In this document: positions 1-64,000 of the stretch, piece after piece
Numbering within the stretch: position 1 is the first letter of the stretch
Layout: each line of letters starts with the position of its first letter
Source: Candidatus Harrisonbacteria bacterium CG10_big_fil_rev_8_21_14_0_10_40_38
Lineage (GTDB): Bacteria > Patescibacteriota > Minisyncoccia > UBA6257 > 1-14-0-10-40-38
Assembly (NCBI GenBank): GCA_002773535.1
Contig: PFAZ01000001.1
Location: forward strand, 154,806-218,805
Direction of reading: 5' to 3'
DNA length: 64,000 nucleotides
The notes under the pieces: generated by a model
Seen by the model: only the letters and a program-made list of their open reading frames with translations
Told to the model about the DNA's origin: nothing
The model's database searches: none
Made by a program: the position numbers and the translations under genes

Positions 1-432
1 TTGGTTTAATACCATGCACCGCAGATTTCACAATAAGAAAAGGCACATCAAACGCCCTACCATTGAATGTAACAAAGACATTTGCATGTTCTGCTATCTC
101 CCAAAACTTTTTTAAAATCTTCTCTTCGGTCATCGCCTCAAAAGTTATTCCATCCTCCTCAACTCTTTCATGTGGTTTTTCCGGCGACTGAAAATATACA
201 CCTCCTTTTTGAGAATCGATATCCATGACCCCCACAGCAACAACCTGTCCGGTAAGTGGCGAAAACCCTAATCCATCTTTTAAGTCACGGAGAAGTCTTT
301 CTTTATCAGACTCATCCCCATCATCCCTTACTAGTGAGTGAGTAAGTACATCTTTGGTAATTTCATCAATATTATCAAAATTTTCCCCTACGGTTTCGAT
401 ATCAAATGCGATTCTTTTCATAGTTGACATAT
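1..432 (-). CDS. RNase H-like 3'-5' exonuclease (PolB-exo/DEDD-like), 5' part of gene only; continues past window start
   Basis: Minus-strand translation from ATG near 430 gives MSTMKRIAFDIETVGENFD... with an FDIET exo-I-like motif. The ORF is open to the window edge and is absent from the ORF track, probably because it is truncated. Confidence 0.45.
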
Positions 433-531
433 GTGCTTAATTTTACTAGTATTTTAGGCAAATGTCACCAATATCATATCGGTGCGTTAAGACTTAGGTC
501 AATTAGAAATTAGGTTAATTTATTATTAGGT

Positions 532-816
532 ATGGCACATACAAAGTCAGGAGGATCTACAAAATTAGGTAGAGATTCGATATCAAAACGACTTGGCGTC
601 AAGGCAAATCACGGTGAAAAAGTAAACGCCGGAGAGATTATCATTCGTCAAAGAGGCACTCGCTACATCCCAGGAAAGAACGTCGGCAGAGGCGAAGATG
701 ACACCCTTTATGCTAAATCAGCTGGTACAGTAGAATTCCTCTCAAAAAAGAAAACAAAATTCGATGGCTCGAGAAGATATATAAAAGTTGTTACTGTTTT
801 GCCTCAACAGAAATAG
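532..816 (+). CDS. rpmA: 50S ribosomal protein L27
   Basis: [16 protein letters not shown]...; length and N-terminal motif are typical of L27. A TTGACA-17-TAGTAT promoter-like sequence lies at 424-452. Confidence 0.9.
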
Positions 817-1219
817 TAACCGACCCTGTAAGTCCCCGACCAAAATCAATGATCGCCCGATGGTTCCCCAAGGAACGTATCGGGCGTTCTAGTTTTACGC
901 TTCCACCCTCAAATCCTAGCTGTTCTAAAAGCTCTTCAACGTCTTTTGATTTTATAGAATCAAATATTTCCCCCTTAGACCCAACTGCAAGTTTCATGAC
1001 AATTGGCGAAGTTTCGAGACGAAGCATCTGCTCCTTTACTGTACTCACAAAACTCTCTTCATTGCTATCGCTCTGCTTTTTCAAAGCAGATGTTTGGGAA
1101 TTCAAAGGCGCAGCAAGTCCTTTTGGAAAAAGGAAATTTCTCGCATAACCATCTGAAACATCCCGAGTCTCCATCTTCCTACCAACTCCTTTCACATCTT
1201 TTAAAAGTAACACCTTCAT
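791..1219 (-). CDS. rplI: 50S ribosomal protein L9
   Basis: [36 protein letters not shown] matches the L9 N-domain consensus; 142 aa. Confidence 0.85.
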
Positions 1220-1222
1220 AAC

Positions 1223-2458
1223 CTACTTCTTTCCGCTTACAATCTCAATGGCTTTATCAAGTTGCGGATCAGTTCCGTCTTTAAGATTATCCTCAGTAAA
1301 AGGTACTTCGTAATCTGGTTTTAATCCATTTTTCTCGATAGCCTGTCCATTCGGCAAAAGCCAATTTGCAATCGTTATTTTCAGGTTTGAGCCATCGCTC
1401 AAAGGATCGAGCTCTTGAACAGTTCCTTTTCCAAAACTAGTCTCCCCTATAAGCTGAACACCTCTCTGGTCACGGAGAGCTCCGGCAAGTATTTCAGAAG
1501 CAGAAGCGGAACCACGATTAATAAGCACAACCATCGGAATGTCCTTAAGCGCACCGCTTCCAGTAGTTCGGAAAGTAAGCTCGGGATCAGAACGGAACTG
1601 CTCTTTCACCACAACAGAACCTTTCTCAAGGAACCACCCGGCAAGATCAATTGCTGTCTGCAAAAATCCTCCGGGGTTATTTCGAAGATCAAGGATTATT
1701 CCATTAACATGTTTTGATACAGCGAGATTGACCACATCGCGAAAATCTCTTGAGAGATTTCCATTAAATGTATAAATCGTAACGTAGAGCAAATTTCCAT
1801 CAATAATTTTCGAATCAATATTTGGTATCTTTATTTCCTCACGTTTTATAGAAATATCTTTTGGCCCGGGCCATCCGTCACGATAAATTTCGAGCACTAC
1901 AGCCTCACCCAGTGGGCCTCTTATCTTTTTTACCGCATCATTAACTGTAATTCCTCGTGTAAACTCCCCATCAATTTTTAGAATTTGATCCCCACTCTCA
2001 AGACCGGCTTTCTCTGCCGGAGATGCCTTAAGTGGCGCGACAATAACGATTTGATCGTTCCGAACACCAATCTCAGCGCCTATCCCGCCAAAATGACCAT
2101 TAATATCTTCGGAAAACTTTTCCGCCTCACCATTATCACCTCGTAGTAGAATCGTATTTTGATCTCCAAAAGAACCGGCTACTCCGGCAATAGCCCCATA
2201 GAGCATATCCTGTTCCGATACATTAGCTCCCTTGATATGAGTATCCTTCAGTTTTTTCCAAGCCTCCCAAAAAAGATTAAAATCAAGCGAACTTTCGTTA
2301 GCTGATGGGTTGCTGATACCCTCCAAAACAAGTTTTTCTGGGTATTGCCTCCCGACTTTATAACCAACAAAATAAGCGCCTCCTAAAAGCGCGACTGATA
2401 AAATAACGACTGAAAAAAGCTGGATAAAACGTCCTGAAAAAATGCGTTTAAAGTTCAT
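1223..2458 (-). CDS. C-terminal processing (S41) peptidase with PDZ domain
   Basis: N-terminal TM anchor, a PDZ-like segment (GGIGAEIG...GDQILKIDG) and the S41 catalytic region (LINRGSASASEILAGAL). Confidence 0.85.
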   Translation of the reverse strand: MNFKRIFSGRFIQLFSVVILSVALLGGAYFVGYKVGRQYPEKLVLEGISNPSANESSLDFNLFWEAWKKLKDTHIKGANVSEQDMLYGAIAGVAGSFGDQNTILLRGDNGEAEKFSEDINGHFGGIGAEIGVRNDQIVIVAPLKASPAEKAGLESGDQILKIDGEFTRGITVNDAVKKIRGPLGEAVVLEIYRDGWPGPKDISIKREEIKIPNIDSKIIDGNLLYVTIYTFNGNLSRDFRDVVNLAVSKHVNGIILDLRNNPGGFLQTAIDLAGWFLEKGSVVVKEQFRSDPELTFRTTGSGALKDIPMVVLINRGSASASEILAGALRDQRGVQLIGETSFGKGTVQELDPLSDGSNLKITIANWLLPNGQAIEKNGLKPDYEVPFTEDNLKDGTDPQLDKAIEIVSGKK

Positions 2459-2590
2459 GTGAAAAAAATAAGCATCTCAGACACTCTTAAGAATACTACA
2501 TGAAAATAACGAATGTAAAGCCATGAATAATCTTGTAGGAAAGAGTGCCAACTGATACCATTCAAGAGGACAAATGAAGAAATTTAAAGC

Positions 2591-2878
2591 ATGAAACCGT
2601 TTGAAAGAGAAGGAGAGGAATACTTTAAAACCCTTAAAGACCGAGGAAAAACATCAAAAGTCCATCGTTCTTATCAGCTTATAGGGCTGGAAATTGCGGA
2701 CATATTGAGTGACAGAGGCCATAAATCTCTATATATCAAAATGGCAAAAGAAATGGATCAAAATCGTCTTTTAGAAATCGCAAAAAGTGTTATAGAACGA
2801 AAAGATGTAAAAAATCCGGGAGCCTACTTCATGCGTCTTATTGAAATAGAAAAAAGTGGAAAAAACAAAAAAGTATGA
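2591..2878 (+). CDS. hypothetical small protein, start-stop overlap (ATGA) with def
   Basis: 95-aa ORF whose stop overlaps the def start by 4 bp; no recognisable domain. Confidence 0.4.
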   Translation: MKPFEREGEEYFKTLKDRGKTSKVHRSYQLIGLEIADILSDRGHKSLYIKMAKEMDQNRLLEIAKSVIERKDVKNPGAYFMRLIEIEKSGKNKKV

Positions 2879-3384
2879 GTGTTCTACCAATTTTAAAAAT
2901 TGATGACAAAAAAGAAGAATCTTTTTTACGAAAAAAAACCAAAACAGTTGACATAGACAACCTAAATAAAAAAGAGATGCGCGATTTAATAAAAAAAATG
3001 CGCGCCACAATGAGAGATGCTGACGGAGTTGGTCTTAGTGCAAATCAAATAGGGCTCGATATGAGTCTATTTATCGCCGAGCCGCCGATCGACGAAACTG
3101 GTACAAAGCCAAAATTTTACGTAATTATTAATCCTGAAATTGTAAAAAAATCAGGCGAGTTAGATGTAATGGATGAAGGGTGTCTAAGCGTCCCGGAAAG
3201 GTTCGGGCCAGTAGAAAGAGCCGACAAAATAACGATCTCCGGCTTTGACCAAAATGGTAAGAAAATAAAAATCAAAGCATGGGGTTTCCTAGCTCGCATA
3301 TTCCAGCACGAGATAGATCACCTAAACGGAAAACTTTTTATAGACCACGCAAAAAAAATACGCAAACGTGACAAAGATAAATAA
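2875..3384 (+). CDS. def: peptide deformylase
   Basis: EGCLSVPE and HEIDHLNG metal-binding motifs; 169 aa. Confidence 0.9.
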   Translation: MSVLPILKIDDKKEESFLRKKTKTVDIDNLNKKEMRDLIKKMRATMRDADGVGLSANQIGLDMSLFIAEPPIDETGTKPKFYVIINPEIVKKSGELDVMDEGCLSVPERFGPVERADKITISGFDQNGKKIKIKAWGFLARIFQHEIDHLNGKLFIDHAKKIRKRDKDK

Positions 3385-3403
3385 TTCAGAACTTGTTTAA
3401 TCC

Positions 3404-4261
3404 ATGATTCACGATCCAAAATTCATATTTTTCGGAACTCCCCGCTTCGCAGAACTGGTTCTAAAAGAACTTCTAGACGCAAACCTTCTACCAGGAGCTG
3501 TTATTTGTAATCCCGATCGTCCGGTAGGTAGAAAAAAAACTATAACCAAACCGGCAGTAAAAAGACTGATAATCGAAAAAGAATTCGAAAATAAAATAAA
3601 AATCCTTCAACCGGAAAACTCACAGGAAATTCTGACAATATTATCAGGCATTTCAAAACCCGATATCGCTATCGTAGCCGCTTATTCAAAAATCTTACCC
3701 GCAGACATCATAAACCTACCAAAATTAGGCACATTAGGAGTTCACCCCTCGCTTCTTCCGAAATATCGAGGCGCTTCACCTATCCAATCCGTCATTTTAA
3801 GCGGTGAAAAAGAAACCGGAGTAACAATATACAAACTCGATGAAAAAATGGATCACGGCCCGATACTAGCTCAAGAAAAACAAACACTAAATGGAGATGA
3901 AACTTATCTGGACCTTGAAGAAAAATTGGCAATTTTAGGCGGAAAACTTTTAGTAAAAACCATACAAGACTACACGTCAGGCAACTTCGAGTTAAAAGAA
4001 CAAGACCACAAAAATGCTACTTTTACCAAAAAAATATCAACCGACGACGCATTTATTGATGAAAGCGACTTAATGTCAGCCCAAAATGGAGAAAATGCAG
4101 AAGAAATATATAGAAAAATCAGAGGTTTCAACCCAGAACCGGGCGCATGGACTATCAAAAACGGCAAAAGAACAAAACTCCTCGAAGCAAAGATAATAGA
4201 CAAAAAGCTTGTCTTAACCCTCATTCAAGAGGAAGGTAAAAACCCTCAAAAACCCTTATAA
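3404..4261 (+). CDS. fmt: methionyl-tRNA formyltransferase
   Basis: IFFGTPRFA N-terminus and the HPSLLPKYRGASPIQ motif; in a def-fmt pair. Confidence 0.9.
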   Translation: MIHDPKFIFFGTPRFAELVLKELLDANLLPGAVICNPDRPVGRKKTITKPAVKRLIIEKEFENKIKILQPENSQEILTILSGISKPDIAIVAAYSKILPADIINLPKLGTLGVHPSLLPKYRGASPIQSVILSGEKETGVTIYKLDEKMDHGPILAQEKQTLNGDETYLDLEEKLAILGGKLLVKTIQDYTSGNFELKEQDHKNATFTKKISTDDAFIDESDLMSAQNGENAEEIYRKIRGFNPEPGAWTIKNGKRTKLLEAKIIDKKLVLTLIQEEGKNPQKPL

Positions 4262-4299
4262 AATATAGGTGTTTTACCACACCTATTGACAAACATTTT

Positions 4300-4535
4300 A
4301 AATAAAAGTACGATATACAGCGGAACATATAAATATAAGTGGCGCCCAATATAAGGAGAAACGCCTTCACCTAGCGCAAAACGCAAGAAGTCCTAGCGGC
4401 TTCTCGCAGGCAAGCCTAAGGTAATGAGCTCGCCTGCCGCATTAACCTTTACCTGCGCTTTCGCGCGCGTCAAAAGGAGGTGTGCCTTCGAATAGCACAG
4501 AAACAACCCCACCGACCCGTTCGGTGGGGCTCTTT
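4300..4535 (+). ncRNA. candidate small structured RNA ending in an intrinsic terminator (class undetermined)
   Basis: About 240 nt GC-elevated non-coding stretch downstream of fmt with multiple stems (e.g. GCAGGCAAGCC...GGCGAGC...CTGCC). It ends in the hairpin CCCCACCGACCCGTTCGGTGGGG followed by TTTTTTT. Confidence 0.25.
4497..4535 (+). terminator. rho-independent terminator
   Basis: CCCCACCGAcccgtTCGGTGGGG stem followed by CTCTTTTTTTATT. Confidence 0.6.
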
Positions 4536-4620
4536 TTTTATTTAAATAATTTTAAAAATCTTTAGTCATCAAGCTACCGTCGCTACCCACTAACTCACCT
4601 AATTTCTAGTGGCTTAAATC

Positions 4621-4799
4621 AGTTGTAAGTTGTCAGTCCGAGCGAATCGAGGTCACAAGTCGCACCGAAGAATTTCCTTCTCCCATTTAATCTTAAGTCA
4701 TAAGTTTTAGGCCATTAGGTCGTAAGTATTTGGAATTTATTTGTAATTTGGGATTTGGAATTTAATTAGGTCAATTAGAAATTAGATTAATTAGTAATC
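4621..4799. repeat. dispersed intergenic repeat, long copy A (related to 15296-15454)
   Basis: Shares AGTTGTAAGTTGTCAGTCCGAGCGAAtCGAGGTCacaAGTCGCACCGAAGaATTTCCTT and the downstream ...TTTGTAATTTGG..TTGGAATTTAATTA...ATTAGAAATTAG blocks with copy B. About 85-90% identity by eye, with a ~30 bp indel. Confidence 0.6.
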
Positions 4800-4859
4800 T
4801 TTTATTCCCATAATTCATTATTCTTAATTCATAATTCATATTTAAGGTATAATTAACTC

Positions 4860-6554
4860 GTGAAGAAAATTTTAAAAACATTCGCTTTTTTCCCCCTTTC
4901 CCTCATCGCTCTTCTCTTTTTTATCCTGAGCGTAATCGAAGGACCTCTCATCGCTCATGCCCATGGCTCTCCCTTTCTTGAATTTGCGCCGGATATTTCC
5001 GACCGACTCAAAGTTTCAGATGTAGCAACGCCTGCGCAGGAATTTCAGCCCAAAAACGACTTCTTAGGAGCATTCGATCTCTGGGTAGATAACGAAGGAT
5101 CAGCAGGTTCTGCAACCTTTGAAATCATTGACCAAAATGGATCCGTTGTTGCAAGAAAAACACAAACCATTCCCCACCTACCAGCTGTCTGGAGCGGAAA
5201 TCAAATTCACGTTGACCTCGACAATACCATTAGTATTTCAAGCGAAGAAACATACAGAGTCCGCATAGTAAGCGGCCCACCACAACTCTATTTATACTAC
5301 GCAGACAAAACCCAACTTCTACAACACAACACACTCTATTACTCAGAATATTTTATAAGATCCGCATGGCTTGGAAACACAGAACAAAATTTTGCATTTA
5401 AAATAATCATCTACGAAGTTGAAGACACCGCTCCGCCTATTATCACAAACGCAACCACAACGGAGGTAAATTACTACACAGAAAGAATAGAATTTAACGC
5501 AAACGAGCCAATTGATTTTAAAATAGATTACGCGCCAATAGACGGAGAGGAAAAATCTACAAGTTATACCGGAACATTTCGAGTATGCGAGCCAGTTGCC
5601 TGTGGCGCGAATCTCACAGTCGAACCAGGTAAAAAGACATATGCCTATACGATCACCGCAAAAGATGAATGGGGAAACGAAGGGACAAAGGTAGGCACGT
5701 TTATTAGCCCACCATCTCCACCTACCCCAACGCCAGACCCGTCAGCCTCACCAGACACAACACCCGGAGCCACAACCACACCAGAATCAACATATTCTCC
5801 ATCACCAGACCTAACTCCTCCAACAATCACAAATTCCCGCATCATCGACTTAACTTCAAACAGCGTACGCATAAGCTGGACAACAAACGAAGCCGCCACA
5901 AGCAAACTTTATATATACAAAGGAAATACTTTAATAACAACCGAAGAAGACGCAACTTACGAACTCGAACACTTACTTGGCACTTCAAATATACTAACGC
6001 CAAAAACTTCATATACCGCAAAACTCGAAAGCAAAGACTCGAGCGGAAACATTGGAGCAACCTCCTTCAGCTTTCTCACAGAAGAAGTTGATTCCGACAA
6101 TCAAAATAACAATAACAAAAAACAGCCCAACGAAGACGAAGATGTTTCGCTTTCTCCTGAAAATGGCGGCACGCTTACATGGAACACAAAAGAAGACCCA
6201 CCGGAAGGTTTTCGCATAGATATTTTTGACGAAAATAATCACTATATCGGACAAAGAATCCTTTCAAAAGACAGCCGAGGATGGGAACTCGATCTCCCAC
6301 CAGGAAATTACAAAATCGTTCTCTACAAAGATGAAGGCGAATATTATGAAAAAGTAGGCAAATTTCTCTCAATTAAAGTGAGCGGAAATATTTACGGAAA
6401 GTTTAAAAAACAAATATATTTTGGAATCGCTGGCATGTTGGTACTCACAGGTATAGCAAGTTATATTTGGAATAAAAAACGCTACCCAAAACCAAAAAAG
6501 AAAAAAATGGAGACAGAGAAAGACACAACCTACGAAGCCAACCGCCCATACTAG
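4860..6554 (+). CDS. large secreted/surface-anchored protein
   Basis: GTG start; signal peptide; Pro/Thr-rich linker PPSPPTPTPDPSASPDTTPGATTTPESTYSPSPDLTPP; beta-rich repeats; KKQIYFGIAGMLVLTGIASYIW TM helix plus a KKRYPKPKKKK stop-transfer at the C-terminus. Confidence 0.6.
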   Translation: MKKILKTFAFFPLSLIALLFFILSVIEGPLIAHAHGSPFLEFAPDISDRLKVSDVATPAQEFQPKNDFLGAFDLWVDNEGSAGSATFEIIDQNGSVVARKTQTIPHLPAVWSGNQIHVDLDNTISISSEETYRVRIVSGPPQLYLYYADKTQLLQHNTLYYSEYFIRSAWLGNTEQNFAFKIIIYEVEDTAPPIITNATTTEVNYYTERIEFNANEPIDFKIDYAPIDGEEKSTSYTGTFRVCEPVACGANLTVEPGKKTYAYTITAKDEWGNEGTKVGTFISPPSPPTPTPDPSASPDTTPGATTTPESTYSPSPDLTPPTITNSRIIDLTSNSVRISWTTNEAATSKLYIYKGNTLITTEEDATYELEHLLGTSNILTPKTSYTAKLESKDSSGNIGATSFSFLTEEVDSDNQNNNNKKQPNEDEDVSLSPENGGTLTWNTKEDPPEGFRIDIFDENNHYIGQRILSKDSRGWELDLPPGNYKIVLYKDEGEYYEKVGKFLSIKVSGNIYGKFKKQIYFGIAGMLVLTGIASYIWNKKRYPKPKKKKMETEKDTTYEANRPY

Positions 6555-6633
6555 TAATGCCAAATGTAAAAAGTAAAAAGCACACTGTTTAAATAATTAA
6601 AATCACATTTTACATGTCACATCAAACATATCG

Positions 6634-8121
6634 CTAATGTATCTCCTCCCACGAAATCGTCTCATATTCGTCAGAAGTGAGCGGAAATCCTGGCGGAGGC
6701 CCGAATAAAAGGTTTGCATCATATATCAGGTTTCTGTTTGCATATCCCGAACAATAAATCCCACCACATGACCAGCTAAACCCATACCTCTCATTTGTCC
6801 CAATCATTCCATAAAGTGTAATAGTGTCCCTATATGCTTCCTCGCCACAGTAATTTTGATTACCGCTTGGAGCTTTATAATAATATCTTCCAACACGTCC
6901 ATTCTTTGCGATAATAGCTCCGTCAATTCTTAAATCATCCTCGCTATAAAGACCAACATTTATGTCATTCTGCGCAATAAGGCCAATAACATCAGTGCCA
7001 TCATAATTTGTATAAAGCAGATCATGATTAACATTGATACTTGTCTGAGTCCCAGGATTTTCAGGAAATTTCGCGGATGCAACAGTAATTCTTTGTCCAT
7101 CAATCTGCCCGCTAACCCACAAAAAATCCTCAACAAAGATTAAACCATTATTCGGCATTGGATACGTTCCAACAGATGTCGTTGCATTAATACTCCAAAT
7201 CCCCCAGTCATTATCACTGATTTGGTCAGAGCATCCGTTTGGCTTACGCTTGAGATCTGTAGCTTTTGAAATAGTATATGTGTCATCAGGATGAAAAACT
7301 ATTTCATATCCGTGTGTACCAGAATCTGGGTAATAAGCCCCATTTGTTTGCGCATCAGTTTTAATCTGCGCAAGGTCAGCAGCAATACCAGTAAAATCAA
7401 TTGCGGGCACAGGAAAATCTCTTCCAGCCATAAACACATCCGGCCTATTTGGAACTGGCGAGGGTGGAAGAGGATCGGCAGGATCTACGTGAGTATGCAC
7501 GCCAAAATCATACTGCCCCGAGTGATCTGGGTCATTATAAGAAGCAACCGCGCTAGTAATAATATTGTGCGCAATACCGTCAAAGCGAATTCCCCCGTTT
7601 GAATGAATCGGCCCAAAAACTTCAGTTCCTTCGCCAAATCTCATTGTGTCATTTGCCGCAACAGCAAATTTTGCAAAAGAAGATATGCCGAGCTTAGCTT
7701 GTATAGTTCTCGATACAGACGCATCCGAATACAACCTTCCAGTCGAAGTAAGCGTAACAATAGTTGTACCAGAAAGCGGTTCAACAGAAAGCTCTATTTC
7801 CCCAATCTGTTCCCCATCCTTATCATAATAAGGCAAAGTATATGGCCCTGGCTGGCCCGTTCCATTTGTATAATCAGTCGGATCATGTGCAAGATGCCAC
7901 CTATAGTATTCAATCCCCGCCTCCGCTACTTGAAACGCCTGTTCAGAGTTATACGCTCGAAATGTAGAGTTTATGCTATAAAGCGCAAGGTTAATCAGAA
8001 CCGCAATAAAAACTACTGCCAATGCAGACAAAACAAGTGCTTGAATTAAAATCTGCCCACCCTGTCCACCATTAAAAGCAGTTTTTAGTTTTAAGTTTTT
8101 AGTTTTAAGTTTTATATTCAT
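6634..8121 (-). CDS. PilX-like minor pilin / pilus-associated protein
   Basis: N-terminal hydrophobic helix followed by ...AYNSEQAFQVAEAGIEYY, which resembles the PilX_N motif. Sits at the distal end of the pilB-pilC-pilin string. Confidence 0.5.
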   Translation of the reverse strand: MNIKLKTKNLKLKTAFNGGQGGQILIQALVLSALAVVFIAVLINLALYSINSTFRAYNSEQAFQVAEAGIEYYRWHLAHDPTDYTNGTGQPGPYTLPYYDKDGEQIGEIELSVEPLSGTTIVTLTSTGRLYSDASVSRTIQAKLGISSFAKFAVAANDTMRFGEGTEVFGPIHSNGGIRFDGIAHNIITSAVASYNDPDHSGQYDFGVHTHVDPADPLPPSPVPNRPDVFMAGRDFPVPAIDFTGIAADLAQIKTDAQTNGAYYPDSGTHGYEIVFHPDDTYTISKATDLKRKPNGCSDQISDNDWGIWSINATTSVGTYPMPNNGLIFVEDFLWVSGQIDGQRITVASAKFPENPGTQTSINVNHDLLYTNYDGTDVIGLIAQNDINVGLYSEDDLRIDGAIIAKNGRVGRYYYKAPSGNQNYCGEEAYRDTITLYGMIGTNERYGFSWSCGGIYCSGYANRNLIYDANLLFGPPPGFPLTSDEYETISWEEIH

Positions 8122-8738
8122 TCTCCTGTTCTTAAATTTCTCAAATTAATTTGACTGGAAACAGTTATAGGTGGCGGTGGAAGTAGCGGATTATCATCAA
8201 CAATTAAAGAGATCTTAACTAATCGAACATCTGAAGGAACGACTGGATCAGCAAGAGGCGTAGAAGTCCCTTTATAATCAGAACCAAAATACGAAAATAT
8301 CGGAGTCGAAGTAGCCGCAATATGTTTTAATATGGGTCGCAGAGATTCAGAAGCTGTCGAGGTGCTATACGTCAAAGGGTTACCTTCTGGCTTTATTATA
8401 CTCTGCATAAGAGTATCGCCCTGTAGAAAATAATGAACACGTTCACGATAAGAGTCAGAATCAACATTGCTATAAAAAGCAAATGAATTGGGTTCAGTTA
8501 TCTCGAGCGCAAACCCACCCACATTTGATTGCCCCGCAGATCTTACTTGTGGAGCAATTATTGTCATAGCAGATTGAGCATCTCTATAAGCAATAAACGA
8601 ATCATTTAGAAAACCATTTACAGAAAAAATATCCCTCTGAAGCGTTATAAGTACACCGGATAACACCGCCAAAATTGAAAGACTTATTAAAAGCTCGATT
8701 AAAGTAAATCCCTGCTTTGATTTAATAAATTTTTTCAT
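8118..8738 (-). CDS. type IV pilin / pseudopilin (prepilin-type N-terminal methylation domain)
   Basis: KQGFTLIELLISLSILAVLSGV: canonical G/FTLIE class III signal. Confidence 0.75.
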   Translation of the reverse strand: MKKFIKSKQGFTLIELLISLSILAVLSGVLITLQRDIFSVNGFLNDSFIAYRDAQSAMTIIAPQVRSAGQSNVGGFALEITEPNSFAFYSNVDSDSYRERVHYFLQGDTLMQSIIKPEGNPLTYSTSTASESLRPILKHIAATSTPIFSYFGSDYKGTSTPLADPVVPSDVRLVKISLIVDDNPLLPPPPITVSSQINLRNLRTGE

Positions 8739-8739
8739 A

Positions 8740-10566
8740 TTAAGAAGAAGGATCTAAAAATACCTCAATCTCCTCCCACGAAGAACCAACCGTAATTGTT
8801 TGAGAGTAAGAATCGTAACCGGAATGGGAAACGTCTAAAGTATAAGACCCCGAAGACAAACCGTGAAAAAACGCCTGCCCTGGTGGAACACATTCTGAAG
8901 CGTATGTTAAAGTCACATCAGAAACATTTGGCGTAAATGAAGTACTAGCTGTAGAAAGATAAATTTTATATTTAAAATACCTATCACCATTATGATCTGT
9001 ATTTATATCAGGTGATGTAGTTGTATAAAAAGTATTTGAAGTCCCATCAGGTCCCAAAAAATCCCAACTCAAAGGTGAACTAGTTGTAGCCGTTGCGATT
9101 TGGATTTTTAGCGGATCCGAGCCGGTATCAGGTGACTGATTTGTTGGGTTATAAGAAATAGTATAAAAAGTACTATCAGAACCCGTATCAAAAGTTGACG
9201 ATGTTAAAAATCCCGAACTTACATATGTAGTCGTCGAAACCTGATTTAAAGTAAGATCTCCAACAGGGTTGTCGACAGATATATTACCATCCTGACTCTC
9301 ATATCCTGTAAGATCTCCAAAGTCAGCCTGTCCTGACCCTCCCGACCAATCAGTCTGATTAAATGAACCGCGTCCTGTAGTTATTGTCTCATCGTACCCG
9401 CTTTTTGTGAGATTAACTACTGTATTTGCGATTGGGAGCAAAGTAACAGAATCCTTAACAGTTACAAGTAGTGCCTGCGGGTCTTTAGGCTGGACAACGA
9501 TTTTGAAATCCTGAGTCGAATTTGGTAAAAGGTTTAGCGGTATATTTGGTATTGTACCCGCTACATCATACGAAGAATTACTAAACGACATAGAGTACGC
9601 GTCCCACTCAAGATTTGAAACAGTTCTAGTTCCACCACTTCCTGTGGTAAAACCGTTTGAATATTTCAAAATATCTGGAGTGGTTCCAATAAGCTTTGCG
9701 CCAGAAAGAGTGAAGTTTATACTTCCCACCGGCGAACACGACTCCGTAAGACTCGAAACACCAAGAGTGCTTACACGATCGATAGCAAAAGTAACACTAG
9801 TAACTTGACCGGTAGCAACAGTAACCGGAAGTTTTACAGGGTTTGGTACCGAAACACTCGGCTCATATGTTTGATCCGTAGAATAACCCGTCTTTGAAAC
9901 AGTAATGTCATATGTCTGACTCCCTGGCGGAACATCAATGAGTTTCAGATACCCATCAGAATCTGTCTCATCCGTAAGATCAATTTGGGGCGTTGATGAC
10001 GCATTTACAACGTGAACCTTTGCACTCGGTATACCTATCCCATTTGCATCAATCGCTTGAATAAAAATCGCCCCGTTTGAACCAGTAGACTCAAGACTCC
10101 TCGGTGCAACCCGACCGGTAAAATTAAATATCTCTGGTCTATCACAGTTTGCGCAATTAAGTTCAAGTGAAACAAGTTTATAGTCTGCAGGCGAAGTATC
10201 GTTTGGCGCGCCACCAATAGTTCCATCAAACGGATCATCTACATTACGAATTGTAGTAGTGAGAGTAAAAGCATAATTATCCCTATAAAATATCTGAACA
10301 GGTGGCACAACTCCTGAAGGCACGCCGCCAACAACACCAACATCCGAATACGGCATGTTCCTCAAAACCTCTATCTGTTCATTTGCGATAGATGCCGCTG
10401 CAACTTTTTGCCTCGAACTCGTAAGAAGTGTGAGAACAACCGAAAAACCTTGATACAAAACAAGGCCAATAACAACTAAAAGCGCTACCCCAATAACCGT
10501 CTCGAGAAGTGATAATCCTTTGAGACGTTTTTTTTCAAGCAACGGCAAAACGGCATGCTTTCTCAT
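8740..10566 (-). CDS. very large prepilin-type protein (608 aa) with Ig-like beta-rich body
   Basis: KGLSLLETVIGVALLVVIGLVL prepilin N-terminus with Glu at +5; Thr/Ser-rich repeats. Confidence 0.7.
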   Translation of the reverse strand: MRKHAVLPLLEKKRLKGLSLLETVIGVALLVVIGLVLYQGFSVVLTLLTSSRQKVAAASIANEQIEVLRNMPYSDVGVVGGVPSGVVPPVQIFYRDNYAFTLTTTIRNVDDPFDGTIGGAPNDTSPADYKLVSLELNCANCDRPEIFNFTGRVAPRSLESTGSNGAIFIQAIDANGIGIPSAKVHVVNASSTPQIDLTDETDSDGYLKLIDVPPGSQTYDITVSKTGYSTDQTYEPSVSVPNPVKLPVTVATGQVTSVTFAIDRVSTLGVSSLTESCSPVGSINFTLSGAKLIGTTPDILKYSNGFTTGSGGTRTVSNLEWDAYSMSFSNSSYDVAGTIPNIPLNLLPNSTQDFKIVVQPKDPQALLVTVKDSVTLLPIANTVVNLTKSGYDETITTGRGSFNQTDWSGGSGQADFGDLTGYESQDGNISVDNPVGDLTLNQVSTTTYVSSGFLTSSTFDTGSDSTFYTISYNPTNQSPDTGSDPLKIQIATATTSSPLSWDFLGPDGTSNTFYTTTSPDINTDHNGDRYFKYKIYLSTASTSFTPNVSDVTLTYASECVPPGQAFFHGLSSGSYTLDVSHSGYDSYSQTITVGSSWEEIEVFLDPSS

Positions 10567-10682
10567 GCCTCTTAAGTTTAAAACGGATACGTAAAAAATG
10601 TAATGTGCATAGCTATTTCTAGTCGTCAGCTACCAGCTTTAGTCTTTAGTTATAAGTTTTTAGTCTTCAGTTGTAAGTCCGT

Positions 10683-11735
10683 CTACCTCACACTTCTCGT
10701 AAGTTCATATATCGGCGTAATAAACGAAAGCGCAATAAATCCTACAATACCACCCATAAATATAAGTAAAATCGGTTCAAGTATCCCAGATAGATTTTTT
10801 ACAAAATCATCCAGTTCGTTCTCGTAATATTCAGAAAGATAAAAAAGATTCTCTGTAAGGTTTCCGGTATTTTCACCAACCTCAATCATATTAACCAAAG
10901 TTGGAGGAAATCTTTTTGAGTCATGTTCAAGATATTTAGAGAGAAACTCCCCCTTTCTTACAGCCTCACCCGCTTTTTCAAGCTCTCTTTTATATACAAG
11001 GTTATTTAGAGACGCCCCTGAAACCGAAATCGCCTCGATTATCTTGACACCAGATTTTAGCAAAAGACCAAGAGTCCTCGCAAAGTTAGCCATATTGTAA
11101 TTAATTATGGAATGACCAAAAACCGGCACATAGAATAACATTTGATGATAAACATACCGAATCGCTTTAATGGATAGGGCAAAACGCACAATTATAAATA
11201 AAGTAATTGCTCCAACAAGTAACCAAATTCCCTGATTTGTAACCACGTCAGATACCGCAATAAGAATCCTCGTCGTAAGAGGCAACTCTGCGCCAAGAGA
11301 GTTAAATAGCGGAAGGATTTTAGGGAAAACAAAAAGTATCATAGAAGTCGCAATGACAACCGTTGCAAATAAAATGACCATCGGGTAAACCATCGCCCCC
11401 TTCACTCGCTTTCTAAGAGTGGCTTTCTTTTCAAGTTCAACACCAAGATAAAGAAGGTTTTCCGGTAAAGTTCCGCTTACCTCCGCAACCTTAATAATAT
11501 TTATAAAAAGATCTCCAAAAACTTTCGAATATTTTGCAAGACTAGCAGAAAGAAAAACACCCTTATTAGTGTCATCAATCAAAGTCTCAAGAATTTTTTT
11601 GAAATTCTTGTTTTTTGTCTGTTGTGCAAACATTTTAAGACCATTAACCAATGGCACCCCAGCTTTCAGAGTGAGTGAAAGGTTTTTTGTAAAAAGTATT
11701 TTTTCTTGTAAAGGAACTCCTGAAAACAATGACAT
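10683..11735 (-). CDS. pilC: type IV pilus / T2SS platform protein (GspF/PilC family)
   Basis: Polytopic membrane protein with GspF-type repeats, directly downstream of the pilB ATPase. Confidence 0.8.
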   Translation of the reverse strand: MSLFSGVPLQEKILFTKNLSLTLKAGVPLVNGLKMFAQQTKNKNFKKILETLIDDTNKGVFLSASLAKYSKVFGDLFINIIKVAEVSGTLPENLLYLGVELEKKATLRKRVKGAMVYPMVILFATVVIATSMILFVFPKILPLFNSLGAELPLTTRILIAVSDVVTNQGIWLLVGAITLFIIVRFALSIKAIRYVYHQMLFYVPVFGHSIINYNMANFARTLGLLLKSGVKIIEAISVSGASLNNLVYKRELEKAGEAVRKGEFLSKYLEHDSKRFPPTLVNMIEVGENTGNLTENLFYLSEYYENELDDFVKNLSGILEPILLIFMGGIVGFIALSFITPIYELTRSVR

Positions 11736-11770
11736 ACAAAGTAAAAGTTTTTAGTTTTAAGTTTTTTTAA

Positions 11771-13039
11771 TCACTCATGAAACACCCTCAACACCTCCTC
11801 AATTGTTGTAATACCCTGCTTTACCTTATCGAGTCCATCCTCAAGCATTGGTATCATCCCAGCTTTTATAGCTGCATCACGAATCACAGAAGCGTCAGCT
11901 CTTTTCATTATAAGCGATCTTGTCTCTTCGCTGATTTCCAAAACCTCATGTATTCCAACCCGACCTAAAAATCCCGTCTTACCACATTTATTACATCCCA
12001 ATCCAACAGAGAGATCCGGTAGGTTTTGCAAAAACGAGTCCGGCACAGTCCCTCTTAGTGATTCGATCTCCTCCGGTTTTAGTGTTCGCTCCGCCCTACA
12101 CTCATCACAGAGCTTACGCACCAAACGCTGACCAATAGCAACGTTAATGGTTGAAGCAATAAGGAACGGCTCAACGCCCATATCAAGAAGTCTCGGAAGT
12201 GTAGTCGCGGCGTCATTTGTGTGAAGTGTTGAAAGCAGTTGGTGACCTGTCATAGCTGCATTTACAGCAATAGACGCCGTCTCATTGTCACGAATCTCAC
12301 CCACCATGATGATATTCGGGTCTTGCCTCAAAATAAATCTAAGTCCCTCGGCAAAAGTTAATCCGGTTCTCGAATGAACCTGTACTTGATCAATACCCTC
12401 AATAGAATATTCAATCGGATCTTCGATTGTGATTATCGAAACATCTCTGGTATTTAATTGTCCAAGTATCGAATAAAGCGTAGTAGTTTTACCAGATCCA
12501 GTAGGCCCAGTGGCCAAAATCATTCCATAAGGCTTCTTCATTGCCTTTTTTATCTTCTCGAGATTCGATGGAGAAAAACCCAACCTATCAAGTGTAAATC
12601 CTTGCGATTTACCAGACAGTAAACGCATCACGCAGTTCTCTCCATAATAAGTTGGAGCAACCGAAACACGAACATCGACAAACTCCCCTTCCTTAACCTG
12701 TAACTTAAAACGACCATCCTGCGCCGCCTGATGCTCGTCAGTTCTCATACCGGAAATAATTTTTATACGGGTAATAATCTCTGACTGCAGTTCCTTTTTA
12801 AAATTGAAACTATCGTGAAGAACACCGTCGATTCTAAATCGCGCGATTATATTATGTTCAGCAGGATCAATGTGTATATCAGAAGCTCTTGCTTCATAAG
12901 CATTTAAAATAAGCGAATCAACAAGTCGTATTACCGAAACAGCCGTCTCCGGAACCGAGCCTTTTTCGCCTACACCAGCATTTGACGCCTGCCCTCCATG
13001 CTGTGAATTCTGATTTTCCTGTTTTTCACGAATAGCCAT
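11771..13039 (-). CDS. pilB: type IV pilus assembly ATPase (GspE/PilB family)
   Basis: Walker A ILATGPTGSGKTTTLYS, Asp/His boxes, and a C-terminal CxxC...CxxC tetracysteine. Confidence 0.9.
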   Translation of the reverse strand: MAIREKQENQNSQHGGQASNAGVGEKGSVPETAVSVIRLVDSLILNAYEARASDIHIDPAEHNIIARFRIDGVLHDSFNFKKELQSEIITRIKIISGMRTDEHQAAQDGRFKLQVKEGEFVDVRVSVAPTYYGENCVMRLLSGKSQGFTLDRLGFSPSNLEKIKKAMKKPYGMILATGPTGSGKTTTLYSILGQLNTRDVSIITIEDPIEYSIEGIDQVQVHSRTGLTFAEGLRFILRQDPNIIMVGEIRDNETASIAVNAAMTGHQLLSTLHTNDAATTLPRLLDMGVEPFLIASTINVAIGQRLVRKLCDECRAERTLKPEEIESLRGTVPDSFLQNLPDLSVGLGCNKCGKTGFLGRVGIHEVLEISEETRSLIMKRADASVIRDAAIKAGMIPMLEDGLDKVKQGITTIEEVLRVFHE

Positions 13040-13112
13040 AAGTTAATGCCCTAAGTATAGCAAGAAGTAGGTAAATTGGTAATAAGTCATATAGAATATA
13101 CGTATTACCTTT

Positions 13113-14441
13113 ATGAAAACACAAAAAATTCTCTGGAAAACATTCCTTCTTGCAAACTGGCTAATCATAGGCCTTTTTTGGTATCAGGGATCTGGTAACC
13201 TCTTTAAAACAGGAGATTCAGGCGGTATTTTTTTAGCGCTTGGACGACTAATGGGCTTGTCAGCCGTTTATATGATCCTACAGCAGTTCTTTTTTATGGG
13301 TCGTCTCCCATGGTTGGAAAAAGTTTTTGGTTTGGATAATCTTGTAAAACTTCATCATAAAAATGGAAAATGGGGACTCGTTTTTTTGTTATTACACCCA
13401 ATAGCCATTATCGAAGGATACAGACTGGGCTCGGGCTTGAGTTTTTTTAGCCAATTCGGAAGCTTTCTAACCAACTACGACGACATATTAAATGCATTTA
13501 TCGGTCTCTCACTTTTTGTTATTGTCGTTGGCCTTTCATTCACGATAGTACGTTCACGACTCCGATATGAAACATGGTATGGAGTACACCTACTCGCCTA
13601 TTTCGCGGTGTTTTTTTCGTTAGGGCATCAAATAAAGCTTGGACACGATCTTCTCGCAAGTAAAATATTCTACAGCTACTGGATAGCGCTCTACTCGACG
13701 GTATTCGGAATACATTTTATTTTCCGCTTTGCTCGCCCAATATGGCTCTTTAAAAAACACGAGTTCCGAGTAAGCCGTATTGAAAGAGAAGCTCCACACA
13801 CCGTATCGGTTTATATTAGTGGAAAAAATATGGATTCGTTCAAAATAAAATCAGGACAATTCATGATTTTCAGATTTCTCACAAAAAAATTCTGGTGGCA
13901 GGCACACCCATTCTCACTTTCCATGGTACCGAATGGAAAAGAAATCCGCATAACAGTAAAAGAACTCGGTGATTTTACTCGCCATGTAAAAGATCTCAAA
14001 ATCGGAACAAAAATTATCATCGATGGCCCATATGGCGTATTTACCAATCTATTTGCCGTACAAAATAAAGTTCTTATGATTGCAGGAGGTATAGGTATAA
14101 CACCCATTAGATCTCTTATGGAAGAAATGCTAGAAAAAGGAAAAGACGTTACACTTCTCTACGGCAACAGAACCGAAAACGACATTGTATTTAAAAAAGA
14201 ATTAGAAGAGTTAAGCAAAAAATACGGCGCCCGTATCACACATATAATAAGTCACGACGAATCACACGCAGGAGAAAAAGGAACCATAGACAAAGAAAAA
14301 ATCAGCCGCCTCGTACCCGACATAGCCTCAAGAGAAGTTTTTCTCTGCGGACCGGCACTCATGATGGAGTCCGTTATAAAACATCTCAAAGAACTCGGCA
14401 CCGAAAGCCAACTAATCCACTACGAAAAATTTGTGCTATAG
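13113..14441 (+). CDS. ferric reductase / NADPH-oxidase-family flavocytochrome (TM heme domain + FAD + NAD(P)H domains)
   Basis: Multi-TM N-terminus with conserved His residues; HPFSLS FAD motif; GGIGITP NAD(P)-binding motif. Confidence 0.75.
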   Translation: MKTQKILWKTFLLANWLIIGLFWYQGSGNLFKTGDSGGIFLALGRLMGLSAVYMILQQFFFMGRLPWLEKVFGLDNLVKLHHKNGKWGLVFLLLHPIAIIEGYRLGSGLSFFSQFGSFLTNYDDILNAFIGLSLFVIVVGLSFTIVRSRLRYETWYGVHLLAYFAVFFSLGHQIKLGHDLLASKIFYSYWIALYSTVFGIHFIFRFARPIWLFKKHEFRVSRIEREAPHTVSVYISGKNMDSFKIKSGQFMIFRFLTKKFWWQAHPFSLSMVPNGKEIRITVKELGDFTRHVKDLKIGTKIIIDGPYGVFTNLFAVQNKVLMIAGGIGITPIRSLMEEMLEKGKDVTLLYGNRTENDIVFKKELEELSKKYGARITHIISHDESHAGEKGTIDKEKISRLVPDIASREVFLCGPALMMESVIKHLKELGTESQLIHYEKFVL

Positions 14442-14492
14442 AAAAACCGCATCCCCTCCCCGGAATGCGGTAAAAAACAACCTATTCATCCA

Positions 14493-15158
14493 CTAATAAA
14501 GTCCATGCCCTCGCATTATATTTCTTATTAAACCAGGATGAAGAACTCCTTTATGTCTTGCTCGAACATCTTTCCAAAAGCCCGCTCCCAAAAACAAGAT
14601 TTCAGGATTCTGTCCAATCATCCTGATCATTACAACACGATCAATCCTACAGGTATTAATAAAAAAAGAAAAAGTCGACCCACTTTCATCCGCCTCTCTA
14701 AGAGCGGGTCTCCTTTGGTTTGACTCTACGAACGTTTGAGCTATTTTCAAAAGACTCGATTCAAGTTCTCCCGCTAGCTCCAAGTCCTGAGAAGCTTGAG
14801 TAAGAAAGCCTCTTTCCTTAAAAAGAAAAGCGACGCCAACCTTGTCACACTTCGTGCGTCGTAATTCTCTTATTTCATTAGACACCGCTGTAGTAAGTTG
14901 CAAAGGAATAGCCACATCCAATACATCGCCCCCAAAACATATCCAAAAATCAATCGCCAAAGCATCTGCAAGTGACAAGGTTTCGGTCCTATAGATTGCT
15001 TTTTTCCCAAGAGAAACACATTCCTCAAAAGAAGTCACATCATCCGCTCGTTCATACCCAAGACTCAAAAAAGAAGCTAGAAAATTCTCCTCCGCTTCCA
15101 TCCCAAGTTGCATCAGATATTCATGATCGCAGTCGTTTCTAGTTCCATCATACAACAC
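14493..15158 (-). CDS. hypothetical protein
   Basis: 221-aa ORF with no recognisable motif; flanked by the repeat element. Confidence 0.4.
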   Translation of the reverse strand: MLYDGTRNDCDHEYLMQLGMEAEENFLASFLSLGYERADDVTSFEECVSLGKKAIYRTETLSLADALAIDFWICFGGDVLDVAIPLQLTTAVSNEIRELRRTKCDKVGVAFLFKERGFLTQASQDLELAGELESSLLKIAQTFVESNQRRPALREADESGSTFSFFINTCRIDRVVMIRMIGQNPEILFLGAGFWKDVRARHKGVLHPGLIRNIMRGHGLY

Positions 15159-15295
15159 GGCAATCTCCCTTCACTTAAACATGTTATCAAGAGTTCAAAA
15201 CTTTATTCAGCATAAATAAAACAGACACAATTGTCAAACCAACCCGCACAAAAAGTCTTTAGTTGTTAGTCGTCGGTTATTAGGCTCCAGTCGTC

Positions 15296-15454
15296 AGTTG
15301 TAAGTTGTCAGTCCGAGCGAAGCGAGGTCCTGAGTCGCACCGAAGGATTTCCTTTTCCTATTAGGTCATTAGTATTTGGAGCTTGTTTGTAATTTGGTGC
15401 TTGGAATTTAATTAAAAATTAGATCAATTAGTAATTAGAAATTAGTTTTAAGTT
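15296..15454. repeat. dispersed intergenic repeat, long copy B (related to 4621-4799)
   Basis: See copy A. Embedded between AGTTGTAAGTT/TAGTCTTTAG short tracts at 15250-15485. Confidence 0.6.
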
Positions 15455-15485
15455 GTCAGTTGTAAGTTTTTAGTCTTTAGCTGTT

Positions 15486-16232
15486 TTACGCCTGTATCCT
15501 CGAAAAGAAATAACTTCCAATCCAGATAAATGCAAAAGCCACAATCCCCAACACAGCAAAATCAGTAGCCAAACCAAAATAAGAAAAGTTTATAAGCAAA
15601 TGCCTCAAAGCATCAATTCCATATGAAAGTGGGTCAAATCTTGCAACGGTAGTAAGCGCTGACGGTAAACCCTGAAGTGGAAATAGTGCGCCCGAAAGGA
15701 AGAACAGCGGCATTATAAGAAAATTCATAATAAGTTGAAACCCTTGCATATCTTCCAAAAGCGAAGCTATGGCAGTACCAAGCGCTGTAAATAAAAGAGC
15801 CGTAAGAAACATCACAAGAAACGCTACCGGTACAAGAGACCACGCAAACGGACTAAAGCCAAAAAGCAAAGCGATAAGAAAAACAATTATTCCCTGAATA
15901 GTCGCCACGGTTGCGCCTCCAAAAGTTCGTCCAAGCATTATATTAAACCGCGAAACAGGCGCAACAAGAGTTTCTTTTAAAAACCCAAACTGCCTATCCC
16001 AAATTATCTCAATGCCTGAAAATATCGCGGTAAAGATAATACTCATACCTATAATACCAGGCGCAAGAAACTGTATATAATCCCCCTGTCCGGCTTTTTC
16101 AAAAATTGGTCCAAATCCATACCCAAGAGATATAAGATACAAAACCGGCTGCCCAAGAGAGCCGATTATCCTGGATTTTGATCTCACATATCTCTTAATT
16201 TGCCTAAGCCACAAAATATAAATTGTTTTCAT
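15486..16232 (-). CDS. ABC-2 family transporter permease
   Basis: Six-TM permease immediately downstream of the ABC ATPase. Confidence 0.75.
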   Translation of the reverse strand: MKTIYILWLRQIKRYVRSKSRIIGSLGQPVLYLISLGYGFGPIFEKAGQGDYIQFLAPGIIGMSIIFTAIFSGIEIIWDRQFGFLKETLVAPVSRFNIMLGRTFGGATVATIQGIIVFLIALLFGFSPFAWSLVPVAFLVMFLTALLFTALGTAIASLLEDMQGFQLIMNFLIMPLFFLSGALFPLQGLPSALTTVARFDPLSYGIDALRHLLINFSYFGLATDFAVLGIVAFAFIWIGSYFFSRIQA

Positions 16233-16247
16233 AATTTAGAAAAAAAA

Positions 16248-17066
16248 TTATCTTCTCTTTCCTCCGCCCCACATACGCCGCGCCATACGCATGTTATCAA
16301 TTGATCCGGCTTCCTCATTGCGAATATTTTTCCCAGTAAGTTCCAAAAATGCTTCTTCTAGATTTGAAGCGTTTGTCTGCGATTTCAATTCAGCAGGAGT
16401 TCCAGATGCAACAATCTTTCCATGATCAATAACCGCTATCCTCTGTGCAATTCTGTCAGCCTCTTCCATGTAATGAGTTGTAAAGAAAATAGTAATCCCT
16501 TCTTTTGCATTAAGATCCTTAAGATAACTCCACATGTGATTTCTTGTCTGAGGATCAAGCCCAAGTGTCGGCTCATCCAAAAAAAGAATCTTTGGATGAT
16601 GTAAAAGCCCGCGAGCTATCTCAAGCCTCCTCTTCATTCCGCCAGAAAAAGTTTTTACAAAATCATCACGCCTGTCATGAAGATCAACAAACTGCAAAAG
16701 CTCATGGATCCTGTCTCTCCTTATATATTTTGGAACATCATACAAAACACCATGAAGTTCAAGGTTTTCATATGCTGTAAGTTCGTCATCAAGACTAGGA
16801 TCCTGAAAAACGATTCCAAATGAATGTCTCACGGCATCCGACTCCGTTAAAGGGTTGTGCCCCCCAAGAAGCATTTCCCCGCTTGTAGGACGAAGAAGCG
16901 TTGTCAGCATTTTTATAGTCGTAGATTTCCCTGCGCCGTTAGGACCAAGAAATGCAAATATTTCCCCAGGTTTAACCGAAAAAGAAACGCCTCTTACGGC
17001 GACTGTATCTCCAAACTCTTTAACTAAATTATTTACTTCAATGATATTCATAATATTGGGAAACAA
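16248..17066 (-). CDS. ABC transporter ATP-binding protein
   Basis: Walker A GPNGAGKSTTIKML, LSGGMKRR signature, Walker B LFLDEPT. Confidence 0.85.
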   Translation of the reverse strand: MFPNIMNIIEVNNLVKEFGDTVAVRGVSFSVKPGEIFAFLGPNGAGKSTTIKMLTTLLRPTSGEMLLGGHNPLTESDAVRHSFGIVFQDPSLDDELTAYENLELHGVLYDVPKYIRRDRIHELLQFVDLHDRRDDFVKTFSGGMKRRLEIARGLLHHPKILFLDEPTLGLDPQTRNHMWSYLKDLNAKEGITIFFTTHYMEEADRIAQRIAVIDHGKIVASGTPAELKSQTNASNLEEAFLELTGKNIRNEEAGSIDNMRMARRMWGGGKRR

Positions 17067-17073
17067 TAATATA

Positions 17074-17808
17074 TTAATTTTTATCTTTATTCAAAAACTC
17101 AAAGACTCCATCCGCAATACCACGCGCAGAAAGCTCCGGATTTGAAACAATAACTCGCTGATCAAACGGACTTGTTATAAATCCTGTTTCAATTATTACC
17201 GCAGGAGTAAACGGATCCACAGCGTTTTGATACTTCCTCCAGTTAAACGCATAATAATTTTTCATCGAGTCTGTTATATTCGGGTCTCTCCTAAGGCCCG
17301 TCGCCTTTTCATAAGAATCATAAATTGCATCTTCAAGTTCCGGCGACTTCTCTTCGATACCCCTCAAAGGTGCAGACAGTTTAAAACCGGAAACAACAAC
17401 GCTGGGATTACTATCAGCATGAATCGAAACAAACGCATCAGCTCTATAAAGCGGCGGTATTGTTGTAGGAAGCACATCAACAATCACCCCTTTTTCGCGA
17501 AGCATCTCCGCAGCAAGGCGTGCGATTTTAAGCACAACTTCCTGTTCTGTGGCTCCACCACCCCTCGCTCCAGTTCCATGACCATGAAGACCGGAGAGTT
17601 CTTCTGGCGCTTCATCACTTTTTAGGTGCCCCGCCTGAATTCCAACCCTAAAAGCCCCAACATGCCCTACTACATCTTGTGCGCCGCTATTATTTTCACT
17701 CATATTAAAAACAGTCCCCTGCACACCAAAAAGACCTACCCCAAGAGCAAAAGATGTAAATAAAAGAAGTGAATGTGGTTTCATAATTACCAATTTATCA
17801 CCTGTCAA
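17074..17808 (-). CDS. N-acetylmuramoyl-L-alanine amidase (Amidase_3 family)
   Basis: Signal peptide; the FVSIHADSN motif is typical of Amidase_3. Confidence 0.6.
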   Translation of the reverse strand: MTGDKLVIMKPHSLLLFTSFALGVGLFGVQGTVFNMSENNSGAQDVVGHVGAFRVGIQAGHLKSDEAPEELSGLHGHGTGARGGGATEQEVVLKIARLAAEMLREKGVIVDVLPTTIPPLYRADAFVSIHADSNPSVVVSGFKLSAPLRGIEEKSPELEDAIYDSYEKATGLRRDPNITDSMKNYYAFNWRKYQNAVDPFTPAVIIETGFITSPFDQRVIVSNPELSARGIADGVFEFLNKDKN

Positions 17809-17815
17809 AATTGTT

Positions 17816-19276
17816 CTACAACTCCCCTAAATCCAACGTCTGATCAATCTTTATCTCCTTAACAAACTCTTTCATGTGACTCACCAGTATCATAGCTCCT
17901 TCGTATCTATTGAGAGCTGAAGCTATAACGGGAAGATGTCTAAAGTTGATATGGTTAGTAGGCTCATCGAGTATCAAAAGTCCGGGTTTTTGTAGTACTA
18001 GATAAGCAAAAAGTAAAAGACCCTTTTGTCCTTCAGACAATAAACCGATTTTTGCCTTGAGTAAATCCGAAGTAAACAAAAATCCCGAAGCAAGAGATCT
18101 AAGAAATTCATCAGTCATCCCATCTCCCGCAATATCAGCAAGAGTCTTATAAACCGTCGCATTAAAATCAAGCGTAGAAAAATCCTGCCTGTAGTAACCA
18201 ATCTTCACGCCTGTAGCAATAACTGCGCCCTTGGCTTTACCACTTGCAAGTTGTTCAAGCAAAGTCGTCTTCCCGATTCCGTTAGGTCCGGTGAGGAGCA
18301 ACCTCTCCTTTTTTTTAAGCTCAACTTTTACCTTCTTGGCAGTAGGTTTATGATTTTTTATAACCGAAACCGAAGACAATGTGATTATCGAACCGATAAG
18401 ATCTTCTTGCGTGGGTATCTGAAAATTTCTTATTGTCCTGTCTTCTTGTCTTACATCTATAACATTCTCCTCCAGCTCGCCAATCTTTTCCTTCATCTTT
18501 CTCGCAACATCTCTCATATGACCTCCTTTTTGAGCAAAAAAGTTAGCCTTCTCTTTTCTTTCCTGTATCTCTTTTTGCAACCTCGCATTTTCCCTACGTT
18601 CACGCTCAAGTCTCGCAGAAATCTCACGAACCACATCAAAATAGTCACCTGAATATTGCTCAATCTTCTTTGTAAACACATCAAGATACAAAACGCCATG
18701 AGTAAAAGAATTCAAAAAGTCCGCATCGTGAGAGATAACAATACACGTCTTCTTATACTCAATTAAAAACTTTGTAAGATGTTCAATCCCTTCCTTATCT
18801 AAATTATTTGTCGGCTCATCAAGTAAAAGAATATCCGGGTTGGCGATAAGCGCCTGTGCAAGAAGAAGCCTCGCCTGTTGTCCACCGGAAAAAGTTTTTA
18901 ACTCTCTCTCATGCGGAGCAGAAAGATTCACCACTTCGAGAACCTTATCTATCCTCGGATCAATATCGTAAATTTTTTCATCAAAAGCTTTTTCAAAAAA
19001 TTCCCTCACTGTTAAATCCATCCAATCGCGGGGAATAACCTGTTTTGCGGTTGCCATTGAAAGATTATTATCAAAAGTCACAGACCCATCCTCCGGTTCA
19101 ATCTCTCTGGTTATAAGCTTAAAAATAGTACTCTTTCCGGCACCATTCTGTCCCATAAGAGTCACTTTTGATCCACGCCGCAAAGAAAAACTCGCCTCAT
19201 CTAAAATTGGCGCTTCGGGTCCGTACTCAAAAGAAACGGAATTAAATCTCAAAATTACTTCATTTCCATTAGCCAT
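17816..19276 (-). CDS. ABC-F family ATPase (tandem ABC domains, no TM domain)
   Basis: Two Walker A motifs (GQNGAGKST, GPNGIGKTT), two signature motifs and a Lys/Glu/Arg-rich inter-domain linker. Confidence 0.8.
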   Translation of the reverse strand: MANGNEVILRFNSVSFEYGPEAPILDEASFSLRRGSKVTLMGQNGAGKSTIFKLITREIEPEDGSVTFDNNLSMATAKQVIPRDWMDLTVREFFEKAFDEKIYDIDPRIDKVLEVVNLSAPHERELKTFSGGQQARLLLAQALIANPDILLLDEPTNNLDKEGIEHLTKFLIEYKKTCIVISHDADFLNSFTHGVLYLDVFTKKIEQYSGDYFDVVREISARLERERRENARLQKEIQERKEKANFFAQKGGHMRDVARKMKEKIGELEENVIDVRQEDRTIRNFQIPTQEDLIGSIITLSSVSVIKNHKPTAKKVKVELKKKERLLLTGPNGIGKTTLLEQLASGKAKGAVIATGVKIGYYRQDFSTLDFNATVYKTLADIAGDGMTDEFLRSLASGFLFTSDLLKAKIGLLSEGQKGLLLFAYLVLQKPGLLILDEPTNHINFRHLPVIASALNRYEGAMILVSHMKEFVKEIKIDQTLDLGEL

Positions 19277-19439
19277 TGAGAAACTAATATATCACCTTTT
19301 TGACTATTTGAAAAGACTTGCGCTTTCCAAATAAAAGGATATAAAATAAATACCAGTCCAGAAAGCGAAAGCGGGGTATTGGTTGTTCTCCAACTCGTAG
19401 CCTTTAGCTTTCTGGGCTCTTTAGCTCTTTAAATCAATG

Positions 19440-19518
19440 GCTTAGAGTAGGCAGTTCCCCCTTCCGTTCCTTCCCAAAGGACGAGAGATTCGCCATAACT
19501 GCCCTACTCTAAGCCACC
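19440..19518. promoter_or_regulatory. long hairpin (18-bp stem, ~40-nt loop) in a divergent intergenic region
   Basis: GGCTTAGAGTAGGCAGTT...AACTGCCCTACTCTAAGCC; followed by a GGAGGGG SD and the GTG start of the 19537 ORF; on the other strand it lies upstream of the ABC-F gene. Confidence 0.3.
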
Positions 19519-19536
19519 AACAGGAGGGGTTTACAA

Positions 19537-19800
19537 GTGCAGAAAACAACACGATATGAATACAAAATCACGCTTCCTAGATGCCAGACAACAACAGAAC
19601 TCTGGCGGAAAAAAATGGCTTTAAAGCGATGGATAAGATGGAATGACCATGAAGCTGAAGTATTTATAGAAGAAACAAACCATCCAGTCGTAATTGTTCG
19701 TGTAAATCAGGAACTCGTCGAAATGTTTGAGTCTGGGAAAAACCCAAACCCAAGACTCATAGCATCAATCGAGGAAAACACCGAACAAGTCGAAGACTGA
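19537..19800 (+). CDS. hypothetical small protein
   Basis: GTG start with a GGAGGGG SD; followed by a clean terminator. Confidence 0.4.
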   Translation: MQKTTRYEYKITLPRCQTTTELWRKKMALKRWIRWNDHEAEVFIEETNHPVVIVRVNQELVEMFESGKNPNPRLIASIEENTEQVED

Positions 19801-19825
19801 AAACAGCCCCCCCTTAAAAACCAAC

Positions 19826-19862
19826 GACACCCGACCTAATACAAGGCTCGGGTGTTTTTTAA
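19826..19862 (+). terminator. rho-independent terminator
   Basis: CACCCGAGCCttgtattaGGTCGGGTG-like stem (ACACCCGACC...GGCTCGGGTG) followed by TTTTTT. Confidence 0.6.
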
Positions 19863-19876
19863 AAACAAAAACCACT

Positions 19877-20143
19877 CTACTCTACATACATCTGGTGCAC
19901 ATAACACCACCTCCATTTTTCCGGAGAACCAAAAGACTCAATTATTGGATGGCTTGTTCCACTAAAATGCGCCGCCGCGTGTTTATTTTTTGAAGACTCA
20001 CAACAACCAACATGTCCGCAATGAAGACAAAGCCTTAGATTCATCCACCCGTCGCCCGAAACCAAACACTCCTCGCATCCATTAGGAGTTTTTGGTGATA
20101 CACTTTCCGCAATCTGCGAAAGATGAACGCACGTATCCGGCAT
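19877..20143 (-). CDS. stand-alone UBP-type zinc-finger (zf-UBP) protein
   Basis: 88 aa with a C/H arrangement (CEEC...WMNLRLCLHCGHVGCC...H...H...H) matching the zf-UBP pattern. Confidence 0.55.
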   Translation of the reverse strand: MPDTCVHLSQIAESVSPKTPNGCEECLVSGDGWMNLRLCLHCGHVGCCESSKNKHAAAHFSGTSHPIIESFGSPEKWRWCYVHQMYVE

Positions 20144-20146
20144 ATA

Positions 20147-20461
20147 TTATTTCTTCATCCAGACAGCGAGAAGATACAACCCAAGCACAACACCCAAGAT
20201 TACGAGCGGTACCGCATATGGCAGAAATACATTTGACCACGAAGCTCCGATAGCGATACCGATAGAAACGAGCGCCAGCTTCAGTAGACCTATCTGCCAC
20301 CACGTATAAGTTGACCGTTTAAAAATACTCATGTCTAAATTATAGAAGAAAAGAAAATTTAAAAGAAGTATCAACAGTGGAAAACTCTCTCTATTTACAA
20401 AACTAACCAAAAGGAGTATAATAAAAAAGGATTTATTTGGCACTTCGTCAAATAAAATCAC
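20147..20461 (-). CDS. small membrane protein
   Basis: 104 aa with three predicted TM helices. Confidence 0.4.
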   Translation of the reverse strand: MILFDEVPNKSFFIILLLVSFVNRESFPLLILLLNFLFFYNLDMSIFKRSTYTWWQIGLLKLALVSIGIAIGASWSNVFLPYAVPLVILGVVLGLYLLAVWMKK

Positions 20462-20760
20462 TGTTCTTTCGAAGGAGTCCCCCGTGGCTCATCAAAGGCG
20501 AGGGTACAGAGAGAGGAGAGAATCTCATCCGATGACCATAGTGATTATGGTCATAGGCGCGACACTCATTGTTCTTGCAGCACACTTCATTCACATTCAC
20601 TAAAAACGGAGAGAAAATGAAGCCAGAAACAGATGCTAAAGATCACCTGTCGATTTGTTTGATTTTCGCCATCATCGGTTTTCTGTACTACGTACTTTAG
20701 TACAAAAACCCCCACCAACGCCCTCCAACACGGAGGGCACGATACTTTAATAAGTCCCCT

Positions 20761-21468
20761 CTACTCCAGATTTCCAAAAGATTTTTCCAAAAGATGCTGA
20801 AAGATCCCATTCCTCTTTCGATGCATTCTTAAATAAAAATATCCAAAACCGGCAGAAAGAGCCGCTCCTAATGCGTCAACGATCAAATCCCACATCGTGT
20901 CATGGAGACCACTCTCCTGCATTGCAGTATGAAAAGTGCTATCAACAGAAAACTCAAATATCTCCCAAAGAGCGCCAATAGTAACCGCAAACGAAAAAGA
21001 AAATATTGCGATAAGCGCAATCGAGATGTTTAACCTCCCATCCCTGTAGAGCGCATATAGAACCAAAAAAGACACGATCCCCAGAGCCACGCCAGATCCT
21101 CCATGTACAATAGAGTCCCACCACCAAAGCCGCGCATAATACCCCTTTATCTCCCCAAGAAAAAGAGATGCATAAATAAAAAGCGTAATCATAAACTCAA
21201 TCTCAACAGGAACATAAATGTTATAATTCCTGCTTAAAATTTTCGGAAAGAACACCGCTATAAGAGCAACAGAGCTTGTAAACAAAACAAGCCACTCCTT
21301 TTCAATTATTGAAAAGAAAAACGCCTCAAAAAGAATCACTTTAAATATCCAGCTTATGATAAGCTGTAACCTTTCTATTTTTGAAAGAGGAGTCATACAT
21401 AAATAATACGATAATAAAATTTTTTCGCCAAAAAAATTACTAAATAAAAACAAATTGACAAAAACCAA
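20761..21468 (-). CDS. polytopic membrane protein (start probably at internal Met near 21396)
   Basis: Hydrophobic throughout, with HGGSG and WW motifs; family unclear. Confidence 0.45.
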   Translation of the reverse strand: MVFVNLFLFSNFFGEKILLSYYLCMTPLSKIERLQLIISWIFKVILFEAFFFSIIEKEWLVLFTSSVALIAVFFPKILSRNYNIYVPVEIEFMITLFIYASLFLGEIKGYYARLWWWDSIVHGGSGVALGIVSFLVLYALYRDGRLNISIALIAIFSFSFAVTIGALWEIFEFSVDSTFHTAMQESGLHDTMWDLIVDALGAALSAGFGYFYLRMHRKRNGIFQHLLEKSFGNLE

Positions 21469-21523
21469 ATCAAAAATTATCCTTTCGAATTAAAGACTAG
21501 TCCTTTACCAAAGCGAGGCACAC

Positions 21524-22060
21524 ATGAGCTCACCCGTACAAGAACTCTCTCTTGAAGCCTTATTACAAGAACAAGGTTGGACCGATGAAGACTTAAATGC
21601 TCTTCGGACAAACCCGAAGAAAGCGGCATTCTTTTTGAAGGTAGTAAAAGGAACCCACAAAGTAGTCAGCAAGCTTCTGGAAGTAATAGACTGCGATAAA
21701 ATACCGAAAATACCTGACGACTATCAAATTCACTCACATGTAAGACACGGACAAGTTATATGGAATACTGGATTCTTTTTCCTCTCAAGAGATCAAGCTG
21801 TCGGTGAAGCAACCACTAGCCTTTTTTATAGAAGTTGCATCCACAACCATGTGTTTTCAGTAAACGCATGCGTTCTAGATTTTCTACTTGAAGACACAAG
21901 TAGAATCCCCGAAAGTTGGGGCGACCACGACGGAACAAAAATCCTCTTCTGGGGAACTCAATACAAAGAAACAGGCTATGAAAAGAAAATCCTCATCCGC
22001 GGCATTGAGTTGAAAGATGGTGAGTGGCAAGAATTTCACAGCCTCTACAAAAACGATTAA
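21524..22060 (+). CDS. hypothetical protein
   Basis: 178-aa ORF; no motif recognised. Confidence 0.45.
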   Translation: MSSPVQELSLEALLQEQGWTDEDLNALRTNPKKAAFFLKVVKGTHKVVSKLLEVIDCDKIPKIPDDYQIHSHVRHGQVIWNTGFFFLSRDQAVGEATTSLFYRSCIHNHVFSVNACVLDFLLEDTSRIPESWGDHDGTKILFWGTQYKETGYEKKILIRGIELKDGEWQEFHSLYKND

Positions 22061-22110
22061 AAAACGGCCTCCGCAGCAAATGTGGGGGCCGAATTTCATT
22101 ATCACTATTA

Positions 22111-22548
22111 CTACTTCGCCAGATCTCCTTTGTAAAATCCTACAAGCAAATTTTCCTGTTTTTTATTGTGATCATGTTGATTTCTAAACGCCTCTGTGCC
22201 GTCTTTGCCACAAAGCGAAAGTATTGCTTGTTGTCCTCCAGGATGCTGACCAATCCATTCTGTAAGGTCATAAACTTTTCCATCGATTATCGTCCAGCAA
22301 CTTGTCTTGCTGTTGTGTTTTGCAACGTCTGCGCTCGAAATCCCTTCTTCCATAGCAGTTGGAGATTTCTCCATCATCGAGCCAGACTCCTCAGGTATTG
22401 CCGACATTGCAGGTGATGGAGAAGCGGTCTCCATAGAGTCATCTTCGCCGCCTAGATCAGGGCTACCTGTTTGAGACGATCCGTTAAGGAGATAAATCCC
22501 TCCACCGATTACTAATAATATAATGATACCTATAACAATTTTATTCAT
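22111..22548 (-). CDS. membrane-anchored cytochrome b5-like heme-binding protein
   Basis: N-terminal TM helix; C-terminal WTIIDGKVYDLTEWIGQHPGG...GKDGTEAF (cyt-b5 HPGG motif). Confidence 0.7.
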   Translation of the reverse strand: MNKIVIGIIILLVIGGGIYLLNGSSQTGSPDLGGEDDSMETASPSPAMSAIPEESGSMMEKSPTAMEEGISSADVAKHNSKTSCWTIIDGKVYDLTEWIGQHPGGQQAILSLCGKDGTEAFRNQHDHNKKQENLLVGFYKGDLAK

Positions 22549-22618
22549 ATTCTTGCTATTACATCTTTAATAAATAATTTATTTCAACACCTAATTCATA
22601 ATTCAATCTTCTTAATTC

Positions 22619-23014
22619 CTATTTTGCATTCGGATCTGGCTGATGTATTCCAAATATATTTCCTTCTGTATCCCTATAGTATGCCTGCCAAGCCATCTCG
22701 GGTATTGCAAACTTTTCCATCGCTATCTTGCCACCTTCTTTTAAAATCTTCTCAATCGTGTCATCAATATTCTCAACCTGCATAGTGCACACAAAACCAC
22801 TCACAGCTTCGCTGTCTTTTGGTTCCATGGAGTTTGGTCGTGGCATAAGCCCACCATTGACGCCCATCTCATCACTCCCTTTTGGCGCAGTCATCACCAT
22901 CCAATATTCCTGCTCACCCCATTTCTCAAAAGTCCACCCAAAGACCGACTTATAAAAAACTATGGCTCTTTCAGGATTTGATGCATATATCTCAAAGTGT
23001 ACTACTCTATTCAT
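22619..23014 (-). CDS. glyoxalase/bleomycin-resistance (VOC) family protein
   Basis: VHFEIYASNPERAIVFYKSVFGW start is typical of VOC proteins. Confidence 0.65.
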   Translation of the reverse strand: MNRVVHFEIYASNPERAIVFYKSVFGWTFEKWGEQEYWMVMTAPKGSDEMGVNGGLMPRPNSMEPKDSEAVSGFVCTMQVENIDDTIEKILKEGGKIAMEKFAIPEMAWQAYYRDTEGNIFGIHQPDPNAK

Positions 23015-23121
23015 CTTTTTTTACTTAATAATAATAGCCACAGTATACCAAAACCACAGAAACAAACCAATTTCAGTCGTAAGTCATTAGTTATTAGTTG
23101 TTAGTCTTTAGTTGCAAGTTA

Positions 23122-23724
23122 TTAGTCTTTAGTTTTTATTTGCACATCTCCTTCTCGTAAAACAATCACCTTTCCCCTCTTTACCTCAATGAGCGTCGAG
23201 GGTTTACTCGATGTTTTACCAGATACATAAAAATCAATTTTATCTCCAAAATATTTTTTTGCCTCTTGGATATTTCCCGCAGGCTTCTCCCCTTCAGGGT
23301 TTGCAGACGGCGCAACCAAAGGACTAATTTCAGAAACGAGAGAAATCAGTTTTTTATTTTTTGGCATTCGAAAAGCAAGCTTTTTTGTCCCCCTGTGAAG
23401 ATATTTAAAAATAGGATCTCCCGCAGGCAAAATCACACTCACCTTATCCGGCCAAATTTTTTTCAAAAACTCTAGAGTTTCAATGTTGAGTTTTATTTTG
23501 AAAAGTTCCAAGTCATTTATAGATGAAATCAAAATAATAAACGGCTTTTTGGGGTTTCGTCCTTTCGCTTCATAAATTCTCTCAACTGTTTTTGGTCGTA
23601 ATGCCTGCCCTAAAATCCCATATATAGTATCGGTAGCCAAAACCCCAACACCCCCATCCCTCAAAATTTTTTTATACGAAACTTTCATACAAAACCAAAT
23701 CTCACACTTTAAAATACCCATCAA
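23122..23724 (-). CDS. tsaC: L-threonylcarbamoyladenylate synthase (YrdC/TsaC family)
   Basis: The GGVGVLATDTIYGILGQA motif. Confidence 0.75.
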   Translation of the reverse strand: MMGILKCEIWFCMKVSYKKILRDGGVGVLATDTIYGILGQALRPKTVERIYEAKGRNPKKPFIILISSINDLELFKIKLNIETLEFLKKIWPDKVSVILPAGDPIFKYLHRGTKKLAFRMPKNKKLISLVSEISPLVAPSANPEGEKPAGNIQEAKKYFGDKIDFYVSGKTSSKPSTLIEVKRGKVIVLREGDVQIKTKD

Positions 23725-24310
23725 TTTCCGTCAGTATACCCGACACGCCATGAACAATAGCCACAGGATTACCTCTCTGCAACGTCTCTACAGGATGTAT
23801 CCCCCACGAGACACCGATAGCATTCACGCCGGTGTGTTCCGCTTCTCTCATATCACCAAGCGTGTCAGTTACAAAGATACAGTCACCAGAACCAACTCCA
23901 TATTCCGAAAAAACCATATTTATCTTTTCAACCTTGCTCTTATGAACATCTGAGCCAAACACCTTGTCAAAATACTGTAACAGATTAAATTTTGAAAGAT
24001 ACTCCTCAATCGAACTACTAATAGTCGAAGACACAACAACAAGTAAATATTTTTTATGAAGAGAACCTAGAACATCTTCAATTCCAGAAATCGGATAAGT
24101 TTCCATTAGACGAGGATTATATATTTTAAAAAAATCCTCATTTTCATCTTTCCTGTTTTTATGCTTCGGCCGATCATAAATACTCCCCTCAAACCAAGTT
24201 AAATATTCATTTTTTGAAAGCGTCGGTCTAAAACCATTACTTATTTCAAACGATAAATCACAGGTATCAACGATCACCCCATCAAAATCAAACAAAACAA
24301 TTTTTTTCAT
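23702..24310 (-). CDS. HAD-superfamily hydrolase
   Basis: VLFDFDGVIVDT motif I; the 3' end overlaps the tsaC start. Confidence 0.75.
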   Translation of the reverse strand: MKKIVLFDFDGVIVDTCDLSFEISNGFRPTLSKNEYLTWFEGSIYDRPKHKNRKDENEDFFKIYNPRLMETYPISGIEDVLGSLHKKYLLVVVSSTISSSIEEYLSKFNLLQYFDKVFGSDVHKSKVEKINMVFSEYGVGSGDCIFVTDTLGDMREAEHTGVNAIGVSWGIHPVETLQRGNPVAIVHGVSGILTEIDGYFKV

Positions 24311-24325
24311 ATTTCTACTCTAATC

Positions 24326-24973
24326 CTATAATTTCTCCACAATACTTCCAATCGACGACTGAAAATTATCATCACTTATTTCAAAATACGGAAAACCATA
24401 TTTTTCCGCTTCAGATTTAAAATACAAACTCATCTCTTTTATGAAACTAGCCATCGCTTCAATTCTTTCTTCGCTATAACCCAGAGCACTCATCCAATCT
24501 TTTCGGGGAAAATCCCTTACATGCTCCAACAACGACTTTAAATGATTTTCGCTGGTGTTTCCTACAAAAACTACATTTTCTGGCTTGTTTTTCATTCCAG
24601 CAACAAGAGATGAAATTATTGCAACTCCTTCTACAATATGAACAGTGTCGTCTTCGCAAAAACTATTACAAAAAGATTCAATAGATGACCACAATGCTTT
24701 TGATTCTCGATTTTGATATTCAACAATTTTTTTCGGATTGTTTAAATGGTTTTCAATCCATTCCTTTTCTGATACAGTCTCCGTTTTCTCAACAATAAAA
24801 AGATCGCCGTCTTTTTGAAAAGATGTTTTCCTTGCTGCATTTCTTATGGCATCAGTCGACACAACGTGTCCATGCACCTTATCGGCAAGCGCAAAAGCAA
24901 TAATTGATTTACCAACTCGTGGTGGCCCTCCTAAAAAATATGTACGCTGAAGCGCATTATTATCTGAATTCAT
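24326..24973 (-). CDS. P-loop NTPase / kinase-like protein
   Basis: GGPPRVGKSIIAFALA Walker A near the N-terminus. Confidence 0.5.
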   Translation of the reverse strand: MNSDNNALQRTYFLGGPPRVGKSIIAFALADKVHGHVVSTDAIRNAARKTSFQKDGDLFIVEKTETVSEKEWIENHLNNPKKIVEYQNRESKALWSSIESFCNSFCEDDTVHIVEGVAIISSLVAGMKNKPENVVFVGNTSENHLKSLLEHVRDFPRKDWMSALGYSEERIEAMASFIKEMSLYFKSEAEKYGFPYFEISDDNFQSSIGSIVEKL

Positions 24974-25078
24974 AGTTTTAAGTTTTTAGTTGTTTGTTTT
25001 TAGTCATTAGTTAGGTTAATTAGGTTAATTAGAAATTTGTTTTAAGTTATTAGTTGTAAGTTGTCAGTTGTAAGTCTC

Positions 25079-25489
25079 TCACACCAAATCCCCCAACTCC
25101 GGTTTTTTATAATTCGGTCCCTTGAGAAACTTTCCGTCTTCCCGATACATCGGCTTCCCATTTTCATCAAGTTTACTCATGTTTGACTCATGTACACGAA
25201 CAAATGCTTCACGAAAATTCCGAAGCTGTTTTATCGAAACCGCAGTTCCGGAAAGAACCACCTGAACATCCGCCATCTCTTTAAGCATGTTTTCAAAATT
25301 TGCCTTTTCAATTTTCTCTCCTTTCTCCAGTTTTTCAATAGCAAAGTCTAGTTCTTCAACTAACTCTCTAACTTCTTCTAAAATAAGTTTTTTGCGCAAA
25401 TTAAGAAGCTCCACGGTCGGCTCTCCAGAAATCACCAACCCGAAAGCTTTATTCAACTCCACTACATATTCCTCATTTGTTTTATCCAT
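25079..25489 (-). CDS. MazG-like nucleotide pyrophosphohydrolase (tentative)
   Basis: All-helical 136 aa with EEVRELVEE...EMADVQVV, reminiscent of MazG/NTP-PPase EExxE...D motifs. Confidence 0.4.
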   Translation of the reverse strand: MDKTNEEYVVELNKAFGLVISGEPTVELLNLRKKLILEEVRELVEELDFAIEKLEKGEKIEKANFENMLKEMADVQVVLSGTAVSIKQLRNFREAFVRVHESNMSKLDENGKPMYREDGKFLKGPNYKKPELGDLV

Positions 25490-25490
25490 T

Positions 25491-25563
25491 GCTGCGGGAC
25501 AGGGAATCGAACCCCAATTTCTTGGTTCAGAGCCAAGCGTCCTACCGTTAGACGATCCCGCAA
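25491..25563 (-). tRNA. tRNA-Gln (anticodon CTG)
   Basis: Cloverleaf drawn by hand: acceptor TGCGGGA/TCCCGCA, D arm GTCT-AACGGTA-GGAC, anticodon stem CTTGG/CCAAG with loop CTCTGAA, T arm TGGGG-TTCGATT-CCCTG. Confidence 0.7.
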
Positions 25564-25687
25564 AAATTACTTAACTAATTTACAGGGCGATCCTGCGAAA
25601 ACCATTTTTAAAGACTCCTTTTTATGGAGTCTTTAAATTCGGTGCTTTTATTCTACCTTTTCATTCAGGTTTTTCAACTATCTCCGA

Positions 25688-26911
25688 CTAATCAATGAAC
25701 GTAAGCGCTTGTCCTCTCTGACCGGCTCTTCCGGTTCTTCCAATACGATGAACATAGTCTTCGTAGCAATTTGGAACATCAAAGTTAATCACGTGTGAGA
25801 CATTTGGTATATCAAGTCCCCTTGCCGCCACGTCAGTAGCTACAAGAATCTTAACCTGATTTCTCTTAAAGGCAATAAGTGCCCTCTGCCTGTGAAACTG
25901 TGTTTTGTTTCCATGGATAGAAGCTGATCTAAAACCCTTAGAATCAAGAATTTTAGAAAGTTTTTCTACGCCATATTTTGTCCTTCCAAAGATAAGCACC
26001 TTATCAAATTCCGGTTTGGACAAAAGCTCGTACAACACATCAACTTTATTTTTTCCGGCTACCCTCACAACATCCTGATTAACGGTTTTTGCCGTATCTC
26101 CGGTCTTTACCGATACCCGAATAGGGTCAGAAAGAAAGTTTCCGATCAAAGCTTCGATTTCACGCGAAAGTGTCGCAGAAAAAAACAAAGTATGCCTCGG
26201 TTTCTTCACATGAGAAACGATAAATTTAATGTCACCGATAAATCCCATATCAAGCATCCTATCTGCCTCGTCCAAAACAAGTGTTCCAAAACGAGAAAGA
26301 TCGAGCGCTTTTCGATTTATCAAATCCTTTAATCTTCCGGGTGTGCCGATTACAAAATTAGGATTATATCGGAGCGCCCTCATTTGCGGATTTATATTTG
26401 CTCCACCAACAAGGATTACAGAGTTAAGTCTTGAATCGCGAGAAAATCCACGAAACTCTTCATCGATCTGTATCGCAAGTTCGCGAGTCGGTACGACAAT
26501 CAAAACTCTTTCATTTCTAGACTTCATCACTTTATTTAAAAGTGGAATCAAAAATGCTCCGGTTTTTCCTGTTCCGGTATTTGCAATACCAACAATATCT
26601 TTACCTGACAAAATCGCAGGAATAGATTGATCCTGAATAGGTGTCGGTGTTTTATAGCCCTTTTTCTCGATATTTCTCTTTATAAGAGAATCTATTTCAA
26701 AATCAGCAAAGCTGTATTTTGGTTCGTATGCCACGACTTCTTCAGCCGGTTGAGCTTTATTGATGAATCGAGAAACATCAATCCCCGCTCCTGTATTTCT
26801 TTTCGAACTACGCCTAGGCCCACGATATGGAGCTCGGCTAAAATTACCCCTATCGCGTGTAAAAGGTCTTCGCACGGAAGACGCGCTGTTATTTTTATAA
26901 TAAGTTTTCAT
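25688..26911 (-). CDS. DEAD-box ATP-dependent RNA helicase
   Basis: Q motif, GTGKTGAF Walker A, VLDEADRMLD, SAT, HRIGRTGRAG. Confidence 0.9.
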   Translation of the reverse strand: MKTYYKNNSASSVRRPFTRDRGNFSRAPYRGPRRSSKRNTGAGIDVSRFINKAQPAEEVVAYEPKYSFADFEIDSLIKRNIEKKGYKTPTPIQDQSIPAILSGKDIVGIANTGTGKTGAFLIPLLNKVMKSRNERVLIVVPTRELAIQIDEEFRGFSRDSRLNSVILVGGANINPQMRALRYNPNFVIGTPGRLKDLINRKALDLSRFGTLVLDEADRMLDMGFIGDIKFIVSHVKKPRHTLFFSATLSREIEALIGNFLSDPIRVSVKTGDTAKTVNQDVVRVAGKNKVDVLYELLSKPEFDKVLIFGRTKYGVEKLSKILDSKGFRSASIHGNKTQFHRQRALIAFKRNQVKILVATDVAARGLDIPNVSHVINFDVPNCYEDYVHRIGRTGRAGQRGQALTFID

Positions 26912-27091
26912 AATGTAGGTCAGACAGACTCGAAAGAGGTTCAGATAAAAAGTAATTGATTAATGATACGAACGACCTCGGGAAACTCCCAAGGCCGGTT
27001 AAACCTATACAATTGAGAAAGTTAGACAAGAACATTGTAGCAAATGACACTCAACTTGTCAATACAACTCAAAAAACACATATTTTATATA

Positions 27092-27127
27092 AAAAAGAGC
27101 CCTGTTCCGAAAGATCGGAACAGGGCT
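27092..27127 (-). terminator. rho-independent terminator for the GC-rich gene
   Basis: GCCCTGTTCCGatctttCGGAACAGGGC 11-bp stem followed on the minus strand by TCTTTTTTA. Confidence 0.55.
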
Positions 27128-27338
27128 AAGCCTGCCTGTCGGCAGACAGGTCCCGAGAGTCTTAGGATTGAGAACCGACTTGCGACGCGACGAACGCGAA
27201 CCCGCTACCATGACCCCACCCGTCGAAAGACCGCCCGTTGCACGCATGGAGCCAGCGACCACCGTCGTGACGGCTAGAGCGCAGCAAGACCGGACCGCCG
27301 CCGGAGTCATTGATGGGTTCGTGCATTGCGACGATCCA

Positions 27339-27803
27339 TCAGAGACCCATGGCTTTGATCTCCTTGTCTGCGAACTTCTCACGAATGAGGCAGGCCAATT
27401 CGGCATTCGGTTTTGGCAACTTGCGCTTGGCGGCCTCGGCGCGAATCTTCTTCGTGACCCGATTGTTGTACTTAAAGAGACAGCCCAGAAGAACGGCGAC
27501 TTCGGTCGTGAGGCCCTTGGTTGGCTTGAAGCCCGACGAACGGAGCACCTGCTTGGCGGAGTCACCTATGCGGAAGCCGTTGCCTTCCAGACGCTTGATC
27601 CAGTCCTCGCCGGTCGTGCCGTCCGAGGTGACCGAGAAGTAGATGACACTGTCTTCCTTGCGCCATTTTCGTTTTTGTTCAGAAACCACAAGATCACCAC
27701 GAAGGAGTTGATCAACTCCTTCCTCGCCACCGAGAATGTTCCACACGGCCTGAATGCGATCCACGGTTCTGTTGTTCTTTGCCACTTTGTCCTCCTTGCT
27801 CAT
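27339..27803 (-). CDS. hypothetical protein encoded in a high-GC insert
   Basis: About 154 codons with strongly G/C-biased third positions, e.g. GGC GAG GAC TGG ATC AAG CGT CTG, unlike the host genes. Opposite-strand shadow ORFs in the ORF track are the usual artefact of high-GC DNA. Confidence 0.5.
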   Translation of the reverse strand: MSKEDKVAKNNRTVDRIQAVWNILGGEEGVDQLLRGDLVVSEQKRKWRKEDSVIYFSVTSDGTTGEDWIKRLEGNGFRIGDSAKQVLRSSGFKPTKGLTTEVAVLLGCLFKYNNRVTKKIRAEAAKRKLPKPNAELACLIREKFADKEIKAMGL

Positions 27804-28066
27804 ATAGAGCACTTAGGTTAAGTCTCTGCTCGTATAGAGCAGAGACACTGGACAGGTTTAGTCACAGCCAGAAAATGCTAAATTTCAAAGTCGCAAGTAA
27901 GCACCATTTGGCTGTGACTAAATATTTCTCAAGTTTTTTAAAGTACTAAAGTACACACAAAAGAATATAATAATAATTCATATCTGTCAAATTAATCCAC
28001 AAATTTGACTTAACAAAATCATGCTTGCATAGTACTCAAACTAGTCATATCATCAATAGACATACT

Positions 28067-28627
28067 ATGAAAAAACTGGTTTTATTACTCGTTTTAGGCG
28101 CTTTATTCTATATAGGTATACGATGGGCCCAAAATGTCCACGAAGAGGCCTCATTTTGCACCCTGGATGGCAAAATATGCCCAAATGGCGCAGTAGTAGG
28201 CAGAATCCCTCCAACTTGTGAATTTGCTCCGTGTGATACCCAAAAATGGAAAACAAAACGTGAAGGCATGGTTGAATTTCAATACCCTGACAGTTTGGAA
28301 ACAACCTATATAGGCGCCCATGAATGGCCGCCCCAGATAACCATAGAAGCCCAACAAAAGGCATGCACCGGTTCAACTCGTAAAATGAACGGCAAAACTT
28401 ATTGCATAAACAGCGAAGTCGGCGCCGCCGCAGGAAGCACATACATTACCTACACATACGAAACAGCACGCGGAGGCAACACCGTCCGAGCAGTATTCAC
28501 TCTTCGCTACCCACAATGTGGTAACTACGCAGAAGGCCCCGAACAAAAGAAGTGCGAGGACGAACAAAACTCATTTAACCTCGACGCCCTTATAGACGGC
28601 ATCATCCGAACCGTCAGAGTTTTCTAA
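28067..28627 (+). CDS. secreted Cys-rich protein
   Basis: MKKLVLLLVLGALFYIGIRWAQN signal/anchor followed by 10 Cys; GC moderately elevated. Confidence 0.5.
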   Translation: MKKLVLLLVLGALFYIGIRWAQNVHEEASFCTLDGKICPNGAVVGRIPPTCEFAPCDTQKWKTKREGMVEFQYPDSLETTYIGAHEWPPQITIEAQQKACTGSTRKMNGKTYCINSEVGAAAGSTYITYTYETARGGNTVRAVFTLRYPQCGNYAEGPEQKKCEDEQNSFNLDALIDGIIRTVRVF

Positions 28628-28689
28628 AACAAAAAAACCGCGAGGCGGATCGGTTTTACCGATCACATTCCTCGCGGCTGTACCACTCG

Positions 28690-29346
28690 TCAATCGACGA
28701 ACGGTATCGTCACGCATATTCCCAAGTATCCATCAGAATCATCTTCATCCCAAGAATCAATAACCCAGCCATCATTCTCGTTGTCCCCGATATATATCGG
28801 TTTCCACCCTTCACTCCAAGTAGCAGACCAGTGAGAATTGTCATTGAGCAAGATCTCTCCACGTAGGTGACGAAAAGACACAAGTGCCTGCGCCACATGA
28901 GCGAGCTCCGCTCGATATAGAATTCGCGATTCATTTCTCCGCAGGTTTTCTTGAACGTCCCAAGAATATCCTACAAACCTTGGCGCAAAATCAATCAACT
29001 TGTATCCAGACGGTGGCTCAGAAATAGCCCAACTGTCAGAAGTTGGTTGATTTATGAAATATGGCAATCTCGCAGTCGGCAAATTTGGCTGAAAACTTCT
29101 TGCGTTTGAAATAAGAACCCTCACAGAAAATGGAAGACAGTACACAACCCTCCAGTCACACCCATTCTCTTCATTCTCTCTTGCGCACGCCTCCATGAGT
29201 CTGATGTTATTAGGTCCGGTAGGGGGCTTAAAAAGCCCGTAATCACCCTCTTGCCCGTAGACAGAAGCGACTTCATTAGCCGAGAGATAACGCTCACTGC
29301 CGAAGATTCTCAGAGCATCGCTTCGTCGTCTACCCAACAAATTCAT
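28690..29346 (-). CDS. hypothetical protein
   Basis: 218-aa ORF; GC moderately elevated; no motif recognised. Confidence 0.45.
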   Translation of the reverse strand: MNLLGRRRSDALRIFGSERYLSANEVASVYGQEGDYGLFKPPTGPNNIRLMEACARENEENGCDWRVVYCLPFSVRVLISNARSFQPNLPTARLPYFINQPTSDSWAISEPPSGYKLIDFAPRFVGYSWDVQENLRRNESRILYRAELAHVAQALVSFRHLRGEILLNDNSHWSATWSEGWKPIYIGDNENDGWVIDSWDEDDSDGYLGICVTIPFVD

Positions 29347-29429
29347 TCCGCACCTCCAAATTGTAAACGTTCCGCCGAACCCCGAATTGGGTTTAGATAT
29401 AATTACACAAAAAAACTATATGGTCAAAC

Positions 29430-30338
29430 CTATGTCTTCAGATATCTCCTTATCGCCACACTCGCAGAAATCACCCCAAGTCCTACTCCAAACAAAATCT
29501 GATACGCAAAAAGTTGAAAGATATGAGAATAAAAGTAGCCGGTAAGATTCATCTCCGGCACAAACGCCTGAACATAAGGCGTGCTAAATGAAATAAACGG
29601 AAGCATCAAAAGCAGGCTCAAAACCGTTGCGATTACTCCAAAAATAACCGCCTCGATAACATAAGGTCCATTTATAAAAAAGTTCGAAGCCCCTACAAGG
29701 CGCATGATATTTATCTCTTCTCTGTTTGAATAAATCGCCAAACGGATTGTGTTAAAAATAATAAGCGCAGCCGTAACAGCAGAAAAAACAATGAGTACCA
29801 AACCAACTTTTTCAATAGTATTTATAAAATCATTAAATCGCGCAATCGCCTTACTCGTTTGCGCAAAAGTCACTTTTTCGATCTGCTCGGTAAAAGATTC
29901 GTTATTTAGAAAAGAAGCTATGAGCGGATAATCTTCTGAATCATTTGCTTTTACATTCAAAGACGCAAGAAGTGGGTTATCGCCGAGTTCCTCGAGAGCT
30001 TTCGCTACAACGGGGTCATCGATGTGCTTCTCGTTAAAAAGCTCCAATGCTTTATCCCTCGACACATAAGTCACCGACTTTACCTCTGCGACAGCCTCAA
30101 GCGAATCTTTCATACGGAGAATATCGTCTTCCGGAACATTCGTTTTAAAATAAACTCCGATATCGATTTTATCCTGAAGTGAAGCGATAGATGCATCAGT
30201 AAGAGCGCTAAACAAGATAAGCCCAGCAAGCACAACAAGAGTCAAAATCATTACATTAACCGTTGCAAACGAAAGTAGCCTGTTTCTCCAAAAGCTTTGG
30301 AATCCATATTTAACTATTCTAAAAAATGTTGTAACCAT
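29430..30338 (-). CDS. ftsX: cell-division ABC transporter permease FtsX
   Basis: FtsX topology: TM1, a large extracytoplasmic loop, then three C-terminal TMs. Directly downstream of ftsE. Confidence 0.8.
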   Translation of the reverse strand: MVTTFFRIVKYGFQSFWRNRLLSFATVNVMILTLVVLAGLILFSALTDASIASLQDKIDIGVYFKTNVPEDDILRMKDSLEAVAEVKSVTYVSRDKALELFNEKHIDDPVVAKALEELGDNPLLASLNVKANDSEDYPLIASFLNNESFTEQIEKVTFAQTSKAIARFNDFINTIEKVGLVLIVFSAVTAALIIFNTIRLAIYSNREEINIMRLVGASNFFINGPYVIEAVIFGVIATVLSLLLMLPFISFSTPYVQAFVPEMNLTGYFYSHIFQLFAYQILFGVGLGVISASVAIRRYLKT

Positions 30339-30343
30339 TTAAT

Positions 30344-31027
30344 TTAGCTTAACTTATATTTACTCTTTTGTTCATCTCTCACAATCCTTCCATCAACAAG
30401 CGTCACCACTCTTTTTCTAACAACATCAACGATTTCCTTGTTATGCGTTGCAAGGATAACAGTTGTGCCCAGTTCGTTTATTTTTGAAATGAGACGAATA
30501 ATATCAATTGTATTTTCCTCATCGAGGTTTCCTGTCGGCTCATCCGCCAAAAGCACAGATGGTCTGTGAACCATAGCGCGCGCTATGGCAATACGCTGTT
30601 TTTCCCCACCGGAAAGTTCATGTGGAAAATTAAACTCCTTATCTTCAAGTCCAACCATATCAAGTACCTGTGGAACAATCTCTTCAATTTCAGCTTGAGG
30701 CCTACCCTTCACTTCTAGTGAGAACGCAACATTTTCATAAGCATTCTTTCGTGGCAAAAGTTTAAAATCCTGAAACACTATCCCCATCTGTCGTCTTACC
30801 TCTGGCATATCTTTTGGCAAAAGCTTGCTAAGTTCATACGAACCAAAAACAACCCTTCCCTTCGTGGGCTTCTCCTCACCAATCAAAAGTTTAATGAGTG
30901 TCGATTTTCCTGCGCCAGAACGCCCAACCAGTGAAACAAACTCACCGGGCTCAATAGAAAGATCTACATCTTGAAGCGCAGCATAGTCTTTACCATAAAC
31001 TTTGCTGACGTTGTGAAATCGTATCAT
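30344..31027 (-). CDS. ftsE: cell-division ABC transporter ATP-binding protein FtsE
   Basis: GRSGAGKSTLIKLL Walker A, LSGGEKQR signature, LLADEPTGNLD Walker B. Confidence 0.9.
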   Translation of the reverse strand: MIRFHNVSKVYGKDYAALQDVDLSIEPGEFVSLVGRSGAGKSTLIKLLIGEEKPTKGRVVFGSYELSKLLPKDMPEVRRQMGIVFQDFKLLPRKNAYENVAFSLEVKGRPQAEIEEIVPQVLDMVGLEDKEFNFPHELSGGEKQRIAIARAMVHRPSVLLADEPTGNLDEENTIDIIRLISKINELGTTVILATHNKEIVDVVRKRVVTLVDGRIVRDEQKSKYKLS

Positions 31028-31130
31028 AAGAAAAAAATGAGCTCCGACACCGCAAAAAACTTACCAAAAAACAAATTTACCGCTCGCAAAGAAGTATACC
31101 AGAATAACGGATAATGCCAACAGTGGAAAA

Positions 31131-31919
31131 TTATTGCGCAAGTTCTGCAAGTATGAACTTATCCAAATCACCATCTAAAACTTTTTCAGGGTCATGAACC
31201 TCAACTTTTGTCCGGTGATCCTTCACTTGCTTGTATGGGTGTAATACATAAGAACGAATCTGGCTTCCCCACTCCGGTTTTGCTTTTGAGCGAAGATTCG
31301 ACAGTTCCTGTTCCTGGTGTTGCTCCATTAGGTGCAAAAGTTTTGACTTTAAAAGCGCCATCGCCTTATCTCTGTTTTGTTGTTGACTTCGCTCTGCCCT
31401 CGCAGCAACAACAATACCCGTTGGTTTGTGAACGATGCGAACTGCAGTTTCAACTTTATTTACATTCTGCCCTCCGGGCCCCCCTGCGCGCGAAAAAGTT
31501 ATCTCCAAGTCTTCAGGCGGGATATCAAGTTTTTTGTGTTCAATGTCCGGCAAAACCGGCACGACCTCAACTAATGCAAAAGATGTGTGTCGAAGTTTTT
31601 TTGCTGAAAACGGAGAAATCCTTACAAGCCTATGAACTCCCATTTCTTTTTTTAAATTTCCATAAGCATACTCACCTTTTATTTCGAGCGCTCTATCATC
31701 GGTTTGAATAGCCTTCCAACCTCTTCTCTCCGCATAACGCAAATACATACGAAAAAGCATATCTGCCCAATCTTTTGCATCATCACCCCCAACACCGGGA
31801 TGAATAGAAAGATGAGCAGAAAAGGCATCGTATTTTCCCGTAAGAGGCTTTAGCGGCAAATCATTTATTTCAGTCATAAATACGAAGCTAAGCATATCAA
31901 ACCGCGCACAAATTGACAA
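31131..31919 (-). CDS. prfB: peptide chain release factor 2-type protein lacking the N-terminal domain 1
   Basis: SPF stop-codon recognition tripeptide ([11 protein letters not shown]) and GGQ ([10 protein letters not shown]). Aligns to E. coli RF2 from about residue 118 onward. The region upstream is occupied by a plus-strand gene, so there is no room for domain 1 or a frameshift site. Confidence 0.7.
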
Positions 31920-31978
31920 ATATAAAAATAAATTTTACTCTTTTAAAACCAGCTCATTCCAAAACGAGGAATCAAAAG

Positions 31979-32440
31979 ATGGCAAACAAAAACAGAATCC
32001 CTCCAATGCCCATCGACCTGAACTCTGAAAATGTCGTAAACGCTGTACCAAAAGCAGGCACCATGCTTTACTTCAACATCAGCGATAAACCCAAGAAAGA
32101 AGGATATTGCAGAGTCGAACTTGTAATTAAAAATGGCGAAAAGAAAATCATTACATCCTTCGAAGACATGGAGTTAAATCGCGAAGATAGCAATGCAGCA
32201 GAAAAAGAAGCAATAAAATTTGAAGGCGAGCGCGAGCCAAATCCGCAATTTATTATTGAATGCACGTACAGAATAATTGCAAATTATCTTGCCAGAGACT
32301 CAACAGTATCAATCATGAGAGATACTCAAACAAGAACTCTCGACATCAATATAATCACCGCAGGAGCAAGATACGTTTCCCTGCGATCCATCCCATGGAT
32401 CAATGTTCTGGATTTCTTCGACGAAAAAAAAGATGAGTAG
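31979..32440 (+). CDS. hypothetical protein
   Basis: ATG at 31979 is preceded by a GAGGA SD; 153 aa. Confidence 0.4.
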   Translation: MANKNRIPPMPIDLNSENVVNAVPKAGTMLYFNISDKPKKEGYCRVELVIKNGEKKIITSFEDMELNREDSNAAEKEAIKFEGEREPNPQFIIECTYRIIANYLARDSTVSIMRDTQTRTLDINIITAGARYVSLRSIPWINVLDFFDEKKDE

Positions 32441-32467
32441 GTTCAAAAACCGAAAAAAGCCCCTGTC

Positions 32468-32492
32468 CGCAAAACAGGGGCATTAAATTTTT
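32468..32492. terminator. bidirectional intrinsic terminator
   Basis: GCCCCTGTccgcaaaACAGGGGC hairpin flanked by A-run upstream and T-run downstream, between convergent genes. Confidence 0.5.
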
Positions 32493-33248
32493 TTATAGAT
32501 AATCAAGCAACCTGTCGTAATCCAAAAACTCAAATATTTTATAAAAGAAAGTTATCCAAAGACCAAAACCATCAGTAACTAAAAGAATCCCAAGGAAAAT
32601 CAAAAACACTCCACCAACCACAGAAATAACATTTAGATATTTAGTTATTTTTGAAATATAAAACGAAGCCGAACCAATAAGTAAAGCTATTACAAGAAAC
32701 GGTAAAGCGAGACCCAAAGAAAAAACTCCTAAAAGAAACCCTCCTTTAAAAACCGTTGCAGAAGCCGCCGCCAGTGTTAAAATCGATCCCAAAATCGGGC
32801 CGACACATGGAGTCCATCCAAAACCAAAAGTTGCTCCAAAAATCAAAGAACTCACAGGATTTCCCGGTTTCAAAAATTTCACACCACCTATACGTTTTTC
32901 AACATTTAAAAATGGCAGTTTAAAAATCCCAATCATAAATAATCCAAAAAATATCACAAATATCCCCCCTATTCGAGATAGCCAAAGTCGATATTTTATA
33001 AGAACAGCCCCACCAAGACCAAAAAGACTTCCAAGTAATATAAAAACAAAGCTAAATCCAATAACAAACAAAAGTCCGTTCAAAAACACTTTTTTTCTAG
33101 AAGATTTTGATTTGTCGGGATCTCGCAAATCTTGCGATGAAACACCGCTTACAAAACCCAAATAACCGGGCACAAGTGGAAGCGTGCACGGAGCGAGAAA
33201 AGTCAAAAGTCCTGCAATGAACGCAGGAACAACAAGCGCGAGATCCAT
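32493..33248 (-). CDS. ccdA: cytochrome c biogenesis/thiol-disulfide transporter CcdA (DsbD family)
   Basis: LAPCTLPLVPGY motif and the six-TM DsbD core. Confidence 0.7.
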   Translation of the reverse strand: MDLALVVPAFIAGLLTFLAPCTLPLVPGYLGFVSGVSSQDLRDPDKSKSSRKKVFLNGLLFVIGFSFVFILLGSLFGLGGAVLIKYRLWLSRIGGIFVIFFGLFMIGIFKLPFLNVEKRIGGVKFLKPGNPVSSLIFGATFGFGWTPCVGPILGSILTLAAASATVFKGGFLLGVFSLGLALPFLVIALLIGSASFYISKITKYLNVISVVGGVFLIFLGILLVTDGFGLWITFFYKIFEFLDYDRLLDYL

Positions 33249-33274
33249 AACCTAATTATAACAAATTATTTAAG

Positions 33275-33346
33275 AGCCAGCGGTGGGAATTGAACCCACG
33301 ACCTTTGCTTTACGAAAGCACTGCTCTGCCTCTGAGCTACGCTGGC
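33275..33346 (-). tRNA. tRNA-Thr (anticodon CGT)
   Basis: GCCAGCG acceptor / CGCTGGC + T discriminator; D arm GCTC-AGAGGCA-GAGC; anticodon loop TTCGTAA; T arm GTGGG-TTCAATT-CCCAC. Confidence 0.75.
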
Positions 33347-33587
33347 AAAATTTATCAAACCCTTGCTTGAAACCTGTCCGCCTTTGGCGAAAAAGCACTG
33401 CTCTGACTCCGCCAGTTGGCGGATGGCGAAGGTAGGGAGTTAAACGGGTGACAAGCCAACACTTTTACATTTTACTCGCCAGAAGCGATTGTACAAAAAT
33501 AACAAGAAAACCGCAATTACAAAAAACGAAATCCCCCGCCTGGTAAAACCAAAACGGGGGTTGGTAGAGAAGGAAGATGGGCGCGTG

Positions 33588-33758
33588 CTAACGAATCCCC
33601 AATTCCGCCAGTCGCGCACGAGCAGCCAAACCTTGACTCCTCACGAGAGACTCGGCATGCCACCTGTCGTAAGATTCGCTAGAAGTGAGAGTTTTTTCCT
33701 CGACTTTCTCTTCTTTGTTTTCTTTCTTTTCTTCTTTCTTTTTTGGATCAGCCGCCAT
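33588..33758 (-). CDS. small Lys/Glu-rich protein (tentative)
   Basis: ATG preceded by a GGAGGGCGAGAG SD; MAADPKKKEEKKENKEEKVEEK...; the 3' half is GC-rich. Confidence 0.3.
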   Translation of the reverse strand: MAADPKKKEEKKENKEEKVEEKTLTSSESYDRWHAESLVRSQGLAARARLAELGIR

Positions 33759-33864
33759 CTCTCGCCCTCCAAAAAAAACACTATCAAGAACTACCAATAT
33801 ACTATCACAATAAAACCCCATTTGTCAATATATCAAAACCCTCGCAAAATAAGGCGAAAAAACA

Positions 33865-34794
33865 CTAAACTCCACATCCGCTTCCACTTTTTTGTGTTGG
33901 AGAAGAAACCTGGCTCACAATATTGCGATATCCCGAACCGCTTGAATATCCTGAGTCAAGAATCGCTCTTGGATCCGCATCCTTCCATGCGATACCCTTC
34001 GAATCGAGATAAGTCGCGATTGTTGTATATGCATCCGGAAACCAGTACGAATTAACCCTAAGCGCAATTTTATACATCTCATCTTCAGAAAGGCCCTGCG
34101 AAGCCATAAGCTCAAGAAGTCCAAGCATAGCCATGCCATGATTACAATCCGGAAAGTGAGTTGGGTTATTACAACACGGACGGAAAATATGTTTACTCAT
34201 TTCCTCAACCATTCCCTGTTCATCTGCAGTAAGAGAAATAAGACGATGCATACTATAGTGATCCATGACATTACCACGCGCAAGAGTCCAACCCCCTGTA
34301 GAAGCAAAGTTTTCAGCCCCTCCATATTGCGGGTCAACCATCGGGCCTGAATCAAGAATTTCGTTTTTTGTCGCAAGTCCCAAAGCCCAGAAAAGATTTA
34401 AAAGAAAACCGGAATTTAAAGAATTCATGGCTATAGAGTCGTTATTCGGGTTATTGATCAGATCCCACTCCCTGTCAGTGATACCACCTCTTCTTTCGTA
34501 TAAAGCGGAAAACTTTTCCTTGTCAATAACACCAAGTTCAGTAAGACGCACTCCAAGATCTCCCCACTCAACAGGAAGTATAAAATCTTTTGCTGGTATA
34601 ACAGCGTCTTCAATTAATTCCGCTTTTGAAATTTCGGAATTGCCAACTTTATCTGTTGCGACCGAATTACGCTCATTTATATATATGAACGTCCCGGCAA
34701 TAATCATCGAAGAAATAATTATGCTACGCGAAAATAATCGAAAAGCGCTTTCCCGAGATAAATTTGATTCTTGCATATATTTATTTTTCATCAC
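33865..34794 (-). CDS. membrane-anchored secreted protein with CC...C...C cluster
   Basis: N-terminal TM anchor; PCCNNPTHFPDCNHG and a C-terminal GSGCGV; no family assigned. Confidence 0.5.
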   Translation of the reverse strand: MMKNKYMQESNLSRESAFRLFSRSIIISSMIIAGTFIYINERNSVATDKVGNSEISKAELIEDAVIPAKDFILPVEWGDLGVRLTELGVIDKEKFSALYERRGGITDREWDLINNPNNDSIAMNSLNSGFLLNLFWALGLATKNEILDSGPMVDPQYGGAENFASTGGWTLARGNVMDHYSMHRLISLTADEQGMVEEMSKHIFRPCCNNPTHFPDCNHGMAMLGLLELMASQGLSEDEMYKIALRVNSYWFPDAYTTIATYLDSKGIAWKDADPRAILDSGYSSGSGYRNIVSQVSSPTQKSGSGCGV

Positions 34795-35317
34795 AACAAT
34801 CGACGAGTTTACTAATTAAGTCTTCAAAATCCCAAGGGTTTTTATTATTTACATCACCAGCCTTAGAGTCATCAATATGAGGAATAGAGACGAGTTTCAG
34901 ACGTACCGCCCAAAAAAGTGAATATGTGCGATAAGCACGATCAAACATATTTTTAGCTTTTTCTTTCAATCCATCAGACTGCAATTTTGTTCCAACCTCA
35001 ATAAGTCTCATCGTCGCCGCAAGAAGATGTTTGGAAATACACCACGTCTCTCCTTCATGAGCGCTGATCATTGTACCAAGAAGATCCTTTCTCAAAGACC
35101 TTACCTCATTTAGCAAGTCAAAGTATTCCGGCTTATGTGTTTTTACACCCGTAAAAAAGAAGTGTTCCTCAAGACTGATAAGGTTCATAACAGCGAGGCT
35201 CAAGTCTTCCTCAGTAGAAAGATCAACCCCACTATTTTTTTGAGCCTCTTTAACATTCTCAAGCAGTTTCTTAAATCGCTCATCATGTACATGAGCAGAA
35301 GAATTTTTTGTTGTCAT
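34781..35317 (-). CDS. hypothetical protein (ends ...VDCCDEK), overlaps downstream gene by 14 bp
   Basis: 178-aa helical protein; translationally coupled to the 33865 gene. Confidence 0.45.
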   Translation of the reverse strand: MTTKNSSAHVHDERFKKLLENVKEAQKNSGVDLSTEEDLSLAVMNLISLEEHFFFTGVKTHKPEYFDLLNEVRSLRKDLLGTMISAHEGETWCISKHLLAATMRLIEVGTKLQSDGLKEKAKNMFDRAYRTYSLFWAVRLKLVSIPHIDDSKAGDVNNKNPWDFEDLISKLVDCCDEK

Positions 35318-35323
35318 TTTAGT

Positions 35324-36106
35324 TTAAAAGAGAAAAATAATAATTCCGAGCAAAACCATTGCAAGACCACTCCATAGTTTCATAGCCAAAGTATTGCTCT
35401 TTTTCCAAGTTTGGATTCGTTCAACAAACTTTGCATTACTGGCAATCAGCAAAATAATAACTAGCGGCAAAACAAAAATCGCATTATACAGAAACAGATA
35501 CCCTAAACCCACGGTATATGTAGTGCTGTCATGAAGCAGACCCAAAACCATCAAGTATGGCCCTCCTGTACAGGGAAATTCGCACAGACCAACAAGTAAA
35601 CCTAAAAGAAACGCGGTTGGTATAGAAGCGTGCTCCATAAGACGCGCCATTGCTGAATGCGCCGCATGAGGAATGCGAAACCTAATAGGAAAAGATGGAA
35701 AAACTCCTGCAAGAAAATTAAACATTCCAAGAACAACCAAAAGCAAAGCTCCCACCTTGGCCATAAAATGTGGTGTATTAAAGAAATGAAGAGCGTGAAC
35801 AATCCCAAGCCCAATCAAAAAATACACAACAAAAAGACCTAAAATATACACGGCTCCGATTTTCAGAATGCCAGAACGCATTTTTCCGAGCGAAAGTAGA
35901 AAAGCGATAGTTAGAAGAAGAATTCCAAATGCGCAAGGATTAATGCTGTCTATAAGAGCGGCGATACTAACAAGTGGCAAAAGCCACGTTCCACCACGAC
36001 TAACATCCCAGATAAACGCTGAACTGGATGGCACAGATTTTAGAACTATAACCGATCCAAAAATAAAAACTCCAACAATAATCGAGATAAGTAATGTTTT
36101 ATTCAT
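35324..36106 (-). CDS. DsbD/CcdA-like polytopic membrane thiol-disulfide protein
   Basis: INPCAFG and CEFPCTGGP Cys motifs within TM helices; about seven TMs. Confidence 0.5.
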   Translation of the reverse strand: MNKTLLISIIVGVFIFGSVIVLKSVPSSSAFIWDVSRGGTWLLPLVSIAALIDSINPCAFGILLLTIAFLLSLGKMRSGILKIGAVYILGLFVVYFLIGLGIVHALHFFNTPHFMAKVGALLLVVLGMFNFLAGVFPSFPIRFRIPHAAHSAMARLMEHASIPTAFLLGLLVGLCEFPCTGGPYLMVLGLLHDSTTYTVGLGYLFLYNAIFVLPLVIILLIASNAKFVERIQTWKKSNTLAMKLWSGLAMVLLGIIIFLF

Positions 36107-36111
36107 ACAAA

Positions 36112-36609
36112 TTAGGGCGTAACTATTGCATGAAATTTAAGTTCAACAGGGTTATTCGCATCATTCTCAATCGTCACAACCCTGTTTACCTGCCCGACAC
36201 CAGCAGGACCATGGGCAGCAGGATCAAAGACAACATCAACTATCGCTTCATCACCTAAATCAAGAGTTTGATCTACTCGGGGAATTATCCCGTGACCACG
36301 CATTCCAAAAGGACCAAATCTCTCACCAGCAATCTGAAGAGTCGCAGAAGTGCACATACACGATGTATAAAACTTTCTAATAACAACAGGCGAAGCTCCA
36401 ACATTTTTTAACACGAATTTATGCGACACCACACCACTACTCATTGATATCGTGCCAAAATCAAAGTAATTAGAATCAACAACCGTAAGAGAACCAGTGC
36501 CATTTTGAGATGAGCCAGACGACACTCCGCTCACATCACCGCCGGCAAGCAAAAGAACAATTCCCAACGCCGCAGCGCCAAGAAAAATTCCTATAATATT
36601 TTTTTGCAT
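36112..36609 (-). CDS. DUF1573-family secreted protein
   Basis: Signal peptide; the TSCMCT motif within a beta-rich ~120-aa domain is typical of DUF1573. Confidence 0.6.
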   Translation of the reverse strand: MQKNIIGIFLGAAALGIVLLLAGGDVSGVSSGSSQNGTGSLTVVDSNYFDFGTISMSSGVVSHKFVLKNVGASPVVIRKFYTSCMCTSATLQIAGERFGPFGMRGHGIIPRVDQTLDLGDEAIVDVVFDPAAHGPAGVGQVNRVVTIENDANNPVELKFHAIVTP

Positions 36610-36723
36610 TTTTTAGATAAATAAAGATAAAAAGTCCCCAAAAAAAGGAGAAGAAATACTCGCGCGTAAAAAATGATTTCGATCGACTTATCCGCTAAAA
36701 AAGCGAAAAAAAGGAAACCGGAT

Positions 36724-37122
36724 TTAGGCGCGTAAAAAATACGGCGGACTGGTTTTATAAAAAGAGAGCCACAAAATAAAATCACAAAAGAAAACTATAA
36801 TACTCGAAAATACAATTCGTAAAAAATAAAAAGCTTTTGCGGAAAAAAACAAAATAATAAACCAAAGCAAAAAAGAAAGAGTTAGCAAAACAGATAAATT
36901 TATAAAAATTAGAAAAGGCTGCACCAATAAAATCTGCGCGAAACTTTTAAATACTCCTAAATGAAATTTAAGATAACTAAAAACATTTCCCTCGGGACAA
37001 TCAACTCCATTCATAGACGCTGCAATGCAATCACTATGATTCATGACACCATGAAAAAAAGGAGAGAATGTAGACAAAAAGATAAAGCTATAAAAAAGTA
37101 AAATTGATAAAAAATATTTCAT
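36724..37122 (-). CDS. small membrane protein with Cys/His/Met cluster (tentative)
   Basis: HGVMNHSDCIAASMNGVDCPEGN between TM helices; immediately downstream of the Cu-ATPase; AT-rich, so coding status is uncertain. Confidence 0.3.
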   Translation of the reverse strand: MKYFLSILLFYSFIFLSTFSPFFHGVMNHSDCIAASMNGVDCPEGNVFSYLKFHLGVFKSFAQILLVQPFLIFINLSVLLTLSFLLWFIILFFSAKAFYFLRIVFSSIIVFFCDFILWLSFYKTSPPYFLRA

Positions 37123-37126
37123 AAAA

Positions 37127-39160
37127 CTAATATGTTAGTTCAACTCGTTTCAATAAAAGCGCATTAAAAACAACGATCGCGGTAGACACACTCATAAGCA
37201 ACGCCCCAATTTCCGGACGCAAAAAGAAACCAAAAGAGGCAAACACTCCTGCAGCGGCGGGGATCGCGACCACATTATATCCAAGCGCCCAGAAAAGATT
37301 TTCGATCATCTTCTGATACACCCGTCTTGCAAGCACAACCAGACGCACAACATCTTGCGGATTGTTTCGCATAAGAACAACATCCCCCGCTTCGACAGCG
37401 ACATCCGTACCCGCGCCAATAGCTATACCAACATCAGCTTGCGTAAGAGCAGGCGCATCATTGATACCATCTCCAACCATCAGAACCACATGGCCTTTAC
37501 CCTGAAGCGATTTTACATGAGAATATTTTTCTTCCGGCAAAACATGCGAAAAATAAGTATCGATACCAAGTTCATTCGACACGTTTTTTGCCACAATCTC
37601 GTTATCCCCCGTAAGCAAAGCAACTTTTACACCAAGCGAATGCAAAGCTGTAACCGCTTCATAAGATTCGGCTTTTATAGTATCAGCAAGGGCAATAACT
37701 CCTATTATCTTTTTCTTATCAGAAACAAATACAACCGTATGACCTTTTGATGAAAAAGCATTTGCCTGCTGCATAGCTTCATCAGTCGAAATTCCCAAAT
37801 CACTCATAAGAGAAGAATTTCCAACAGAATATTTTGAACCTAAAATATTTCCCCAAATTCCCTTTCCGGAAAAATTATGAAATTCATCAACGTCATCAAT
37901 ATTTATACCCTTATCCTTTGCATGCCTCGCGATAGACTGCGCAATAACGTGCGAGGAATTGGTTTCAAGCGAAGCCGCGATACGCAATATATCTTCACCA
38001 TTAACTTCATCGCCAAATGACACAACACCCGAAACACCAAATTCCCCCTTCGTCAGAGTTCCTGTTTTATCAAACACAACATAATCAGCTTTTTTTATCA
38101 CTTCAAGTTTTGCAAGATTTTTTATAAAAAGTCCGTTCTTTACCGCAAGAGATGTCGCAATCGTGGTAACAGTAGGTATCGCAAGGCCGAGGGCATGCGG
38201 ACACGCTATCACAAGCACCGTTATAGCAAGAGTCAGCGCAAATACAAAAGGCTTCCCAATGACAAACAACCATATAACAATAGTCAGCAATGAAACCCCC
38301 AGAGCGGTAAAAGTGAGAACACGCGAAGCTTTATCAGCTAGTTTTTGTGATCTCGGTTTTGTAGCCTGCGCTTTTGCGATTAGCGTCTGAATTTGACCCA
38401 CGGTTGAATGCTCACCAACTTTAGTAAGTTGTATCGTAAGTGATCCATCTAAAACAGACGATCCCGCAGTAGCGCTGTCCCCTGCATTTTTTGAAATAGG
38501 CGTTGACTCCCCACTTATGAGAGACTCATCAACGCTTGAAGTTCCTTTCAGAACAACACCATCGGCAGGTATCTTTTCCCCCGATTTTACCAAAACAACG
38601 TCCCCCTCTCTTAGTTCAGAAACAGAAACATCCTCCGTCACATTTCCCGAGATTCTATGTGCAGCTTTAGGTAAAAGTCTTGCCACCTCGGAAAGAGAAT
38701 TCCCCGCCGCCACGCTGGATTTTGCCTCCAAATAATGTCCAAAAAGTAGCACCCAAATAAGAGTTCCTATCTCAAGATAAAACACAACACCGAGAGCGGG
38801 AATAAGTGTAGAAGCAACTGAAAATAAAAACCCAGACCCAACAGCAAGCGACACAAGCGTCATCATGCCAAACGATCGCATCATTATTTCATGTCTTGCA
38901 TGCTTAAAGAAGACAAGAGAAAACCAAAAAATAACTGTTGCAATAGCAAGCTGAATCCATTTATTTAAACTTAAAACCGGTACACCCAAAAAATCCGCAA
39001 AACCTTGTTTAGCAAGAACCAAGGGAATGAGAAGTAAGGTTACTATCCAAAACCTACGCAAAAAATCACTCGCCGAGCCATGAGATATAGCACCGGCATA
39101 TGACACATTAGCATGCGACATTGCATGAGCATGTGACGAATTATGATGCATATGCTCCAT
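37127..39160 (-). CDS. copB: heavy-metal P1B-type ATPase, CopB-like (His-rich N-terminus, CPH motif)
   Basis: N-terminal MEHMHHNSSHAHAMSHA; TM CPHALGL; DKTGTLT; GDGINDAP. Confidence 0.85.
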   Translation of the reverse strand: MEHMHHNSSHAHAMSHANVSYAGAISHGSASDFLRRFWIVTLLLIPLVLAKQGFADFLGVPVLSLNKWIQLAIATVIFWFSLVFFKHARHEIMMRSFGMMTLVSLAVGSGFLFSVASTLIPALGVVFYLEIGTLIWVLLFGHYLEAKSSVAAGNSLSEVARLLPKAAHRISGNVTEDVSVSELREGDVVLVKSGEKIPADGVVLKGTSSVDESLISGESTPISKNAGDSATAGSSVLDGSLTIQLTKVGEHSTVGQIQTLIAKAQATKPRSQKLADKASRVLTFTALGVSLLTIVIWLFVIGKPFVFALTLAITVLVIACPHALGLAIPTVTTIATSLAVKNGLFIKNLAKLEVIKKADYVVFDKTGTLTKGEFGVSGVVSFGDEVNGEDILRIAASLETNSSHVIAQSIARHAKDKGINIDDVDEFHNFSGKGIWGNILGSKYSVGNSSLMSDLGISTDEAMQQANAFSSKGHTVVFVSDKKKIIGVIALADTIKAESYEAVTALHSLGVKVALLTGDNEIVAKNVSNELGIDTYFSHVLPEEKYSHVKSLQGKGHVVLMVGDGINDAPALTQADVGIAIGAGTDVAVEAGDVVLMRNNPQDVVRLVVLARRVYQKMIENLFWALGYNVVAIPAAAGVFASFGFFLRPEIGALLMSVSTAIVVFNALLLKRVELTY

Positions 39161-39163
39161 AAA

Positions 39164-39631
39164 CTATTTTTTTAGTAGAAACTTAACTAACGCAAAAATC
39201 GACAGGATAAGAAATATCCATACAAGCCCAAACGTAACCGTAAAATAGGCTGAATTCCACCCAGAATTGGCATAATTACCCATGCCATAAGGCGACATCA
39301 TAGACATCATCGGCATTGTATAAGGAGTGCCGGAATAACCGGACCAGCATCCAAGATATGATCGCCCCATATTGATATGCGCCAACCTTAGGCTTTCAGA
39401 CCCCTCACCACCCATCATATTATCCATTGCCTCATGTTGATCCTCATCAGGAATCATAACCCTCATATAAGCATCACCTAAAAACTCAAACTGATCATCG
39501 GTAACCTTCTTACAATCAACATCATCGAGGCTTGAAATGTTCTGAAAAGCGTAAATAGATTCTAAAGCTTCATTTAATTCAGCGCTTTGAACATTTCCAA
39601 TATAACTATTATATCCACCCATCATGCCCAT
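39164..39631 (-). CDS. Met-rich membrane-anchored protein, putative Cu(I)-binding
   Basis: MGMMGGY...MDNMMGGEG...YTMPMMSMMSPYGMG plus a C-terminal TM; position between csoR and copB. Confidence 0.5.
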   Translation of the reverse strand: MGMMGGYNSYIGNVQSAELNEALESIYAFQNISSLDDVDCKKVTDDQFEFLGDAYMRVMIPDEDQHEAMDNMMGGEGSESLRLAHINMGRSYLGCWSGYSGTPYTMPMMSMMSPYGMGNYANSGWNSAYFTVTFGLVWIFLILSIFALVKFLLKK

Positions 39632-39701
39632 CTGAGCAAATGCCGTACCTGAAAAGAAAAATAAACCAACGACAAACAGTGAAAAAAATATCTTTTTTAT
39701 A

Positions 39702-39974
39702 TTATTTATTAGATAAATTATAAACCTTTATAAGTTCCTTAACCGCCTTTTCATTTTCCTTTTTATTTGTCATCTGCTCAGCAACATGAGTACGCAAATG
39801 ATTTTCTAAAAGAAATGAATCAAGGCTTTTAAGCGACCTTTGAATCGAACGGGATTGTTCAAGTAATTCCGGGCAATAAACTTCATTTTCTATCGATTTA
39901 ATAAGTCCATCTATCTGACCCTTAAGTATTTTAGCTCTATGCAGAGCCCTTTTTTTAAGTAATTGATCTACCAT
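39702..39974 (-). CDS. csoR: CsoR/RcnR-family metal-sensing repressor
   Basis: C-terminal 90 aa match the DUF156 helical bundle (ALHRAKILKGQIDGL...YCPELLEQSRSIQRSL). Start moved to the internal ATG at 39974 because the ORF-track N-terminus is read through tRNA-Gly. Confidence 0.7.
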   Translation of the reverse strand: MVDQLLKKRALHRAKILKGQIDGLIKSIENEVYCPELLEQSRSIQRSLKSLDSFLLENHLRTHVAEQMTNKKENEKAVKELIKVYNLSNK

Positions 39975-40030
39975 ACATAAATAGCATATACCCCTATACC
40001 CTATTTGACAATATAAACATGTGGATAATC

Positions 40031-40104
40031 TTGGAGCGGGTAACGGGAATCGGACCCGTGTCTCAACCTTGGGAAGGTCGCGTACTGCCACTGTACTATA
40101 CCCG
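40031..40104 (-). tRNA. tRNA-Gly (anticodon CCC), CCA encoded
   Basis: GCGGGTA/TACCCGC acceptor; D arm GTAC-AGTGGCA-GTAC; anticodon loop TTCCCAA; T arm ACGGG-TCCGATT-CCCGT; ends TCCA. Confidence 0.75.
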
Positions 40105-40412
40105 CATACCAATCTTTATATCACCACTTTCACTTACATTTCAACACAAAAAACTAGCTCTGTTCTATTTGATTTTATAAATCAAATAGAACTACCTTAA
40201 GTCCAACTACGCTAAAAACGCACAATGAAAATGAATTACACAAAACACCTCTGTATATTATTTTTCGAAACTCCGCAGGTAATTCGGCTTGGTTCCCCGC
40301 ATTACGGGGACGAATTACCGAGGACAAGCAAGTGAGCCGCTGGAGCGAACGCAGCGTGTTGAGAAAAGTAATATGGAGAGGTGTTTAATTCAAAAAATAA
40401 AACCACCAATTT

Positions 40413-41000
40413 TCATTGTGCGTTTCTCAACACCACCTTCTCTCCATCCCAATTCAAGTCTCTTGCAAAAACAAATACCCTTGCCTTCTTCCTCGCCTCT
40501 AAAGACCAGTCAGAAAACTCCGATTCATCGGTTTTTATCTGTTCCTCAAGTATTTCAGCTCGCGCTTTTGGTTCAAGTATTAAAGCCTTAAACCTATCCA
40601 CCGACAATCCATAAAGCGCGGTAACCCCTTCCCTAAATTCTTTACTTGAAACATTAAGCGGTTCAAATTTCTTCTCCACAAGATTTTCAACATTACCACC
40701 CACCCGCTTACTAAGTTCATCTTCTATCAAAACATTTTCAATCATCTGCTCAAGCATCAATCTCCTCAACTCCGCAGAACTCGAAGGAATAGCTTCTGAA
40801 ATAGAATCATTTGGATAAGAATCAATCAGTTTTGTGTAATAGTGTTCAGCTGATAACAAAGACTCCCTATAAGAAAATTCTGAAATAATATGAGAGTTAA
40901 CAATCGCTACCGGATAATAACCAAGCTGAATTGTATAAAAACCCAAAAGTCCTAAAATCATTAAAGCCAAAAATATTAAATAAGGTTTTTTTATATTCAT
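40413..41000 (-). CDS. membrane-anchored hypothetical protein (SurA-N-like helical region)
   Basis: N-terminal TM followed by a helical domain; 195 aa. Confidence 0.45.
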   Translation of the reverse strand: MNIKKPYLIFLALMILGLLGFYTIQLGYYPVAIVNSHIISEFSYRESLLSAEHYYTKLIDSYPNDSISEAIPSSSAELRRLMLEQMIENVLIEDELSKRVGGNVENLVEKKFEPLNVSSKEFREGVTALYGLSVDRFKALILEPKARAEILEEQIKTDESEFSDWSLEARKKARVFVFARDLNWDGEKVVLRNAQ

Positions 41001-41003
41001 AAA

Positions 41004-41273
41004 TTAATTTGAGGATGGCACGATTATATATAATTCCTCCCCAGGGATTACAAAATTAAACAAAGATTTAAATTCCTTTGCGATATTATGTTCATCCGAA
41101 AAATACTCCACATCACCGGAAAGCGCTTCATTTTCAGAAGCTAAAGCGCTAACATCACTCTCTAAAACAGAAAGCCTCTCGGCTAAATCCCCCTGTTGGG
41201 TATAAAGCCTATAAAGCTGAACCCCTATAGCCAAAGCCAACGCAATAAGCCCAATATGTACAAAAACCCTCAT
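41004..41273 (-). CDS. FtsB/DivIC-like septum formation initiator (tentative)
   Basis: TM helix followed by a coiled coil (DLAERLSVLESDVSALASENEALSGDVEY); 89 aa. Confidence 0.45.
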   Translation of the reverse strand: MRVFVHIGLIALALAIGVQLYRLYTQQGDLAERLSVLESDVSALASENEALSGDVEYFSDEHNIAKEFKSLFNFVIPGEELYIIVPSSN

Positions 41274-41275
41274 AA

Positions 41276-41989
41276 CTAAGATCTATCTACGCACTGACCT
41301 TGTTCTTCAAGTGTTTTATTCTTTCCATCAGAATAAACAGTCTCGTCATGTGGGTATGAGCCGTCTAAATCAACATTTGGCAAACCGTTTCCAACCTCAA
41401 ATCTATAAGCACAATCCCCACCATCGTTTTCCATAAGTTCATCATCAGCCTCAAGTCTAGCCGTGATTACATATCTTTGACGATCAAATGAAAGATGATA
41501 CCAATAGGAGTAAACCCCACAAGAATCATCTCTAACATTACCAGGCGTACACATAGAATCAAATAGCGGATCATTATAAAATTTACCCGGCTGACTACTC
41601 AAAAAACCTTCAGTAAAAATTCCTTTATATGGCGGATCTGGGCAATATGTTTCATATCCCTGCCCTCCTGTGGGTGGATCGTTGTCTTCGTCCCTCCCAT
41701 CCAAAAACGGCAAACTACCGGATCCATCCAAAGCGCCTATCTTTGATGGACTTCCATAGGTAATGGCATAATCTCCACACGGATAAACTCCATACTTATC
41801 ATAAAAAAGTCCTAAAGCTATCTCGTACTGTCTCAAATCCTGCTTACGCCTCGCGTCCCTGCCTTTTGCTAAAAAATTCTGAGGGTTTATAACGAGCACA
41901 ACAATCAGAAATAAAACAACCAAAACCCCTAAAACAAGCAGGAGTTCTAAAAGCGTAAAACCGCGATTAGTCTTTTTCCCAAACCGCAT
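41276..41989 (-). CDS. prepilin-type (pseudopilin-like) protein
   Basis: RGFTLLELLLVLGVLVV class III signal. Confidence 0.7.
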   Translation of the reverse strand: MRFGKKTNRGFTLLELLLVLGVLVVLFLIVVLVINPQNFLAKGRDARRKQDLRQYEIALGLFYDKYGVYPCGDYAITYGSPSKIGALDGSGSLPFLDGRDEDNDPPTGGQGYETYCPDPPYKGIFTEGFLSSQPGKFYNDPLFDSMCTPGNVRDDSCGVYSYWYHLSFDRQRYVITARLEADDELMENDGGDCAYRFEVGNGLPNVDLDGSYPHDETVYSDGKNKTLEEQGQCVDRS

Positions 41990-42014
41990 ACAAAAAAATT
42001 ATAACACAAAAAAA

Positions 42015-43814
42015 CTACCTCTTTATCAATTCTTTAAATACCGAGGCCGGTATTTTTACCGTCTGTTTTTCCGCAAATTCCTTAAGTTTTTTCTTTCCCG
42101 CCTGCTGTTTCTTCCATAGTTTCATTTTTCTCGTTCTGTCTCCCCCATATAAATACCCCGTCACATCTTTTCTCAATGCTGGTATTGTCTCCCTCGCTAT
42201 GATTTTGCTCCCAACTCTTGCCTGAAGCGCCTGCGTAAATTGCGCCCTTGGTAAAAGATTTCGAAGCTTCTCAACCGTCGCCCTACCCTCACGCTCCAAA
42301 AGTTCTTTTGGCAATATTCTAGTAAGCCCCGGCACAGGCGAACCTGCCACTAAAATTTCAAGCACATCGACAGATGCCTTTTCCCAATCCCCCGGTTCAT
42401 ATGAAAGCGAAGCAAATCCTTCCGAAAGAGATTTTATTTTATCATCCAAATCACTCACAAGATCCGCGAGCGGAAGCTTTGCTGTAATTCTCGTTTTTAT
42501 TCCGGTAGTCCCGATTTCAACCTGAGAAAATCTAAAAAAATCCTGCAAAGAAAGAAGCGCTCCTAAAAATCTCGGCGGAGTAAGAATCTCAACTTGTGTA
42601 AAAAGTTCCAGAGCCTCATTTGCATCACGTGGGAAATCTTTTGGGTTTGTAACAGTTATCCATTCACCGGCCCTCATAACTTTGTATGCAACAGAAGGAA
42701 AACTATGCACAGTAGGTACATTAAATTCCCTAGCCAATCTATCAGCGGTAATTTCAAAATGAAGCTGACCCAAAAAACCGACTTTAAATCCTCTTCCCAA
42801 AACTTCGCTGGTGTCAGGTTCAAAATTCAACGACGCATCATTTAGTTTTAGATACCCAAATGCCTGACGTAATTTATCATAGTCATCACTCTCTTCAGGA
42901 TAAAAAGACACGAAAACAACTGGCTTTGGTTCATCATAACCAGGCAGTGGAACACATCCAGACTTTGAAGAATTAGAAATCATTATCGTGTCTCCAATCC
43001 TTACCTTCCCCGGATCCTTTATGCCGGTAGCAATATAACCAACCTCTCCGTTTTGAAGCGATAAACTACTTCTGAAAGACGGAGCAAAATAACCAATGTC
43101 TTTTGCCAAAAAATCAGCTCCCGTAGCGCAAAGAGTCATTCTAGCATTCGGTAAAAACTGCCCATCAAAAACACGCACAAAAGCGATAACACCCTTATGC
43201 TCATCATACAAAGAATCAAATATAAGAGCTCTGGAACAAGACTCCACCTCAAGTTTCTTAGGCGGAGGCACGCGTGAAACGATAGTCGAAAGAAGTTCGG
43301 GAACCCCTTCACCTGATTTCCCCGAAACCTTAAAAACCTCATCAGGAGGAATTCCTAAAAGCTCACTAACCTCTGAAACCGCATCTTCAACCTGCGACTC
43401 GCTGGCAACATCAATTTTATTAACTACGCCCAAAACTGTAAGATTTGCTTTCCTTGCGCCATCAAGATTAGAAAGAGTTTGTGCCTGAACTCCCTGTGTC
43501 GCATCAACAAGTAACACCGCCCCCTCAACAGCCATGAGCGCCCTCGAAACTTCATATTTAAAATCGGAGTGCCCGGGAGTATCAATAAGATTTAAAATAT
43601 AATCATTTTTTGACGTATCCTGCCAAGCCATTCTCACGGGCGTCATTTTTATCGTAATACCACGCTCTCTCTCAAGATCAAGTTGATCAAGATATTGCGG
43701 TTTCATAGACCTCATTTCAATAGTCCGCGTTATCTCAAGCATCCTGTCAGCAAGAGTAGATTTACCGTGATCCACGTGAGCAGTAATAAGAAAATTTCGA
43801 ATATTTTGGTTCAT
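42015..43814 (-). CDS. lepA: translation elongation factor 4
   Basis: NFLITAHVDHGKSTLADR G1 motif; 599 aa; LepA-specific C-terminal domain. Confidence 0.92.
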   Translation of the reverse strand: MNQNIRNFLITAHVDHGKSTLADRMLEITRTIEMRSMKPQYLDQLDLERERGITIKMTPVRMAWQDTSKNDYILNLIDTPGHSDFKYEVSRALMAVEGAVLLVDATQGVQAQTLSNLDGARKANLTVLGVVNKIDVASESQVEDAVSEVSELLGIPPDEVFKVSGKSGEGVPELLSTIVSRVPPPKKLEVESCSRALIFDSLYDEHKGVIAFVRVFDGQFLPNARMTLCATGADFLAKDIGYFAPSFRSSLSLQNGEVGYIATGIKDPGKVRIGDTIMISNSSKSGCVPLPGYDEPKPVVFVSFYPEESDDYDKLRQAFGYLKLNDASLNFEPDTSEVLGRGFKVGFLGQLHFEITADRLAREFNVPTVHSFPSVAYKVMRAGEWITVTNPKDFPRDANEALELFTQVEILTPPRFLGALLSLQDFFRFSQVEIGTTGIKTRITAKLPLADLVSDLDDKIKSLSEGFASLSYEPGDWEKASVDVLEILVAGSPVPGLTRILPKELLEREGRATVEKLRNLLPRAQFTQALQARVGSKIIARETIPALRKDVTGYLYGGDRTRKMKLWKKQQAGKKKLKEFAEKQTVKIPASVFKELIKR

Positions 43815-43849
43815 TTTATAAGCATTAACAAAAGCTACTCTAACTCAAA

Positions 43850-44350
43850 AAAAATAAAAGGTACAGCTAATCATATTTAAAAAACATCCGTCGGTATGAC
43901 AGATGTTCTTTGAAATCCCGCCTAAGTTCCCGGCTATTTCCAGGTGGGTGCCCTCAATCAAGTCCCACAGGATTTGATACTTTTGAGCTCCCGTAACTTA
44001 ATTATTTTGATCCGGAACTTTGAGCGGGACACCTACAGTATACCAAAAAAACAAAATATCAAAAGTGAATAAGAAAAGGCCCGAGCGAGCAGATGTACAA
44101 TCTGCAGCCCGGGCCTGTGTTCAAGTACAAAGGAAACGTCAGAGGGAGATGAAAAAAAGGAGAAACAAGCAGATATAACGCACGTCGAACCTTGTACTTA
44201 AACAGACGACTTTCAATCAGACTGGCTAAGAATTTCATAAACCCACCCCGTCGAGAGGGGTTTGGTGAAACGCCAAAGCCAGTCCGATCAAAAGATCAAT
44301 CCAGAATACCAATGAACCATCCCTAGTATAGGGTTATAGCCAAATTCTTG
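43850..44350. ncRNA. long GC-elevated intergenic region, candidate structured RNA (RNase P RNA/tmRNA/other, unresolved)
   Basis: About 550 bp without convincing ORFs between lepA and ndk. GC is visibly higher than the flanks. Many stems (e.g. CACCCCGTCGAGAGGGGTTTGGTG, GGCCCGAGCGAGCAGATGTACAATCTGCAGCCCGGGCC). Confidence 0.2.
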
Positions 44351-44361
44351 TCAATACCCCA

Positions 44362-44955
44362 TTAAAAAAGTATCTCTTCATCAGCCCTTTCGAAAGGAAA
44401 AAGCTCATTTGAGAGAAACCAGAGGTTAACCTCCTGCACTGCCTCCTCTAAAGTTCCGGAAGCATGAATAAGGTTTTTTACCGATCTCTTTTTTGCATTA
44501 GCAAGCGAAGACGAGTCAGCAGAAAAATCACCTCTTATTGTTCCGGGCGCCGCCTGCTCGGGCATCGTGCTCCCAACAATCTTTCTTACGGTTGAAACTG
44601 CATGAAGTCCCTCAACCGCCATTTTCACAATAGGACCGGAAGTCATAAAATCCATAAGCCATCCCCTAACCTGCCTACCAATAGCAAGCGGATCATCAGT
44701 GCCCATTTCTTTTGCAGGATCCATTTCAAACTTCTTATAAGTCTCAAGCGTCTTCCCGCCAATGATTCGTAAAAAATCATCACTGCCGGGATAATGTTTA
44801 TTAAAATGTTCAACAGTTGGCTTCGTCATCTGCATCCCAACAATTTTTAATCCAACTCTTTCAATACGACTTATCACTTCTCCGATAAGCCCTCGTTTAA
44901 CCGCATCCGGCTTTATTAGGACCAATGTCCTTTCTCTCTGTAAATCGTGTGTCAT
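44362..44955 (-). CDS. ndk: nucleoside-diphosphate kinase (long form)
   Basis: ERTLVLIKPDAVKRGLIGEVISRIE and the NLIHAS active-site His region. Confidence 0.8.
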   Translation of the reverse strand: MTHDLQRERTLVLIKPDAVKRGLIGEVISRIERVGLKIVGMQMTKPTVEHFNKHYPGSDDFLRIIGGKTLETYKKFEMDPAKEMGTDDPLAIGRQVRGWLMDFMTSGPIVKMAVEGLHAVSTVRKIVGSTMPEQAAPGTIRGDFSADSSSLANAKKRSVKNLIHASGTLEEAVQEVNLWFLSNELFPFERADEEILF

Positions 44956-44964
44956 GTTTGTATG

Positions 44965-46410
44965 TTATATATTTTTCTTTTTTTTCTCAATAGCTATCCC
45001 AAGCTCCTTAAGTTGTTCGGGGTAAATATCCGAAGGCGCATCCATCACAGACGTCCTGCCGGAACTGGTCTGCGGGAAAGCTTGAACTTCACGCAAGTAT
45101 TTTTCACCGGTTAAAGTCATCAGCAACCTCTCAACTCCATGAGCAATACCACCATGAGGAGGAGCTCCTTGAGACAAGGCATCAACCATATGCCCAAACT
45201 GTTCATTTGTCTCCTTATCAGAATACCCAAGTACTTTAAATGTAGCTTTTAGTATCTCTGGTCTGTGCGCGCGAACACTTCCACCACCAACCTCAAATCC
45301 ATTACAAACCAAATCATATTGAGATGTTAAAATCTCACCAATATTTTTCCCAGAAACCAACCAATCAATATGTTCAGGAATTGGCATAGAAAAAGGATTA
45401 TGAGTAAATGTCCACTCCGAGCGAGAGGATTTTCCCTTTTCATTTTTCTCCCCGCCAGAGGAGAATCCTTCTCCGGAGGAGAAAAATGGAAAATCAACCA
45501 CCCACGCAAACGCAAGCACTCCATTTTCTTTATCACTCTCATCGCGCAAATCAAACTTATCTGCTCCATGTTTTTTCATAGCATCAGCGTAAGAAATAAT
45601 CGGAAATGGTTTTTCTTTTATTTTATAACCCAATGATTCACAAACTGAAGTTATCATCGCTTCATCCAAAGCCATAAATTCTTCTCTAGTGGTAAAACTC
45701 ACCTCCATATCAATCTGCGTATGTTCAAAGCCCCTATCGGCGCGCAAATCTTCGTCTCTTATACACCTCGCAATTTGGAAATATCTCTCAAAGCCACCAA
45801 CCATTAGTAATTGCTTATATTGCTGTGGACTCTGTGGTAAAGCAAAAAACTTCCCTGGGTGTAATCTCGAAGGCACTACAAAATCCCGCGAACCCTCCGG
45901 TGTTGACTTGGTGAGCATCGGTGTCTCTATTTCAACAAAATCATTTTTAAAAAGAAATTGTCTAACCCTATCTACAAACTGTGACCTCAACCTGATTATC
46001 TTCTGCATACGCTCCCTTCTCAAATCAACATAGCGATATTTTAGTCGTACTTCTTCATCAATTTCTCTACCATCTGTTTCAAGTGGAAATGGAGGAGTAA
46101 TCGACTCATTAAGGATCTCCATACTCTCTGCAAGCAACTCAAACTTACCGGTAGCAATATCCGGGTTTATCATATTCTCTGGCCTCTTATTTACAGTGCC
46201 TTTTATTTTAACTACCCACTCAGGTCTAAGCGTATTTGCCAAAGAATAAAGCTCCTTATCTTTAGCGATAAAAACAACCTGAACTATCCCAGTCCTATCT
46301 CTAAGATCAATAAAAATAATTTTACCGTGATCTCTCCGAACAGAAACCCATCCGGAAAGCTCAACTAATTCACCTTCTTTACTAATAATTTCCTTAGTTA
46401 AAATTCTCAT
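44965..46410 (-). CDS. aspS: aspartyl-tRNA synthetase, compact (no GAD domain) type
   Basis: Class II motifs; FEVGGGSVRAHR and GAPPHGGIAHGVERL are typical of AspRS; 481 aa. Confidence 0.8.
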   Translation of the reverse strand: MRILTKEIISKEGELVELSGWVSVRRDHGKIIFIDLRDRTGIVQVVFIAKDKELYSLANTLRPEWVVKIKGTVNKRPENMINPDIATGKFELLAESMEILNESITPPFPLETDGREIDEEVRLKYRYVDLRRERMQKIIRLRSQFVDRVRQFLFKNDFVEIETPMLTKSTPEGSRDFVVPSRLHPGKFFALPQSPQQYKQLLMVGGFERYFQIARCIRDEDLRADRGFEHTQIDMEVSFTTREEFMALDEAMITSVCESLGYKIKEKPFPIISYADAMKKHGADKFDLRDESDKENGVLAFAWVVDFPFFSSGEGFSSGGEKNEKGKSSRSEWTFTHNPFSMPIPEHIDWLVSGKNIGEILTSQYDLVCNGFEVGGGSVRAHRPEILKATFKVLGYSDKETNEQFGHMVDALSQGAPPHGGIAHGVERLLMTLTGEKYLREVQAFPQTSSGRTSVMDAPSDIYPEQLKELGIAIEKKKKNI

Positions 46411-46525
46411 ATGAATAGCTAAACTCTAGCAAAAAACCATTAACCAAGGAAAGGTACTTGCCATAAATTACAAAAAAGTATATACTCCAAAATAGTTCAA
46501 TTCCCAAGTCTATATGGAGCATGTC

Positions 46526-46666
46526 ATGGCAAGCGAAACAGAAACCAAAAAGACCATCCGAGAAAGAGTACAAGAAAAGCGAAAAAAAGGCAGGTCAAGC
46601 AATGGACGAATCATCTTCATCGTGGCTGTTTTCGTAATCTTTCTCCTTTATCTCATCACAAGATGA
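46526..46666 (+). CDS. small basic + single-TM protein (tentative)
   Basis: GGAG SD; MASETETKKTIRERVQEKRKKGRSSNGRIIFIVAVFVIFLLYLITR. Confidence 0.3.
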   Translation: MASETETKKTIRERVQEKRKKGRSSNGRIIFIVAVFVIFLLYLITR

Positions 46667-46735
46667 AGATGCGTACCCACAAGCCCGACGCGCGAACATC
46701 GGGTTTCCCTAACTTAAAAAAAGGAAGGGCTCCTC

Positions 46736-46921
46736 ATGTCACACAAAGACCTAAAACTTGGCCACGCCTCTGAACCACTCCCTAAAGAACTCATAGACAT
46801 ACTCAAAAAGAGAGGAAAGAAAGAAAAGAGAAAGAGATTAATAAAAATCGTTGCCGATATTGTCATCCTGGCTGTACTCATAGTTCTCCTCATAATCACA
46901 CTGAAAGGATACATCCTTTAA
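46736..46921 (+). CDS. small basic + single-TM protein (tentative), same architecture as 46526
   Basis: ...KKRGKKEKRKRLIKIVADIVILAVLIVLLIITL. Confidence 0.3.
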   Translation: MSHKDLKLGHASEPLPKELIDILKKRGKKEKRKRLIKIVADIVILAVLIVLLIITLKGYIL

Positions 46922-47053
46922 TCCAACAGTCTTTTCAACTAACCCCGATACACCGGCCTGCCATGCGCAGGCCCTTGTTTTTATCACTTATTACAAAACA
47001 ATAATTCTCTAAACAATCACTATAGTCGCCTTTTAACTCAAAGACCAACCACT

Positions 47054-47085
47054 TAGCAAATTTTGACGATCGTCAAAATTTGCTA
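47054..47085. repeat. 32-bp perfect palindrome TAGCAAATTTTGACGATCGTCAAAATTTGCTA (copy 1 of 3)
   Basis: Read directly; identical to the copy at 59966-59999; core TTTTGACGATCGTCAAAA shared with 59192-59235. Confidence 0.6.
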
Positions 47086-47219
47086 TGTAAAAACATTTTA
47101 AAAGAATAATCATCTTAGCACCCCGCTAAAACCGTTTTTTTCACATTTCACTATACCAACTTAAAAAAAGCCAGACATCTCAAGATGTCTGGTAACCACT
47201 CTAAGAAAAATTGCCTTAT

Positions 47220-47458
47220 TTATCCATTAGCGTCTCCACCTCGTTGATGATCAATATATTGCCGCAGATATTGGTAAATAGCTTCAAAGCCCACTTTTCT
47301 CCCCTTCGGTGTCGCTATTTCCGGCGGCCCAGAAATTCTAAATGTAAAAACATCAAGTTCGCCCCAATAATCTGGCGTGCAAAACATTCCAACGCTTCAC
47401 ACTCTTTCAACTGATAAAGGTAGAGGCTGTGTGTCAACTGTTGTTGATAGTCACTCAT
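47220..47458 (-). other. small-ORF region with two overlapping frames (possible frameshifted HicB/UPF0150-like gene) followed by a terminator
   Basis: Frame 1 is MSDYQQQLTHSLYLYQLKECEALEC... with a strong SD. Frame 2 is MFCTPDYWGELDVFTFRISGPPEIATPKGRKVGFEAIYQYLRQYIDHQRGGDANG. Terminator CCAGACATCTTGAGATGTCTGG+T8 on the minus strand at 47172-47200. Confidence 0.25.
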
Positions 47459-47717
47459 CAAAACTTTCCTCCAATAAGGTTAATATATTAAGTACCGATC
47501 AAAAATATAACACGTAACCCAAAAACTAGTCTACTGGACATTTTTCATTCATCTTTCATTCATTCTAACCACAAAAGCAATACAAAAATATTTTAAGAAG
47601 GTCTCGGATACATTCCGTTTAATCCAACAACATATTTCCTTCCTTTTTAGGTTTTAGTGAAATTCGATTAGAAATCAATTCATTGAACGAAAATTTCTTG
47701 TCGCAAATTTTATGGCC

Positions 47718-47748
47718 GGAAAACTCCCGCAAGGCGGGAGGTAAACGG
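47718..47748 (-). terminator. rho-independent terminator downstream of fusA
   Basis: On the minus strand: CTCCCGCCttgCGGGAG followed by TTTTCC. Confidence 0.5.
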
Positions 47749-47834
47749 GAGCCGGAAAATTTGCCAAGAAATTAAGAGAGATGAATATGATTTCTGAGAA
47801 TAGAACGTTTCCTAAAAAGGAACGAAATATACGC

Positions 47835-49976
47835 CTACTTCTTTCCTTCCTTAATAAGCTCTGCAATATTTGCAGGAACTGGATCATAGTGAGAAAACTC
47901 CATAGTAAAGTTTCCTCTTCCCTGTGTCATGGATCTAAGTTTTGTAGCGTATCCAAACATTTCAGATAACGGAACAGAGCACTCGACAACTTTAAGACCA
48001 CCTATCCTATCTTCGAGAGATTCGATTTGCCCCCTCTTTGAAGATATGTCTCCTGTAATATCACCTAAAAATTCCTGTGGCATAGTAACCTGAATTTTCA
48101 TGATTGGCTCAAGCACAACCGGCTTTGCAAGTCTTGCAGCTTCCTGAAGAGCCATAGAACCGGCAACTTTGAATGCCATTTCGGACGAGTCAACTTCGTG
48201 ATAAGAACCGTCGTAAAGCGTAACTTTAACGTCGGTAAGCGGATAGCCCGCAACTACACCTTTTCCGAGAGCTTCTTTCACACCTTTTTCTACAGCAGGA
48301 ATAAATTCATTTGGAATAGAACCGCTTTTAATTTCATTCACAAATTCAAATCCAGTACCACGTTCAAGTGGATCAATCTTAATCTTTGCGTGACCATACT
48401 GACCACGTCCTCCTGACTGCTTGATGTATTTTCCTTCAGACTCGGCATGCTCACGAACAGTTTCTTTATAAGCAACCTGTGGTCTGCCGACATTCGCCTC
48501 AACAGAAAATTCTCTCTTCATACGATCAACAAGAACTTCAAGTTGGAGCTCTCCCATACCGGCGATAATTGTCTCACCCGTATCAGCATCACCACTAACC
48601 CTAAACGTAGGATCTTCTTCAGAAAGTCTCTTAAGAGCAATACCCATTTTCTCTTGGTCGGCTTTCGTCTTAGGTTCAATACGCATAGCGATAACCGGTT
48701 CTGGGAAAGTAATTTTTTCCAAAATAATTCCTTCATCAGGATCGCAAAGAGTATCACCGGTTGTAGTACCCTTAAGTCCTACTATTGCGCCGATATCCCC
48801 TGATGGAATCCTCTCCACCTCCTCACGCTTATTGGCATGAAGTCGCACCATACGCCCAACTCTTTCCTGAACATTTTTTGTAGAGTTCAAAATATAACTT
48901 CCTTTTTTAATAACACCCGAATAAACCCTAAAGAATGTAAGTGACCCCACAAACGGATCAGTCGCAACTTTAAAGGCGAGAGCAGAAAATGGCTCTTCGT
49001 CATTTGGGTGTCTCTCAACAGGAGCATTCGTTGAAACATCAAAACCTTTTACAGGTGGAAGATCTGCAGGAGAAGGAAGGTAGTCAACAACAGCATCGAG
49101 AACCTGTTGAACACCTTTATTCTTTAATGCAGAACCCGTAAGTACAGGAATTATCTGCAACGATATAGTTGCATTTCGTAGAGCTTTCTTTAAATCCTCT
49201 AAAGCTGGTTCTTTACCTTCAAGATAACCGCTCAAAAGCGCATCGTCTGTTTCAACAATTTTTTCGATAAGCTCTTTTCGCCTTGTTTCGTACTCCGCTT
49301 TTACAGATTCAGGAATCTCTTTTTCTACAATAGTCTCACCATGATCTCCTTCAAAACCATAAGCAACACCCGCAAGAAGATCAACAATTCCTTCGAGATT
49401 ACTCTCTGAACCGATTGGAATCTGAATCGGAATAGCGTTTGGGTTTAATCTTGTCTGAATCGATTTCAAACTGTTTTCAAAGCTTGCGCCCATTCGATCA
49501 AGTTTATTTATAAAACAAATACGCGGAACATGAAATTCATCAGCGTACCTCCAGTTCGTTTCGCTTTGCGGCTCAACACCTGCAACGCCATCAAAAACAA
49601 CAACCGCGCCATCTAAAACACGGAGTGATCTTTTTACCTCAACGGTAAAATCAATGTGACCCGGAGTATCAATAAGGTTCACGCGATACTCGTGCTGTTT
49701 CTTAAGTTCATCTGGAGAAATTTCTGAATTTATTCTTCTTATATAATTAGGAATCCAAAAACATGTCGTAGCAGCAGCGGTGATTGTGATACCACGTTCA
49801 CGCTCCTGTTCCATCCAGTCCATAACGGTGTCGCCGGTATGAACCTCACCGATTTTATGAGACATTCCTGTATAAAAAAGAATACGCTCAGAAACAGTCG
49901 TTTTACCTGCGTCTATGTGCGCAATAACACCGATGTCTCTAACTCTTTCAATTGGATATTTTCTATCTACAGACAT
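47835..49976 (-). CDS. fusA: translation elongation factor G
   Basis: [10 protein letters not shown]1; 713 aa; in the str operon. Confidence 0.95.
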
Positions 49977-50039
49977 AAAATAAATTTAAAATAAAACCGC
50001 CACGCACAATTTACATGCCACATTCAACATTTCACACGT

Positions 50040-50507
50040 TTACCACGAGAAGTGCGCAAAAGCTCTGTTTGCCTCCGCCATTCTGTGAGTATCTTGTTTT
50101 TTCTTGATGGCCGATCCTTCGTTTTTTGCCGCAAGAATTATTTCTTCTGCGAGTTTCTCTGCCATTGGCTTACCTTTTCTATTCCGAGCTGCAGCAATTA
50201 TCCAACGCACAGAGAGCATAAACCGCCTCTCGGGTCTTACCTCACGAGGAACTTGGTAGTTCGCGCCACCAACTCTCCTTGAAGCCACTTCTACCGCAGG
50301 AGCGGCATTTTCAAGAGCTTTTTCAAATAATGACAACGGCTGTTCATTTGTTTCTTTTTGAATTAATTCAAAAGCATCATACAAAACTTTTCTTGCAACC
50401 GCTTTCTTTCCATCTTCCATTAAATAATTTACAAAACGCGAAACAGCCACACTTTGATAAGTAAGGTCTGATTCAAAATCTCTCTTATAATTTCTTTTCT
50501 TTCGCAT
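50040..50507 (-). CDS. rpsG: 30S ribosomal protein S7
   Basis: MRKKRNYKRDFESDLTYQS...; 155 aa. Confidence 0.95.
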   Translation of the reverse strand: MRKKRNYKRDFESDLTYQSVAVSRFVNYLMEDGKKAVARKVLYDAFELIQKETNEQPLSLFEKALENAAPAVEVASRRVGGANYQVPREVRPERRFMLSVRWIIAAARNRKGKPMAEKLAEEIILAAKNEGSAIKKKQDTHRMAEANRAFAHFSW

Positions 50508-50519
50508 ATCTTGAGTTTA

Positions 50520-50930
50520 TTATTTTGGCTTTTTGGCTCCGTATTTTGATCGCTTCTGTCTCCTTGCCTCTACTCCGGCAGTATCGAGAACACCACGAAC
50601 GATGTGATACCTTACACCCGGAAGATCTTTCACTCTTCCGCCTCGTAGCAATACCACAGAGTGCTCCTGAAGATTATGTCCTTCACCGGGGATATAAGCT
50701 GTTACCTCATAACCATTTGTTAATCGAACTCTCGCAATCTTTCGAAGCGCAGAGTTTGGCTTTTTTGGTGTCTGAATTTTTACCTGAAGGCAAACACCTC
50801 TCTTAAGCGGAGAAGAAGAATCAACCGGCTTATTCAAAATTGTATTGTAATAACGCCGAAGCGCTGGAGCTTTCGGTTTTACGATCGTTCGTTTCCGGCC
50901 CTTCCGGATTAACTGCCTGATTGTTGCCAT
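50520..50930 (-). CDS. rpsL: 30S ribosomal protein S12
   Basis: [13 protein letters not shown]...KPNSALRK...; 136 aa. Confidence 0.95.
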
Positions 50931-50997
50931 AAATCAAATAAAAAGCGACCCAATGTCGTGAAAAGATGATAACAAATAACCGAAAACACTGTCAACC

Positions 50998-51627
50998 TCA
51001 AAAAGGAGCCCCTACGATAAGAGCGTATATCCAAAAAATTACAGGCGCTATAAAGTTAAAACCGGTCACAAAAAGCAGGAAAATGATAATAAAAAAGCCA
51101 TACTGGGAAAGAAATGCCTCGATGTGAGAATAACCTGGCGGTAGAATAGCAAAAAAAACCTTAGAGCCATCGAGTGGCGGGATGGGTATCAGGTTAAAAA
51201 CTGCAAGAGCGATATTCACTAAAACTATATGAGTGAAAGCAGTGAAGATAAAAGAATCAAAAGCTAAAAAATCTGTAGCAGAAAGAATTCTTAAAAAAGC
51301 CCCAAAAACCAGCGCCAAAGAAATATTACTAAGAGGCCCTGCCACGCTTATCAAAGCCGCCCCTTTTTTAGGATCCCTAAGGTTGTAAGGATTATACGGA
51401 ACCGGTTTTGCCCAACCGATAATCGGCGCGTGTGATATTGCAAGAATAAGTGGCAAAAGAAAAGAACCTATAGGATCAAGATGTTTCAATGGATTTAGCG
51501 TAAGCCGCCCCATATCGCGAGCAGTTGTGTCCCCAAGTCGCAAAGCAACAACCCCATGAGATACCTCATGGATCATAACGGAAAATATTAAAACTATTAG
51601 CTCAAATGCAAGGAAAGTATATTCCAT
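50998..51627 (-). CDS. M50-family (site-2 protease-like) membrane metalloprotease
   Basis: HEVSHG HExxH within TM1; four TMs; 209 aa. Confidence 0.7.
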   Translation of the reverse strand: MEYTFLAFELIVLIFSVMIHEVSHGVVALRLGDTTARDMGRLTLNPLKHLDPIGSFLLPLILAISHAPIIGWAKPVPYNPYNLRDPKKGAALISVAGPLSNISLALVFGAFLRILSATDFLAFDSFIFTAFTHIVLVNIALAVFNLIPIPPLDGSKVFFAILPPGYSHIEAFLSQYGFFIIIFLLFVTGFNFIAPVIFWIYALIVGAPF

Positions 51628-51712
51628 ACTTGTTTATCCACAACGCCCAAACTAGGCAATGTTACAATACACTCTATCATATAAATACAAACTCATTAAC
51701 CTTTATAAACCT

Positions 51713-52063
51713 ATGGAAATACAAGAAGTCTTTTCGAGAATGCATGATAAAAACAAAGAGCTAAGAGAATTAAAAAAGATATACAAAGACACATTAGCCT
51801 CAAATTCAAATTATCAAGAACTACTAGAAAAACTAAAAGAAATAAAGGAGCAAAAGAAAAGAACTGAAACAATTGTCTCTAATGAACTAGCCACTGAAGT
51901 TGAAAAAATCGAAACCCTTAAACGCGGCATTGCGGATGACAAACAGCTTCTCTCCGATATGTCATGGAACTCTATCGTCAAAGGTGAATCAATCTCTGTA
52001 GTGGGACCCGATGAACACCCCTACGACCCAATCTTTGCTGTCCGCTTCCAGAAAAGAAAATAA
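51713..52063 (+). CDS. hypothetical coiled-coil protein
   Basis: Internal ATG at 51713 chosen; Lys/Glu-rich helical. Confidence 0.4.
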   Translation: MEIQEVFSRMHDKNKELRELKKIYKDTLASNSNYQELLEKLKEIKEQKKRTETIVSNELATEVEKIETLKRGIADDKQLLSDMSWNSIVKGESISVVGPDEHPYDPIFAVRFQKRK

Positions 52064-52081
52064 AACCATTCACCGCAGTCG

Positions 52082-52900
52082 TTACAAAGGGCTCTTAATA
52101 TTTTTTAATCGTGGGTTTGTTACCTGCGCATATACTTGAGTTGTCCTTATACTGCTATGTCCAAGTAGCTCCTGTACATACCGAACATCTGTCCCATTTT
52201 CCAACAAATGAGTAGCAAAAGAGTGTCGTAAAGAATGAAACGTTGCGGGTTTGATAACTTTTGCCCCCACCAAACTTTTACGAAACATTTTTTGTAAAGA
52301 TGTAGCTGTTAGTTTACCGCCACGATTAGAGGAAAAAATAAAATCATCGGCACGTTTTCCCGCAATGATATTACGGAGGGAATCTTGCAGTTTTTCCGAC
52401 ATAACGCTGATCCGGTCTTTTTTACCTTTTGCTCCTTTGATATACACGGTGAATTCGTCAATACTTAGATCGGCGACTTTTAACTGCACAACTTCGCTTA
52501 CCCGCAGTCCGGACGCGTAACTCAAGGCGATCATTATCCGATATTTTGCGTTTTCGGTGGCGTTGATAATTTTCTCAATTTCTGCCCGCGACAACACGAT
52601 TGGTAGTTTTTTATTTTTTTTTGCAAATTTTAGGTCAATCTTCTGCGGATCTTTTAAAACTTCTGCATATAAAAATTTTACCGCGTTAAGTGCAAGGTTG
52701 ATTGTCTGCGGAGATTGTCCACGTTTGTGTTTATCAAGTAAAAATTCCTCAATTGCTTTTTGTTTGTCTTTGACTCCTTCTCTCTTAGAAAAGCTGATAT
52801 ACTCCTTTATGTAGAGCATGTATGCGTTGCGGGTCTTTAGGGAGTAGTTGCGGAGCCTCAAAACCCGCTCGGTCTTATCCAAAATATTCTCCATAAACAA
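52082..52900 (-). CDS. tyrosine recombinase (XerC/XerD/phage-integrase family)
   Basis: C-terminal catalytic box HSLRHSFATHLLENGTDVRYVQELLGHSSIRTTQVYAQV (R...HxxR...Y). Confidence 0.85.
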   Translation of the reverse strand: MFMENILDKTERVLRLRNYSLKTRNAYMLYIKEYISFSKREGVKDKQKAIEEFLLDKHKRGQSPQTINLALNAVKFLYAEVLKDPQKIDLKFAKKNKKLPIVLSRAEIEKIINATENAKYRIMIALSYASGLRVSEVVQLKVADLSIDEFTVYIKGAKGKKDRISVMSEKLQDSLRNIIAGKRADDFIFSSNRGGKLTATSLQKMFRKSLVGAKVIKPATFHSLRHSFATHLLENGTDVRYVQELLGHSSIRTTQVYAQVTNPRLKNIKSPL

Positions 52901-53093
52901 AGAATAGCAAAAGTTTGCATAACAAACAAGATATTGTTACAAAATAGGTTTGTAGTTCGGATAAAAACCAGTTGTACGAAATTCCGACTAGTAAATGAAG
53001 TGGTTTGAAAGTTTGTGCAAACAAAAAAGCACGTCTTTGAAACAAACTTCTATTAGTAACCCGTCGGAACTGTCGTACAACACTGTGTATCTG

Positions 53094-53633
53094 GTTCCAC
53101 AAATGAGAAATTCTTGATTATTTTTTTACATTTTGATTGGGCTTTTTACAATTTTTGCTCTCAAAAAGAAAAAGGCCACCGATGTTACTCGATGGCCTTG
53201 GGTTGGGATCTGCTCGTGGCGGGCGGGCGGCTCACCACATCTCGTCCATCTCCCGCTGGGCGAGCCTGTTCGCGGGGATGAGTCCCCACTCCTCGGGCAT
53301 GTCGTCTCCGACGTCCAGCCCGGGGCAGTCGGGCTTCTCGACAAAGATGTGTTTGCCATTGACCTCGCGAACGAGGCCGCCACCTTGGGTTCCCCAGACG
53401 GGGTAGCTGTAGGTACGATCCGTGCTCATGTCGATCCTCCTCGAGGGTTTGTGAAAGAGCAGATCCCGCCAACAGCGAGAGTCTGACCTTTCGGGTGAAA
53501 AGTAGCTTCATGCACTGTTGAACTCTAAATAATAGCATTTTTGAGAGCGTCTGTCAATAGTCCAGCAACACAAAAATTGCAAAAAGCCCTAAATTAAGGT
53601 AAAATAATCAAGAATTTCTCATTTGTTTCACCC
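53094..53633. mobile_element. TIR-bounded ~540-bp cassette with high-GC core (MITE-like passenger element or recombinase-associated invertible segment)
   Basis: Left end 53094-53157 and the reverse complement of right end 53571-53633 share ACAAATGAGAAATTCTTGATTATTTT (26/26) and GGGCTTTTT(A/G)CAATTTTTG. The interior, about 53160-53560, is strikingly GC-rich relative to the flanks. Confidence 0.45.
53232..53429 (-). CDS. 65-aa protein encoded in the high-GC core
   Basis: ATG preceded by a GAGGAGGATCGAC SD. Codons are almost all G/C-ending (MSTDRTYSYPVWGTQGGGLVREVNGKHIFVEKPDCPGLDVGDDMPEEWGLIPANRLAQREMDEMW). Confidence 0.5.
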   Translation of the reverse strand: MSTDRTYSYPVWGTQGGGLVREVNGKHIFVEKPDCPGLDVGDDMPEEWGLIPANRLAQREMDEMW

Positions 53634-53709
53634 AAATTTTGCTTCGTTTCACTCCGCAAAACTTCAGATACACAGGAACGTTATGCAAAATTCAGCTAAC
53701 CACGCAAAC

Positions 53710-54351
53710 CTAAACCTCAAAACTTTCTCCCACCTCCGGCACTAAAAACTCAACCCCCTTCTCTCTCAAAAGTTTTTCTGCCGTTCTATAAAACGGCTCC
53801 GGTCTCAAAAGAATCGCGTCATGAATGGGAAAACACTTTTTTGGCGCGACAGATCTCGCAAATTCAACCACCTCCGAAATCTTCGCCCACGGCGCCGCAA
53901 TCGGTAAAGCTAAAACCGAAACCGGCTTTTTTGGCGCTAAAAAAACATCACCGGGAAAATACAATTTTTCCGCAACAAGAAAACCAATATTTTTTACCAA
54001 AGGGATTTCAGGATGAATCTCGGCATGCACCTCTCCAAATCCTTCAACTAAAACATCGGCAATTTTTATACTCTCGCCAGAACCGGAAACCGAACAAGGT
54101 ATACCCTCTTCAGTAAGAATTTTACAAACAGACTCATTTGAAAAAATTTTAACCTCCGAATTTTTCAATACAATCCCTTTTACAAAAGGAATATTTATGT
54201 GATCAGCATGCTCATGAGAGATAAGAACTGCTGAAATATTTGAAACTTCTTCAAACCCTTCCGTAAATACACCAGGGTCGGTTATGATCCTTGCCGCACC
54301 TTCCTCGATAAGCAGGCACGAATGACCAAGTTTTGTAACTTTCATACTCAA
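53710..54351 (-). CDS. MBL-fold metallo-hydrolase
   Basis: ISHEHADHINIP HxHxDH motif. Confidence 0.75.
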   Translation of the reverse strand: MSMKVTKLGHSCLLIEEGAARIITDPGVFTEGFEEVSNISAVLISHEHADHINIPFVKGIVLKNSEVKIFSNESVCKILTEEGIPCSVSGSGESIKIADVLVEGFGEVHAEIHPEIPLVKNIGFLVAEKLYFPGDVFLAPKKPVSVLALPIAAPWAKISEVVEFARSVAPKKCFPIHDAILLRPEPFYRTAEKLLREKGVEFLVPEVGESFEV

Positions 54352-54557
54352 ATAATATCACGCACAGCACAAACCCTCAAAAACCCTTGTTTTCTAAATC
54401 AAATCCCAAAAACGAGAAACTTCACTTGACAATACATCAGATACTATAATAGTATATGACCAAGCTTTTGGATCGCCCGAAAGCAAGTATAGTTCTTTCG
54501 AAGGAGAACCACTCATATGAACGCCGCGAAGAGCTACTAGATTTTTGAGGTCACATC

Positions 54558-54608
54558 GGCCTGACCCCTTACGTCATCACTGCAGAGTGAAACGTAAGGG
54601 GTCTTTTT
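54558..54608 (+). terminator. intrinsic terminator-like hairpin
   Basis: GACCCCTTACGT...ACGTAAGGGGTC followed by TTTTTTT; followed by a TTGACA...TATAAT-like promoter at about 54618-54650. Confidence 0.45.
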
Positions 54609-54681
54609 TTCAAAAATTTGACAAAAAATTAAAAGTATATAGAATATAATCAGCCCTGAAAACAAACTCAACTGAGGTAAA

Positions 54682-54840
54682 AATGTTATTAGTAAAAAGA
54701 AAAAAAACCGATGAATTATCGGGTCGATCAAAAAATTGGATCACCGATCACGTAATTGTTTTTTTCACCCTATTATTCATTTCAATAACTACAATCACTA
54801 CATTGTTTTTTGGCATAACGTTTATATTCTCCAAAATATA
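54682..54840 (+). CDS. small membrane protein (tentative)
   Basis: GAGGT SD; MLLVKRKKTDELSGRSKNWITDHVIVFFTLLFISITTITTLFFGITFIFSKI. Confidence 0.35.
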
Positions 54841-54857
54841 AAAATACCCCAAAACCA

Positions 54858-54890
54858 AAACCCCGTCTTCACAAGAAGTCGGGGTTTTTA
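54858..54890 (+). terminator. rho-independent terminator
   Basis: AAAACCCCGTCTTCACAAGAAGTCGGGGTTTTTA. Confidence 0.6.
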
Positions 54891-54945
54891 GCTATCAGTT
54901 ATTAGTTTTCGGTTTTCAGTTGTAAGTTGTAAGTCTTAAGTTATC

Positions 54946-55902
54946 TTATGGCTGCAAAATATCCTCTATTCTTCCATCAATCGAAATCACAACACTGTTT
55001 ACAGTTGAAAACTGTTTCAAAGTTTCCGTGATCTGCGAACGAATTGCAGCTACGCGACATGAACCACCAACCTGCGAATCAAGTTGTGAGTTAAGATCAA
55101 CTTTTGCAACTCCATTTGAAATACTAAGTGACTGGACTACAACACCAGGATTGATTGCCGTTTCATATCCTGCCGCCGTTTCAGATGCTGAAGGCCCTTT
55201 AAACAATTCCTCAAGAGCGGCTTTACCAACTCCAGAAGTCTTTGGGATGGCACGTGTTACAGAAAAGACTTTTTCGCATGTAGTATCCTGTGGCGCAAGT
55301 TTCGAATTTGTAAAGTATGCAACAACACTCATCGTCGAAGTCGCAGCAGAAACAGTTGGCTTCGGTGAAGATGTTTGTTGCTGAACTGGTGTTCCTTTTG
55401 GAGACTCTCCCATTGCTTCCTCACCGATTACTAGCGGTATTCGAAGTTCGTCATCGTTCTCAGGAAGTCCGGACGGATTATCCTTCTGAAGAACTAGCGT
55501 TGCATCACCCGTATATGATTCATCAAATTCCAGCGTAGCTGTAAATGGAACAAAATCTTCTGTCATCCATTCACCTTGTGCTTCCGCTGGTGTCACCGCA
55601 AGCTCGTTTCCATCCGAGTCAAGAAGTTTTACAGGGAAAGATGCCTCAAAATACCAAGTGCCCCTAGCTTCACCATCAACAGTAAGCGGACTGGAAACAG
55701 TTGCTCCTGATTCCGGCGACGTTACACGAATAAGATCAGACTTATCCGTGTCCGGAGAAGAATTGAATAATAGATATCCAAGGCCAATGAAAACAATAAG
55801 ACCTCCGATAACATATAAAGTACTCTTTGTGTTTTGGTTCATATGCCTTTTGTTAATGATTAATTCCCCTCTAATGTGCCTCACATCAACCCTTCCTGTC
55901 AA
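54946..55902 (-). CDS. membrane-anchored secreted protein (Ser/Thr-rich linker)
   Basis: TM anchor STLYVIGGLIVFIGLGYLLF followed by a beta-rich ectodomain; 318 aa. Confidence 0.5.
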   Translation of the reverse strand: MTGRVDVRHIRGELIINKRHMNQNTKSTLYVIGGLIVFIGLGYLLFNSSPDTDKSDLIRVTSPESGATVSSPLTVDGEARGTWYFEASFPVKLLDSDGNELAVTPAEAQGEWMTEDFVPFTATLEFDESYTGDATLVLQKDNPSGLPENDDELRIPLVIGEEAMGESPKGTPVQQQTSSPKPTVSAATSTMSVVAYFTNSKLAPQDTTCEKVFSVTRAIPKTSGVGKAALEELFKGPSASETAAGYETAINPGVVVQSLSISNGVAKVDLNSQLDSQVGGSCRVAAIRSQITETLKQFSTVNSVVISIDGRIEDILQP

Positions 55903-55976
55903 ACCTTGAAAAATATCTCAAATGTTTCATAAAATAACACCCTCACAAATAAAAATAAACTTCAAAACATAAATAT

Positions 55977-56210
55977 TTATTCAGATACTTCGTCTTCCAG
56001 CTCTTTTTTGATTTCTTCAAACTCATTTTGGACTTCTTCCATTTCAGTCCTCAAAGCTTTCACAAGCTCAGCGCCTGTCTTTGCTTTTTCAAGACCTGCT
56101 TCAAGATCAACATCATCACTGTCCTCAAACCAAGAAACAATATCCTCAAGTTTTTTTAAATTATTTAAAAGTTCTTCACGTTTCTTTTTCATAAGATTTT
56201 TTTTCATCAA
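55977..56210 (-). CDS. xseB: exodeoxyribonuclease VII small subunit
   Basis: 77-aa helical acidic protein with the LEDIVSWFEDSDDVDLEAGLEKAKTGAELVKAL pattern; overlaps the xseA end. Confidence 0.7.
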   Translation of the reverse strand: MMKKNLMKKKREELLNNLKKLEDIVSWFEDSDDVDLEAGLEKAKTGAELVKALRTEMEEVQNEFEEIKKELEDEVSE

Positions 56211-57321
56211 TATTTAAAACCGACGCCGAAAATTCTCCCCTATGAAGTTTTACCAAAACTTCATCTTGCGCTTTCAAAGCATTTGCCTGTTTCAAAATTT
56301 TACCAAATTGAAAAACGAGGCTATATCCACGTTTCAGATTTTCTTCCGGATTTACCGCTTTCAGATATGCCTCTTTTGCATCCAGTCTTTCTTTCAAAAG
56401 AAGAACTTTATTCTCAAATCCCGAAATTATCGTGTCAGATGATCTGTTTATTTTCAGAAGCACAGAATCAACAACATAGCCAATTGCTCCCGATAATCTC
56501 TCGGCATATCTGGGAAACATGGACAAGACTCTCTCCCAGCTCTGATTTACAAGATGAGCCGCTGCGGTAGGAGTAGAGACAGAAACGTCAGCCACAAAAG
56601 ACGCAATAGGAACATCAACGTGGTGCCCTATAGCGGCTATAGTCGGTATCTTCGACGCAAACACAGCGCGCGCAGTAACTTCGTTATCAAATGCTTGCAA
56701 ACTCTCAAGACTCCCGCCACCACGCATTATTATTAGCGCATCAATATCTTTTCTTTGTGAATTAAACCAATTTATTCCCGAGACAATCTGTCCCATCGCC
56801 TCCCTTCCTTCAACTCGAGCATCATAAAGATAAACCTTTATTCCAAGAGCTCTTAGATTATGCGCAAAATCTTTTGAAACAACACCACCTAAAGAAGTTA
56901 TTATGCCGACACTTGATATGCACTCCGGAAGTTCTCGCTTTTGTTCAAACAATCCCTCTTTTTTGAGTTGACGTTTTAAAAGCTCATAAGCTTGTCTAAG
57001 AGATCCCTCGCCAATAGGTTCGATAGAGCTAACAAAAAAACCAAAATTCCCGCTTCGTTTTGTTATATGTGGCCGTCCCCCAACTTTCACAACCATCCCC
57101 TCAGAAAGCGCCACTCCGATCCTATTAAAAACCGCTGATGACAAAAAACACGAAAGCGTCCCATCCCCCTCCTGATCCCTTAGAGTCAACGAAACCCACT
57201 GCCCACTCTGTCTAAAAGAAGAAATTTCACCTACGACAAATATCCCCGAAAATTCCCGCAGAAGTTCCGAAACACGATCAAGAAAAACCCCTACAGAATA
57301 AGTTCGAAAATCGTCATTCAT
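56176..57321 (-). CDS. xseA: exodeoxyribonuclease VII large subunit
   Basis: N-terminal OB-fold (FVVGEISSF) and central catalytic region; 381 aa. Confidence 0.8.
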   Translation of the reverse strand: MNDDFRTYSVGVFLDRVSELLREFSGIFVVGEISSFRQSGQWVSLTLRDQEGDGTLSCFLSSAVFNRIGVALSEGMVVKVGGRPHITKRSGNFGFFVSSIEPIGEGSLRQAYELLKRQLKKEGLFEQKRELPECISSVGIITSLGGVVSKDFAHNLRALGIKVYLYDARVEGREAMGQIVSGINWFNSQRKDIDALIIMRGGGSLESLQAFDNEVTARAVFASKIPTIAAIGHHVDVPIASFVADVSVSTPTAAAHLVNQSWERVLSMFPRYAERLSGAIGYVVDSVLLKINRSSDTIISGFENKVLLLKERLDAKEAYLKAVNPEENLKRGYSLVFQFGKILKQANALKAQDEVLVKLHRGEFSASVLNIDEKKSYEKET

Positions 57322-57327
57322 AAAATA

Positions 57328-57582
57328 TTAGTTTTGCCCTTCTTCTGTTTTTTCTTCCTCTTCGATTGGGGAAACACGAACCCTCTCACCGGGTTTTGGT
57401 TTTTCAGGTATAACAAAGACAAGTAAAATATACGCGAGTATCCCTGGAAAAACTCCGGTTATTATGCTCAAAAATACATACCCCGCTCTAATCAAAATAG
57501 GATCAACCCCAAAGTATTCTCCAATGCCACCCATGACACCTGAAAAAACTTTATTGTCCTTGCTTTTATATAACTTTTTCAT
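57328..57582 (-). CDS. PspC-domain membrane protein
   Basis: VFSGVMGGIGEYFGVDPILIRAGYVFLSI matches the PspC motif. Confidence 0.65.
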   Translation of the reverse strand: MKKLYKSKDNKVFSGVMGGIGEYFGVDPILIRAGYVFLSIITGVFPGILAYILLVFVIPEKPKPGERVRVSPIEEEEKTEEGQN

Positions 57583-57700
57583 AGTTTTAGTTTTTATTTT
57601 TCAGATTTAAGTCATCATTTAGATCTATTAACAATTTCCAATATAACCCATAATTTATGTTTTTAGTTGTAAGTTATAGGTTGTAAGTTATTCCACCATT

Positions 57701-58432
57701 CTATGCTCCAATGCTATGCGAGGCAAGAAAAGACACGATAATCGAAGCAGTTTCCGCTCTTAAAGTAAGTTCTCCTAAACTAACAAAAAAAAGTTTCCCA
57801 GGTGTCCTCGATGTATAAGATTTAGCAACCACAACCTCATTTGAAGACCACCCTCCCTCGGGACCCACGAAGACACCTATATTTTTTTTATTTCTTAAAA
57901 TTTTCTTAGAAAAAAAATCTTCCACAGAAACATCAAAAAAAAGATTTATATCATGCCGCGAAGACATCTGCAGAGCATGGGGCAAAGACATTGTCGGTAA
58001 AAGTTTTGGCACATACGCTCTCCCAGATTGCTCGGCTGCCTCCTGGATAATCTTTTGAATCCTCTCCTCCTTAAATCTTAATTTTTCTGTCCGGTCACTA
58101 AGTATGGGCACAATCTCAGCTACACCACATTCAACCGCTTTCTGAACTGCAAACTCAAAATGATCATGCTTAATAAGCGACGCATAAAGAGTAATAAGCC
58201 GCTCCGTCTCACGATCAACATTTTCATGAGAGAGCGCAACAAGCTCAACACCATCTCTAAGAAATGATGTGATCCTTGCAGTCACTTCAACTCTTGTATT
58301 GTGAGCAAGTACGAGGCTATCTCCTTCGCGAAGTCTCAACACGTCTTTTACTTGATGACGAAAAGAATCATCGGTTATTTTTATAACCGACTGTGATAAA
58401 TCAAACTCAGCAAAAAACCTATGCAGTCTCAT
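57701..58432 (-). CDS. rsmE: 16S rRNA (uracil1498-N3)-methyltransferase
   Basis: MRLHRFF start, PUA-like N-terminus and C-terminal SPOUT fold; 243 aa. Confidence 0.75.
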   Translation of the reverse strand: MRLHRFFAEFDLSQSVIKITDDSFRHQVKDVLRLREGDSLVLAHNTRVEVTARITSFLRDGVELVALSHENVDRETERLITLYASLIKHDHFEFAVQKAVECGVAEIVPILSDRTEKLRFKEERIQKIIQEAAEQSGRAYVPKLLPTMSLPHALQMSSRHDINLFFDVSVEDFFSKKILRNKKNIGVFVGPEGGWSSNEVVVAKSYTSRTPGKLFFVSLGELTLRAETASIIVSFLASHSIGA

Positions 58433-58454
58433 AAAACCGCTTTACTAAGAAAAA

Positions 58455-58694
58455 TCACTTTTCTCCGACGTGAAGCAACCTCGAAAGCTCTGCTTGATCA
58501 AAACCAACAACTATATTGCCATCAACATCGATAACTGGCACACCAAGCTGACCTGATTTATTTATCATCTCATCACGCGCTTTTTCATCAATCGCAACAT
58601 CTTTCTCTTCATATTTCACTTCGTTTTTCTTAAAAAACTCTTTTGCCATCTTGCAATATGCGCAAGTTGGAGTTGTGTAAATTGTAACGCTCAT
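58455..58694 (-). CDS. glutaredoxin-like protein (NrdH/YruB type)
   Basis: TPTCAYCKMAKEFF CxxC; 79 aa. Confidence 0.8.
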   Translation of the reverse strand: MSVTIYTTPTCAYCKMAKEFFKKNEVKYEEKDVAIDEKARDEMINKSGQLGVPVIDVDGNIVVGFDQAELSRLLHVGEK

Positions 58695-58767
58695 AAATTT
58701 AAATTTAATTGGAAAAATAAAACGACCTTTCCCAAATCAAGATAATTTTAATACAAAATGAAAAAAA

Positions 58768-59058
58768 TCAAAACCCAAACTTTTCCTTTGGCTGTTCCGC
58801 CGCAGTAACTGGCCCAAACTTTTCTTCATATATCTTCATGTTTTCAGAAAGAGCATGAAGCATCCTTTTTACATGTGCTGGGTTCATAACAACACGTGAA
58901 GCAAGAACTCCTTGGTTTCCCACTACGTTAAAAAAATCCATTACAAACTCTTCACCTGTATGCATCACCTGCATAATGTTTGAATACACACCTTTAAGGT
59001 CTGCATCCGTCGCTCTGATTTGAATATTGTGATTATGTTGTTGTTTATTTTGTTCCAT
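58768..59058 (-). CDS. DUF3467-family protein
   Basis: Internal ATG at 59058; the ...NIMQVMHTGEEFVMDFFNV... pattern. Confidence 0.55.
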   Translation of the reverse strand: MEQNKQQHNHNIQIRATDADLKGVYSNIMQVMHTGEEFVMDFFNVVGNQGVLASRVVMNPAHVKRMLHALSENMKIYEEKFGPVTAAEQPKEKFGF

Positions 59059-59191
59059 AAGAAAAACATTACACGAAAACAGGGGAAATTTAAACAAAAA
59101 AAATCAAATCCAAAATTCCCAAAAAATTCCAAATCCAACACCTCAAAAAAACAAACAAAAATAACCAAACCATCACCCACCTCACACACAA

Positions 59192-59235
59192 CCCACCTAA
59201 CAGTTTTTGACGATCGTCAAAAACTGTTAGGTGGG
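59192..59235. repeat. 44-bp perfect palindrome CCCACCTAACAGTTTTTGACGATCGTCAAAAACTGTTAGGTGGG + TTTT (copy 3, variant flanks)
   Basis: Read directly. Shares the TTTTGACGATCGTCAAAA core with the other two copies, but the arms differ and are still self-complementary. Confidence 0.6.
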
Positions 59236-59270
59236 TTTTCCTCAACTATAAATCTCGCCCCTTCCTTTTT

Positions 59271-59825
59271 TCAAGCACTGCTTTCCCTGCCCTCTTTCAA
59301 AAGTTCTGTAAATCTATCTTTGAGTTTCTTTAGTTTTGGGCTTATTACAACCTGACAATAGGGTTTAGAAGAATTGTTTTTATAATACTCCTGATGATAC
59401 CCCTCTGCTTTATAAAAATGATCCAATGGCCTTACTTCTGTAACCACGTCTCCCTCTTCTTCTTTTGAAGCGTCTAATTCCTCAATAAACTTCTCGGCTT
59501 CTTCTTTTTGACTCTCGGTTGTGTAAAAAATAGCTGACCTGTATTGAGTGCCCACATCAGCCCCTTGTTGATTCAACGTCGTTGGGTCATGCGTAGCAAA
59601 AAATACAGTCAGCAAATCCCTATAAGAAATCACTGCCGGATCATACTCAATCCGTATCACTTCGGCATGCCCCGTCTTACCGCTCGAAACTTCCTCATAA
59701 GTCGGGTTTTCTGTATGCCCACCGGCATATCCACTCGTAACAGAATGCACCCCTTTCAGTTCCCCAAAAACTGCTTCAGTACACCAAAAACATCCACCTC
59801 CAAAAATTGCAATTTCTAAATTCAT
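59271..59825 (-). CDS. msrA: peptide methionine sulfoxide reductase MsrA
   Basis: GGGCFWCTEAVF active-site motif; ends with TGA at the expected length. Confidence 0.9.
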   Translation of the reverse strand: MNLEIAIFGGGCFWCTEAVFGELKGVHSVTSGYAGGHTENPTYEEVSSGKTGHAEVIRIEYDPAVISYRDLLTVFFATHDPTTLNQQGADVGTQYRSAIFYTTESQKEEAEKFIEELDASKEEEGDVVTEVRPLDHFYKAEGYHQEYYKNNSSKPYCQVVISPKLKKLKDRFTELLKEGRESSA

Positions 59826-59965
59826 ATAAAAAATATAACTCGAAACAAAAAAACAAAAAAGAGGATGAAAGTAAGAGCAAAAATAAATAAAGCAAAATCA
59901 AACAAAACGACCAAAAGCTTAAAGCAAAAAATCTTAAACACCAAAACTCACCAGAAAAACCCTAC

Positions 59966-59999
59966 CTAGCAAATTTTGACGATCGTCAAAATTTGCTAG
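59966..59999. repeat. 34-bp perfect palindrome CTAGCAAATTTTGACGATCGTCAAAATTTGCTAG (copy 2)
   Basis: Read directly; between the end of the lexA operon and the msrA start. Confidence 0.6.
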
Positions 60000-60061
60000 A
60001 TAAAACCATCAGAAACAAACAGATCATGTCACCCACTAAATTAAAACTATTAAGACTTCAC

Positions 60062-60880
60062 TCAAGAAACTTTTCTTATTATATTTCCATCCACATCTGT
60101 TCTATAAAGATAAGTTCTACCAGCATAAGAAAAAGCAACAGCATACCCGGGTGTCAAAACCGCAGTGCACATTTCCCCTTCCTCCGGCAGACCCAAACAA
60201 CCATCAGGCCAAGTCCGCTCGGACACAGAAACCACTTCAATGTCTTCCACTCTCACTGACAAATCCCCTGCCAACATAGCCCTTGCGCGCATAACAGCAT
60301 TAGAAAAGAAAGAAGCTGAAGGCGAAGCCGATACCAAAGGAGACGTAGTAGGCAAGCAAATCTGTTCAAGCTTACCATCGTTAAACAAATAATATTGCGT
60401 CTTTATGTCCAGCGAATATGAGGGTTTGTTTGATATAGAAAAGTTTTCTTCAGGGTTAACAACGAGTAAACGACTCCCTATCTCATAACTTAAACCAAAA
60501 GAGGAAGGCACGTTATAAGCCAAAATATCTCCCGTCTTCGCGCTAACAATTGCAGAAGACTGACACGAAGTACCACATCCCCACGTAACCACTGTATAAG
60601 CGCCGGCAAAATTAGGACCGTGACTCGCTCCTTCTCTTATTACAGTCCTAAAAAGCTCTGCATCCGGCTTGCTTGAAAAATCAACTTCTACAGGAACACC
60701 ACTAAATGTTTCCGTAGAAGGACTTTTCCGAAACTCCGGTGGGCAAGAAAGTGAAGAAGGCGCCGGAGATTGAGTCGCGGAAGGAGTAGGCGTAACTTGA
60801 AGAGGCGAAAAATTAAAAATCCAAAAAGCCGCAAATATCACGCCCAAACCTAAAACAAAATAAACAAGAAATGAATTCAT
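60062..60880 (-). CDS. membrane-anchored secreted protein co-transcribed with lexA
   Basis: N-terminal TM, Pro/Ser/Thr linker and six Cys; 4-bp gap to lexA. Confidence 0.5.
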   Translation of the reverse strand: MNSFLVYFVLGLGVIFAAFWIFNFSPLQVTPTPSATQSPAPSSLSCPPEFRKSPSTETFSGVPVEVDFSSKPDAELFRTVIREGASHGPNFAGAYTVVTWGCGTSCQSSAIVSAKTGDILAYNVPSSFGLSYEIGSRLLVVNPEENFSISNKPSYSLDIKTQYYLFNDGKLEQICLPTTSPLVSASPSASFFSNAVMRARAMLAGDLSVRVEDIEVVSVSERTWPDGCLGLPEEGEMCTAVLTPGYAVAFSYAGRTYLYRTDVDGNIIRKVS

Positions 60881-60883
60881 AAT

Positions 60884-61555
60884 TTAATAACTTGAATAAA
60901 GCGGCACTATATCGAGATCACCTTTCTGTGGCATACGAATCACATCGATAACTCTACCAAATATTCTATAATCGCGCTGAAGTATGATTGGTTTATATTG
61001 TGGATCCGAAGAAACCGGATGTAAAACTATTGCATTATTAGCAAACTGTATTTTTTTGATAACTGCGCAGTGATCAACGATAGTAACGACAAGATCATTA
61101 TCAGAAACTGCCTGTGTAAGCTCAACAAGAACATAGTCGCTATCACACACACCGGCATCAACCATCGAGTCTCCTATCGCCTTAATACTAACAACATCAT
61201 CACGCCTTTTGCCACACAATAAGTCACTTGCAACACAAATAAAATCTCCAAAATTTCTCTCGGCAAGAACAGACACATTATCACAACCAGCAGAAGCAAT
61301 TACGGGAATATTTACAGTCTCAACTGCATCCGCATATTCTCGTAGTCGAATCCCACGAGCCGCATGCTTCTCACGAAATATAAGACCTTTCTTTTCTAAT
61401 ACAGACAAATATTGCGTCACAGCCCTCGGAGAAGATAAGTTCATGCAGGCCATGAGTTCATTAGTCGTCGGCGACTCACCGGTCTCGATAATGTGTTTTC
61501 TAAGCGACTCATAAAATCTTCTTTGTTTTTGCGTAAGTTGCGCGACTAATGACAT
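60884..61555 (-). CDS. lexA: LexA repressor (S24 peptidase)
   Basis: N-terminal wHTH; Ala-Gly cleavage site (SAGCDN); GDSM Ser and a C-terminal Lys. Confidence 0.85.
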   Translation of the reverse strand: MSLVAQLTQKQRRFYESLRKHIIETGESPTTNELMACMNLSSPRAVTQYLSVLEKKGLIFREKHAARGIRLREYADAVETVNIPVIASAGCDNVSVLAERNFGDFICVASDLLCGKRRDDVVSIKAIGDSMVDAGVCDSDYVLVELTQAVSDNDLVVTIVDHCAVIKKIQFANNAIVLHPVSSDPQYKPIILQRDYRIFGRVIDVIRMPQKGDLDIVPLYSSY

Positions 61556-61565
61556 AAATTTTAAT

Positions 61566-61597
61566 AAATATATAAATAAGCGACTATTTATATATTT
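61566..61597. promoter_or_regulatory. candidate LexA operator: AAATATATAAAT-N8-ATTTATATATTT
   Basis: 12-bp perfect inverted repeat 10-40 bp upstream of the lexA start. Confidence 0.35.
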
Positions 61598-61649
61598 ATA
61601 ATATCAAAATATATAAAACATATACATGTGAATAACTTAAATAAATGAC

Positions 61650-62250
61650 GTCCTCCCCGCACTCCCCTTCGGGATCGTGCGGGGTTTCCTTTAGGCTCCG
61701 CCACTCATGAGAATTCACCAGTTATCTCTTTTCCTCTATCAGCTATGTTTTGACGTTCAATATAGCGACGTATGGTTTCTTCGTTCAAGCCAACGGTAGA
61801 TACAAAGTATCCAGTACTCCACATATTTCCTTTTTCATATATCTGATCAATGAATTTGTACCGCTTCTTGAGTTCATGACTTGAGTATTGTTTTAACTTC
61901 TGTACGACTGAGGAAATGGCATATTTGGGTGGTATTTTCATGAGAATATGCACATGGTCATCACCTGTATTGATTTCATGAAAATACCAGTCTGGGTGGT
62001 AACGTCCTGTGCGGTACAAATTCTTGATCAGATCCGTACGAACATAGTGTTTGAGTATTTTTCTACGATATTTGGTCCCTCAGACTATATGATACTGAAT
62101 CTGATAAACACTGTGGTTTAACTGGCGAATTCTCATGCTAACAGCGTAGCACGCACCTGCGTGCTACGCTCATTCATCCCCGCACTGCGCTCTCTCATTT
62201 CAATAGATGTCTGTACCCTTGGTCGCGACGAGCTTGTGCGGGGTTTCCTG
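61650..62250 (-). mobile_element. IS200/IS605-family insertion sequence (tnpA only) with terminal hairpins
   Basis: Left hairpin CCCCGCAC...GTGCGGGG (61654-61682); 12-bp-stem hairpin AGCGTAGCACGC-acct-GCGTGCTACGCT (62143-62170); repeated GTGCGGGGTTTCCT at 61675 and 62236. Confidence 0.7.
61705..62136 (-). pseudogene. tnpA: IS200-type Y1 (HUH) transposase TnpA with an in-frame TGA replacing the conserved Trp
   Basis: Continuous frame from ATG 62136: MRIRQLNHSVYQIQYHIV-TGA-GTKYRRKILKHYV...GDDHVHILMKIPPKY...WSTGYFVSTVG...IRRYIERQ. The HUH motif and catalytic Tyr are intact. TGA lies at 62079-62081. Confidence 0.7.
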
Positions 62251-62269
62251 AGAGGAAGTAAAAAGCGGC

Positions 62270-62638
62270 TCAAGATTGAGCCGCATCTACCACAGTCATT
62301 GCCTCTTTATGCTTGCAGGCAACAAAAGACCTTATTTTATCAAAAACACTTGGACTATCAGTTGGAGCACCTGTGTCGTCATCTACTGATCTTTCATTCA
62401 AAAAAACAAAAGCGAACTTAATAGGTTTCTCAGTTACCCCAACAACGACTTTCCCAGTAATTTCCTCATTTATATCACCCAGAATATTTCGACGCCAATA
62501 AAGAACATCAATCGAAGAACTACTGAGACGCAAATGGTTCTTTCCTTTAGTCTCTGCAAGACTAAGATCACCCAAAGTTTCAAGTAAATACAAAACCCTA
62601 TCAGCAAGTTCACGAGTCTCTTTACTAGCACAAAGCAT
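62270..62638 (-). CDS. hypothetical protein
   Basis: 122 aa with no motif recognised; abuts the IS end. Confidence 0.4.
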   Translation of the reverse strand: MLCASKETRELADRVLYLLETLGDLSLAETKGKNHLRLSSSSIDVLYWRRNILGDINEEITGKVVVGVTEKPIKFAFVFLNERSVDDDTGAPTDSPSVFDKIRSFVACKHKEAMTVVDAAQS

Positions 62639-62815
62639 TCCCTCTCCTCCAGTCAGGTGTAGTCTCCAAAAGAGTTAGTACTCTTCTGAACACTGCAACC
62701 AACCAAAAACCAGATTTTTAACGATCAAAGCTATATATTTATAGCACAACAAATTAATATCTGTCAATAGACAAAATAATACAAAAATCAAACAAGTCCT
62801 GATAGAATATATTTA

Positions 62816-63778
62816 ATGAAAAACCCAAAAACAGTTCTCGTAACTGGAATCGCAGGTTTTATCGGGTCAAACTTTGTAAAACAATATCAAAAAGAATATC
62901 CAGACGCTGAAATAGTAGGGATAGATGACTTTTCAACTGGCAGAAAAGATGCGGTCAATAGCAATATAATTTTTTATGAGGGATCAGTAGCAGATCTGAT
63001 TTTGCTAGAAAAAATTTTTAGCATGCACAAACCAGAATACATTTTTCACTTCGCAGCATATCCAATGGTTTCGTATACAGTAGAACACCCCACCATAACA
63101 ACGACAGCAAATATAACGGGAACAGTTGCCCTATTAGAAAAAGCGAGAGATTACAAATCAAAAAGATTCGTATTATCTTCATCATGTGCTGTATACGGAA
63201 ATACAAAAACACTCCCCGTAAGTGAGGTAAAAAACCACCCCGCACCCCTGTCGCCATATGGCCTCCAAAAACAGGTTGATGAAATGTTCTGCAAGCTCTT
63301 CAGTGATTTATTTGATATAGACACAGTTTGTTTACGATATTTCAATGTATATGGCCCAGGACAATACGGTGGTTCTGCATATGCGACAGTCATATGTAAT
63401 TGGCTTGAAAATCTTTTTATAAACACATCTAAAAAACCATACATAGAAGGCGACGGCACTCAATCAAGAGATTTTTGCTATGTAGAAGATGTTGTTAATG
63501 CAAATATATTAGCTATGGAAAAAGATAGGGTTTTTAATGGTGAAATTTTTAATATCGGAAGCAGTCAAAGAATAAGCCTTATCGAAATAAAAAATCTTAT
63601 TGAAAAACACTCACAAAAAAAGCTTGAACTCGAAAACCGACCACCTAGATTAGGAGATGTTAAAGACATTTATGCAGATATCAGCAAAGCAAAGGAACAA
63701 CTTGGATACATCCCTAAAACAAGTTTTGAAAAAGGATTACAAGAAACAATTAACTGGTTTAAAACCAGAACTAAATAA
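62816..63778 (+). CDS. NAD-dependent sugar epimerase/dehydratase (SDR family)
   Basis: VLVTGIAGFIGSNF Rossmann motif; SPYGLQK YxxxK active site. Confidence 0.85.
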   Translation: MKNPKTVLVTGIAGFIGSNFVKQYQKEYPDAEIVGIDDFSTGRKDAVNSNIIFYEGSVADLILLEKIFSMHKPEYIFHFAAYPMVSYTVEHPTITTTANITGTVALLEKARDYKSKRFVLSSSCAVYGNTKTLPVSEVKNHPAPLSPYGLQKQVDEMFCKLFSDLFDIDTVCLRYFNVYGPGQYGGSAYATVICNWLENLFINTSKKPYIEGDGTQSRDFCYVEDVVNANILAMEKDRVFNGEIFNIGSSQRISLIEIKNLIEKHSQKKLELENRPPRLGDVKDIYADISKAKEQLGYIPKTSFEKGLQETINWFKTRTK

Positions 63779-63965
63779 CTTTATTACCCACCATCCTTCG
63801 ATAAACCAGATACGAATAAACAGCTGTTGTTATAACAATCGCCACAATAAGAGAAATAAGTATTACAAATGAAGCCTTTCCGTCTTTAAAAAATACTCCC
63901 AGTAAAGAAATAACCGCCGCTGCTCTAAAAAGATTCCCGCCCAAAACATGCGTCTTCTCCCACAC
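63771..63965 (-). CDS. small membrane protein (tentative, near window end)
   Basis: Two predicted TM helices; overlaps the epimerase stop. Confidence 0.25.
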   Translation of the reverse strand: MWEKTHVLGGNLFRAAAVISLLGVFFKDGKASFVILISLIVAIVITTAVYSYLVYRRMVGNKVI

Positions 63966-64000
63966 AAAATCATTACTTAAAGTCCAAGGCGTCCTTATCC

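Follow-up and report, generated by a model that had tools for sequence, protein, structure and literature searches.

All called genes of the window, by which we mean the whole 64-kb stretch of DNA that was analysed, are on the minus strand, and the same strand carries every feature located below. In the order of transcription, the locus runs from csoR and its operator through genes for a Met-rich protein, a CopB-type copper ATPase, the small membrane protein memb132, a DUF1573 protein, a DsbD-like membrane protein and CCDEK178 to PCC309, with neighbours from csoR to PCC309 either overlapping or 4-114 nt apart; 3′ of PCC309 come a tRNA-Thr (CGT; 33274..33346, ARAGORN) and then ccdA, directly followed by a terminator-like hairpin (32459..32481) of 10 pairs, six of them G-C, and a T-run. 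The first-pass annotation had named five of these parts, namely ccdA, the protein ending GSGCGV (our PCC309), the protein ending CCDEK, the DsbD-like protein and the DUF1573 protein, and all five are indeed present at or within 32493-36609. What it overlooked was the first gene of the module, memb132 (36724-37122), and the copper context at 37127-40011, while ccdA, which it took for a flank of the module, is real but separated from the remainder by the tRNA-Thr and a promoter-like site. A K/E-rich ORF of 77 aa (33588..33821), called in public records, is without a homologue in 80 related loci and probably lies outside the module; the promoter scan places a promoter-like site (33828-33801) over its 5′ end. 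In this tiny bacterium of the candidate phyla radiation (CPR), the flagged genes make up the downstream portion of an operon for copper resistance.

At the head of this operon, the promoter scan finds a promoter-like site, TTGTCA-17-TATGCT (39983..40011), and in the spacer of this csoR promoter lies a predicted CsoR-type operator, ATAGGGTATAGGGGTATA (core 39989-40003). In related loci, too, the spacer between the -35 and -10 elements of csoR contains this G-tract box, which is all but absent elsewhere from the 1.26 Mb that make up our comparison set of 80 Patescibacteria loci. The csoR gene (39702..39974), called as 90 aa in the public record as well, encodes a metal-sensing repressor of the CsoR family (Pfam Trns_repr_metal, E=3.6e-17) with the ligand fingerprint C-H-H. 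It is followed by the Met-rich protein (39164..39700), which has a C-terminal TM anchor, the motifs MGMMGG and MPMMSMMSP and no match in a Pfam search; because an in-frame signal peptide precedes its first ATG (39631), translation probably begins near 39700, at a non-canonical ATA or ATT codon. The Met motifs, and a location with csoR on one side and the ATPase on the other, lead us to infer that this protein binds Cu(I). The ATPase itself (37127..39160) is of the copper P1B, CopB type: its N-terminus is His-rich and its intramembrane motif is CPH. It matches both the NCBIfam model for copper-translocating ATPases (TIGR01511; 551.9 bits, cutoff 397) and Pfam E1-E2_ATPase.

This setting is shared by the module's relatives, since a Cu ATPase or csoR accompanies the module in 69 of the 80 loci, a median of 264 bp away from it (at most 100 bp in 29 loci), and the ATPases include both CopA-type (CPC plus HMA) and CopB-type (CPH plus His-rich) enzymes. 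Conservation of gene order, a check that had been suggested earlier, holds in most of the 80 loci, and because the order recurs in this way in different Patescibacteria, chance is ruled far out as an explanation of the arrangement. We read the region as the distal end of an operon, or island, that responds to copper and is conserved across Patescibacteria. Since the module sits inside a CsoR/Cu ATPase operon and this linkage recurs so widely, copper stress or copper handling is its likely purpose, and not, as first proposed, the maturation of a specific substrate. Five stand-alone modules (L018, L032, L035, L045 and L059) have CsoR boxes directly 5′ of memb132; in many loci the independent-looking promoter before memb132 has no CsoR box that can be recognised, so copper control is evident at some loci and not at all of them.

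The module's conserved first gene, memb132 (36724..37122), starts 4 nt after the ATPase gene and occurs in 59 of the 63 related loci with enough upstream sequence. Its product, of 132 aa and without a match in Pfam or NCBIfam, has an N-terminal TM segment or signal, then a loop on the outside in which C32-x9-C42 and H54 are conserved (Cx9C...H), and after it two to three TM helices. The next gene (36112..36609) encodes an Ig-like protein of the DUF1573 family (Pfam PF07610, E=1.3e-12) with an N-terminal anchor or signal and the invariant motifs TSCMCT (CxC), GMPGH and DPxAHGP, which we propose as an extracytoplasmic thiol carrier. Selenoprotein members of DUF1573 carry UGC where the CxC motif stands (PMC9312934). 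The slot of this gene in the module holds either DUF1573 or a Sco/Redoxin-fold protein in 57 of 63 loci, and both in none (0/63). The latter protein matches Pfam AhpC-TSA (3.5e-15) and SCO1-SenC (5e-05) and has an invariant CYPAC plus His. Indeed, whole cassettes are exchanged: DUF1573 with the DsbD-like gene on the one hand, the Sco-like, CxxxC+His thioredoxin with CcdA on the other (15-16 related loci), with zero co-occurrence.

The DsbD-like protein of 260 aa (35324..36106), with its motifs INPCAFG and CEFPCTGGP, gave only weak matches to SfLAP, ArsG and DsbD in domain searches. Aligned with its CcdA-type neighbours by hhalign (probability 97.9%, E=4.6e-13), it has both Pro-Cys motifs in register, and on this sequence comparison it is homologous to CcdA and a member of the DsbD/CcdA superfamily. 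It has an extra N-terminal TM segment, the catalytic Pro-Cys cysteines C58 and C179 as well as C175, and a His/Met-rich loop, HALHFFNTPHFM, which hydropathy predicts to be outside. This outward loop would fit metal handling too. In other loci CcdA-type genes are interchangeable with the DsbD-like gene in the same slot. The separate ccdA of our locus (32493..33248) is canonical, with six TM helices by hydropathy, the motifs APC21 and TPC148 and a Pfam DsbD_TM match (E=2e-15), and it would be a second reductant conduit; a CcdA directly 3′ of the PCC gene recurs in L021, L050, L051, L054 and L059. An extracytoplasmic thiol-redox module around DsbD/CcdA-type membrane proteins, the core of the original proposal, is supported.

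The two remaining proteins were the heart of that proposal, which took them to be exported proteins that serve the flanking CcdA/DsbD-like proteins as specific substrates for maturation. Both genes do lie between DsbD-type genes, and their Cys motifs are conserved. The first, CCDEK178 (34781..35317), is a soluble, all-helical protein of 178 aa with invariant E50, E51, H52, E88, E90, C93 and H97 and a C-terminal Cys-Cys within CCDEK. Its translational coupling to PCC309, as noted at the outset, is borne out by an overlap of 11-14 nt with the next start; secretion is not, since both a signal peptide and any hydrophobic segment or TM helix are absent, which makes the protein cytoplasmic. In related loci it alternates with a 5-TM protein that also ends in CC. 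The second, PCC309 (33865..34794; 309 aa), contains PCCNNPTHFPDCNHG and had been described as secreted. The topology and signal-peptide analysis places it outside the cytoplasm as expected, but as a type-II protein held by one N-terminal TM helix, without release. Although Pfam and NCBIfam have no match for it, the family counts more than 7,000 homologues, with the invariant motifs RPCCxN...DCNHG and ASTGGW and, in 132 of 150 representatives, a Cys near the C-terminus (position -3). The Cys-ended tails of PCC309 and of the cytoplasmic CC-tailed partners resemble metal hand-off arms, as in MerA, and redox arms equally.

As to what PCC309 might be, the region of its Cys motifs looks like a divergent CcmH three-helix bundle. 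Profile alignments set RPCCxN on RCPxCQN, PDCN on ADSN and QGxSExEM on EGKSKKEI, the best with a probability of 72% and E=3.5e-05; the resemblance is weak, in that hhalign against canonical CcmH alone gives E=0.027-0.38, Pfam CcmH has no match even at E<=10, Foldseek finds nothing in the PDB, and a vicinal CC takes the place of the canonical CxxC. In locus L084, a gene adjoining a PCC homologue encodes a Pfam-validated CcmH domain (3.3e-09) with FRCPCCENN...C, fused to DUF1573. In other organisms, gene fusions join the PCC domain to Cys-bearing membrane proteins. PCC309 resembles a CcmH-type oxidoreductase instead of a client. Both Cys families match the DsbD-like gene in conservation and spread: they are components of the module across thousands of genomes, and their Cys motifs are invariant, as in enzymes or carriers. 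We regard these Cys proteins as machinery, not substrates, and the substrate reading as very unlikely.

A CcdA together with a CcmH-like region will of course raise the question of ordinary cytochrome c maturation, either by System II (CcdA/ResA plus CcsBA) or by a CcmH-containing remnant of System I. The first-pass annotation had already argued against it, rightly in our view: of CXXCH ORFs, the window has none of 60 aa or more on the minus strand, the one with the called genes, and none above 100 aa on the plus strand, and WWD-motif ORFs (CcsA/CcmC/CcmF-type) are absent both from the window and from the 1.26 Mb of the 80 loci, which yielded one plausible small cytochrome c only. The neighbouring genes are for copper, not heme handling, and PCC309 does not have the CcmH signature LRCxxC, so that cytochrome c maturation is hardly credible here.

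We favour instead, at a probability of roughly one half, an extracytoplasmic pathway of thiol reduction and Cu(I) handling, fed by DsbD/CcdA-type proteins and analogous to ScsB/ScsC or DsbD-CcmG-CcmH. The flagged genes most likely form an undescribed chain of Cys proteins that moves reducing power across the membrane, and its role when copper is high is most likely to protect or use surface thiols. In the relay that we infer, the DsbD/CcdA-type protein would move cytoplasmic reducing equivalents through its two membrane-embedded Pro-Cys cysteines to an extracytoplasmic carrier, here the Ig-like DUF1573 protein with its CxC and in other genomes the Sco/TlpA-like thioredoxin-fold protein with CxxxC and His. 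From the carrier they would go to the membrane-anchored PCC309, whose RPCC...DCNH region would be the CcmH-like bundle and which has a flexible C-terminal Cys tail. Extracytoplasmic cysteines would in this way be held reduced under high copper, or during its efflux through the neighbouring ATPase. Among them would be the Cu(I)-ligand thiols in the proteins of the module itself and probably also thiols of clients in the envelope; the reduced thiols would be free to bind Cu(I), and copper-catalysed disulfides would be reversed. Memb132 constantly accompanies the DsbD-like protein, and CCDEK178 or its 5-TM substitute would be an optional cytoplasm-side partner, either donor/adaptor or Cu(I) sensor. 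Such a pathway would be built from unannotated families.

The same cysteines might, however, pass copper ions and not electrons. In the Mer system (MerP-MerT-MerA), Cys pairs outside hand over to a membrane protein and on to a cytoplasmic protein whose C-terminal arm bears vicinal Cys-Cys, and such C-terminal Cys-Cys tails are known in MerA as metal hand-off arms. A comparable path, which begins at the CC tails in the cytoplasm (on CCDEK178 or the 5-TM protein) and leads through the Cys-lined DsbD-fold protein to DUF1573 and PCC309 outside, would move Cu(I) by thiolate ligand exchange, for export or sequestration parallel to the ATPase or, less likely, import. Consistent with this are the vicinal Cys-Cys tails on the cytoplasmic side and the -3 Cys of PCC309, the conserved Met and His residues beside the DUF1573 Cys motifs (TSCMCT, GMPGH, AHGP) and in the loop that the DsbD-like protein turns outward, the presence of metal transporters in the DsbD-fold superfamily (with the weak SfLAP and ArsG matches), an alternative partner akin to the copper-binding Sco proteins, and of course the tight linkage to copper genes. 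Yet the DsbD-like protein keeps both catalytic Pro-Cys motifs of the electron-transferring CcdA and is swapped for canonical CcdA-type genes, and the dedicated Cu ATPase already encoded makes a second export route redundant. Disulfide chemistry is further suggested by the CcmH-like region and by the thioredoxin-like gene inserted before the PCC gene in 11 loci (the representative has a WCPHC motif; the match to Pfam Thioredoxin, E=7e-04, falls short of the family cutoff), and Pfam and NCBIfam reveal no Mer-family homology. We therefore hold a Cu(I) relay to be rather unlikely.

Another possibility is a preparatory role, in which PCC309 and the proteins that feed it with reductant would act on secreted proteins of cupredoxin or CuA type and reduce their metal-binding cysteines, with copper coming from the adjacent ATPase, as TlpA/Sco/PCuAC and CcoI-type ATPases serve oxidases. 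An analogy exists in CcmH, which reduces a Cys pair beside a His ligand (CXXCH) ahead of cofactor attachment (PMC3884852). Type-2 cassettes have the Sco-like partner, 18 loci have tandem Cupredoxin_1 genes close to the module, the gene after the PCC fusion in L083 encodes a cupredoxin of 140 aa whose motif CSIYCGAGHSSM is of CuA type, and the neighbours in L084 include COX2-like cupredoxins, PCYCGC and Fer4_5 proteins. In most loci, however, the module is without cupredoxins, and a homology search of the 64-kb window with a cupredoxin from related loci found no cupredoxin, COX2 or other cuproprotein gene. To our knowledge, respiratory oxidases are mostly absent from Patescibacteria, and a CsoR-type derepressor with Met-rich/SHOCT proteins typifies detoxification, which leaves cuproprotein maturation quite doubtful.

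Among known systems, Mer shares with our module a chain of Cys pairs from outside through the membrane to a cytoplasmic Cys-Cys arm, but there is no sequence homology to Mer proteins, the membrane protein is of DsbD fold and the metal context is copper. From the DsbD-CcmG-CcmH route of System I, the module differs in lacking heme-handling proteins and CXXCH clients, and PCC309 differs from CcmH in its motif (RPCC...DCNH as against LRCxxC), an extra N-terminal domain of ~125 aa, the C-terminal Cys tail and its invisibility to Pfam CcmH. CuA assembly by CcdA/TlpA towards ScoI/CoxB is alike in that TlpA reduces the Sco and CoxB cysteines ahead of metallation and copper binding requires reduced extracytoplasmic cysteines (PMC7558416), and the Sco-like plus CcdA pair in the DUF1573/DsbD-like slot adds to the likeness. 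Neither oxidase subunit II nor PCuAC is nearby, however, in the window or in most loci, and the CsoR/CopA-CopB context implies detoxification rather than oxidase biogenesis. The copper-linked envelope thiol system ScsB/ScsC(/ScsD) of Salmonella, Proteus and Caulobacter is a further likeness: copper oxidises envelope thiols, and the Cu-induced ScsB/ScsC pair, a DsbD-like protein and an oxidoreductase that both bind Cu+, counters this (PMC10907172). There, as in our proposal, electrons reach thiol oxidoreductases outside the cytoplasm from a DsbD-type membrane transporter, and these oxidoreductases bind Cu(I) as well (PMC10907172); the system is encoded as a unit tied to the copper stress response (PMC10907172; see also PMC3322552). 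Our module departs from this scheme in a DsbD-type protein reduced to a bare core of CcdA size without the periplasmic domains of ScsB, in partners (the Ig-like DUF1573 CxC protein and PCC309) that are not of thioredoxin fold like ScsC and ScsD, in the added cytoplasmic CC-tailed partners and memb132, in its place under CsoR within a Cu ATPase operon, and in its host, a presumably monoderm CPR bacterium.

Every element that the first-pass annotation had listed for a thiol-disulfide module at 32493-36609 is real and present in the window sequence, so the parts stand; the extent does not, as this stretch is the distal portion of a longer copper operon. The genes from csoR to ccdA are all on the minus strand, with tight packing, and follow a tRNA-Gly gene (40032-40105) and a promoter-like site (TTGTCA-17-TATGCT, 40011-39983, minus strand, from the promoter scan and the sequence) with ATAGGGTATAGGGGTATA inside its spacer. 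They begin with csoR itself (39974-39702; Pfam Trns_repr_metal, 3.6e-17), a Met-rich protein (39631-39164, as listed from the ATG at 39631) and a copper P-type ATPase (39160-37127; NCBIfam TIGR01511), and continue with memb132, a 132-aa Cys/His membrane protein (37122-36724), a DUF1573 protein (36609-36112, by Pfam), a DsbD-like protein of 260 aa (36106-35324), CCDEK178, a 178-aa protein with the C-terminus CCDEK (35317-34781), and PCC309, a membrane-anchored protein of 309 aa (34794-33865) that contains PCCNNPTHFPDCNHG and ends in GSGCGV. Beyond these, on the same strand, lie a doubtful 77-aa ORF (33821-33588), a tRNA-Thr gene (33346-33274), ccdA (33248-32493; PF02683 above cutoff, 2e-15) and a good terminator-like hairpin (32481-32459). 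It is reasonable to count ccdA in the module, which otherwise runs from memb132 to PCC309, because in five other loci, too, the PCC gene is directly followed by a CcdA gene, despite the tRNA-Thr gene and the promoter-like site that separate the two in the window. That site, the best of the region (TTGACA-16-tgGATAGT, 33828-33801), falls at the 5' end of the 77-aa ORF and may drive tRNA-Thr and ccdA separately. The ORF itself is Lys/Glu-rich and called in public records; we rejected it as a module member, since it has a homologue in none of the 80 related loci.

PCC309 is 100% identical to a protein from a Candidatus Harrisonbacteria (Patescibacteria/CPR) MAG. The 6.7-kb csoR-to-PCC309 block is bracketed by the two tRNA genes, and in one related locus, L064, a tRNA lies just upstream of the csoR box; the block does not deviate in GC content, so nothing points to recent transfer. 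Two reading frames in the region also deserve a remark. The 23 in-frame codons before the ATG of the Met-rich ORF (39632-39700, minus strand) encode a textbook signal peptide, KKIFFSLFVVGLFFFSGTAFA followed by Q, and offer no ATG, GTG or TTG, which suggests an ATA or ATT start right after the csoR stop codon. The gene for release factor 2 (31131-31919, minus strand) keeps its SPF and GGQ motifs, encodes only about 254-262 aa and seemingly misses an N-terminal domain of ~100 aa; the 520 nt upstream of it (to 32440) hold no reading frame on the minus strand, only a 175-aa plus-strand ORF with no Pfam match.

How general is this arrangement? Our scan of GTDB representative genomes gave at least 582 encoded relatives, of which the best 80 loci were analysed through six-frame ORFs with phmmer/jackhmmer, leftover ORFs being clustered, and gene content was counted in the 63 loci where the sequence upstream of the PCC gene extends for at least 4 kb. 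In these, memb132 is present in 59, a DsbD-like or CcdA-type gene in 56, and either DUF1573 or a Sco/Redoxin-fold protein in 57, never both together; 36 have CCDEK178 or a CC-ending 5-TM protein, again never both. These exclusions define two cassettes. Type 1, that of the window, comprises memb132, DUF1573, the DsbD-like protein, PCC309 and, before the latter, optionally CCDEK178 or the 5-TM protein and a thioredoxin-like protein, while type 2 comprises memb132, CcdA with a Sco-like thioredoxin fold, optionally CCDEK178, and PCC309.

The link to copper starts with the ATPase, which scores 551.9 bits on the NCBIfam copper-translocating profile against a cutoff of 397, and which carries the motifs IACPHALG (CPH) and MEHMHHNSSHAHAMSH; its CPH motif and His-rich N-terminus make it CopB-type (P1B-3). 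Across the related loci the module is adjoined by both pump types, CopA (CPC plus HMA) and CopB (CPH, His-rich). A copper ATPase or csoR lies within the retrieved stretch in 69 of the 80 loci, and the nearest one is a median of 264 bp from the module (<=100 bp in 29 loci, <=1 kb in 55), where chance would be expected to yield such proximity in a few percent, given ~1 Mb genomes with one or two such genes. The csoR gene of the window has an operator-like box in its promoter and the ligand set C-H-H, not C-H-C, as have 23 of 35 related genes. In related loci a sharp box sits between -35 and -10 upstream of csoR, reading ATACCCCCTAGGGGGTAT, or ATAGGGnATnGGGGTATA for the csoR class of the window, and in 1.26 Mb these patterns are almost confined to csoR promoters; a candidate CsoR operator for this phylum is thereby defined, with which the copper regulons of uncultured genomes could be mapped. 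In five loci whose module is not next to csoR (L018, L032, L035, L045 and L059), the box is found directly before memb132; the window and about 15 loci have memb132 no more than 60 nt behind the ATPase or csoR gene; and in many others an ordinary promoter with no recognisable box precedes it. A subset of loci thus offers good support for copper control, and for the rest we infer it. The operon position behind csoR and the copper ATPase, together with the five boxes before memb132, suggests that the module would be induced by copper and would contribute to copper tolerance.

The csoR genes of the 80 loci fall into two classes, with the ligand fingerprint C-H-C in 12 genes and C-H-H in the others, the window's included, and their operators into two types, the ATACCCCCTAGGGGGTAT palindrome and ATAGGGnATnGGGGTATA; L010 is among the loci with both csoR genes. 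In the window the csoR start codon lies ~8 nt past the -10 element (39972-39988, minus strand), much as in L010, L016, L024, L056 and many related loci, so the transcript should be leaderless or nearly so. These islands also hold tandem Cupredoxin_1 proteins, SHOCT-tailed Met-rich peptides, DUF3105, a 'GPGGHHR' family and a DUF5676/Cys-His-tail/ICMT trio, all of which is typical copper-island content. The trio, absent from the window, often follows csoR and consists of DUF5676 (two TM helices), a 97-aa membrane protein with N-terminal MMWMMAICC and C-terminal ..HSGHGCCH, and an ICMT/PEMT-like methyltransferase; it occurs in L004, L016, L032, L050, L051, L059, L064, L066 and others, each family in 12 loci. 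Membrane-anchored Cupredoxin_1 tandem pairs lie near the module in 17 loci, and their representative shows C...CGMGM, which resembles the Cys/Met Cu(I) sites of pneumococcal CupA, with the Cys not conserved across the whole cluster.

What, then, would the module do? The 260-aa protein has no above-cutoff Pfam DsbD match (SfLAP reaches 27.7 bits against a cutoff of 35, with weak ArsG and DsbD hits), and the profile of its family aligns with CcdA-type neighbours at 97.9% probability (E=4.6e-13, 193 columns). The Pro-Cys motifs align in register, NPC58 and FPC179 of the DsbD-like protein falling on APC21 and TPC148 of CcdA, and at least 90% of 75 homologues keep them; hydropathy gives CcdA six TM helices with C21 and C148, and the DsbD-like protein an extra N-terminal TM helix plus a six-TM core, with C58 and C175/C179 within helices. 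Judged from these alignments, the 260-aa protein is a true DsbD/CcdA relative, and since its two catalytic Pro-Cys motifs are kept and a canonical CcdA can be swapped into the same slot, we interpret it as a conduit for reductant rather than a metal channel; both it and CcdA are predicted to carry electrons to extracytoplasmic acceptors. The DUF1573 protein of the window (PF07610, 48.0 bits against a gathering cutoff of 26.1) has an anchor or signal at its N-terminus by hydropathy, and its TSCMCT is kept in at least 90% of 57 homologues. DUF1573 is an Ig-like domain by Pfam. DsbD's own periplasmic acceptor domain is Ig-like too (PMC3884852), and selenoprotein members of the DUF1573 family carry U-G-C at the CxC position (PMC9312934), which argues for a redox-active motif. 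In type-2 cassettes the DUF1573 slot is held by the Sco/TlpA-like thioredoxin fold (Pfam AhpC-TSA 3.5e-15, SCO1-SenC 5e-05), with an invariant MCYPAC and a GH(T) downstream. DUF1573 thus gains a candidate role as a DsbD-alpha-like thiol carrier. The optional thioredoxin-like protein, with WCPHC in its representative, stays below the Pfam Thioredoxin cutoff of 23.5 with its 20.0 bits (E=7e-04).

More than 7,489 proteins are homologous to PCC309 at 50-60% identity, every one 'hypothetical' and none with a Pfam domain, and an exhaustive HMM search gave 717 clusters at 50% identity. By hydropathy, PCC309 has a single TM helix near its N-terminus (21-39), and its C-terminal part is large and acidic, as of a type-II anchor whose domain is predicted to lie outside. 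Invariant among 150 representatives are R205-P-C207-C208-x-N210, D216-C217-N218-H219-G220, ASTGGW (164-169), W136 and W251; the vicinal CC of RPCCxN is unbroken in 141 of 141 sequences, and 132 of the 150 representatives have a Cys at -3 from the C-terminus. H179 and H183, invariant in close relatives, were rejected as metal ligands because they are not conserved family-wide. By its sequence PCC309 is not a CcmH family member as that family is defined; it lacks the LRCxxC signature of CcmH/NrfF/CycL (PF03918), having RPCCxN instead, and has no Pfam or NCBIfam match at E<=10, Pfam CcmH included. It is probably a distant relative of the CcmH fold. With hhalign, CcmH of E. coli and P. aeruginosa gave E=0.38 against a 26-sequence PCC alignment (A1) and E=0.027 against the 129-sequence C-domain; the latter reached 72% probability and E=3.5e-05 only after a CC-containing CcmH variant from locus L084 had been added to both CcmH. 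The shared register places RPCCxN on RCPxCQN, PDCN on the conserved ADSN and QGxSExEM on EGKSKKEI. In L084 a PCC homologue fused to a 4-TM GCPxCG domain (P0290) is followed by a Pfam-recognised CcmH (3.3e-09) fused to DUF1573, and this second fusion carries FRCPCCENNIGECTC, the CC-x-N...C pattern of PCC309, which provides an independent link. Against the kinship stand the failure of Pfam CcmH to match PCC309 and an empty Foldseek search of the PCC309 model against the PDB (nothing below E=1). A PDB sequence search with the PCC309 and CCDEK178 family profiles gave no match, a homologue search with the L084 CcmH-variant domain gave nothing, and no further CcmH- or PCYCGC-like motifs were found in the 80 loci. 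Such kinship would extend the CcmH fold beyond heme biology.

L084 (1-9924) is a high-GC contig, probably not CPR. After its PCC fusion come the CcmH+DUF1573 fusion, two more DUF1573 genes, a PCYCGC-motif protein and COX2-like cupredoxins, one with a cytochrome c domain, and it also holds a Fer4_5 membrane protein, a rhodanese, DUF2085 and a P-type ATPase; the whole looks like a larger copper/thiol/oxidase assembly cluster. The GCPxCG-type domain (four TM helices, GA.A.GCP.CG...PL.GLE.K) is fused N-terminally to the PCC domain in five proteins of ~500 aa (P0287, P0290, P0300, P0324 and P0345) and stands alone in a few loci (L050 130-720; L051 7163-7720). Neither it nor the other fused N-terminal membrane domain, of CPxC/CC type, has a Pfam or NCBIfam match.

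Cytochrome c maturation, which the first-pass annotation had already disfavoured, is effectively excluded for the available sequence, that is, the window and the related loci. A CcmH-type partnership with a heme lyase (CcmF/NrfE) acting on CXXCH apocytochromes is not found in the window and the 80 loci, nor is System II biogenesis (CcdA, ResA and ResB/CcsA) in the window and 1.26 Mb of related loci: neither contains an ORF with the WWD motif (CcmF/NrfE, ResB/CcsA), and the window has no CXXCH ORF of >=60 aa on the minus strand or of >100 aa on the plus strand. The same annotation saw the two Cys proteins, PCC309 and CCDEK178, as exported substrates of the pathway, which we reject given their family-wide invariant motifs and the topology of CCDEK178. 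The latter has no hydrophobic segment and is therefore cytoplasmic, not secreted; its 5,449 homologues (60-68% identity) share invariant E50, E51, H52, E88, E90, C93, H97 and the terminal CC. At E<=10 neither Pfam nor NCBIfam matches CCDEK178, memb132 or the Met-rich protein; memb132 has, by hydropathy, a TM helix or signal at its N-terminus, an acidic loop with C32, C42 and H54, and then two or three TM helices. Where CCDEK178 is absent, an unannotated 5-TM protein of ~150 aa lies between the DsbD-like and PCC genes in 15 loci; CPxC opens its TM2, and its tail, basic and amphipathic, has ..KNCC as its very last residues. In the natural fusion P0246 this protein, with its basic C-terminal tail ..NCC, is joined directly to the PCC anchor helix, an arrangement that makes the CC tail intracellular and the PCC domain extracellular, in support of the hydropathy. 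The cytoplasmic CC-tailed proteins could be dedicated electron donors or adaptors, or else Cu(I)-sensing or Cu(I)-donating arms. Their uncertain role keeps alive the main rival, in which the module would relay Cu(I) in the manner of Mer; set beside a DsbD-like protein that reads as a reductant conduit, we hold it to be unlikely.

The best-supported reading is a reductive relay in a copper operon, in which reductant would pass from the DsbD-like protein (or CcdA) to DUF1573 (or the Sco-like protein) and on to PCC309. The module would hold extracytoplasmic Cys in the reduced state, ready to bind Cu(I) as it leaves the pump, to repair copper-induced disulfides, or both. Copper oxidises envelope thiols, and the copper-induced, DsbD-type ScsB/ScsC, with components that bind Cu+, counter this oxidation (PMC10907172), while copper binding by Sco and CoxB requires reduced Cys (PMC7558416); these precedents argue for such a Cys-reducing role, as do the conserved Met/His beside the DUF1573 Cys motifs, the HALHFFNTPHFM loop that the DsbD-like protein is predicted to expose outside, the existence of a Sco-like alternative and the Cys tail with which PCC309 ends. 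A second rival would have the module mature cuproproteins, and CuA-type cupredoxins do adjoin the PCC fusions in L083 and L084; no cupredoxin was found in the 64-kb window, and we regard this rival as quite improbable. Returning to the relay, we propose, at a probability of roughly 0.4, a lineage-wide envelope thiol system of Patescibacteria in which PCC309, derived from CcmH, would have left cytochrome c maturation behind and been recruited to copper defence, fed by the DsbD-like/DUF1573 or the CcdA/Sco-like pair and coupled on the cytoplasmic side to new proteins with vicinal Cys-Cys arms.

Much of bacterial diversity belongs to the CPR/Patescibacteria, in which a sizeable part of the conserved genes lacks an assigned function. 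If true, our proposal would be the first functional assignment for four or more protein families, each with members in the thousands. Four unannotated families (PCC309, CCDEK178, memb132 and the 5-TM CC-tail protein) are placed in one conserved copper-linked module, with a mechanism that is concrete and testable, and this suggests a way in which surface thiols could be protected or exploited under copper stress by organisms that lack a periplasm and, for the most part, cytochromes. The module is undescribed in the literature that we searched on DUF1573, CsoR, CcdA/DsbD, copper and Patescibacteria/CPR; four components lie outside any curated family, and its CcmH-like protein has no heme machinery nearby. 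Copper-linked envelope thiol chemistry fed by DsbD or CcdA is already known, and what is new is the parts and their combination. The proposed relay would mirror that from DsbD through CcmG to CcmH, operating within a copper operon. It differs from Scs in that ScsB has periplasmic N-terminal domains whereas the 260-aa protein of the window is the membrane core only, and in that Scs employs the thioredoxin-fold ScsC with its CxxC, a kind of partner that the module of the window lacks and that appears only at other loci.

Follow-up and report, generated by a model that had tools for sequence, protein, structure and literature searches.

Extracytoplasmic copper handling is well described in proteobacteria (CusF, CopC, CueO) and only recently in Firmicutes (CopL). 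We found no paper that addresses it in the Candidate Phyla Radiation or in the DPANN archaea, which differ in their cell envelope and host-dependent lifestyle. In Staphylococcus aureus, CsoR regulates the copB/copX-copL genes, and CopL is an extracellular, membrane-associated copper-binding lipoprotein. Met-rich domains are known as transient recruiters of Cu(I). The x-C-H-H CsoR of Thermus thermophilus is considered to sense Cu(I), and the specificity of x-C-H-H CsoRs as a group is not rigorously established.

Here we describe a locus of Candidatus Harrisonbacteria, a tiny groundwater bacterium, within a 64,000-nucleotide stretch of DNA that we refer to as the window. The locus resembles S. 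aureus copB-copL in that a P1B-3 pump with a His-rich N-terminal tail is predicted to be CsoR-repressed, and in that an apparently extracellular protein attached to the membrane, which may bind copper that is exported or comes from outside, is encoded beside the pump; in S. aureus, however, csoR is found at a separate genomic site, whereas the window csoR heads the operon. The pump and the repressor are textbook components, and the Met-rich partner belongs to an unnamed and unstudied family.

Organization of the locus

All of the reported genes were found, and every one lies on the minus strand (Table 1). The csoR, Met-rich, copB and 132-aa genes are separated from their neighbours by only 1 to 4 nt and, judging by homology, probably constitute one tightly packed transcription unit. 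Synteny comparison in relatives, as the first-pass annotation had proposed, revealed that the block recurs and that its conserved portion extends downstream as far as position 33865. An Uhrbacteria locus (L009) has an eight-gene order identical to that of the window, and a further related locus, L002, keeps the order minus p178, the 178-aa protein of the downstream sub-operon; the ATPases of these two loci have only 62-66% identity to the window ATPase.

The locus had been outlined earlier as a compact series of tRNA, regulator, chaperone-like protein and pump. The genes are indeed compact and a tRNA-Gly is present upstream of csoR, with a cloverleaf and CCC anticodon that ARAGORN and Rfam agree in placing on the minus strand, but relatives have different tRNAs nearby or none, and the tRNA is thus outside the conserved module. 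The start of the 136-aa csoR open reading frame was correctly recognized as artefactual, although the tRNA is not antisense to it as had been supposed: it shares the orientation of the operon, so the spurious extension reads it in the sense direction, and the tRNA accounts for only about 27 of the 46 extra codons, the remainder corresponding to promoter and operator.

Table 1. Positions of genes, protein segments and predicted regulatory elements in the window.
Feature	Position	Strand	Basis or remark
tRNA-Gly, anticodon CCC	40032..40105	-	ARAGORN; Rfam RF00005, 63.9 bits
DnaA-box-like 9-mer, TTATCCACA	40020..40028	-	9 nt 5' of the -35 hexamer
Sigma-70-like promoter, TTGTCA / 17-nt spacer / TATGCT	39983..40011	-	Consensus scan
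Predicted CsoR operator, ATAGGGTATAGGGGTATATGCTAT	39981..40004	-	24 bp palindrome, overlaps promoter
csoR, 90 aa, predicted x-C-H-H copper-sensing repressor	39702..39974	-	PF02583
Met-rich gene, full form, 178 aa	39164..39700	-	Probable start ATA 39700-39698, aligned with homologue start Met
Signal peptide, residues 1-22, IKKIFFSLFVVGLFFFSGTAFA, A-x-A cleavage before QMGMMG	39635..39700	-	Homologue alignment, hydropathy peak
Four-helix core domain, residues 40-118	39347..39583	-	120-sequence alignment; AlphaFold2 pLDDT >90 over most
C-terminal transmembrane anchor, residues 150-177, then KK	39170..39253	-	Predicted structure, hydropathy
copB, predicted P1B-3-type copper-exporting ATPase, 677 aa	37127..39160	-	TIGR01511, 552 bits; motif census
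132-aa small membrane protein	36724..37122	-	Cx9C alignments
Weak terminator-like hairpin	36635..36651	-	Consensus scan only
DUF1573 protein, 165 aa, invariant T-S-C-x-C-T; first sub-operon gene	36112..36609	-	PF07610, E=1e-12
CcdA/DsbD-like putative membrane thiol-disulfide transporter, 260 aa	35324..36106	-	Weak DsbD, ArsG and SfLAP matches
p178, 178 aa, family unknown; conserved EEH, WCIxKH, C-terminal CC	34781..35317	-	In 7 related loci
p309, 309 aa, membrane-anchored, family unknown, C-terminal CG	33865..34794	-	In 29 of 80 non-redundant loci

A model for copper efflux with a tethered extracellular partner

We interpret the locus as an operon for copper efflux under CsoR repression, in which a protein tethered to the outside of the membrane binds Cu(I) as a partner of the pump, a reading to which we assign a probability of about 0.65. 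It upholds the earlier view of a copper-handling module; the Met-rich open reading frame is conserved and the CsoR ligands are retained, as described below. By homology, a CsoR tetramer would occupy the 24-bp G-tract palindrome when copper is absent and block transcription, and Cu(I) bound at C34, H59' and H63' would release it, allowing transcription from csoR through the Met-rich gene and copB to the 132-aa gene. As expected for its family, CopB, with its cytoplasmic His-rich tail, would then export Cu(I) from the cytoplasm. The Met-rich protein would be exported by its signal peptide and stay anchored through its C-terminal helix to the external side of the membrane, where its flexible arms (the mature N-terminal QMGMMG, PxxMPMM, and the Met/Gly tether) and a putative His/Met cluster in the four-helix core (M79, H89, M92, M96, H108, M111) could bind the exported Cu(I) and prevent both its re-entry and damage to the cell surface. 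The C63 and C118 residues may form a disulfide that stabilises the core, or provide extra thiolate ligands. The Cx9C membrane protein may belong to the same exit or hand-over site, and the DUF1573, CcdA-like, p178 and p309 proteins probably reduce copper-stressed surface thiols, as their context suggests. Sequence and gene context together point to the Met-rich protein as a copper chaperone or sponge, and are consistent with copper binding by both it and the Cx9C protein and with hand-over from the pump.

The Met-rich protein represents a widespread family

The Met-rich open reading frame (39631-39164) contains 9.1% internal Met, the most of the 67 long open reading frames in the window (median 1.7%), and the mature protein has six MxxM and four MM motifs and a hydrophobic C-terminal helix. 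The first-pass annotation had allowed that it could be spurious, and we find instead that it is strongly conserved, with 199 matches in one search, 304 species-level genomes in another, and, across Patescibacteria and DPANN archaea, no fewer than 1,173 clusters. The locus ties a widespread uncharacterised family to copper pumps and a copper sensor, and a concrete and cheap biochemical hypothesis is now available for what has been a 'hypothetical protein'.

In a 120-sequence alignment C63, M79, M96, C118 and a GGEGS motif of the core are invariant, and conservation reaches 98% or more at H89, M92, H108 and M111; helical periodicity suggests that the His and Met residues cluster in the core. Every member of the family combines a signal peptide with a C-terminal transmembrane helix, with the topology fixed by homologues that carry an extra cytoplasmic SHOCT domain. 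The window protein bears every family-defining residue as well as the signal peptide and transmembrane helix, and a disordered Met/Gly-rich tether (residues ~120-148) precedes its anchor.

No Pfam, NCBIfam or PDB entry matched the family, and neither comparison of its profile with all PDB sequences nor fold searches revealed likeness to any known copper protein. Kinship to CopC/PcoC, CusF or CopZ, which had been put forward for checking, is not borne out, and there is no sequence or fold homology to CopK, CopM or CopL either; these negative profile and fold searches indicate an analogue of the known chaperones rather than a relative. Features shared with CusF, CopC/PcoC, PcoE/SilE, CopM and the Met-rich domain of CueO are Met/His motifs located on the membrane's oxidising side and a gene within a (here, predicted) copper-induced operon. 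CopL is a lipoprotein that carries DUF1541 domains, whereas the window protein has a signal peptide, a C-terminal transmembrane anchor and an all-helical core, and no Pfam match.

A probable non-canonical start codon opens an intact signal peptide

The public annotation begins the Met-rich gene at an internal ATG (39631) to give a 155-aa product, as did the first-pass annotation, whose description of the MxxM/MM motifs and C-terminal hydrophobic helix holds but whose length does not, the true gene being longer. In frame upstream is IKKIFFSLFVVGLFFFSGTAFA|QMGMMG, a complete signal peptide that can be aligned to its MKKI...ASAQ counterparts in homologues. This stretch contains no ATG, GTG or TTG, and an ATA stands where 85% of the 120 homologues have ATG; we infer that this ATA is used as the start codon. 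The same ATA is seen in four other assemblies, and the change from ATG is fixed across assemblies from several samples. None of the operon genes has a Shine-Dalgarno sequence, so that start selection is unusual here anyway.

ATA is a weak initiator in bacteria, and the Met-rich protein may therefore be made at a low level, or remain unexported if translated from the internal ATG. An unlikely but more radical interpretation is that the gene is crippled in this genome, the ATA abolishing use of the signal peptide so that there is little protein, or a 155-aa form starting at M24 that would be cytoplasmic and tail-anchored. The replacement of the homologues' ATG, its fixation across samples and the choice of the internal ATG in the public annotation all fit this interpretation, but the 22-codon signal peptide is wholly intact and near the family consensus, and the ATA is located 1 nt past the csoR stop codon, a position that would permit re-initiation by the terminating ribosome.

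A Cx9C membrane protein and a probable thiol-redox sub-operon lie downstream

The 132-aa membrane protein noted earlier downstream of the pump is genuine (37122-36724), with an invariant Cx9C pair (C32, C42) in a predicted outward-facing loop and a conserved W-L close to its C-terminus; its family is real but narrow, with 17 clusters in a large database and representatives at 9 of 84 loci. The 114-bp gap that follows contains the terminator-like hairpin and is not conserved in sequence. In the sub-operon beyond it, the 260-aa CcdA-like protein scores below cut-offs (SfLAP 27.7 versus 35; DsbD E=0.0016) and has two membrane cysteines, C58 and C179, that are retained without exception across 41 homologues, with a P-C motif at one of these sites; in one related locus (L065) it is fused to the ATPase. 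The p309 protein contains the near-invariant motif FRPCCxNxxxFPDCNHGMA. An operator scan found no CsoR operator in front of the sub-operon, and its co-regulation is thus unsupported. The arrangement is reminiscent of the Scs (suppressor of copper sensitivity) and DsbD/CcdA pathways, in that a CcdA/DsbD-like protein and exported Cys-motif proteins are encoded beside copper genes, although the partners here (DUF1573 with CxC, p309 with CC...C-x-H, and p178) are not Scs proteins of the thioredoxin fold.

The Met-rich family is linked most tightly to copper pumps and CsoR

We fetched 84 related loci, 80 of which remained after removal of redundancy. Of the 80, 53 contain a copper ATPase, which in 25 cases is the immediate same-strand neighbour of the Met-rich gene; 32 contain CsoR, which in 14 cases lies immediately upstream of that gene. 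The pumps adjoining Met-rich genes are of the CPH or CPC types, i.e. copper pumps. About one third of the fetched loci lack an ATPase in the flank, many of them on short contigs. Genes for CcdA-like, DUF1573 and p309 proteins occur at 36, 27 and 29 of the 80 loci respectively, and genes for DsbA-like proteins and thioredoxin reductase at 14 and 17 of the 84.

P1B ATPases can serve cuproprotein maturation, as with CcoI/FixI and PacS/CtaA, and the Met-rich protein could be a delivery chaperone that passes copper from the pump to secreted cuproproteins such as cupredoxin-like proteins, rather than a detoxifier. Cupredoxin-like genes are found at 20 of the 84 loci, often adjoining the Met-rich gene. 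We nonetheless regard delivery as improbable, as the Met-rich gene is directly under CsoR in 14 loci and in the window, implying induction by copper excess as is typical of detoxification, and there is no cupredoxin among the eight genes examined in the window block (33865-39974).

Somewhat less probable still is a role in surface redox buffering or envelope stress, in which the protein binds no metal specifically and is just co-induced with the pump, its Met residues serving as sacrificial antioxidants while the adjacent thiol-redox system acts on its Cys pair. In favour of this, both cysteines are invariant and thiol-redox genes abound nearby (CcdA-like, DUF1573, p309, DsbA-like and thioredoxin reductase). 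However, the family is linked more tightly to the ATPase and CsoR than to the redox genes, and the ordered HxxMxxxM and HxxM patterns on the core helices go beyond a general enrichment in Met.

Returning to copper efflux with an extracellular binding partner, a bolder version, which we advance tentatively and at a little short of even odds, is that the Met-rich protein defines a new class of extracellular Cu(I) chaperones tethered to the membrane. These would be structurally distinct, would be a standard partner of the pump in Patescibacteria and DPANN, and would work with the Cx9C protein and the surface thiol-reducing system as an envelope copper-defence island; in the window, the ATA start would be coupled to the csoR stop.

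The pump and its regulator carry copper-type signatures

The first-pass description of a P1B ATPase with a His-rich N-terminus and a CPH motif is accurate: the CopB N-terminus (MEHMHHNSSHAHAMSHAN...) has seven His in its first 50 residues, and the membrane signature comprises IACPHALGLAI (CPH, TM4), LGYNVV (YN, TM5) and MSVST (TM6). P-type core motifs (FDKTGTLT, GDGINDAP, SGES) are present, PF00122 and PF00702 are matched, and there is neither a CxxC in the first 150 residues nor a CxxC domain. The ATP-binding domain is most similar to that of Archaeoglobus fulgidus CopB (3sky), scoring 260 bits against it and 198 bits against A. fulgidus CopA. A. fulgidus CopB and other P1B-3 ATPases share the TM4 CPH, the TM6 MSxST and the His-rich N-terminal tail, but their nucleotide-domain SEHP is SSHV in the window clade. 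Family membership suggests that CopB transports copper.

A CsoR-family gene at 39974-39702 is confirmed by a PF02583 match of 64.7 bits (cut-off 22.8, E=1.1e-17). We aligned its product with 37 other sequences, consisting of 35 locus CsoRs and the CsoRs of Mycobacterium tuberculosis (2hh7) and T. thermophilus (3aai). Residues C34, H59 and H63 occupy the positions of C36, H61 and C65 in the former and of the Cys-His-His set in the latter, and the W position lacks a His. The metal ligands have therefore not been lost, a concern raised in the first-pass annotation; one Cys is replaced by His to give the T. thermophilus x-C-H-H pattern, and the second-shell Y33 and E80 are kept, as they are in all but one of the 37 other sequences. 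Both ligand sets occur in the same neighbourhood, with 19 C-H-H and 16 C-H-C among the CsoRs beside the Met-rich family. Although the T. thermophilus regulator has the same ligand pattern and the same second-shell Tyr and Glu, it is a distant match (35.9 bits, E=7.7e-08), and the Thermus system pairs CsoR with CopA and CopZ whereas the window CsoR neighbours CopB.

An RcnR-like regulator responsive to nickel or cobalt, or one responsive to another signal, together with a pump that exports a non-copper metal, is very improbable: RcnR too has H-x3-H at the Y and Z positions, a Z-position His may increase promiscuity, and the NCBIfam FrmR, RicR and RcnR scores are all well under their cut-offs, but the W-position His3 of RcnR is missing (the window N-terminus is MVDQLL), the top PDB matches are the copper sensors of M. 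tuberculosis and T. thermophilus, the second-shell Tyr and Glu of CsoR are retained, and the pump has the copper-type CPH, YN and MSxST motifs and its top score with a copper subfamily model.

A predicted operator overlaps the csoR promoter

A GC-tract pseudo-palindromic site is expected of a CsoR-regulated promoter, and the suggested search upstream of 39974 yielded such a candidate at 40004-39981, predicted from sequence. Its 10-bp inverted arms flank a GGGG tract, and it spans the promoter spacer and the -10 hexamer; it occurs once in the window, with a chance expectation of 0. Relatives keep an equivalent -35 hexamer (TTGACA) at the matching position, and the predicted operator is kept 5' of csoR in at least eight of them (L006, L007, L010, L011, L042, L067, L018 and L012). 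The G-tract motif is located 5' of 10 of 37 csoR genes versus 6 of 1,188 other open reading frames. The locus thus provides a predicted operator for the little-studied x-C-H-H subgroup of CsoRs, with a sequence that, in comparison with T. thermophilus, is peculiar to these Patescibacteria.

The DnaA-box-like 9-mer TTATCCACA is possibly a second protein-binding site: across the 84 related loci, 7 of its 24 exact copies are positioned within 200 bp 5' of csoR, versus ~0.16 expected.

A predicted CsoR-repressed copper efflux operon

The first-pass annotation proposed a copper-handling module made up of a tRNA-Gly, csoR, a Met-rich membrane protein, a CopB-type ATPase and a small membrane protein. 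The module is real and this interpretation is largely correct: it is a CsoR-repressed copper efflux operon, and we infer metal binding throughout. The window comes from a Candidatus Harrisonbacteria genome, and every feature of the module is encoded on the window's minus strand, with intergenic gaps of 1 to 4 nt between csoR, the Met-rich gene, copB and the gene for a 132-aa membrane protein. A consensus scan picks out a weak terminator-like hairpin in the 114-bp gap after the last of these, and the four genes beyond that gap are likewise tightly packed. No conserved element was found in this gap when it was compared across relatives, and Rfam identified two tRNAs and no further RNA element in the window.

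Features of the copper locus, in window coordinates
Feature	Position	Strand	Basis
tRNA-Gly(CCC)	40105-40032	minus	ARAGORN, Rfam
Promoter and predicted operator	40011-39981	minus	consensus scan and operator search
csoR	39974-39702	minus	PF02583
Met-rich gene	39700-39164	minus	open frame upstream and homologue alignment
P1B ATPase (copB)	39160-37127	minus	ORF, copper subfamily model
132-aa membrane protein gene	37122-36724	minus	ORF
Downstream block, four genes (DUF1573, CcdA/DsbD-like, 178-aa, 309-aa)	36609-33865	minus	ORFs, family matches
tRNA-Thr	33274-33346

Among described systems, the nearest is the copB/copX-copL pair that CsoR controls in S. aureus, where an extracellular copper-binding protein attached to the membrane accompanies a P1B-3 pump; literature searches on copper systems in CPR bacteria returned nothing relevant. 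The pump and the repressor are ordinary; what makes the locus interesting is an unnamed accessory family, together with the ATA start, the conservation of the operator and the presence of linked thiol-redox genes.

Two tRNA genes flank the eight-gene block, which stops at 33865, before tRNA-Thr, and tRNAs are found near several related loci too. A mobile island between the two tRNAs was considered and rejected, because there is neither a GC or skew anomaly nor a conserved tRNA identity or association in relatives.

The regulator and its operator

The 90-aa regulator matches PF02583 (E=1e-17), and its closest solved relatives are the CsoR proteins of M. tuberculosis and T. thermophilus. With C34, H59 and H63 as ligand positions it has the x-C-H-H signature by which the Thermus-type Cu(I)-sensor subgroup is defined, the second-shell Tyr and Glu are retained, and the N-terminal His of RcnR is absent. 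When the CsoRs encoded beside Met-rich genes in related loci were aligned with the window protein and the two solved references, 19 had C-H-H and 16 had C-H-C, so that this neighbourhood is served by either variant. The first-pass annotation had dismissed a 5' extension of the csoR reading frame as the antisense of tRNA-Gly. The extension is indeed artefactual, but ARAGORN and Rfam place the tRNA on the same strand as csoR, and the extension passes through it in the sense direction and then through the promoter.

Directly upstream of csoR is a predicted operator, ATAGGGTATAGGGGTATATGCTAT (40004-39981, minus strand), which occupies the spacer and -10 region of a TTGTCA-17-TATGCT promoter. This sequence occurs once in the window, against 0 occurrences expected by chance, and no second CsoR operator with up to three mismatches was found elsewhere in the window. 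Relatives share the consensus TTGACA-aATAGGrTATAGGGGTATAyCCTAT, in which 10-bp inverted arms flank GGGG, and a G-tract motif of this kind lies upstream of 10 of 37 csoR genes, compared with 6 of 1,188 other ORFs. Published CsoR boxes, among them ATACCctggGTGGGTAT from S. aureus copX, are similar to the window operator. The sole exact match to the operator core outside csoR promoters, in related locus L072, falls within tRNA-like sequence and is attributed to chance.

A short distance upstream of the csoR -35 hexamer is a DnaA-box-like 9-mer, TTATCCACA (40020-40028, minus strand), which is also present upstream of csoR in five related loci (L010, L011, L042, L067 and L002). Exact copies occur within 200 bp upstream of csoR in 7 of 24 cases in related loci, against about 0.16 expected, with variable spacing and orientation, and one-mismatch forms are seen in further loci. 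This may be the site of a second regulator.

A Met-rich, putatively tethered protein family

The Met-rich protein has an internal Met content of 9.1%, higher than any other of the window's 67 long ORFs (their median being 1.7%), and has no match in Pfam, NCBIfam or PDB sequences. The family is nonetheless large: a word-indexed search gave 199 matches, relatives are encoded in 304 species-level genomes, and an exhaustive profile search gave 1,173 clusters (50% identity), of which 792 reach E<=1e-10. The hosts include many Patescibacteria lineages, Aenigmatarchaeota and a few Spirochaetota. All members (150-265 aa) share a layout of signal peptide, core, Met/Gly-rich tether and transmembrane helix, to which some append a cytoplasmic SHOCT domain. 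In a 120-sequence alignment C63, M79, M96, a GGEGS loop and C118 are invariant, and conservation is 98% or more at H89, M92, H108 and M111. The conserved His and Met residues follow HxxMxxxM and HxxM spacings that would put each set on a single helix face, and could constitute a metal site; where Cu(I) is bound on the oxidising side of a membrane, such a pattern is typical.

The 155-aa reading frame first reported for this protein is too short. The same frame remains open further upstream, where it encodes IKKIFFSLFVVGLFFFSGTAFA followed by QMGMMG. This is a canonical signal peptide, in which a Lys-Lys n-region precedes a hydrophobic core and an A-x-A cleavage site; the public annotation begins 23 codons late and so lacks the signal peptide. 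The start Met of 85% of the aligned family members corresponds in the window to an Ile codon, ATA (39700-39698, minus strand). This is not an assembly error: four further assemblies have the same ATA, of which two come from JGI, one from ENA and one from Logan. Because the codon lies one base past the csoR stop codon and no Shine-Dalgarno sequence was seen on inspection of any gene of the operon, translation from ATA by re-initiation is plausible. Alternatively, the ATA allele may be crippled in this genome and the Met-rich protein poorly expressed or mislocalised.

CopL, CusF and CopM are analogues of the Met-rich protein, and it is homologous to none of them. We consider it most likely, with a probability of roughly 0.6, that the Met-rich protein works as a tethered acceptor or buffer of Cu(I) at the pump exit. 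Met-rich domains have been described as transient Cu(I) recruiters, consistent with such a role.

The pump and the genomic neighbourhood

The copB product scores 552 bits with a copper subfamily model and contains DKTGT and GDGINDAP motifs, with CPH, YN and MSVST in TM4, TM5 and TM6 respectively. Its first 50 residues include seven His, a motif census found no CxxC domain, and the ATP-binding domain scores 260 bits against A. fulgidus CopB compared with 198 bits against CopA. Judged by these motifs and scores, the ATPase is a P1B-3, CopB-type pump. In this Patescibacterial CopB clade the SEHP motif of the P1B nucleotide-binding domain is replaced by SSHV or SSHI (window, L002, L009, L028, L036 and others), with the His retained and the Pro lost.

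Among 80 non-redundant loci fetched around Met-rich family members, a P1B ATPase is encoded in the flank in 53, within 2 kb in 39, and adjacent on the same strand in 25; the corresponding numbers for CsoR are 32, 21 and 14. The neighbouring pumps have CPH (at least 32) or CPC (16) and are therefore copper pumps. The complete window gene order is repeated in L009 (Uhrbacteria), and in L002 without the 178-aa gene, with ATPases just 62-66% identical to that of the window. Cupredoxin-like proteins are recurrent neighbours (20 of the 84 loci fetched), and a rival to the acceptor or buffer reading is that the Met-rich protein is a delivery chaperone for cupredoxins. Further recurrent neighbours are DUF1573, 309-aa family, CcdA-like and DsbA-like proteins, a BlaI/BlaR1-like pair and thioredoxin reductase; a second rival reading is that the Met-rich protein is a redox buffer. 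Membrane proteins with HCPLC and CVLC motifs also recur. Examples of the cupredoxin-like, DsbA-like, thioredoxin reductase, HCPLC/CVLC and BlaI/BlaR1-like neighbours are found in L016, L019, L024, L071 and L079, and DPANN archaeal loci are included.

The 132-aa protein and the downstream genes

The 132-aa protein is real, and its family is narrow (17 clusters in a large database and 9 of the 84 loci fetched). The clusters were found with an alignment built from syntenic loci; a word-indexed search with the sequence alone returned only a self-match. The conserved residues are limited to a Cx9C pair, C32 and C42, and to a W-L at the C-terminal end; the positive-inside rule would place both Cys on the outer side. 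An AlphaFold2 model was uninformative (pTM 0.31). In the downstream block, the DUF1573 protein has an invariant T-S-C-x-C-T and the CcdA/DsbD-like protein two invariant Cys residues, and the 178-aa protein (EEH, WCIxKH and a C-terminal CC) and the 309-aa protein (FRPCCxNxxxFPDCNHGMA) have no match in Pfam, NCBIfam or the PDB. Across Patescibacteria these genes are found together with the Met-rich gene, and they probably form a surface thiol-redox system tied to copper stress; literature searches on DUF1573 and copper returned nothing relevant.

In a Candidatus Woesebacteria locus (L065, 8613-11615) a single 1,000-aa ORF fuses a CcdA-like domain (residues 16-211) to a copper ATPase (361-996), which suggests a functional link between the two. 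The Patescibacteria-type neighbourhood is also seen in several public metagenome bins named 'uncultured Gammaproteobacteria' or 'Pseudomonadales' (e.g. L024, L026, L033 and L038), whose taxonomic labels may be unreliable.

Follow-up and report, generated by a model that had tools for sequence, protein, structure and literature searches.

Long CGATCG-centred palindromes around a PaaX-like gene and msrA in Candidatus Harrisonbacteria CG10 are predicted operators of a short PaaX-family protein

In the window, the 64-kb stretch of the Candidatus Harrisonbacteria CG10 contig analysed here, we identified three long perfect palindromes (sites 1 to 3) that share the 18-bp core TTTTGACGATCGTCAAAA. The palindromes and the features around them are as follows.

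46955..46983, plus strand: canonical intrinsic terminator (GGCCTGC-loop-GCAGGCC and a T-run) that ends small plus-strand ORFs, upstream of site 1
47054..47085, no strand: site 1, 32-bp perfect palindrome TAGCAAATTTTGACGATCGTCAAAATTTGCTA, core at 47061-47078
47162..47192, minus strand: canonical intrinsic terminator (CCAGACATCT-loop-AGATGTCTGG and T7), on the other side of site 1
58455..58694, minus strand: glutaredoxin-like gene (PF00462, E 3e-19), following the DUF3467 gene
58768..59058, minus strand: DUF3467 gene (PF11950, E 7.5e-20), the first gene downstream of site 2
59190..59237, no strand: site 2, 48-bp perfect palindrome with halves AACCCACCTAACAGTTTTTGACGA and TCGTCAAAAACTGTTAGGTGGGTT, core at 59205-59222
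59271..59825, minus strand: msrA, peptide methionine sulfoxide reductase (PF01625, E 1e-67), between sites 2 and 3
59966..59999, no strand: site 3, 34-bp perfect palindrome CTAGCAAATTTTGACGATCGTCAAAATTTGCTAG, core at 59974-59991
60884-61555: LexA homologue (PF01726 and PF00717), 0.9 kb from site 3
61564-61599: a different, AT-rich palindrome in the region upstream of lexA
61705-62019: IS200-like Y1_Tnp fragment, the hairpins of which are unrelated to sites 1-3

The three exact copies of the core, already recognized as a family in the preliminary description, compare with 0.05 expected from shuffled sequences, none of which reached three; no fourth copy with up to three mismatches was found in the 64-kb window. 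By our own calculation, about 1e-5 perfect palindromes of 32 bp are expected per 64 kb, and the window has no long perfect palindromes besides sites 1-3. Sites 1 and 3 are identical, as originally described, site 3 being the 32 bp of site 1 extended by C/G. Site 2 had been delimited as a 44-bp palindrome at 59192-59235 with entirely different arms. Its arms are indeed perfectly self-complementary, but they comprise 24 nt each, with 100% complementarity over 48 bp, and when the half-sites are placed in register (CTAGCAAA-TTTTGACGA vs CTAACAGT-TTTTGACGA), 5/8 arm positions are identical. Each of the three differences between the two half-site types is mirrored in both arms, and an AACCCAC extension of the arm is found in site 2 only. 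The central hexamer itself occurs at background level (10 CGATCG observed vs 8.7 expected under a mononucleotide model or 6.4 under a Markov model; 228 GATC vs 223). Cyanobacterial HIP1 (GCGATCGC), an 8-mer with thousands of copies per genome, also has CGATCG as its palindrome centre, whereas here only the long palindromes stand out.

Sites 2 and 3, centred at 59213 and 59982 (769 bp apart), bracket msrA as the preliminary description stated. Site 2 lies 34 bp 3' of the msrA stop and ~132 bp upstream of the DUF3467 ATG; site 3 lies 141 bp upstream of the msrA ATG and 63 bp past the stop of a 272-aa gene. Because the likeliest -10 element of msrA is more than 100 bp downstream of site 3, simple promoter occlusion at this site is unlikely. 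The glutaredoxin-like gene possibly forms one transcription unit with the DUF3467 gene. In a Saccharibacteria locus (L023), a homologous small glutaredoxin-like gene adjoins a site and a gene for the PaaX-like protein described below. Site 1 is located 71 bp past the plus-strand terminator and 77 bp past the minus-strand terminator, and since terminators of both strands precede it, this site is probably in an untranscribed spacer.

The continuation of the window contig (locus L188; window coordinate = 69826 - L188 coordinate) contains two further sites, which flank a gene for a PaaX-like protein.

Window-equivalent ~66886-66917: site after the stop of the PaaX-like gene, perfect over 32 bp, with TAGCAAT arms
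Window-equivalent 66961-67545, minus strand: PaaX-like gene COU07_01285 (194 aa, protein P0001), past the window end
Window-equivalent ~67577-67612: imperfect site upstream of the PaaX-like gene, ~50 bp before its ATG

This gene lies ~3 kb beyond the window end and ~7 kb from msrA, and its two flanking sites are 693 bp apart. Thus, Candidatus Harrisonbacteria CG10 has at least five sites within ~21 kb, with two arm types side by side. The protein P0001 is identical in sequence to the one encoded at locus L081/L160.

The search for a cognate regulator, suggested in the preliminary description, was productive. Among 170 site-neighbour proteins, the only strongly recurrent family is the PaaX-like protein, whose winged-helix/PaaX_M gene has sites on its flanks at 36 non-redundant loci as well as in Candidatus Harrisonbacteria CG10. 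Counting inverted repeats with a CGATCG centre and at least 14/20 positions paired around the 36 non-redundant genes, we found one upstream of 31/35 genes, downstream of 25/34 and on both sides of 23/33. Typically, one copy is located ~46 bp before the ATG (most upstream centres fall 20-90 bp before it) and the second just after the stop, such that in many contigs two cores are 584-628 bp apart with the PaaX-like gene between them. In the reverse direction, we selected seven homologues solely by the similarity of their proteins to P0001 (27-38% identity). All seven genes have CGATCG-centred inverted repeats 5' of the ATG and 3' of the stop, with differing arms; the 14/20 cut-off was reached by six of the upstream repeats, centred 35-47 bp ahead of the ATG, and by five of the downstream ones. 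The symmetry at L192, L193 and L185 is bipartite, with the centre and the outer arm paired and a 4-5-bp linker unpaired, and core-only sites that lack arms also adjoin the gene (L025/L074, L085/L154 and L087/L124).

Public genomes and metagenomes yielded 146 further unique sites with TTTTGACGATCGTCAAAA, mostly from Patescibacteria. Their arms are perfect, sharp-ended and lineage-specific, with a length mode of 8-12 bp; beyond them complementarity falls at once to chance level, so that the sites span 34-42 bp. Related MAGs carry ~4-15 exact-core sites each. Within one genome the sites hardly differ from each other and their symmetry is almost complete, in contrast to what regulons usually show. 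FK3.bin40, which likewise combines two arm types, has identical 11-bp arms at seven sites; the WY3.bin166 orthologues of three of these have different arms. Such concerted change of arms at orthologous positions points to copying from one site to another or to very strong selection on affinity. Placement was 46/21/7 observed vs 52/11/10 expected (p = 0.007 by count, 0.001 by length), with a roughly twofold enrichment between convergent genes, depletion between divergent genes and an overall bias to gene 3' ends. No conserved regulon was found among the site neighbours, which include TrpRS, SHMT, KsgA, MGMT, ClpP, TrxB, msrA and others.

The proteins flanked by the sites have ~160-210 aa and consist of a winged helix and a Cas2-like PaaX_M domain (PF20803, E 6e-12 to 3e-21), with weaker matches to PF07848 (PaaX N-terminal domain) and Cas2. 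In an AF2 model (pLDDT 77.6), the winged helix is joined to a Cas2-like beta-alpha-beta-beta-alpha-beta domain; by fold, the closest experimental structures are PaaX (8a39), Rv0674 (3kfw), PadR/MarR/DtxR regulators and Cas2. The similarity to Cas2 is restricted to the PaaX_M domain, and we rejected a CRISPR repeat/Cas2 origin: the palindromes are solitary, with no arrays or cas genes in the loci examined.

True PaaX has three domains in ~300 aa, including a C-terminal PaaX_C, and responds to phenylacetyl-CoA. The CPR proteins share with PaaX of E. coli and Pseudomonas the order of winged helix and Cas2-like PaaX_M, but are shorter and lack PaaX_C; orthology to PaaX proper was rejected, with 19-31 bits against the TIGR02277 equivalog cut-off (NCBIfam) of 264.55 and no paa genes in any locus examined. 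Both kinds of site are long (~39-42 bp) and symmetric, with specific contacts in widely spaced outer arms (predicted in the CPR case), whereas in the CPR sites the CGATCG centre is invariant, the palindrome is often perfect, the gene has a site on each side and gene 3' ends are preferred. In E. coli, PaaX has the 39-bp operator TGATTC-N27-GAATCA and represses the promoter of its own gene (PMC9493321). Likewise, the CPR protein, with its PaaX-type pair of domains, has a long symmetric candidate operator near its own putative promoter, which points to autoregulation as in PaaX (PMC9493321).

Taken together, these comparisons lead us to consider it likely that the palindromes are operators, ~40 bp long, of a dimer of this short PaaX-family protein; of the functions originally proposed, the operator of a dimeric protein is the one that the comparative evidence favours, over a general terminator or a REP-like unit. 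Directly observed are the sites and the family they form, how they are associated with the gene and spaced around it, and which domains the protein contains; from these observations we infer binding, the arrangement of the dimer and any influence on msrA. A homodimer joined through its Cas2-like domains would sit on the invariant CGATCG centre, while its two winged helices would contact the lineage-specific outer arms ~10-20 bp from the centre, producing a symmetric site of ~34-42 bp. With winged helices on the outer arms, changes in the arms would therefore appear mirrored, and the palindrome would break off where the footprint ends, in agreement with the sharp arm ends at 8-12 bp. Binding ~46 bp before the ATG would cause autorepression, with a second site just past the stop. 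Repressor genes located between operators that cooperate by looping are known, such as lambda cI between OL and OR, with related arrangements in lac, gal and deo; the CPR sites similarly form equivalent pairs several hundred bp apart around a gene (584-769 bp), but the downstream member of the pair often directly adjoins the stop codon, and we found no evidence of tetramerisation or looping for the CPR protein. In the window, the same protein might occupy both msrA-flanking sites, one of which is also upstream of the DUF3467-glutaredoxin genes, as well as the site in the terminator-flanked spacer, and repress, loop or insulate these units; msrA and the DUF3467 gene are candidate targets.

The compensatory flanks had been taken as a sign of selection on a hairpin. 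Such selection is not required, because the bipartite symmetry of several relatives is what protein recognition yields; nevertheless, the near-perfect symmetry of this subfamily exceeds what dimer binding alone predicts and leaves room for a structural or templating component. The suggested RNA folding did give very stable hairpins at all three window sites (-19 to -37 kcal/mol, the latter at site 2; z -4.8 to -9.6). Intrinsic, possibly bidirectional, terminators or mRNA 3'-stabilising hairpins with an incidentally conserved loop nevertheless seem very improbable. Such a role would agree with the 3'-end bias, with the stretches from the preceding stop codon to sites 2 and 3, which contain no other terminator, and with site 3, where on the minus strand G-U pairs lengthen the stem, GUUUUU follows and a simple scan flags a terminator. 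However, an intrinsic terminator requires a G+C-rich stem, a loop of 3-8 nt and a U-tract that directly follows the stem on the transcribed strand. By this standard, site 3 qualifies on the coding strand, site 2 on the non-coding strand only and site 1 on neither; site 1, like many other sites, lies beyond canonical terminators. Across 86 gene-to-site relations, a T-run precedes the palindrome in 39 and follows within 12 nt in only 12. The stems are AT-rich with T/A tracts inside them, no G-U wobble or gradual stem decay was seen across the site family, and an invariant CGATCG across CPR classes together with the link to one gene family would be left unaccounted for. Among Rfam covariance models, only three tRNAs reached the gathering threshold in the window and no palindrome matched; matches to miRNA/snoRNA models around site 1 were at chance level. 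Still less credible is an operator of another nearby regulator, for instance a SOS box of the LexA homologue: LexA boxes are palindromic and the gene is close to site 3, but no TTTTGACGATCGTCAAAA copy lies upstream of lexA, where the other palindrome is found, LexA does not recur among the neighbours at 182 loci, nor do repair genes, and neither recA, uvr nor other SOS genes adjoin the sites.

Counted against operators are the convergent-gene enrichment, the post-terminator placement, the lack of a regulon, the distance of site 3 from the msrA -10 element, the near-identical and almost symmetric sites, the coexistence of two arm types and the concerted arm change. The same PaaX-like protein might instead mark boundaries, acting as a roadblock or insulator where transcription units end, or serve at centromere or nucleoid-organising sites, which we regard as unlikely. 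The frequent position in convergent spacers right past terminators or stops, the enclosure of both the regulator gene and msrA, and the clustering in 21 kb of the window organism would fit this reading, as would the few, near-identical, long palindromes near the gene of the binding protein, which recall parS/ParB and the AspA sites of pNOB8; the winged helix weakly resembles AspA (E ~1e-3), and some homologues lie directly 5' of parAB or ftsK. However, the AspA likeness is confined to a generic winged helix, the sites are unrelated in sequence to parS (TGTTNCACGTGAAACA), and there is no sign of spreading or of consistent partner ATPases, canonical ParAB being encoded separately; the upstream site before the ATG in most genes is the classic autoregulatory geometry, and the sites of WY3.bin166 and FK3.bin40 are distributed among many different contigs. 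REP elements are imperfect palindromes of 20-40 nt with a conserved 5' GTAG, present in hundreds of copies, often as inverted doublets, and RAYT is a Y1 HUH protein. By analogy, the flanked single-copy gene might copy, homogenise or mobilise the repeats, with its Cas2-like domain as the nuclease and solo copies persisting mainly in harmless spacer DNA; this appears improbable to us. A single-copy gene between its cognate repeats, dispersed extragenic solo copies of genome-specific sequence, mostly in 3' or post-terminator space and with no regulon, the shared arms of FK3.bin40, which would imply copy-paste or conversion, the ~60 bp of extra flank common to three WY3.bin166 copies, the invariant Asp128, Arg137 and Arg141 of the Cas2-like domain and the frequent location at contig ends speak for it. 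The retention of positions between genomes at ~77% nucleotide identity is likewise seen in REP/REPIN systems but tells against mobility, and we observed neither target-site duplications nor empty sites. Moreover, the palindromes lack GTAG/CTAC, are perfect and number tens at most (three in 64 kb); the protein scores as a PaaX-type regulator fold rather than a Y1 transposase and has no known transposase chemistry, the Y1 fragment in the window is not cognate, and the core-only and bipartite imperfect sites fit binding sites better than mobile hairpins. Thus, we favour operators of the PaaX-like protein.

To conclude, the three palindromes of the window are most likely bound by the PaaX-like protein, a small and uncharacterised DNA-binding protein. 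Its pairing with the palindromes recurs in many ultra-small CPR/Patescibacteria and may thus provide a rare testable handle on gene control in these organisms.

The 18-bp core TTTTGACGATCGTCAAAA occurs exactly three times in the window (starts at 47061, 59205 and 59974), against 0.05 copies expected from shuffles, and no further copies were found in the 64 kb at up to three mismatches. Each copy lies within a perfect palindrome, as the preliminary description had claimed, and the window contains no other long perfect palindrome. Given the shuffle expectation and the perfect symmetry, a chance origin was rejected, and the observation itself is solid. The earlier lengths of 32 and 34 bp hold for two copies, but the third measures 48 bp with 24-nt arms, not 44 bp. 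Nor are its arms unrelated to those of the others: in register, the arm types CTAGCAAA and CTAACAGT are equal at five of eight positions, and at the other three the change in one arm has its mirror counterpart in the other. The placement of msrA between two copies is correct.

Features of the window and of L188, a contig running past the window end (window coordinates)
47054-47085, site 1, 32-bp perfect palindrome without spacer
59190-59237, site 2, 48-bp perfect palindrome without spacer, 24-nt arms 100% paired
59966-59999, site 3, 34-bp perfect palindrome without spacer
59271-59825, minus strand, msrA (PF01625), with sites 2 and 3 on either side
46955-46983, plus strand, canonical terminator on one side of site 1
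47192-47162, minus strand, strong canonical terminator on the other side of site 1
~66961-67545 (window-equivalent), in L188, PaaX-like gene, 194 aa, product identical to P0001 (COU07_01285), ~7.1 kb from msrA

The genes around the sites are nearly all encoded by the minus strand. Site 3 is located 63 bp past the stop of a 272-aa gene (COU07_01225) and 141 bp ahead of the msrA ATG; site 2 lies 34 bp past the msrA stop and ~132 bp ahead of a DUF3467 gene, which is followed downstream by a glutaredoxin gene. Site 1 is located within a long spacer and, since canonical terminators oppose each other on its two sides, is probably not transcribed. The intergenic spacers at 58700-59190 and 59826-59965 are strikingly G/T-rich and of low complexity on the coding (minus) strand, and spacers of the same character surround the PaaX-like gene in L188. 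Upstream of the minus-strand terminator at 47192-47162, ~640 bp (47193-47834) extend from the fusA stop (47835) without a convincing ORF or, at E <= 1, an Rfam match; the usual gene after fusA is tuf or rpsJ, and this stretch might encode an unannotated RNA or represent a decayed gene. Two small plus-strand ORFs (46514-46921; 50 and 61 aa) oppose the prevailing orientation and are followed by the terminator at 46955-46983. Both products combine a basic N-terminal region with a hydrophobic helix at the C terminus, and the two look paralogous.

Beyond the window, a scan with the exact core yielded 66 loci when one genome per species was considered and 115 loci in metagenomes, which together comprise 146 unique sites. 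Matches in unrelated phyla show only 0-1 bp of symmetry beyond the core and are roughly at chance level (we estimate ~9 in 596 Gb). Perfect arms were found in Patescibacteria (Saccharibacteria, Parcubacteria and unclassified CPR MAGs) and in a few Kiritimatiellae and Opitutales MAGs. Arm length is accordingly bimodal, with one class at 0-1 bp, a second peak at 8-12 bp and a maximum of 19 bp; past the first mismatch, complementarity drops immediately to chance (~30%), and no excess of G-T wobble pairs was detected in the arms of the 146 unique sites. The arms are common to the sites of one genome and differ between genomes (for example, GCCAAAGT, TTGTCCAAGAT, ATCGTATA and TTACTAAAG), and in variant cores the invariant part is the centre, GACGATCGTC or CGATCG alone. 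Four G+C-rich contigs binned as Kiritimatiellae and Opitutales (L007, L052, L048 and L024) carry perfect 10-14-bp arms, and no PaaX-like gene was found in their fetched stretches; these copies could reflect a wider host range or mis-binning. In many metagenome loci (for example, L095, L121, L122, L138, L148 and L177), core sites lie within ~50 bp of a contig end, and L186, a 148-kb JGI contig from the window organism, breaks off shortly before the PaaX-like gene. Assemblies are probably interrupted by the repeats, and copy numbers per genome are therefore likely underestimated. The same CPR genomes also contain perfect or near-perfect 42-46-bp palindromes without the CGATCG centre (L060 6264-6309, L008 1267-1308, L057 2673-2718) as well as numerous canonical terminators that are bidirectional, their A and T tracts being complementary.

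A probable cognate regulator, which the preliminary description had suggested looking for, emerged from clustering of the genes adjacent to the sites: one family stands out, a 160-210-aa PaaX-like protein whose gene adjoins sites in 13 of the first genomes and, in total, in 36 loci, typically with sites bracketing the gene. We then counted CGATCG-centred inverted repeats with at least 14 of 20 positions paired around 36 non-redundant PaaX-like genes. Such repeats precede 31 of 35 genes, with most centres 20-90 bp ahead of the ATG, follow 25 of 34 within 200 bp of the stop, often starting a few bp from it, and flank 23 of 33 on both sides. In some lineages, armless core-only sites also adjoin the gene.

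Because these loci had been selected through the core, an independent check was made with seven homologues chosen by protein similarity alone (P0003, P0006, P0007, P0010, P0012, P0022 and P0024), whose contigs were fetched. All seven genes have CGATCG-centred inverted repeats before the ATG and after the stop, with arms quite different from those in the window (for example, GTCAACATC, ATCAACAAC, ATGTATCAC and TTGTTACAAT). At the 14/20 cut-off, the repeat is retained upstream in six of seven (centres 35-47 bp before the ATG) and downstream in five of seven; those below it are L185 on both sides and L182 downstream. In L192, L193 and L185, the symmetry is bipartite, with pairing in the ~5 bp at the centre and in an outer block but not in a 4-5-bp linker. 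This is the pattern expected from recognition by a dimeric protein, whereas a hairpin would not require it. In three lineages, the PaaX-like gene and its flanking repeats are directly upstream of parA-parB (L192 3001-5537) or ftsK (L193 3001-5838, L194 1097-4239), a possible link to chromosome segregation. In L184 (~4810-4920), a tandem array of ~8 copies of the 13-bp unit GTGTCTTGTTTAG lies directly upstream of the putative operator of a PaaX-like gene.

No PaaX-like homologue was detected inside the window by tblastn or HMM search; the gene lies just outside it. Public metagenome contigs identical to parts of the window were identified (L120, L173), and a look-up with the msrA protein retrieved L188, which extends past the window end and contains the PaaX-like gene. 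In L188, an imperfect site is located ~50 bp before the ATG of this gene, and a perfect TAGCAATTTTTGACGATCGTCAAAAATTGCTA lies 44 bp past its stop (centre at 59 bp), followed by tRNA-Ser. Thus, the window organism has at least five sites in ~21 kb around the PaaX-like gene and none in the other 47 kb of the window. For an empty-site comparison, no relatives above 45% protein identity were found.

The NCBI name of the gene product (COU07_01285) is hypothetical protein, Candidatus Harrisonbacteria bacterium CG10_big_fil_rev_8, and all family members with a source name are likewise labelled 'hypothetical protein'. Proteins of this family consist of a winged helix and a Cas2-like PaaX_M domain (PF20803, E down to 3e-21), with weak matches to the PaaX N-terminal domain and Cas2. 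In the AlphaFold2 model (mean pLDDT 77.6), helices and the winged helix are joined through a long linker helix to a beta-alpha-beta-beta-alpha-beta Cas2-like domain. Sequence-profile and fold searches of solved structures retrieved winged-helix regulators of the PadR, MarR and DtxR types, AspA, E. coli PaaX (8a39), M. tuberculosis Rv0674 and Cas2; whole-chain matches were all weak in E-value because the two domains are flexibly linked. The protein scores far below the NCBIfam PaaX equivalog cut-off and is therefore a relative of the PaaX family rather than PaaX itself. The FDIP aspartate and two arginines of the Cas2-like domain are among the residues that do not vary. At 50% identity, the family comprises 6,651 clusters at E <= 1e-3 and 4,916 at E <= 1e-10, and nearly all of the best matches are 160-220 aa long.

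We favor the interpretation that the palindromes are the predicted operators of this protein, with good comparative support from sequence for the pairing itself. A conserved site at a fixed distance from the gene's own start is the standard grounds for inferring autoregulation, the independent reverse test agrees, and the geometry matches that of E. coli PaaX, the only characterized relative. The latter represses its own promoter and binds TGATTC-N27-GAATCA, a 39-bp operator with specificity in the outer arms (PMC9493321). PaaX is the closest known system in its mode of action, a repressor with a long symmetric operator, although the protein described here is not PaaX. The lineage-specific arms would result from co-evolution with the winged helix, the sharp ends of the palindromes would mark the footprint edge, and the observed lack of mixed-arm sites would follow if each arm type had its own homodimer. 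In one assembly, two PaaX-like paralogues are present, and a distinct arm variant flanks each of them. The physiological role of the sites, including any control of msrA, is inferred.

Several observations are poorly explained by operator function. Against 331 co-directional, 72 convergent and 65 divergent intergenic regions in the same loci, the sites in these three classes number 46, 21 and 7 (chi-square p = 0.007 by count, 0.001 by length), and many lie in silent spacer past canonical terminators. Folding predicts very stable RNA hairpins at sites 1-3 on either strand, and site 3 alone is terminator-like on the coding strand, with a stem lengthened by G-U pairs and followed by GUUUUU. A T-run, however, follows the palindrome in only 12 of 86 cases, compared with 39 of 86 in which it comes after the upstream stop but ahead of the palindrome, so that intrinsic termination, one of the functions proposed earlier, was rejected as a general explanation. 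Among 170 clustered neighbor proteins, we found no conserved regulon, only clusters of two to three lineages (SpoU methylase, TrxB, Fmt and others); no neighbor apart from the regulator gene recurs more widely, and thiol-redox neighbors (msrA, grx, trxB) are confined to ~3 genomes. Within one genome, the sites are almost identical and almost perfectly symmetric. The related MAGs WY3.bin166 and FK3.bin40 share sites at five orthologous positions in flanking DNA of ~77% identity, and at three of these the arms have changed, by the same difference as at four other FK3.bin40 sites. This concerted change implies conversion between sites or strong selection after a specificity shift; the two PaaX-like proteins show an Asn/Tyr difference in the putative recognition helix. 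In WY3.bin166, three copies (L026 5364, L036 6910, L062 7921) share an additional ~40-60 bp of flank on one side, and two of them also have in common, on the other side, a flank that contains a canonical terminator; duplication in this genome therefore extends beyond the palindrome itself.

Together, the placement, the terminators, the lack of a regulon, the symmetry and the concerted change keep boundary or architectural and REP/RAYT-like interpretations live. Beyond regulation, the PaaX-like protein might maintain, homogenize or disperse its own palindromes, for instance through cleavage at the CGATCG centre and subsequent templated repair, or use them as protein-bound boundary elements at gene ends. 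We consider this unlikely, although it would account for the near-perfect symmetry, the concerted replacement of arms at orthologous positions and the location of sites past terminators and in convergent spacers. The architecture is similar to that of REP/RAYT systems, but the family fails every defining REP feature tested, and the REP-like unit of the preliminary description was not borne out. Across copies, there is no consistent pattern of target-site duplications or of a TA target.

Other identities were rejected. The palindromes are not LexA boxes, since no site lies at lexA and LexA is no recurrent neighbor; separately, a candidate LexA box or promoter element is the AT-rich inverted repeat at 61564-61599 (ATAAATATATAAATA-AGCGAC-TATTTATATATTTAT), which directly precedes a lexA homologue on the minus strand (60884-61555). 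A link to the IS200-like Y1 fragment is contradicted by its different hairpins and its lack of recurrence. The IS200/IS605-type remnant at 61600-62260 contains a truncated Y1 transposase ORF (61705-62019, minus strand, PF01797), a hairpin with 13-bp arms (62143-62170) and the motif GTGCGGGGTTTCCT near both ends (~61676, ~62238), and has no sequence relationship with the CGATCG palindromes. CGATCG and GATC occur at the expected frequency, which argues against a restriction-modification or HIP1-like signal. The palindromes belong neither to a CRISPR array nor to a known RNA family, with no Rfam match at the gathering threshold, nor at the E-value threshold around site 1. The TTGACG of the core could serve as a -35 box with a -10 element in the arm at only a few loci (L010, L057, L058); in the window genome, the hexamers found at a spacing of 15 nt are poor (TAGGTA). 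At each of the five sites of the window organism, a TA(G/A)GT(A/G) hexamer lies 15 nt past TTGACG when read in the coding direction.

In the searchable literature, we found only CpG-oligonucleotide immunology papers for the core sequence, nothing relevant on PaaX with Cas2-like or CPR, and no description that links the PaaX-like family to CPR or to palindromes or reports this protein-palindrome pairing. Patescibacteria encode very few transcription factors, and, to our knowledge, almost nothing is known about gene regulation in these bacteria. If the PaaX-like protein maintains its palindromes or uses them as boundaries, the pair would form a REP/RAYT-like or insulator-like system that is based on a Cas2-fold protein and occurs widely among CPR bacteria, and would represent a new type of palindromic repeat system with an associated protein. 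If, as we favor, the palindromes are operators, msrA and the DUF3467-glutaredoxin unit of the window organism are predicted to be tied to the PaaX-like protein. The signature of a ~40-bp CGATCG-centred palindrome on both sides of the gene, with additional solo copies, provides a directly testable candidate protein-DNA pair and would allow prediction of sites in thousands of uncultured genomes.
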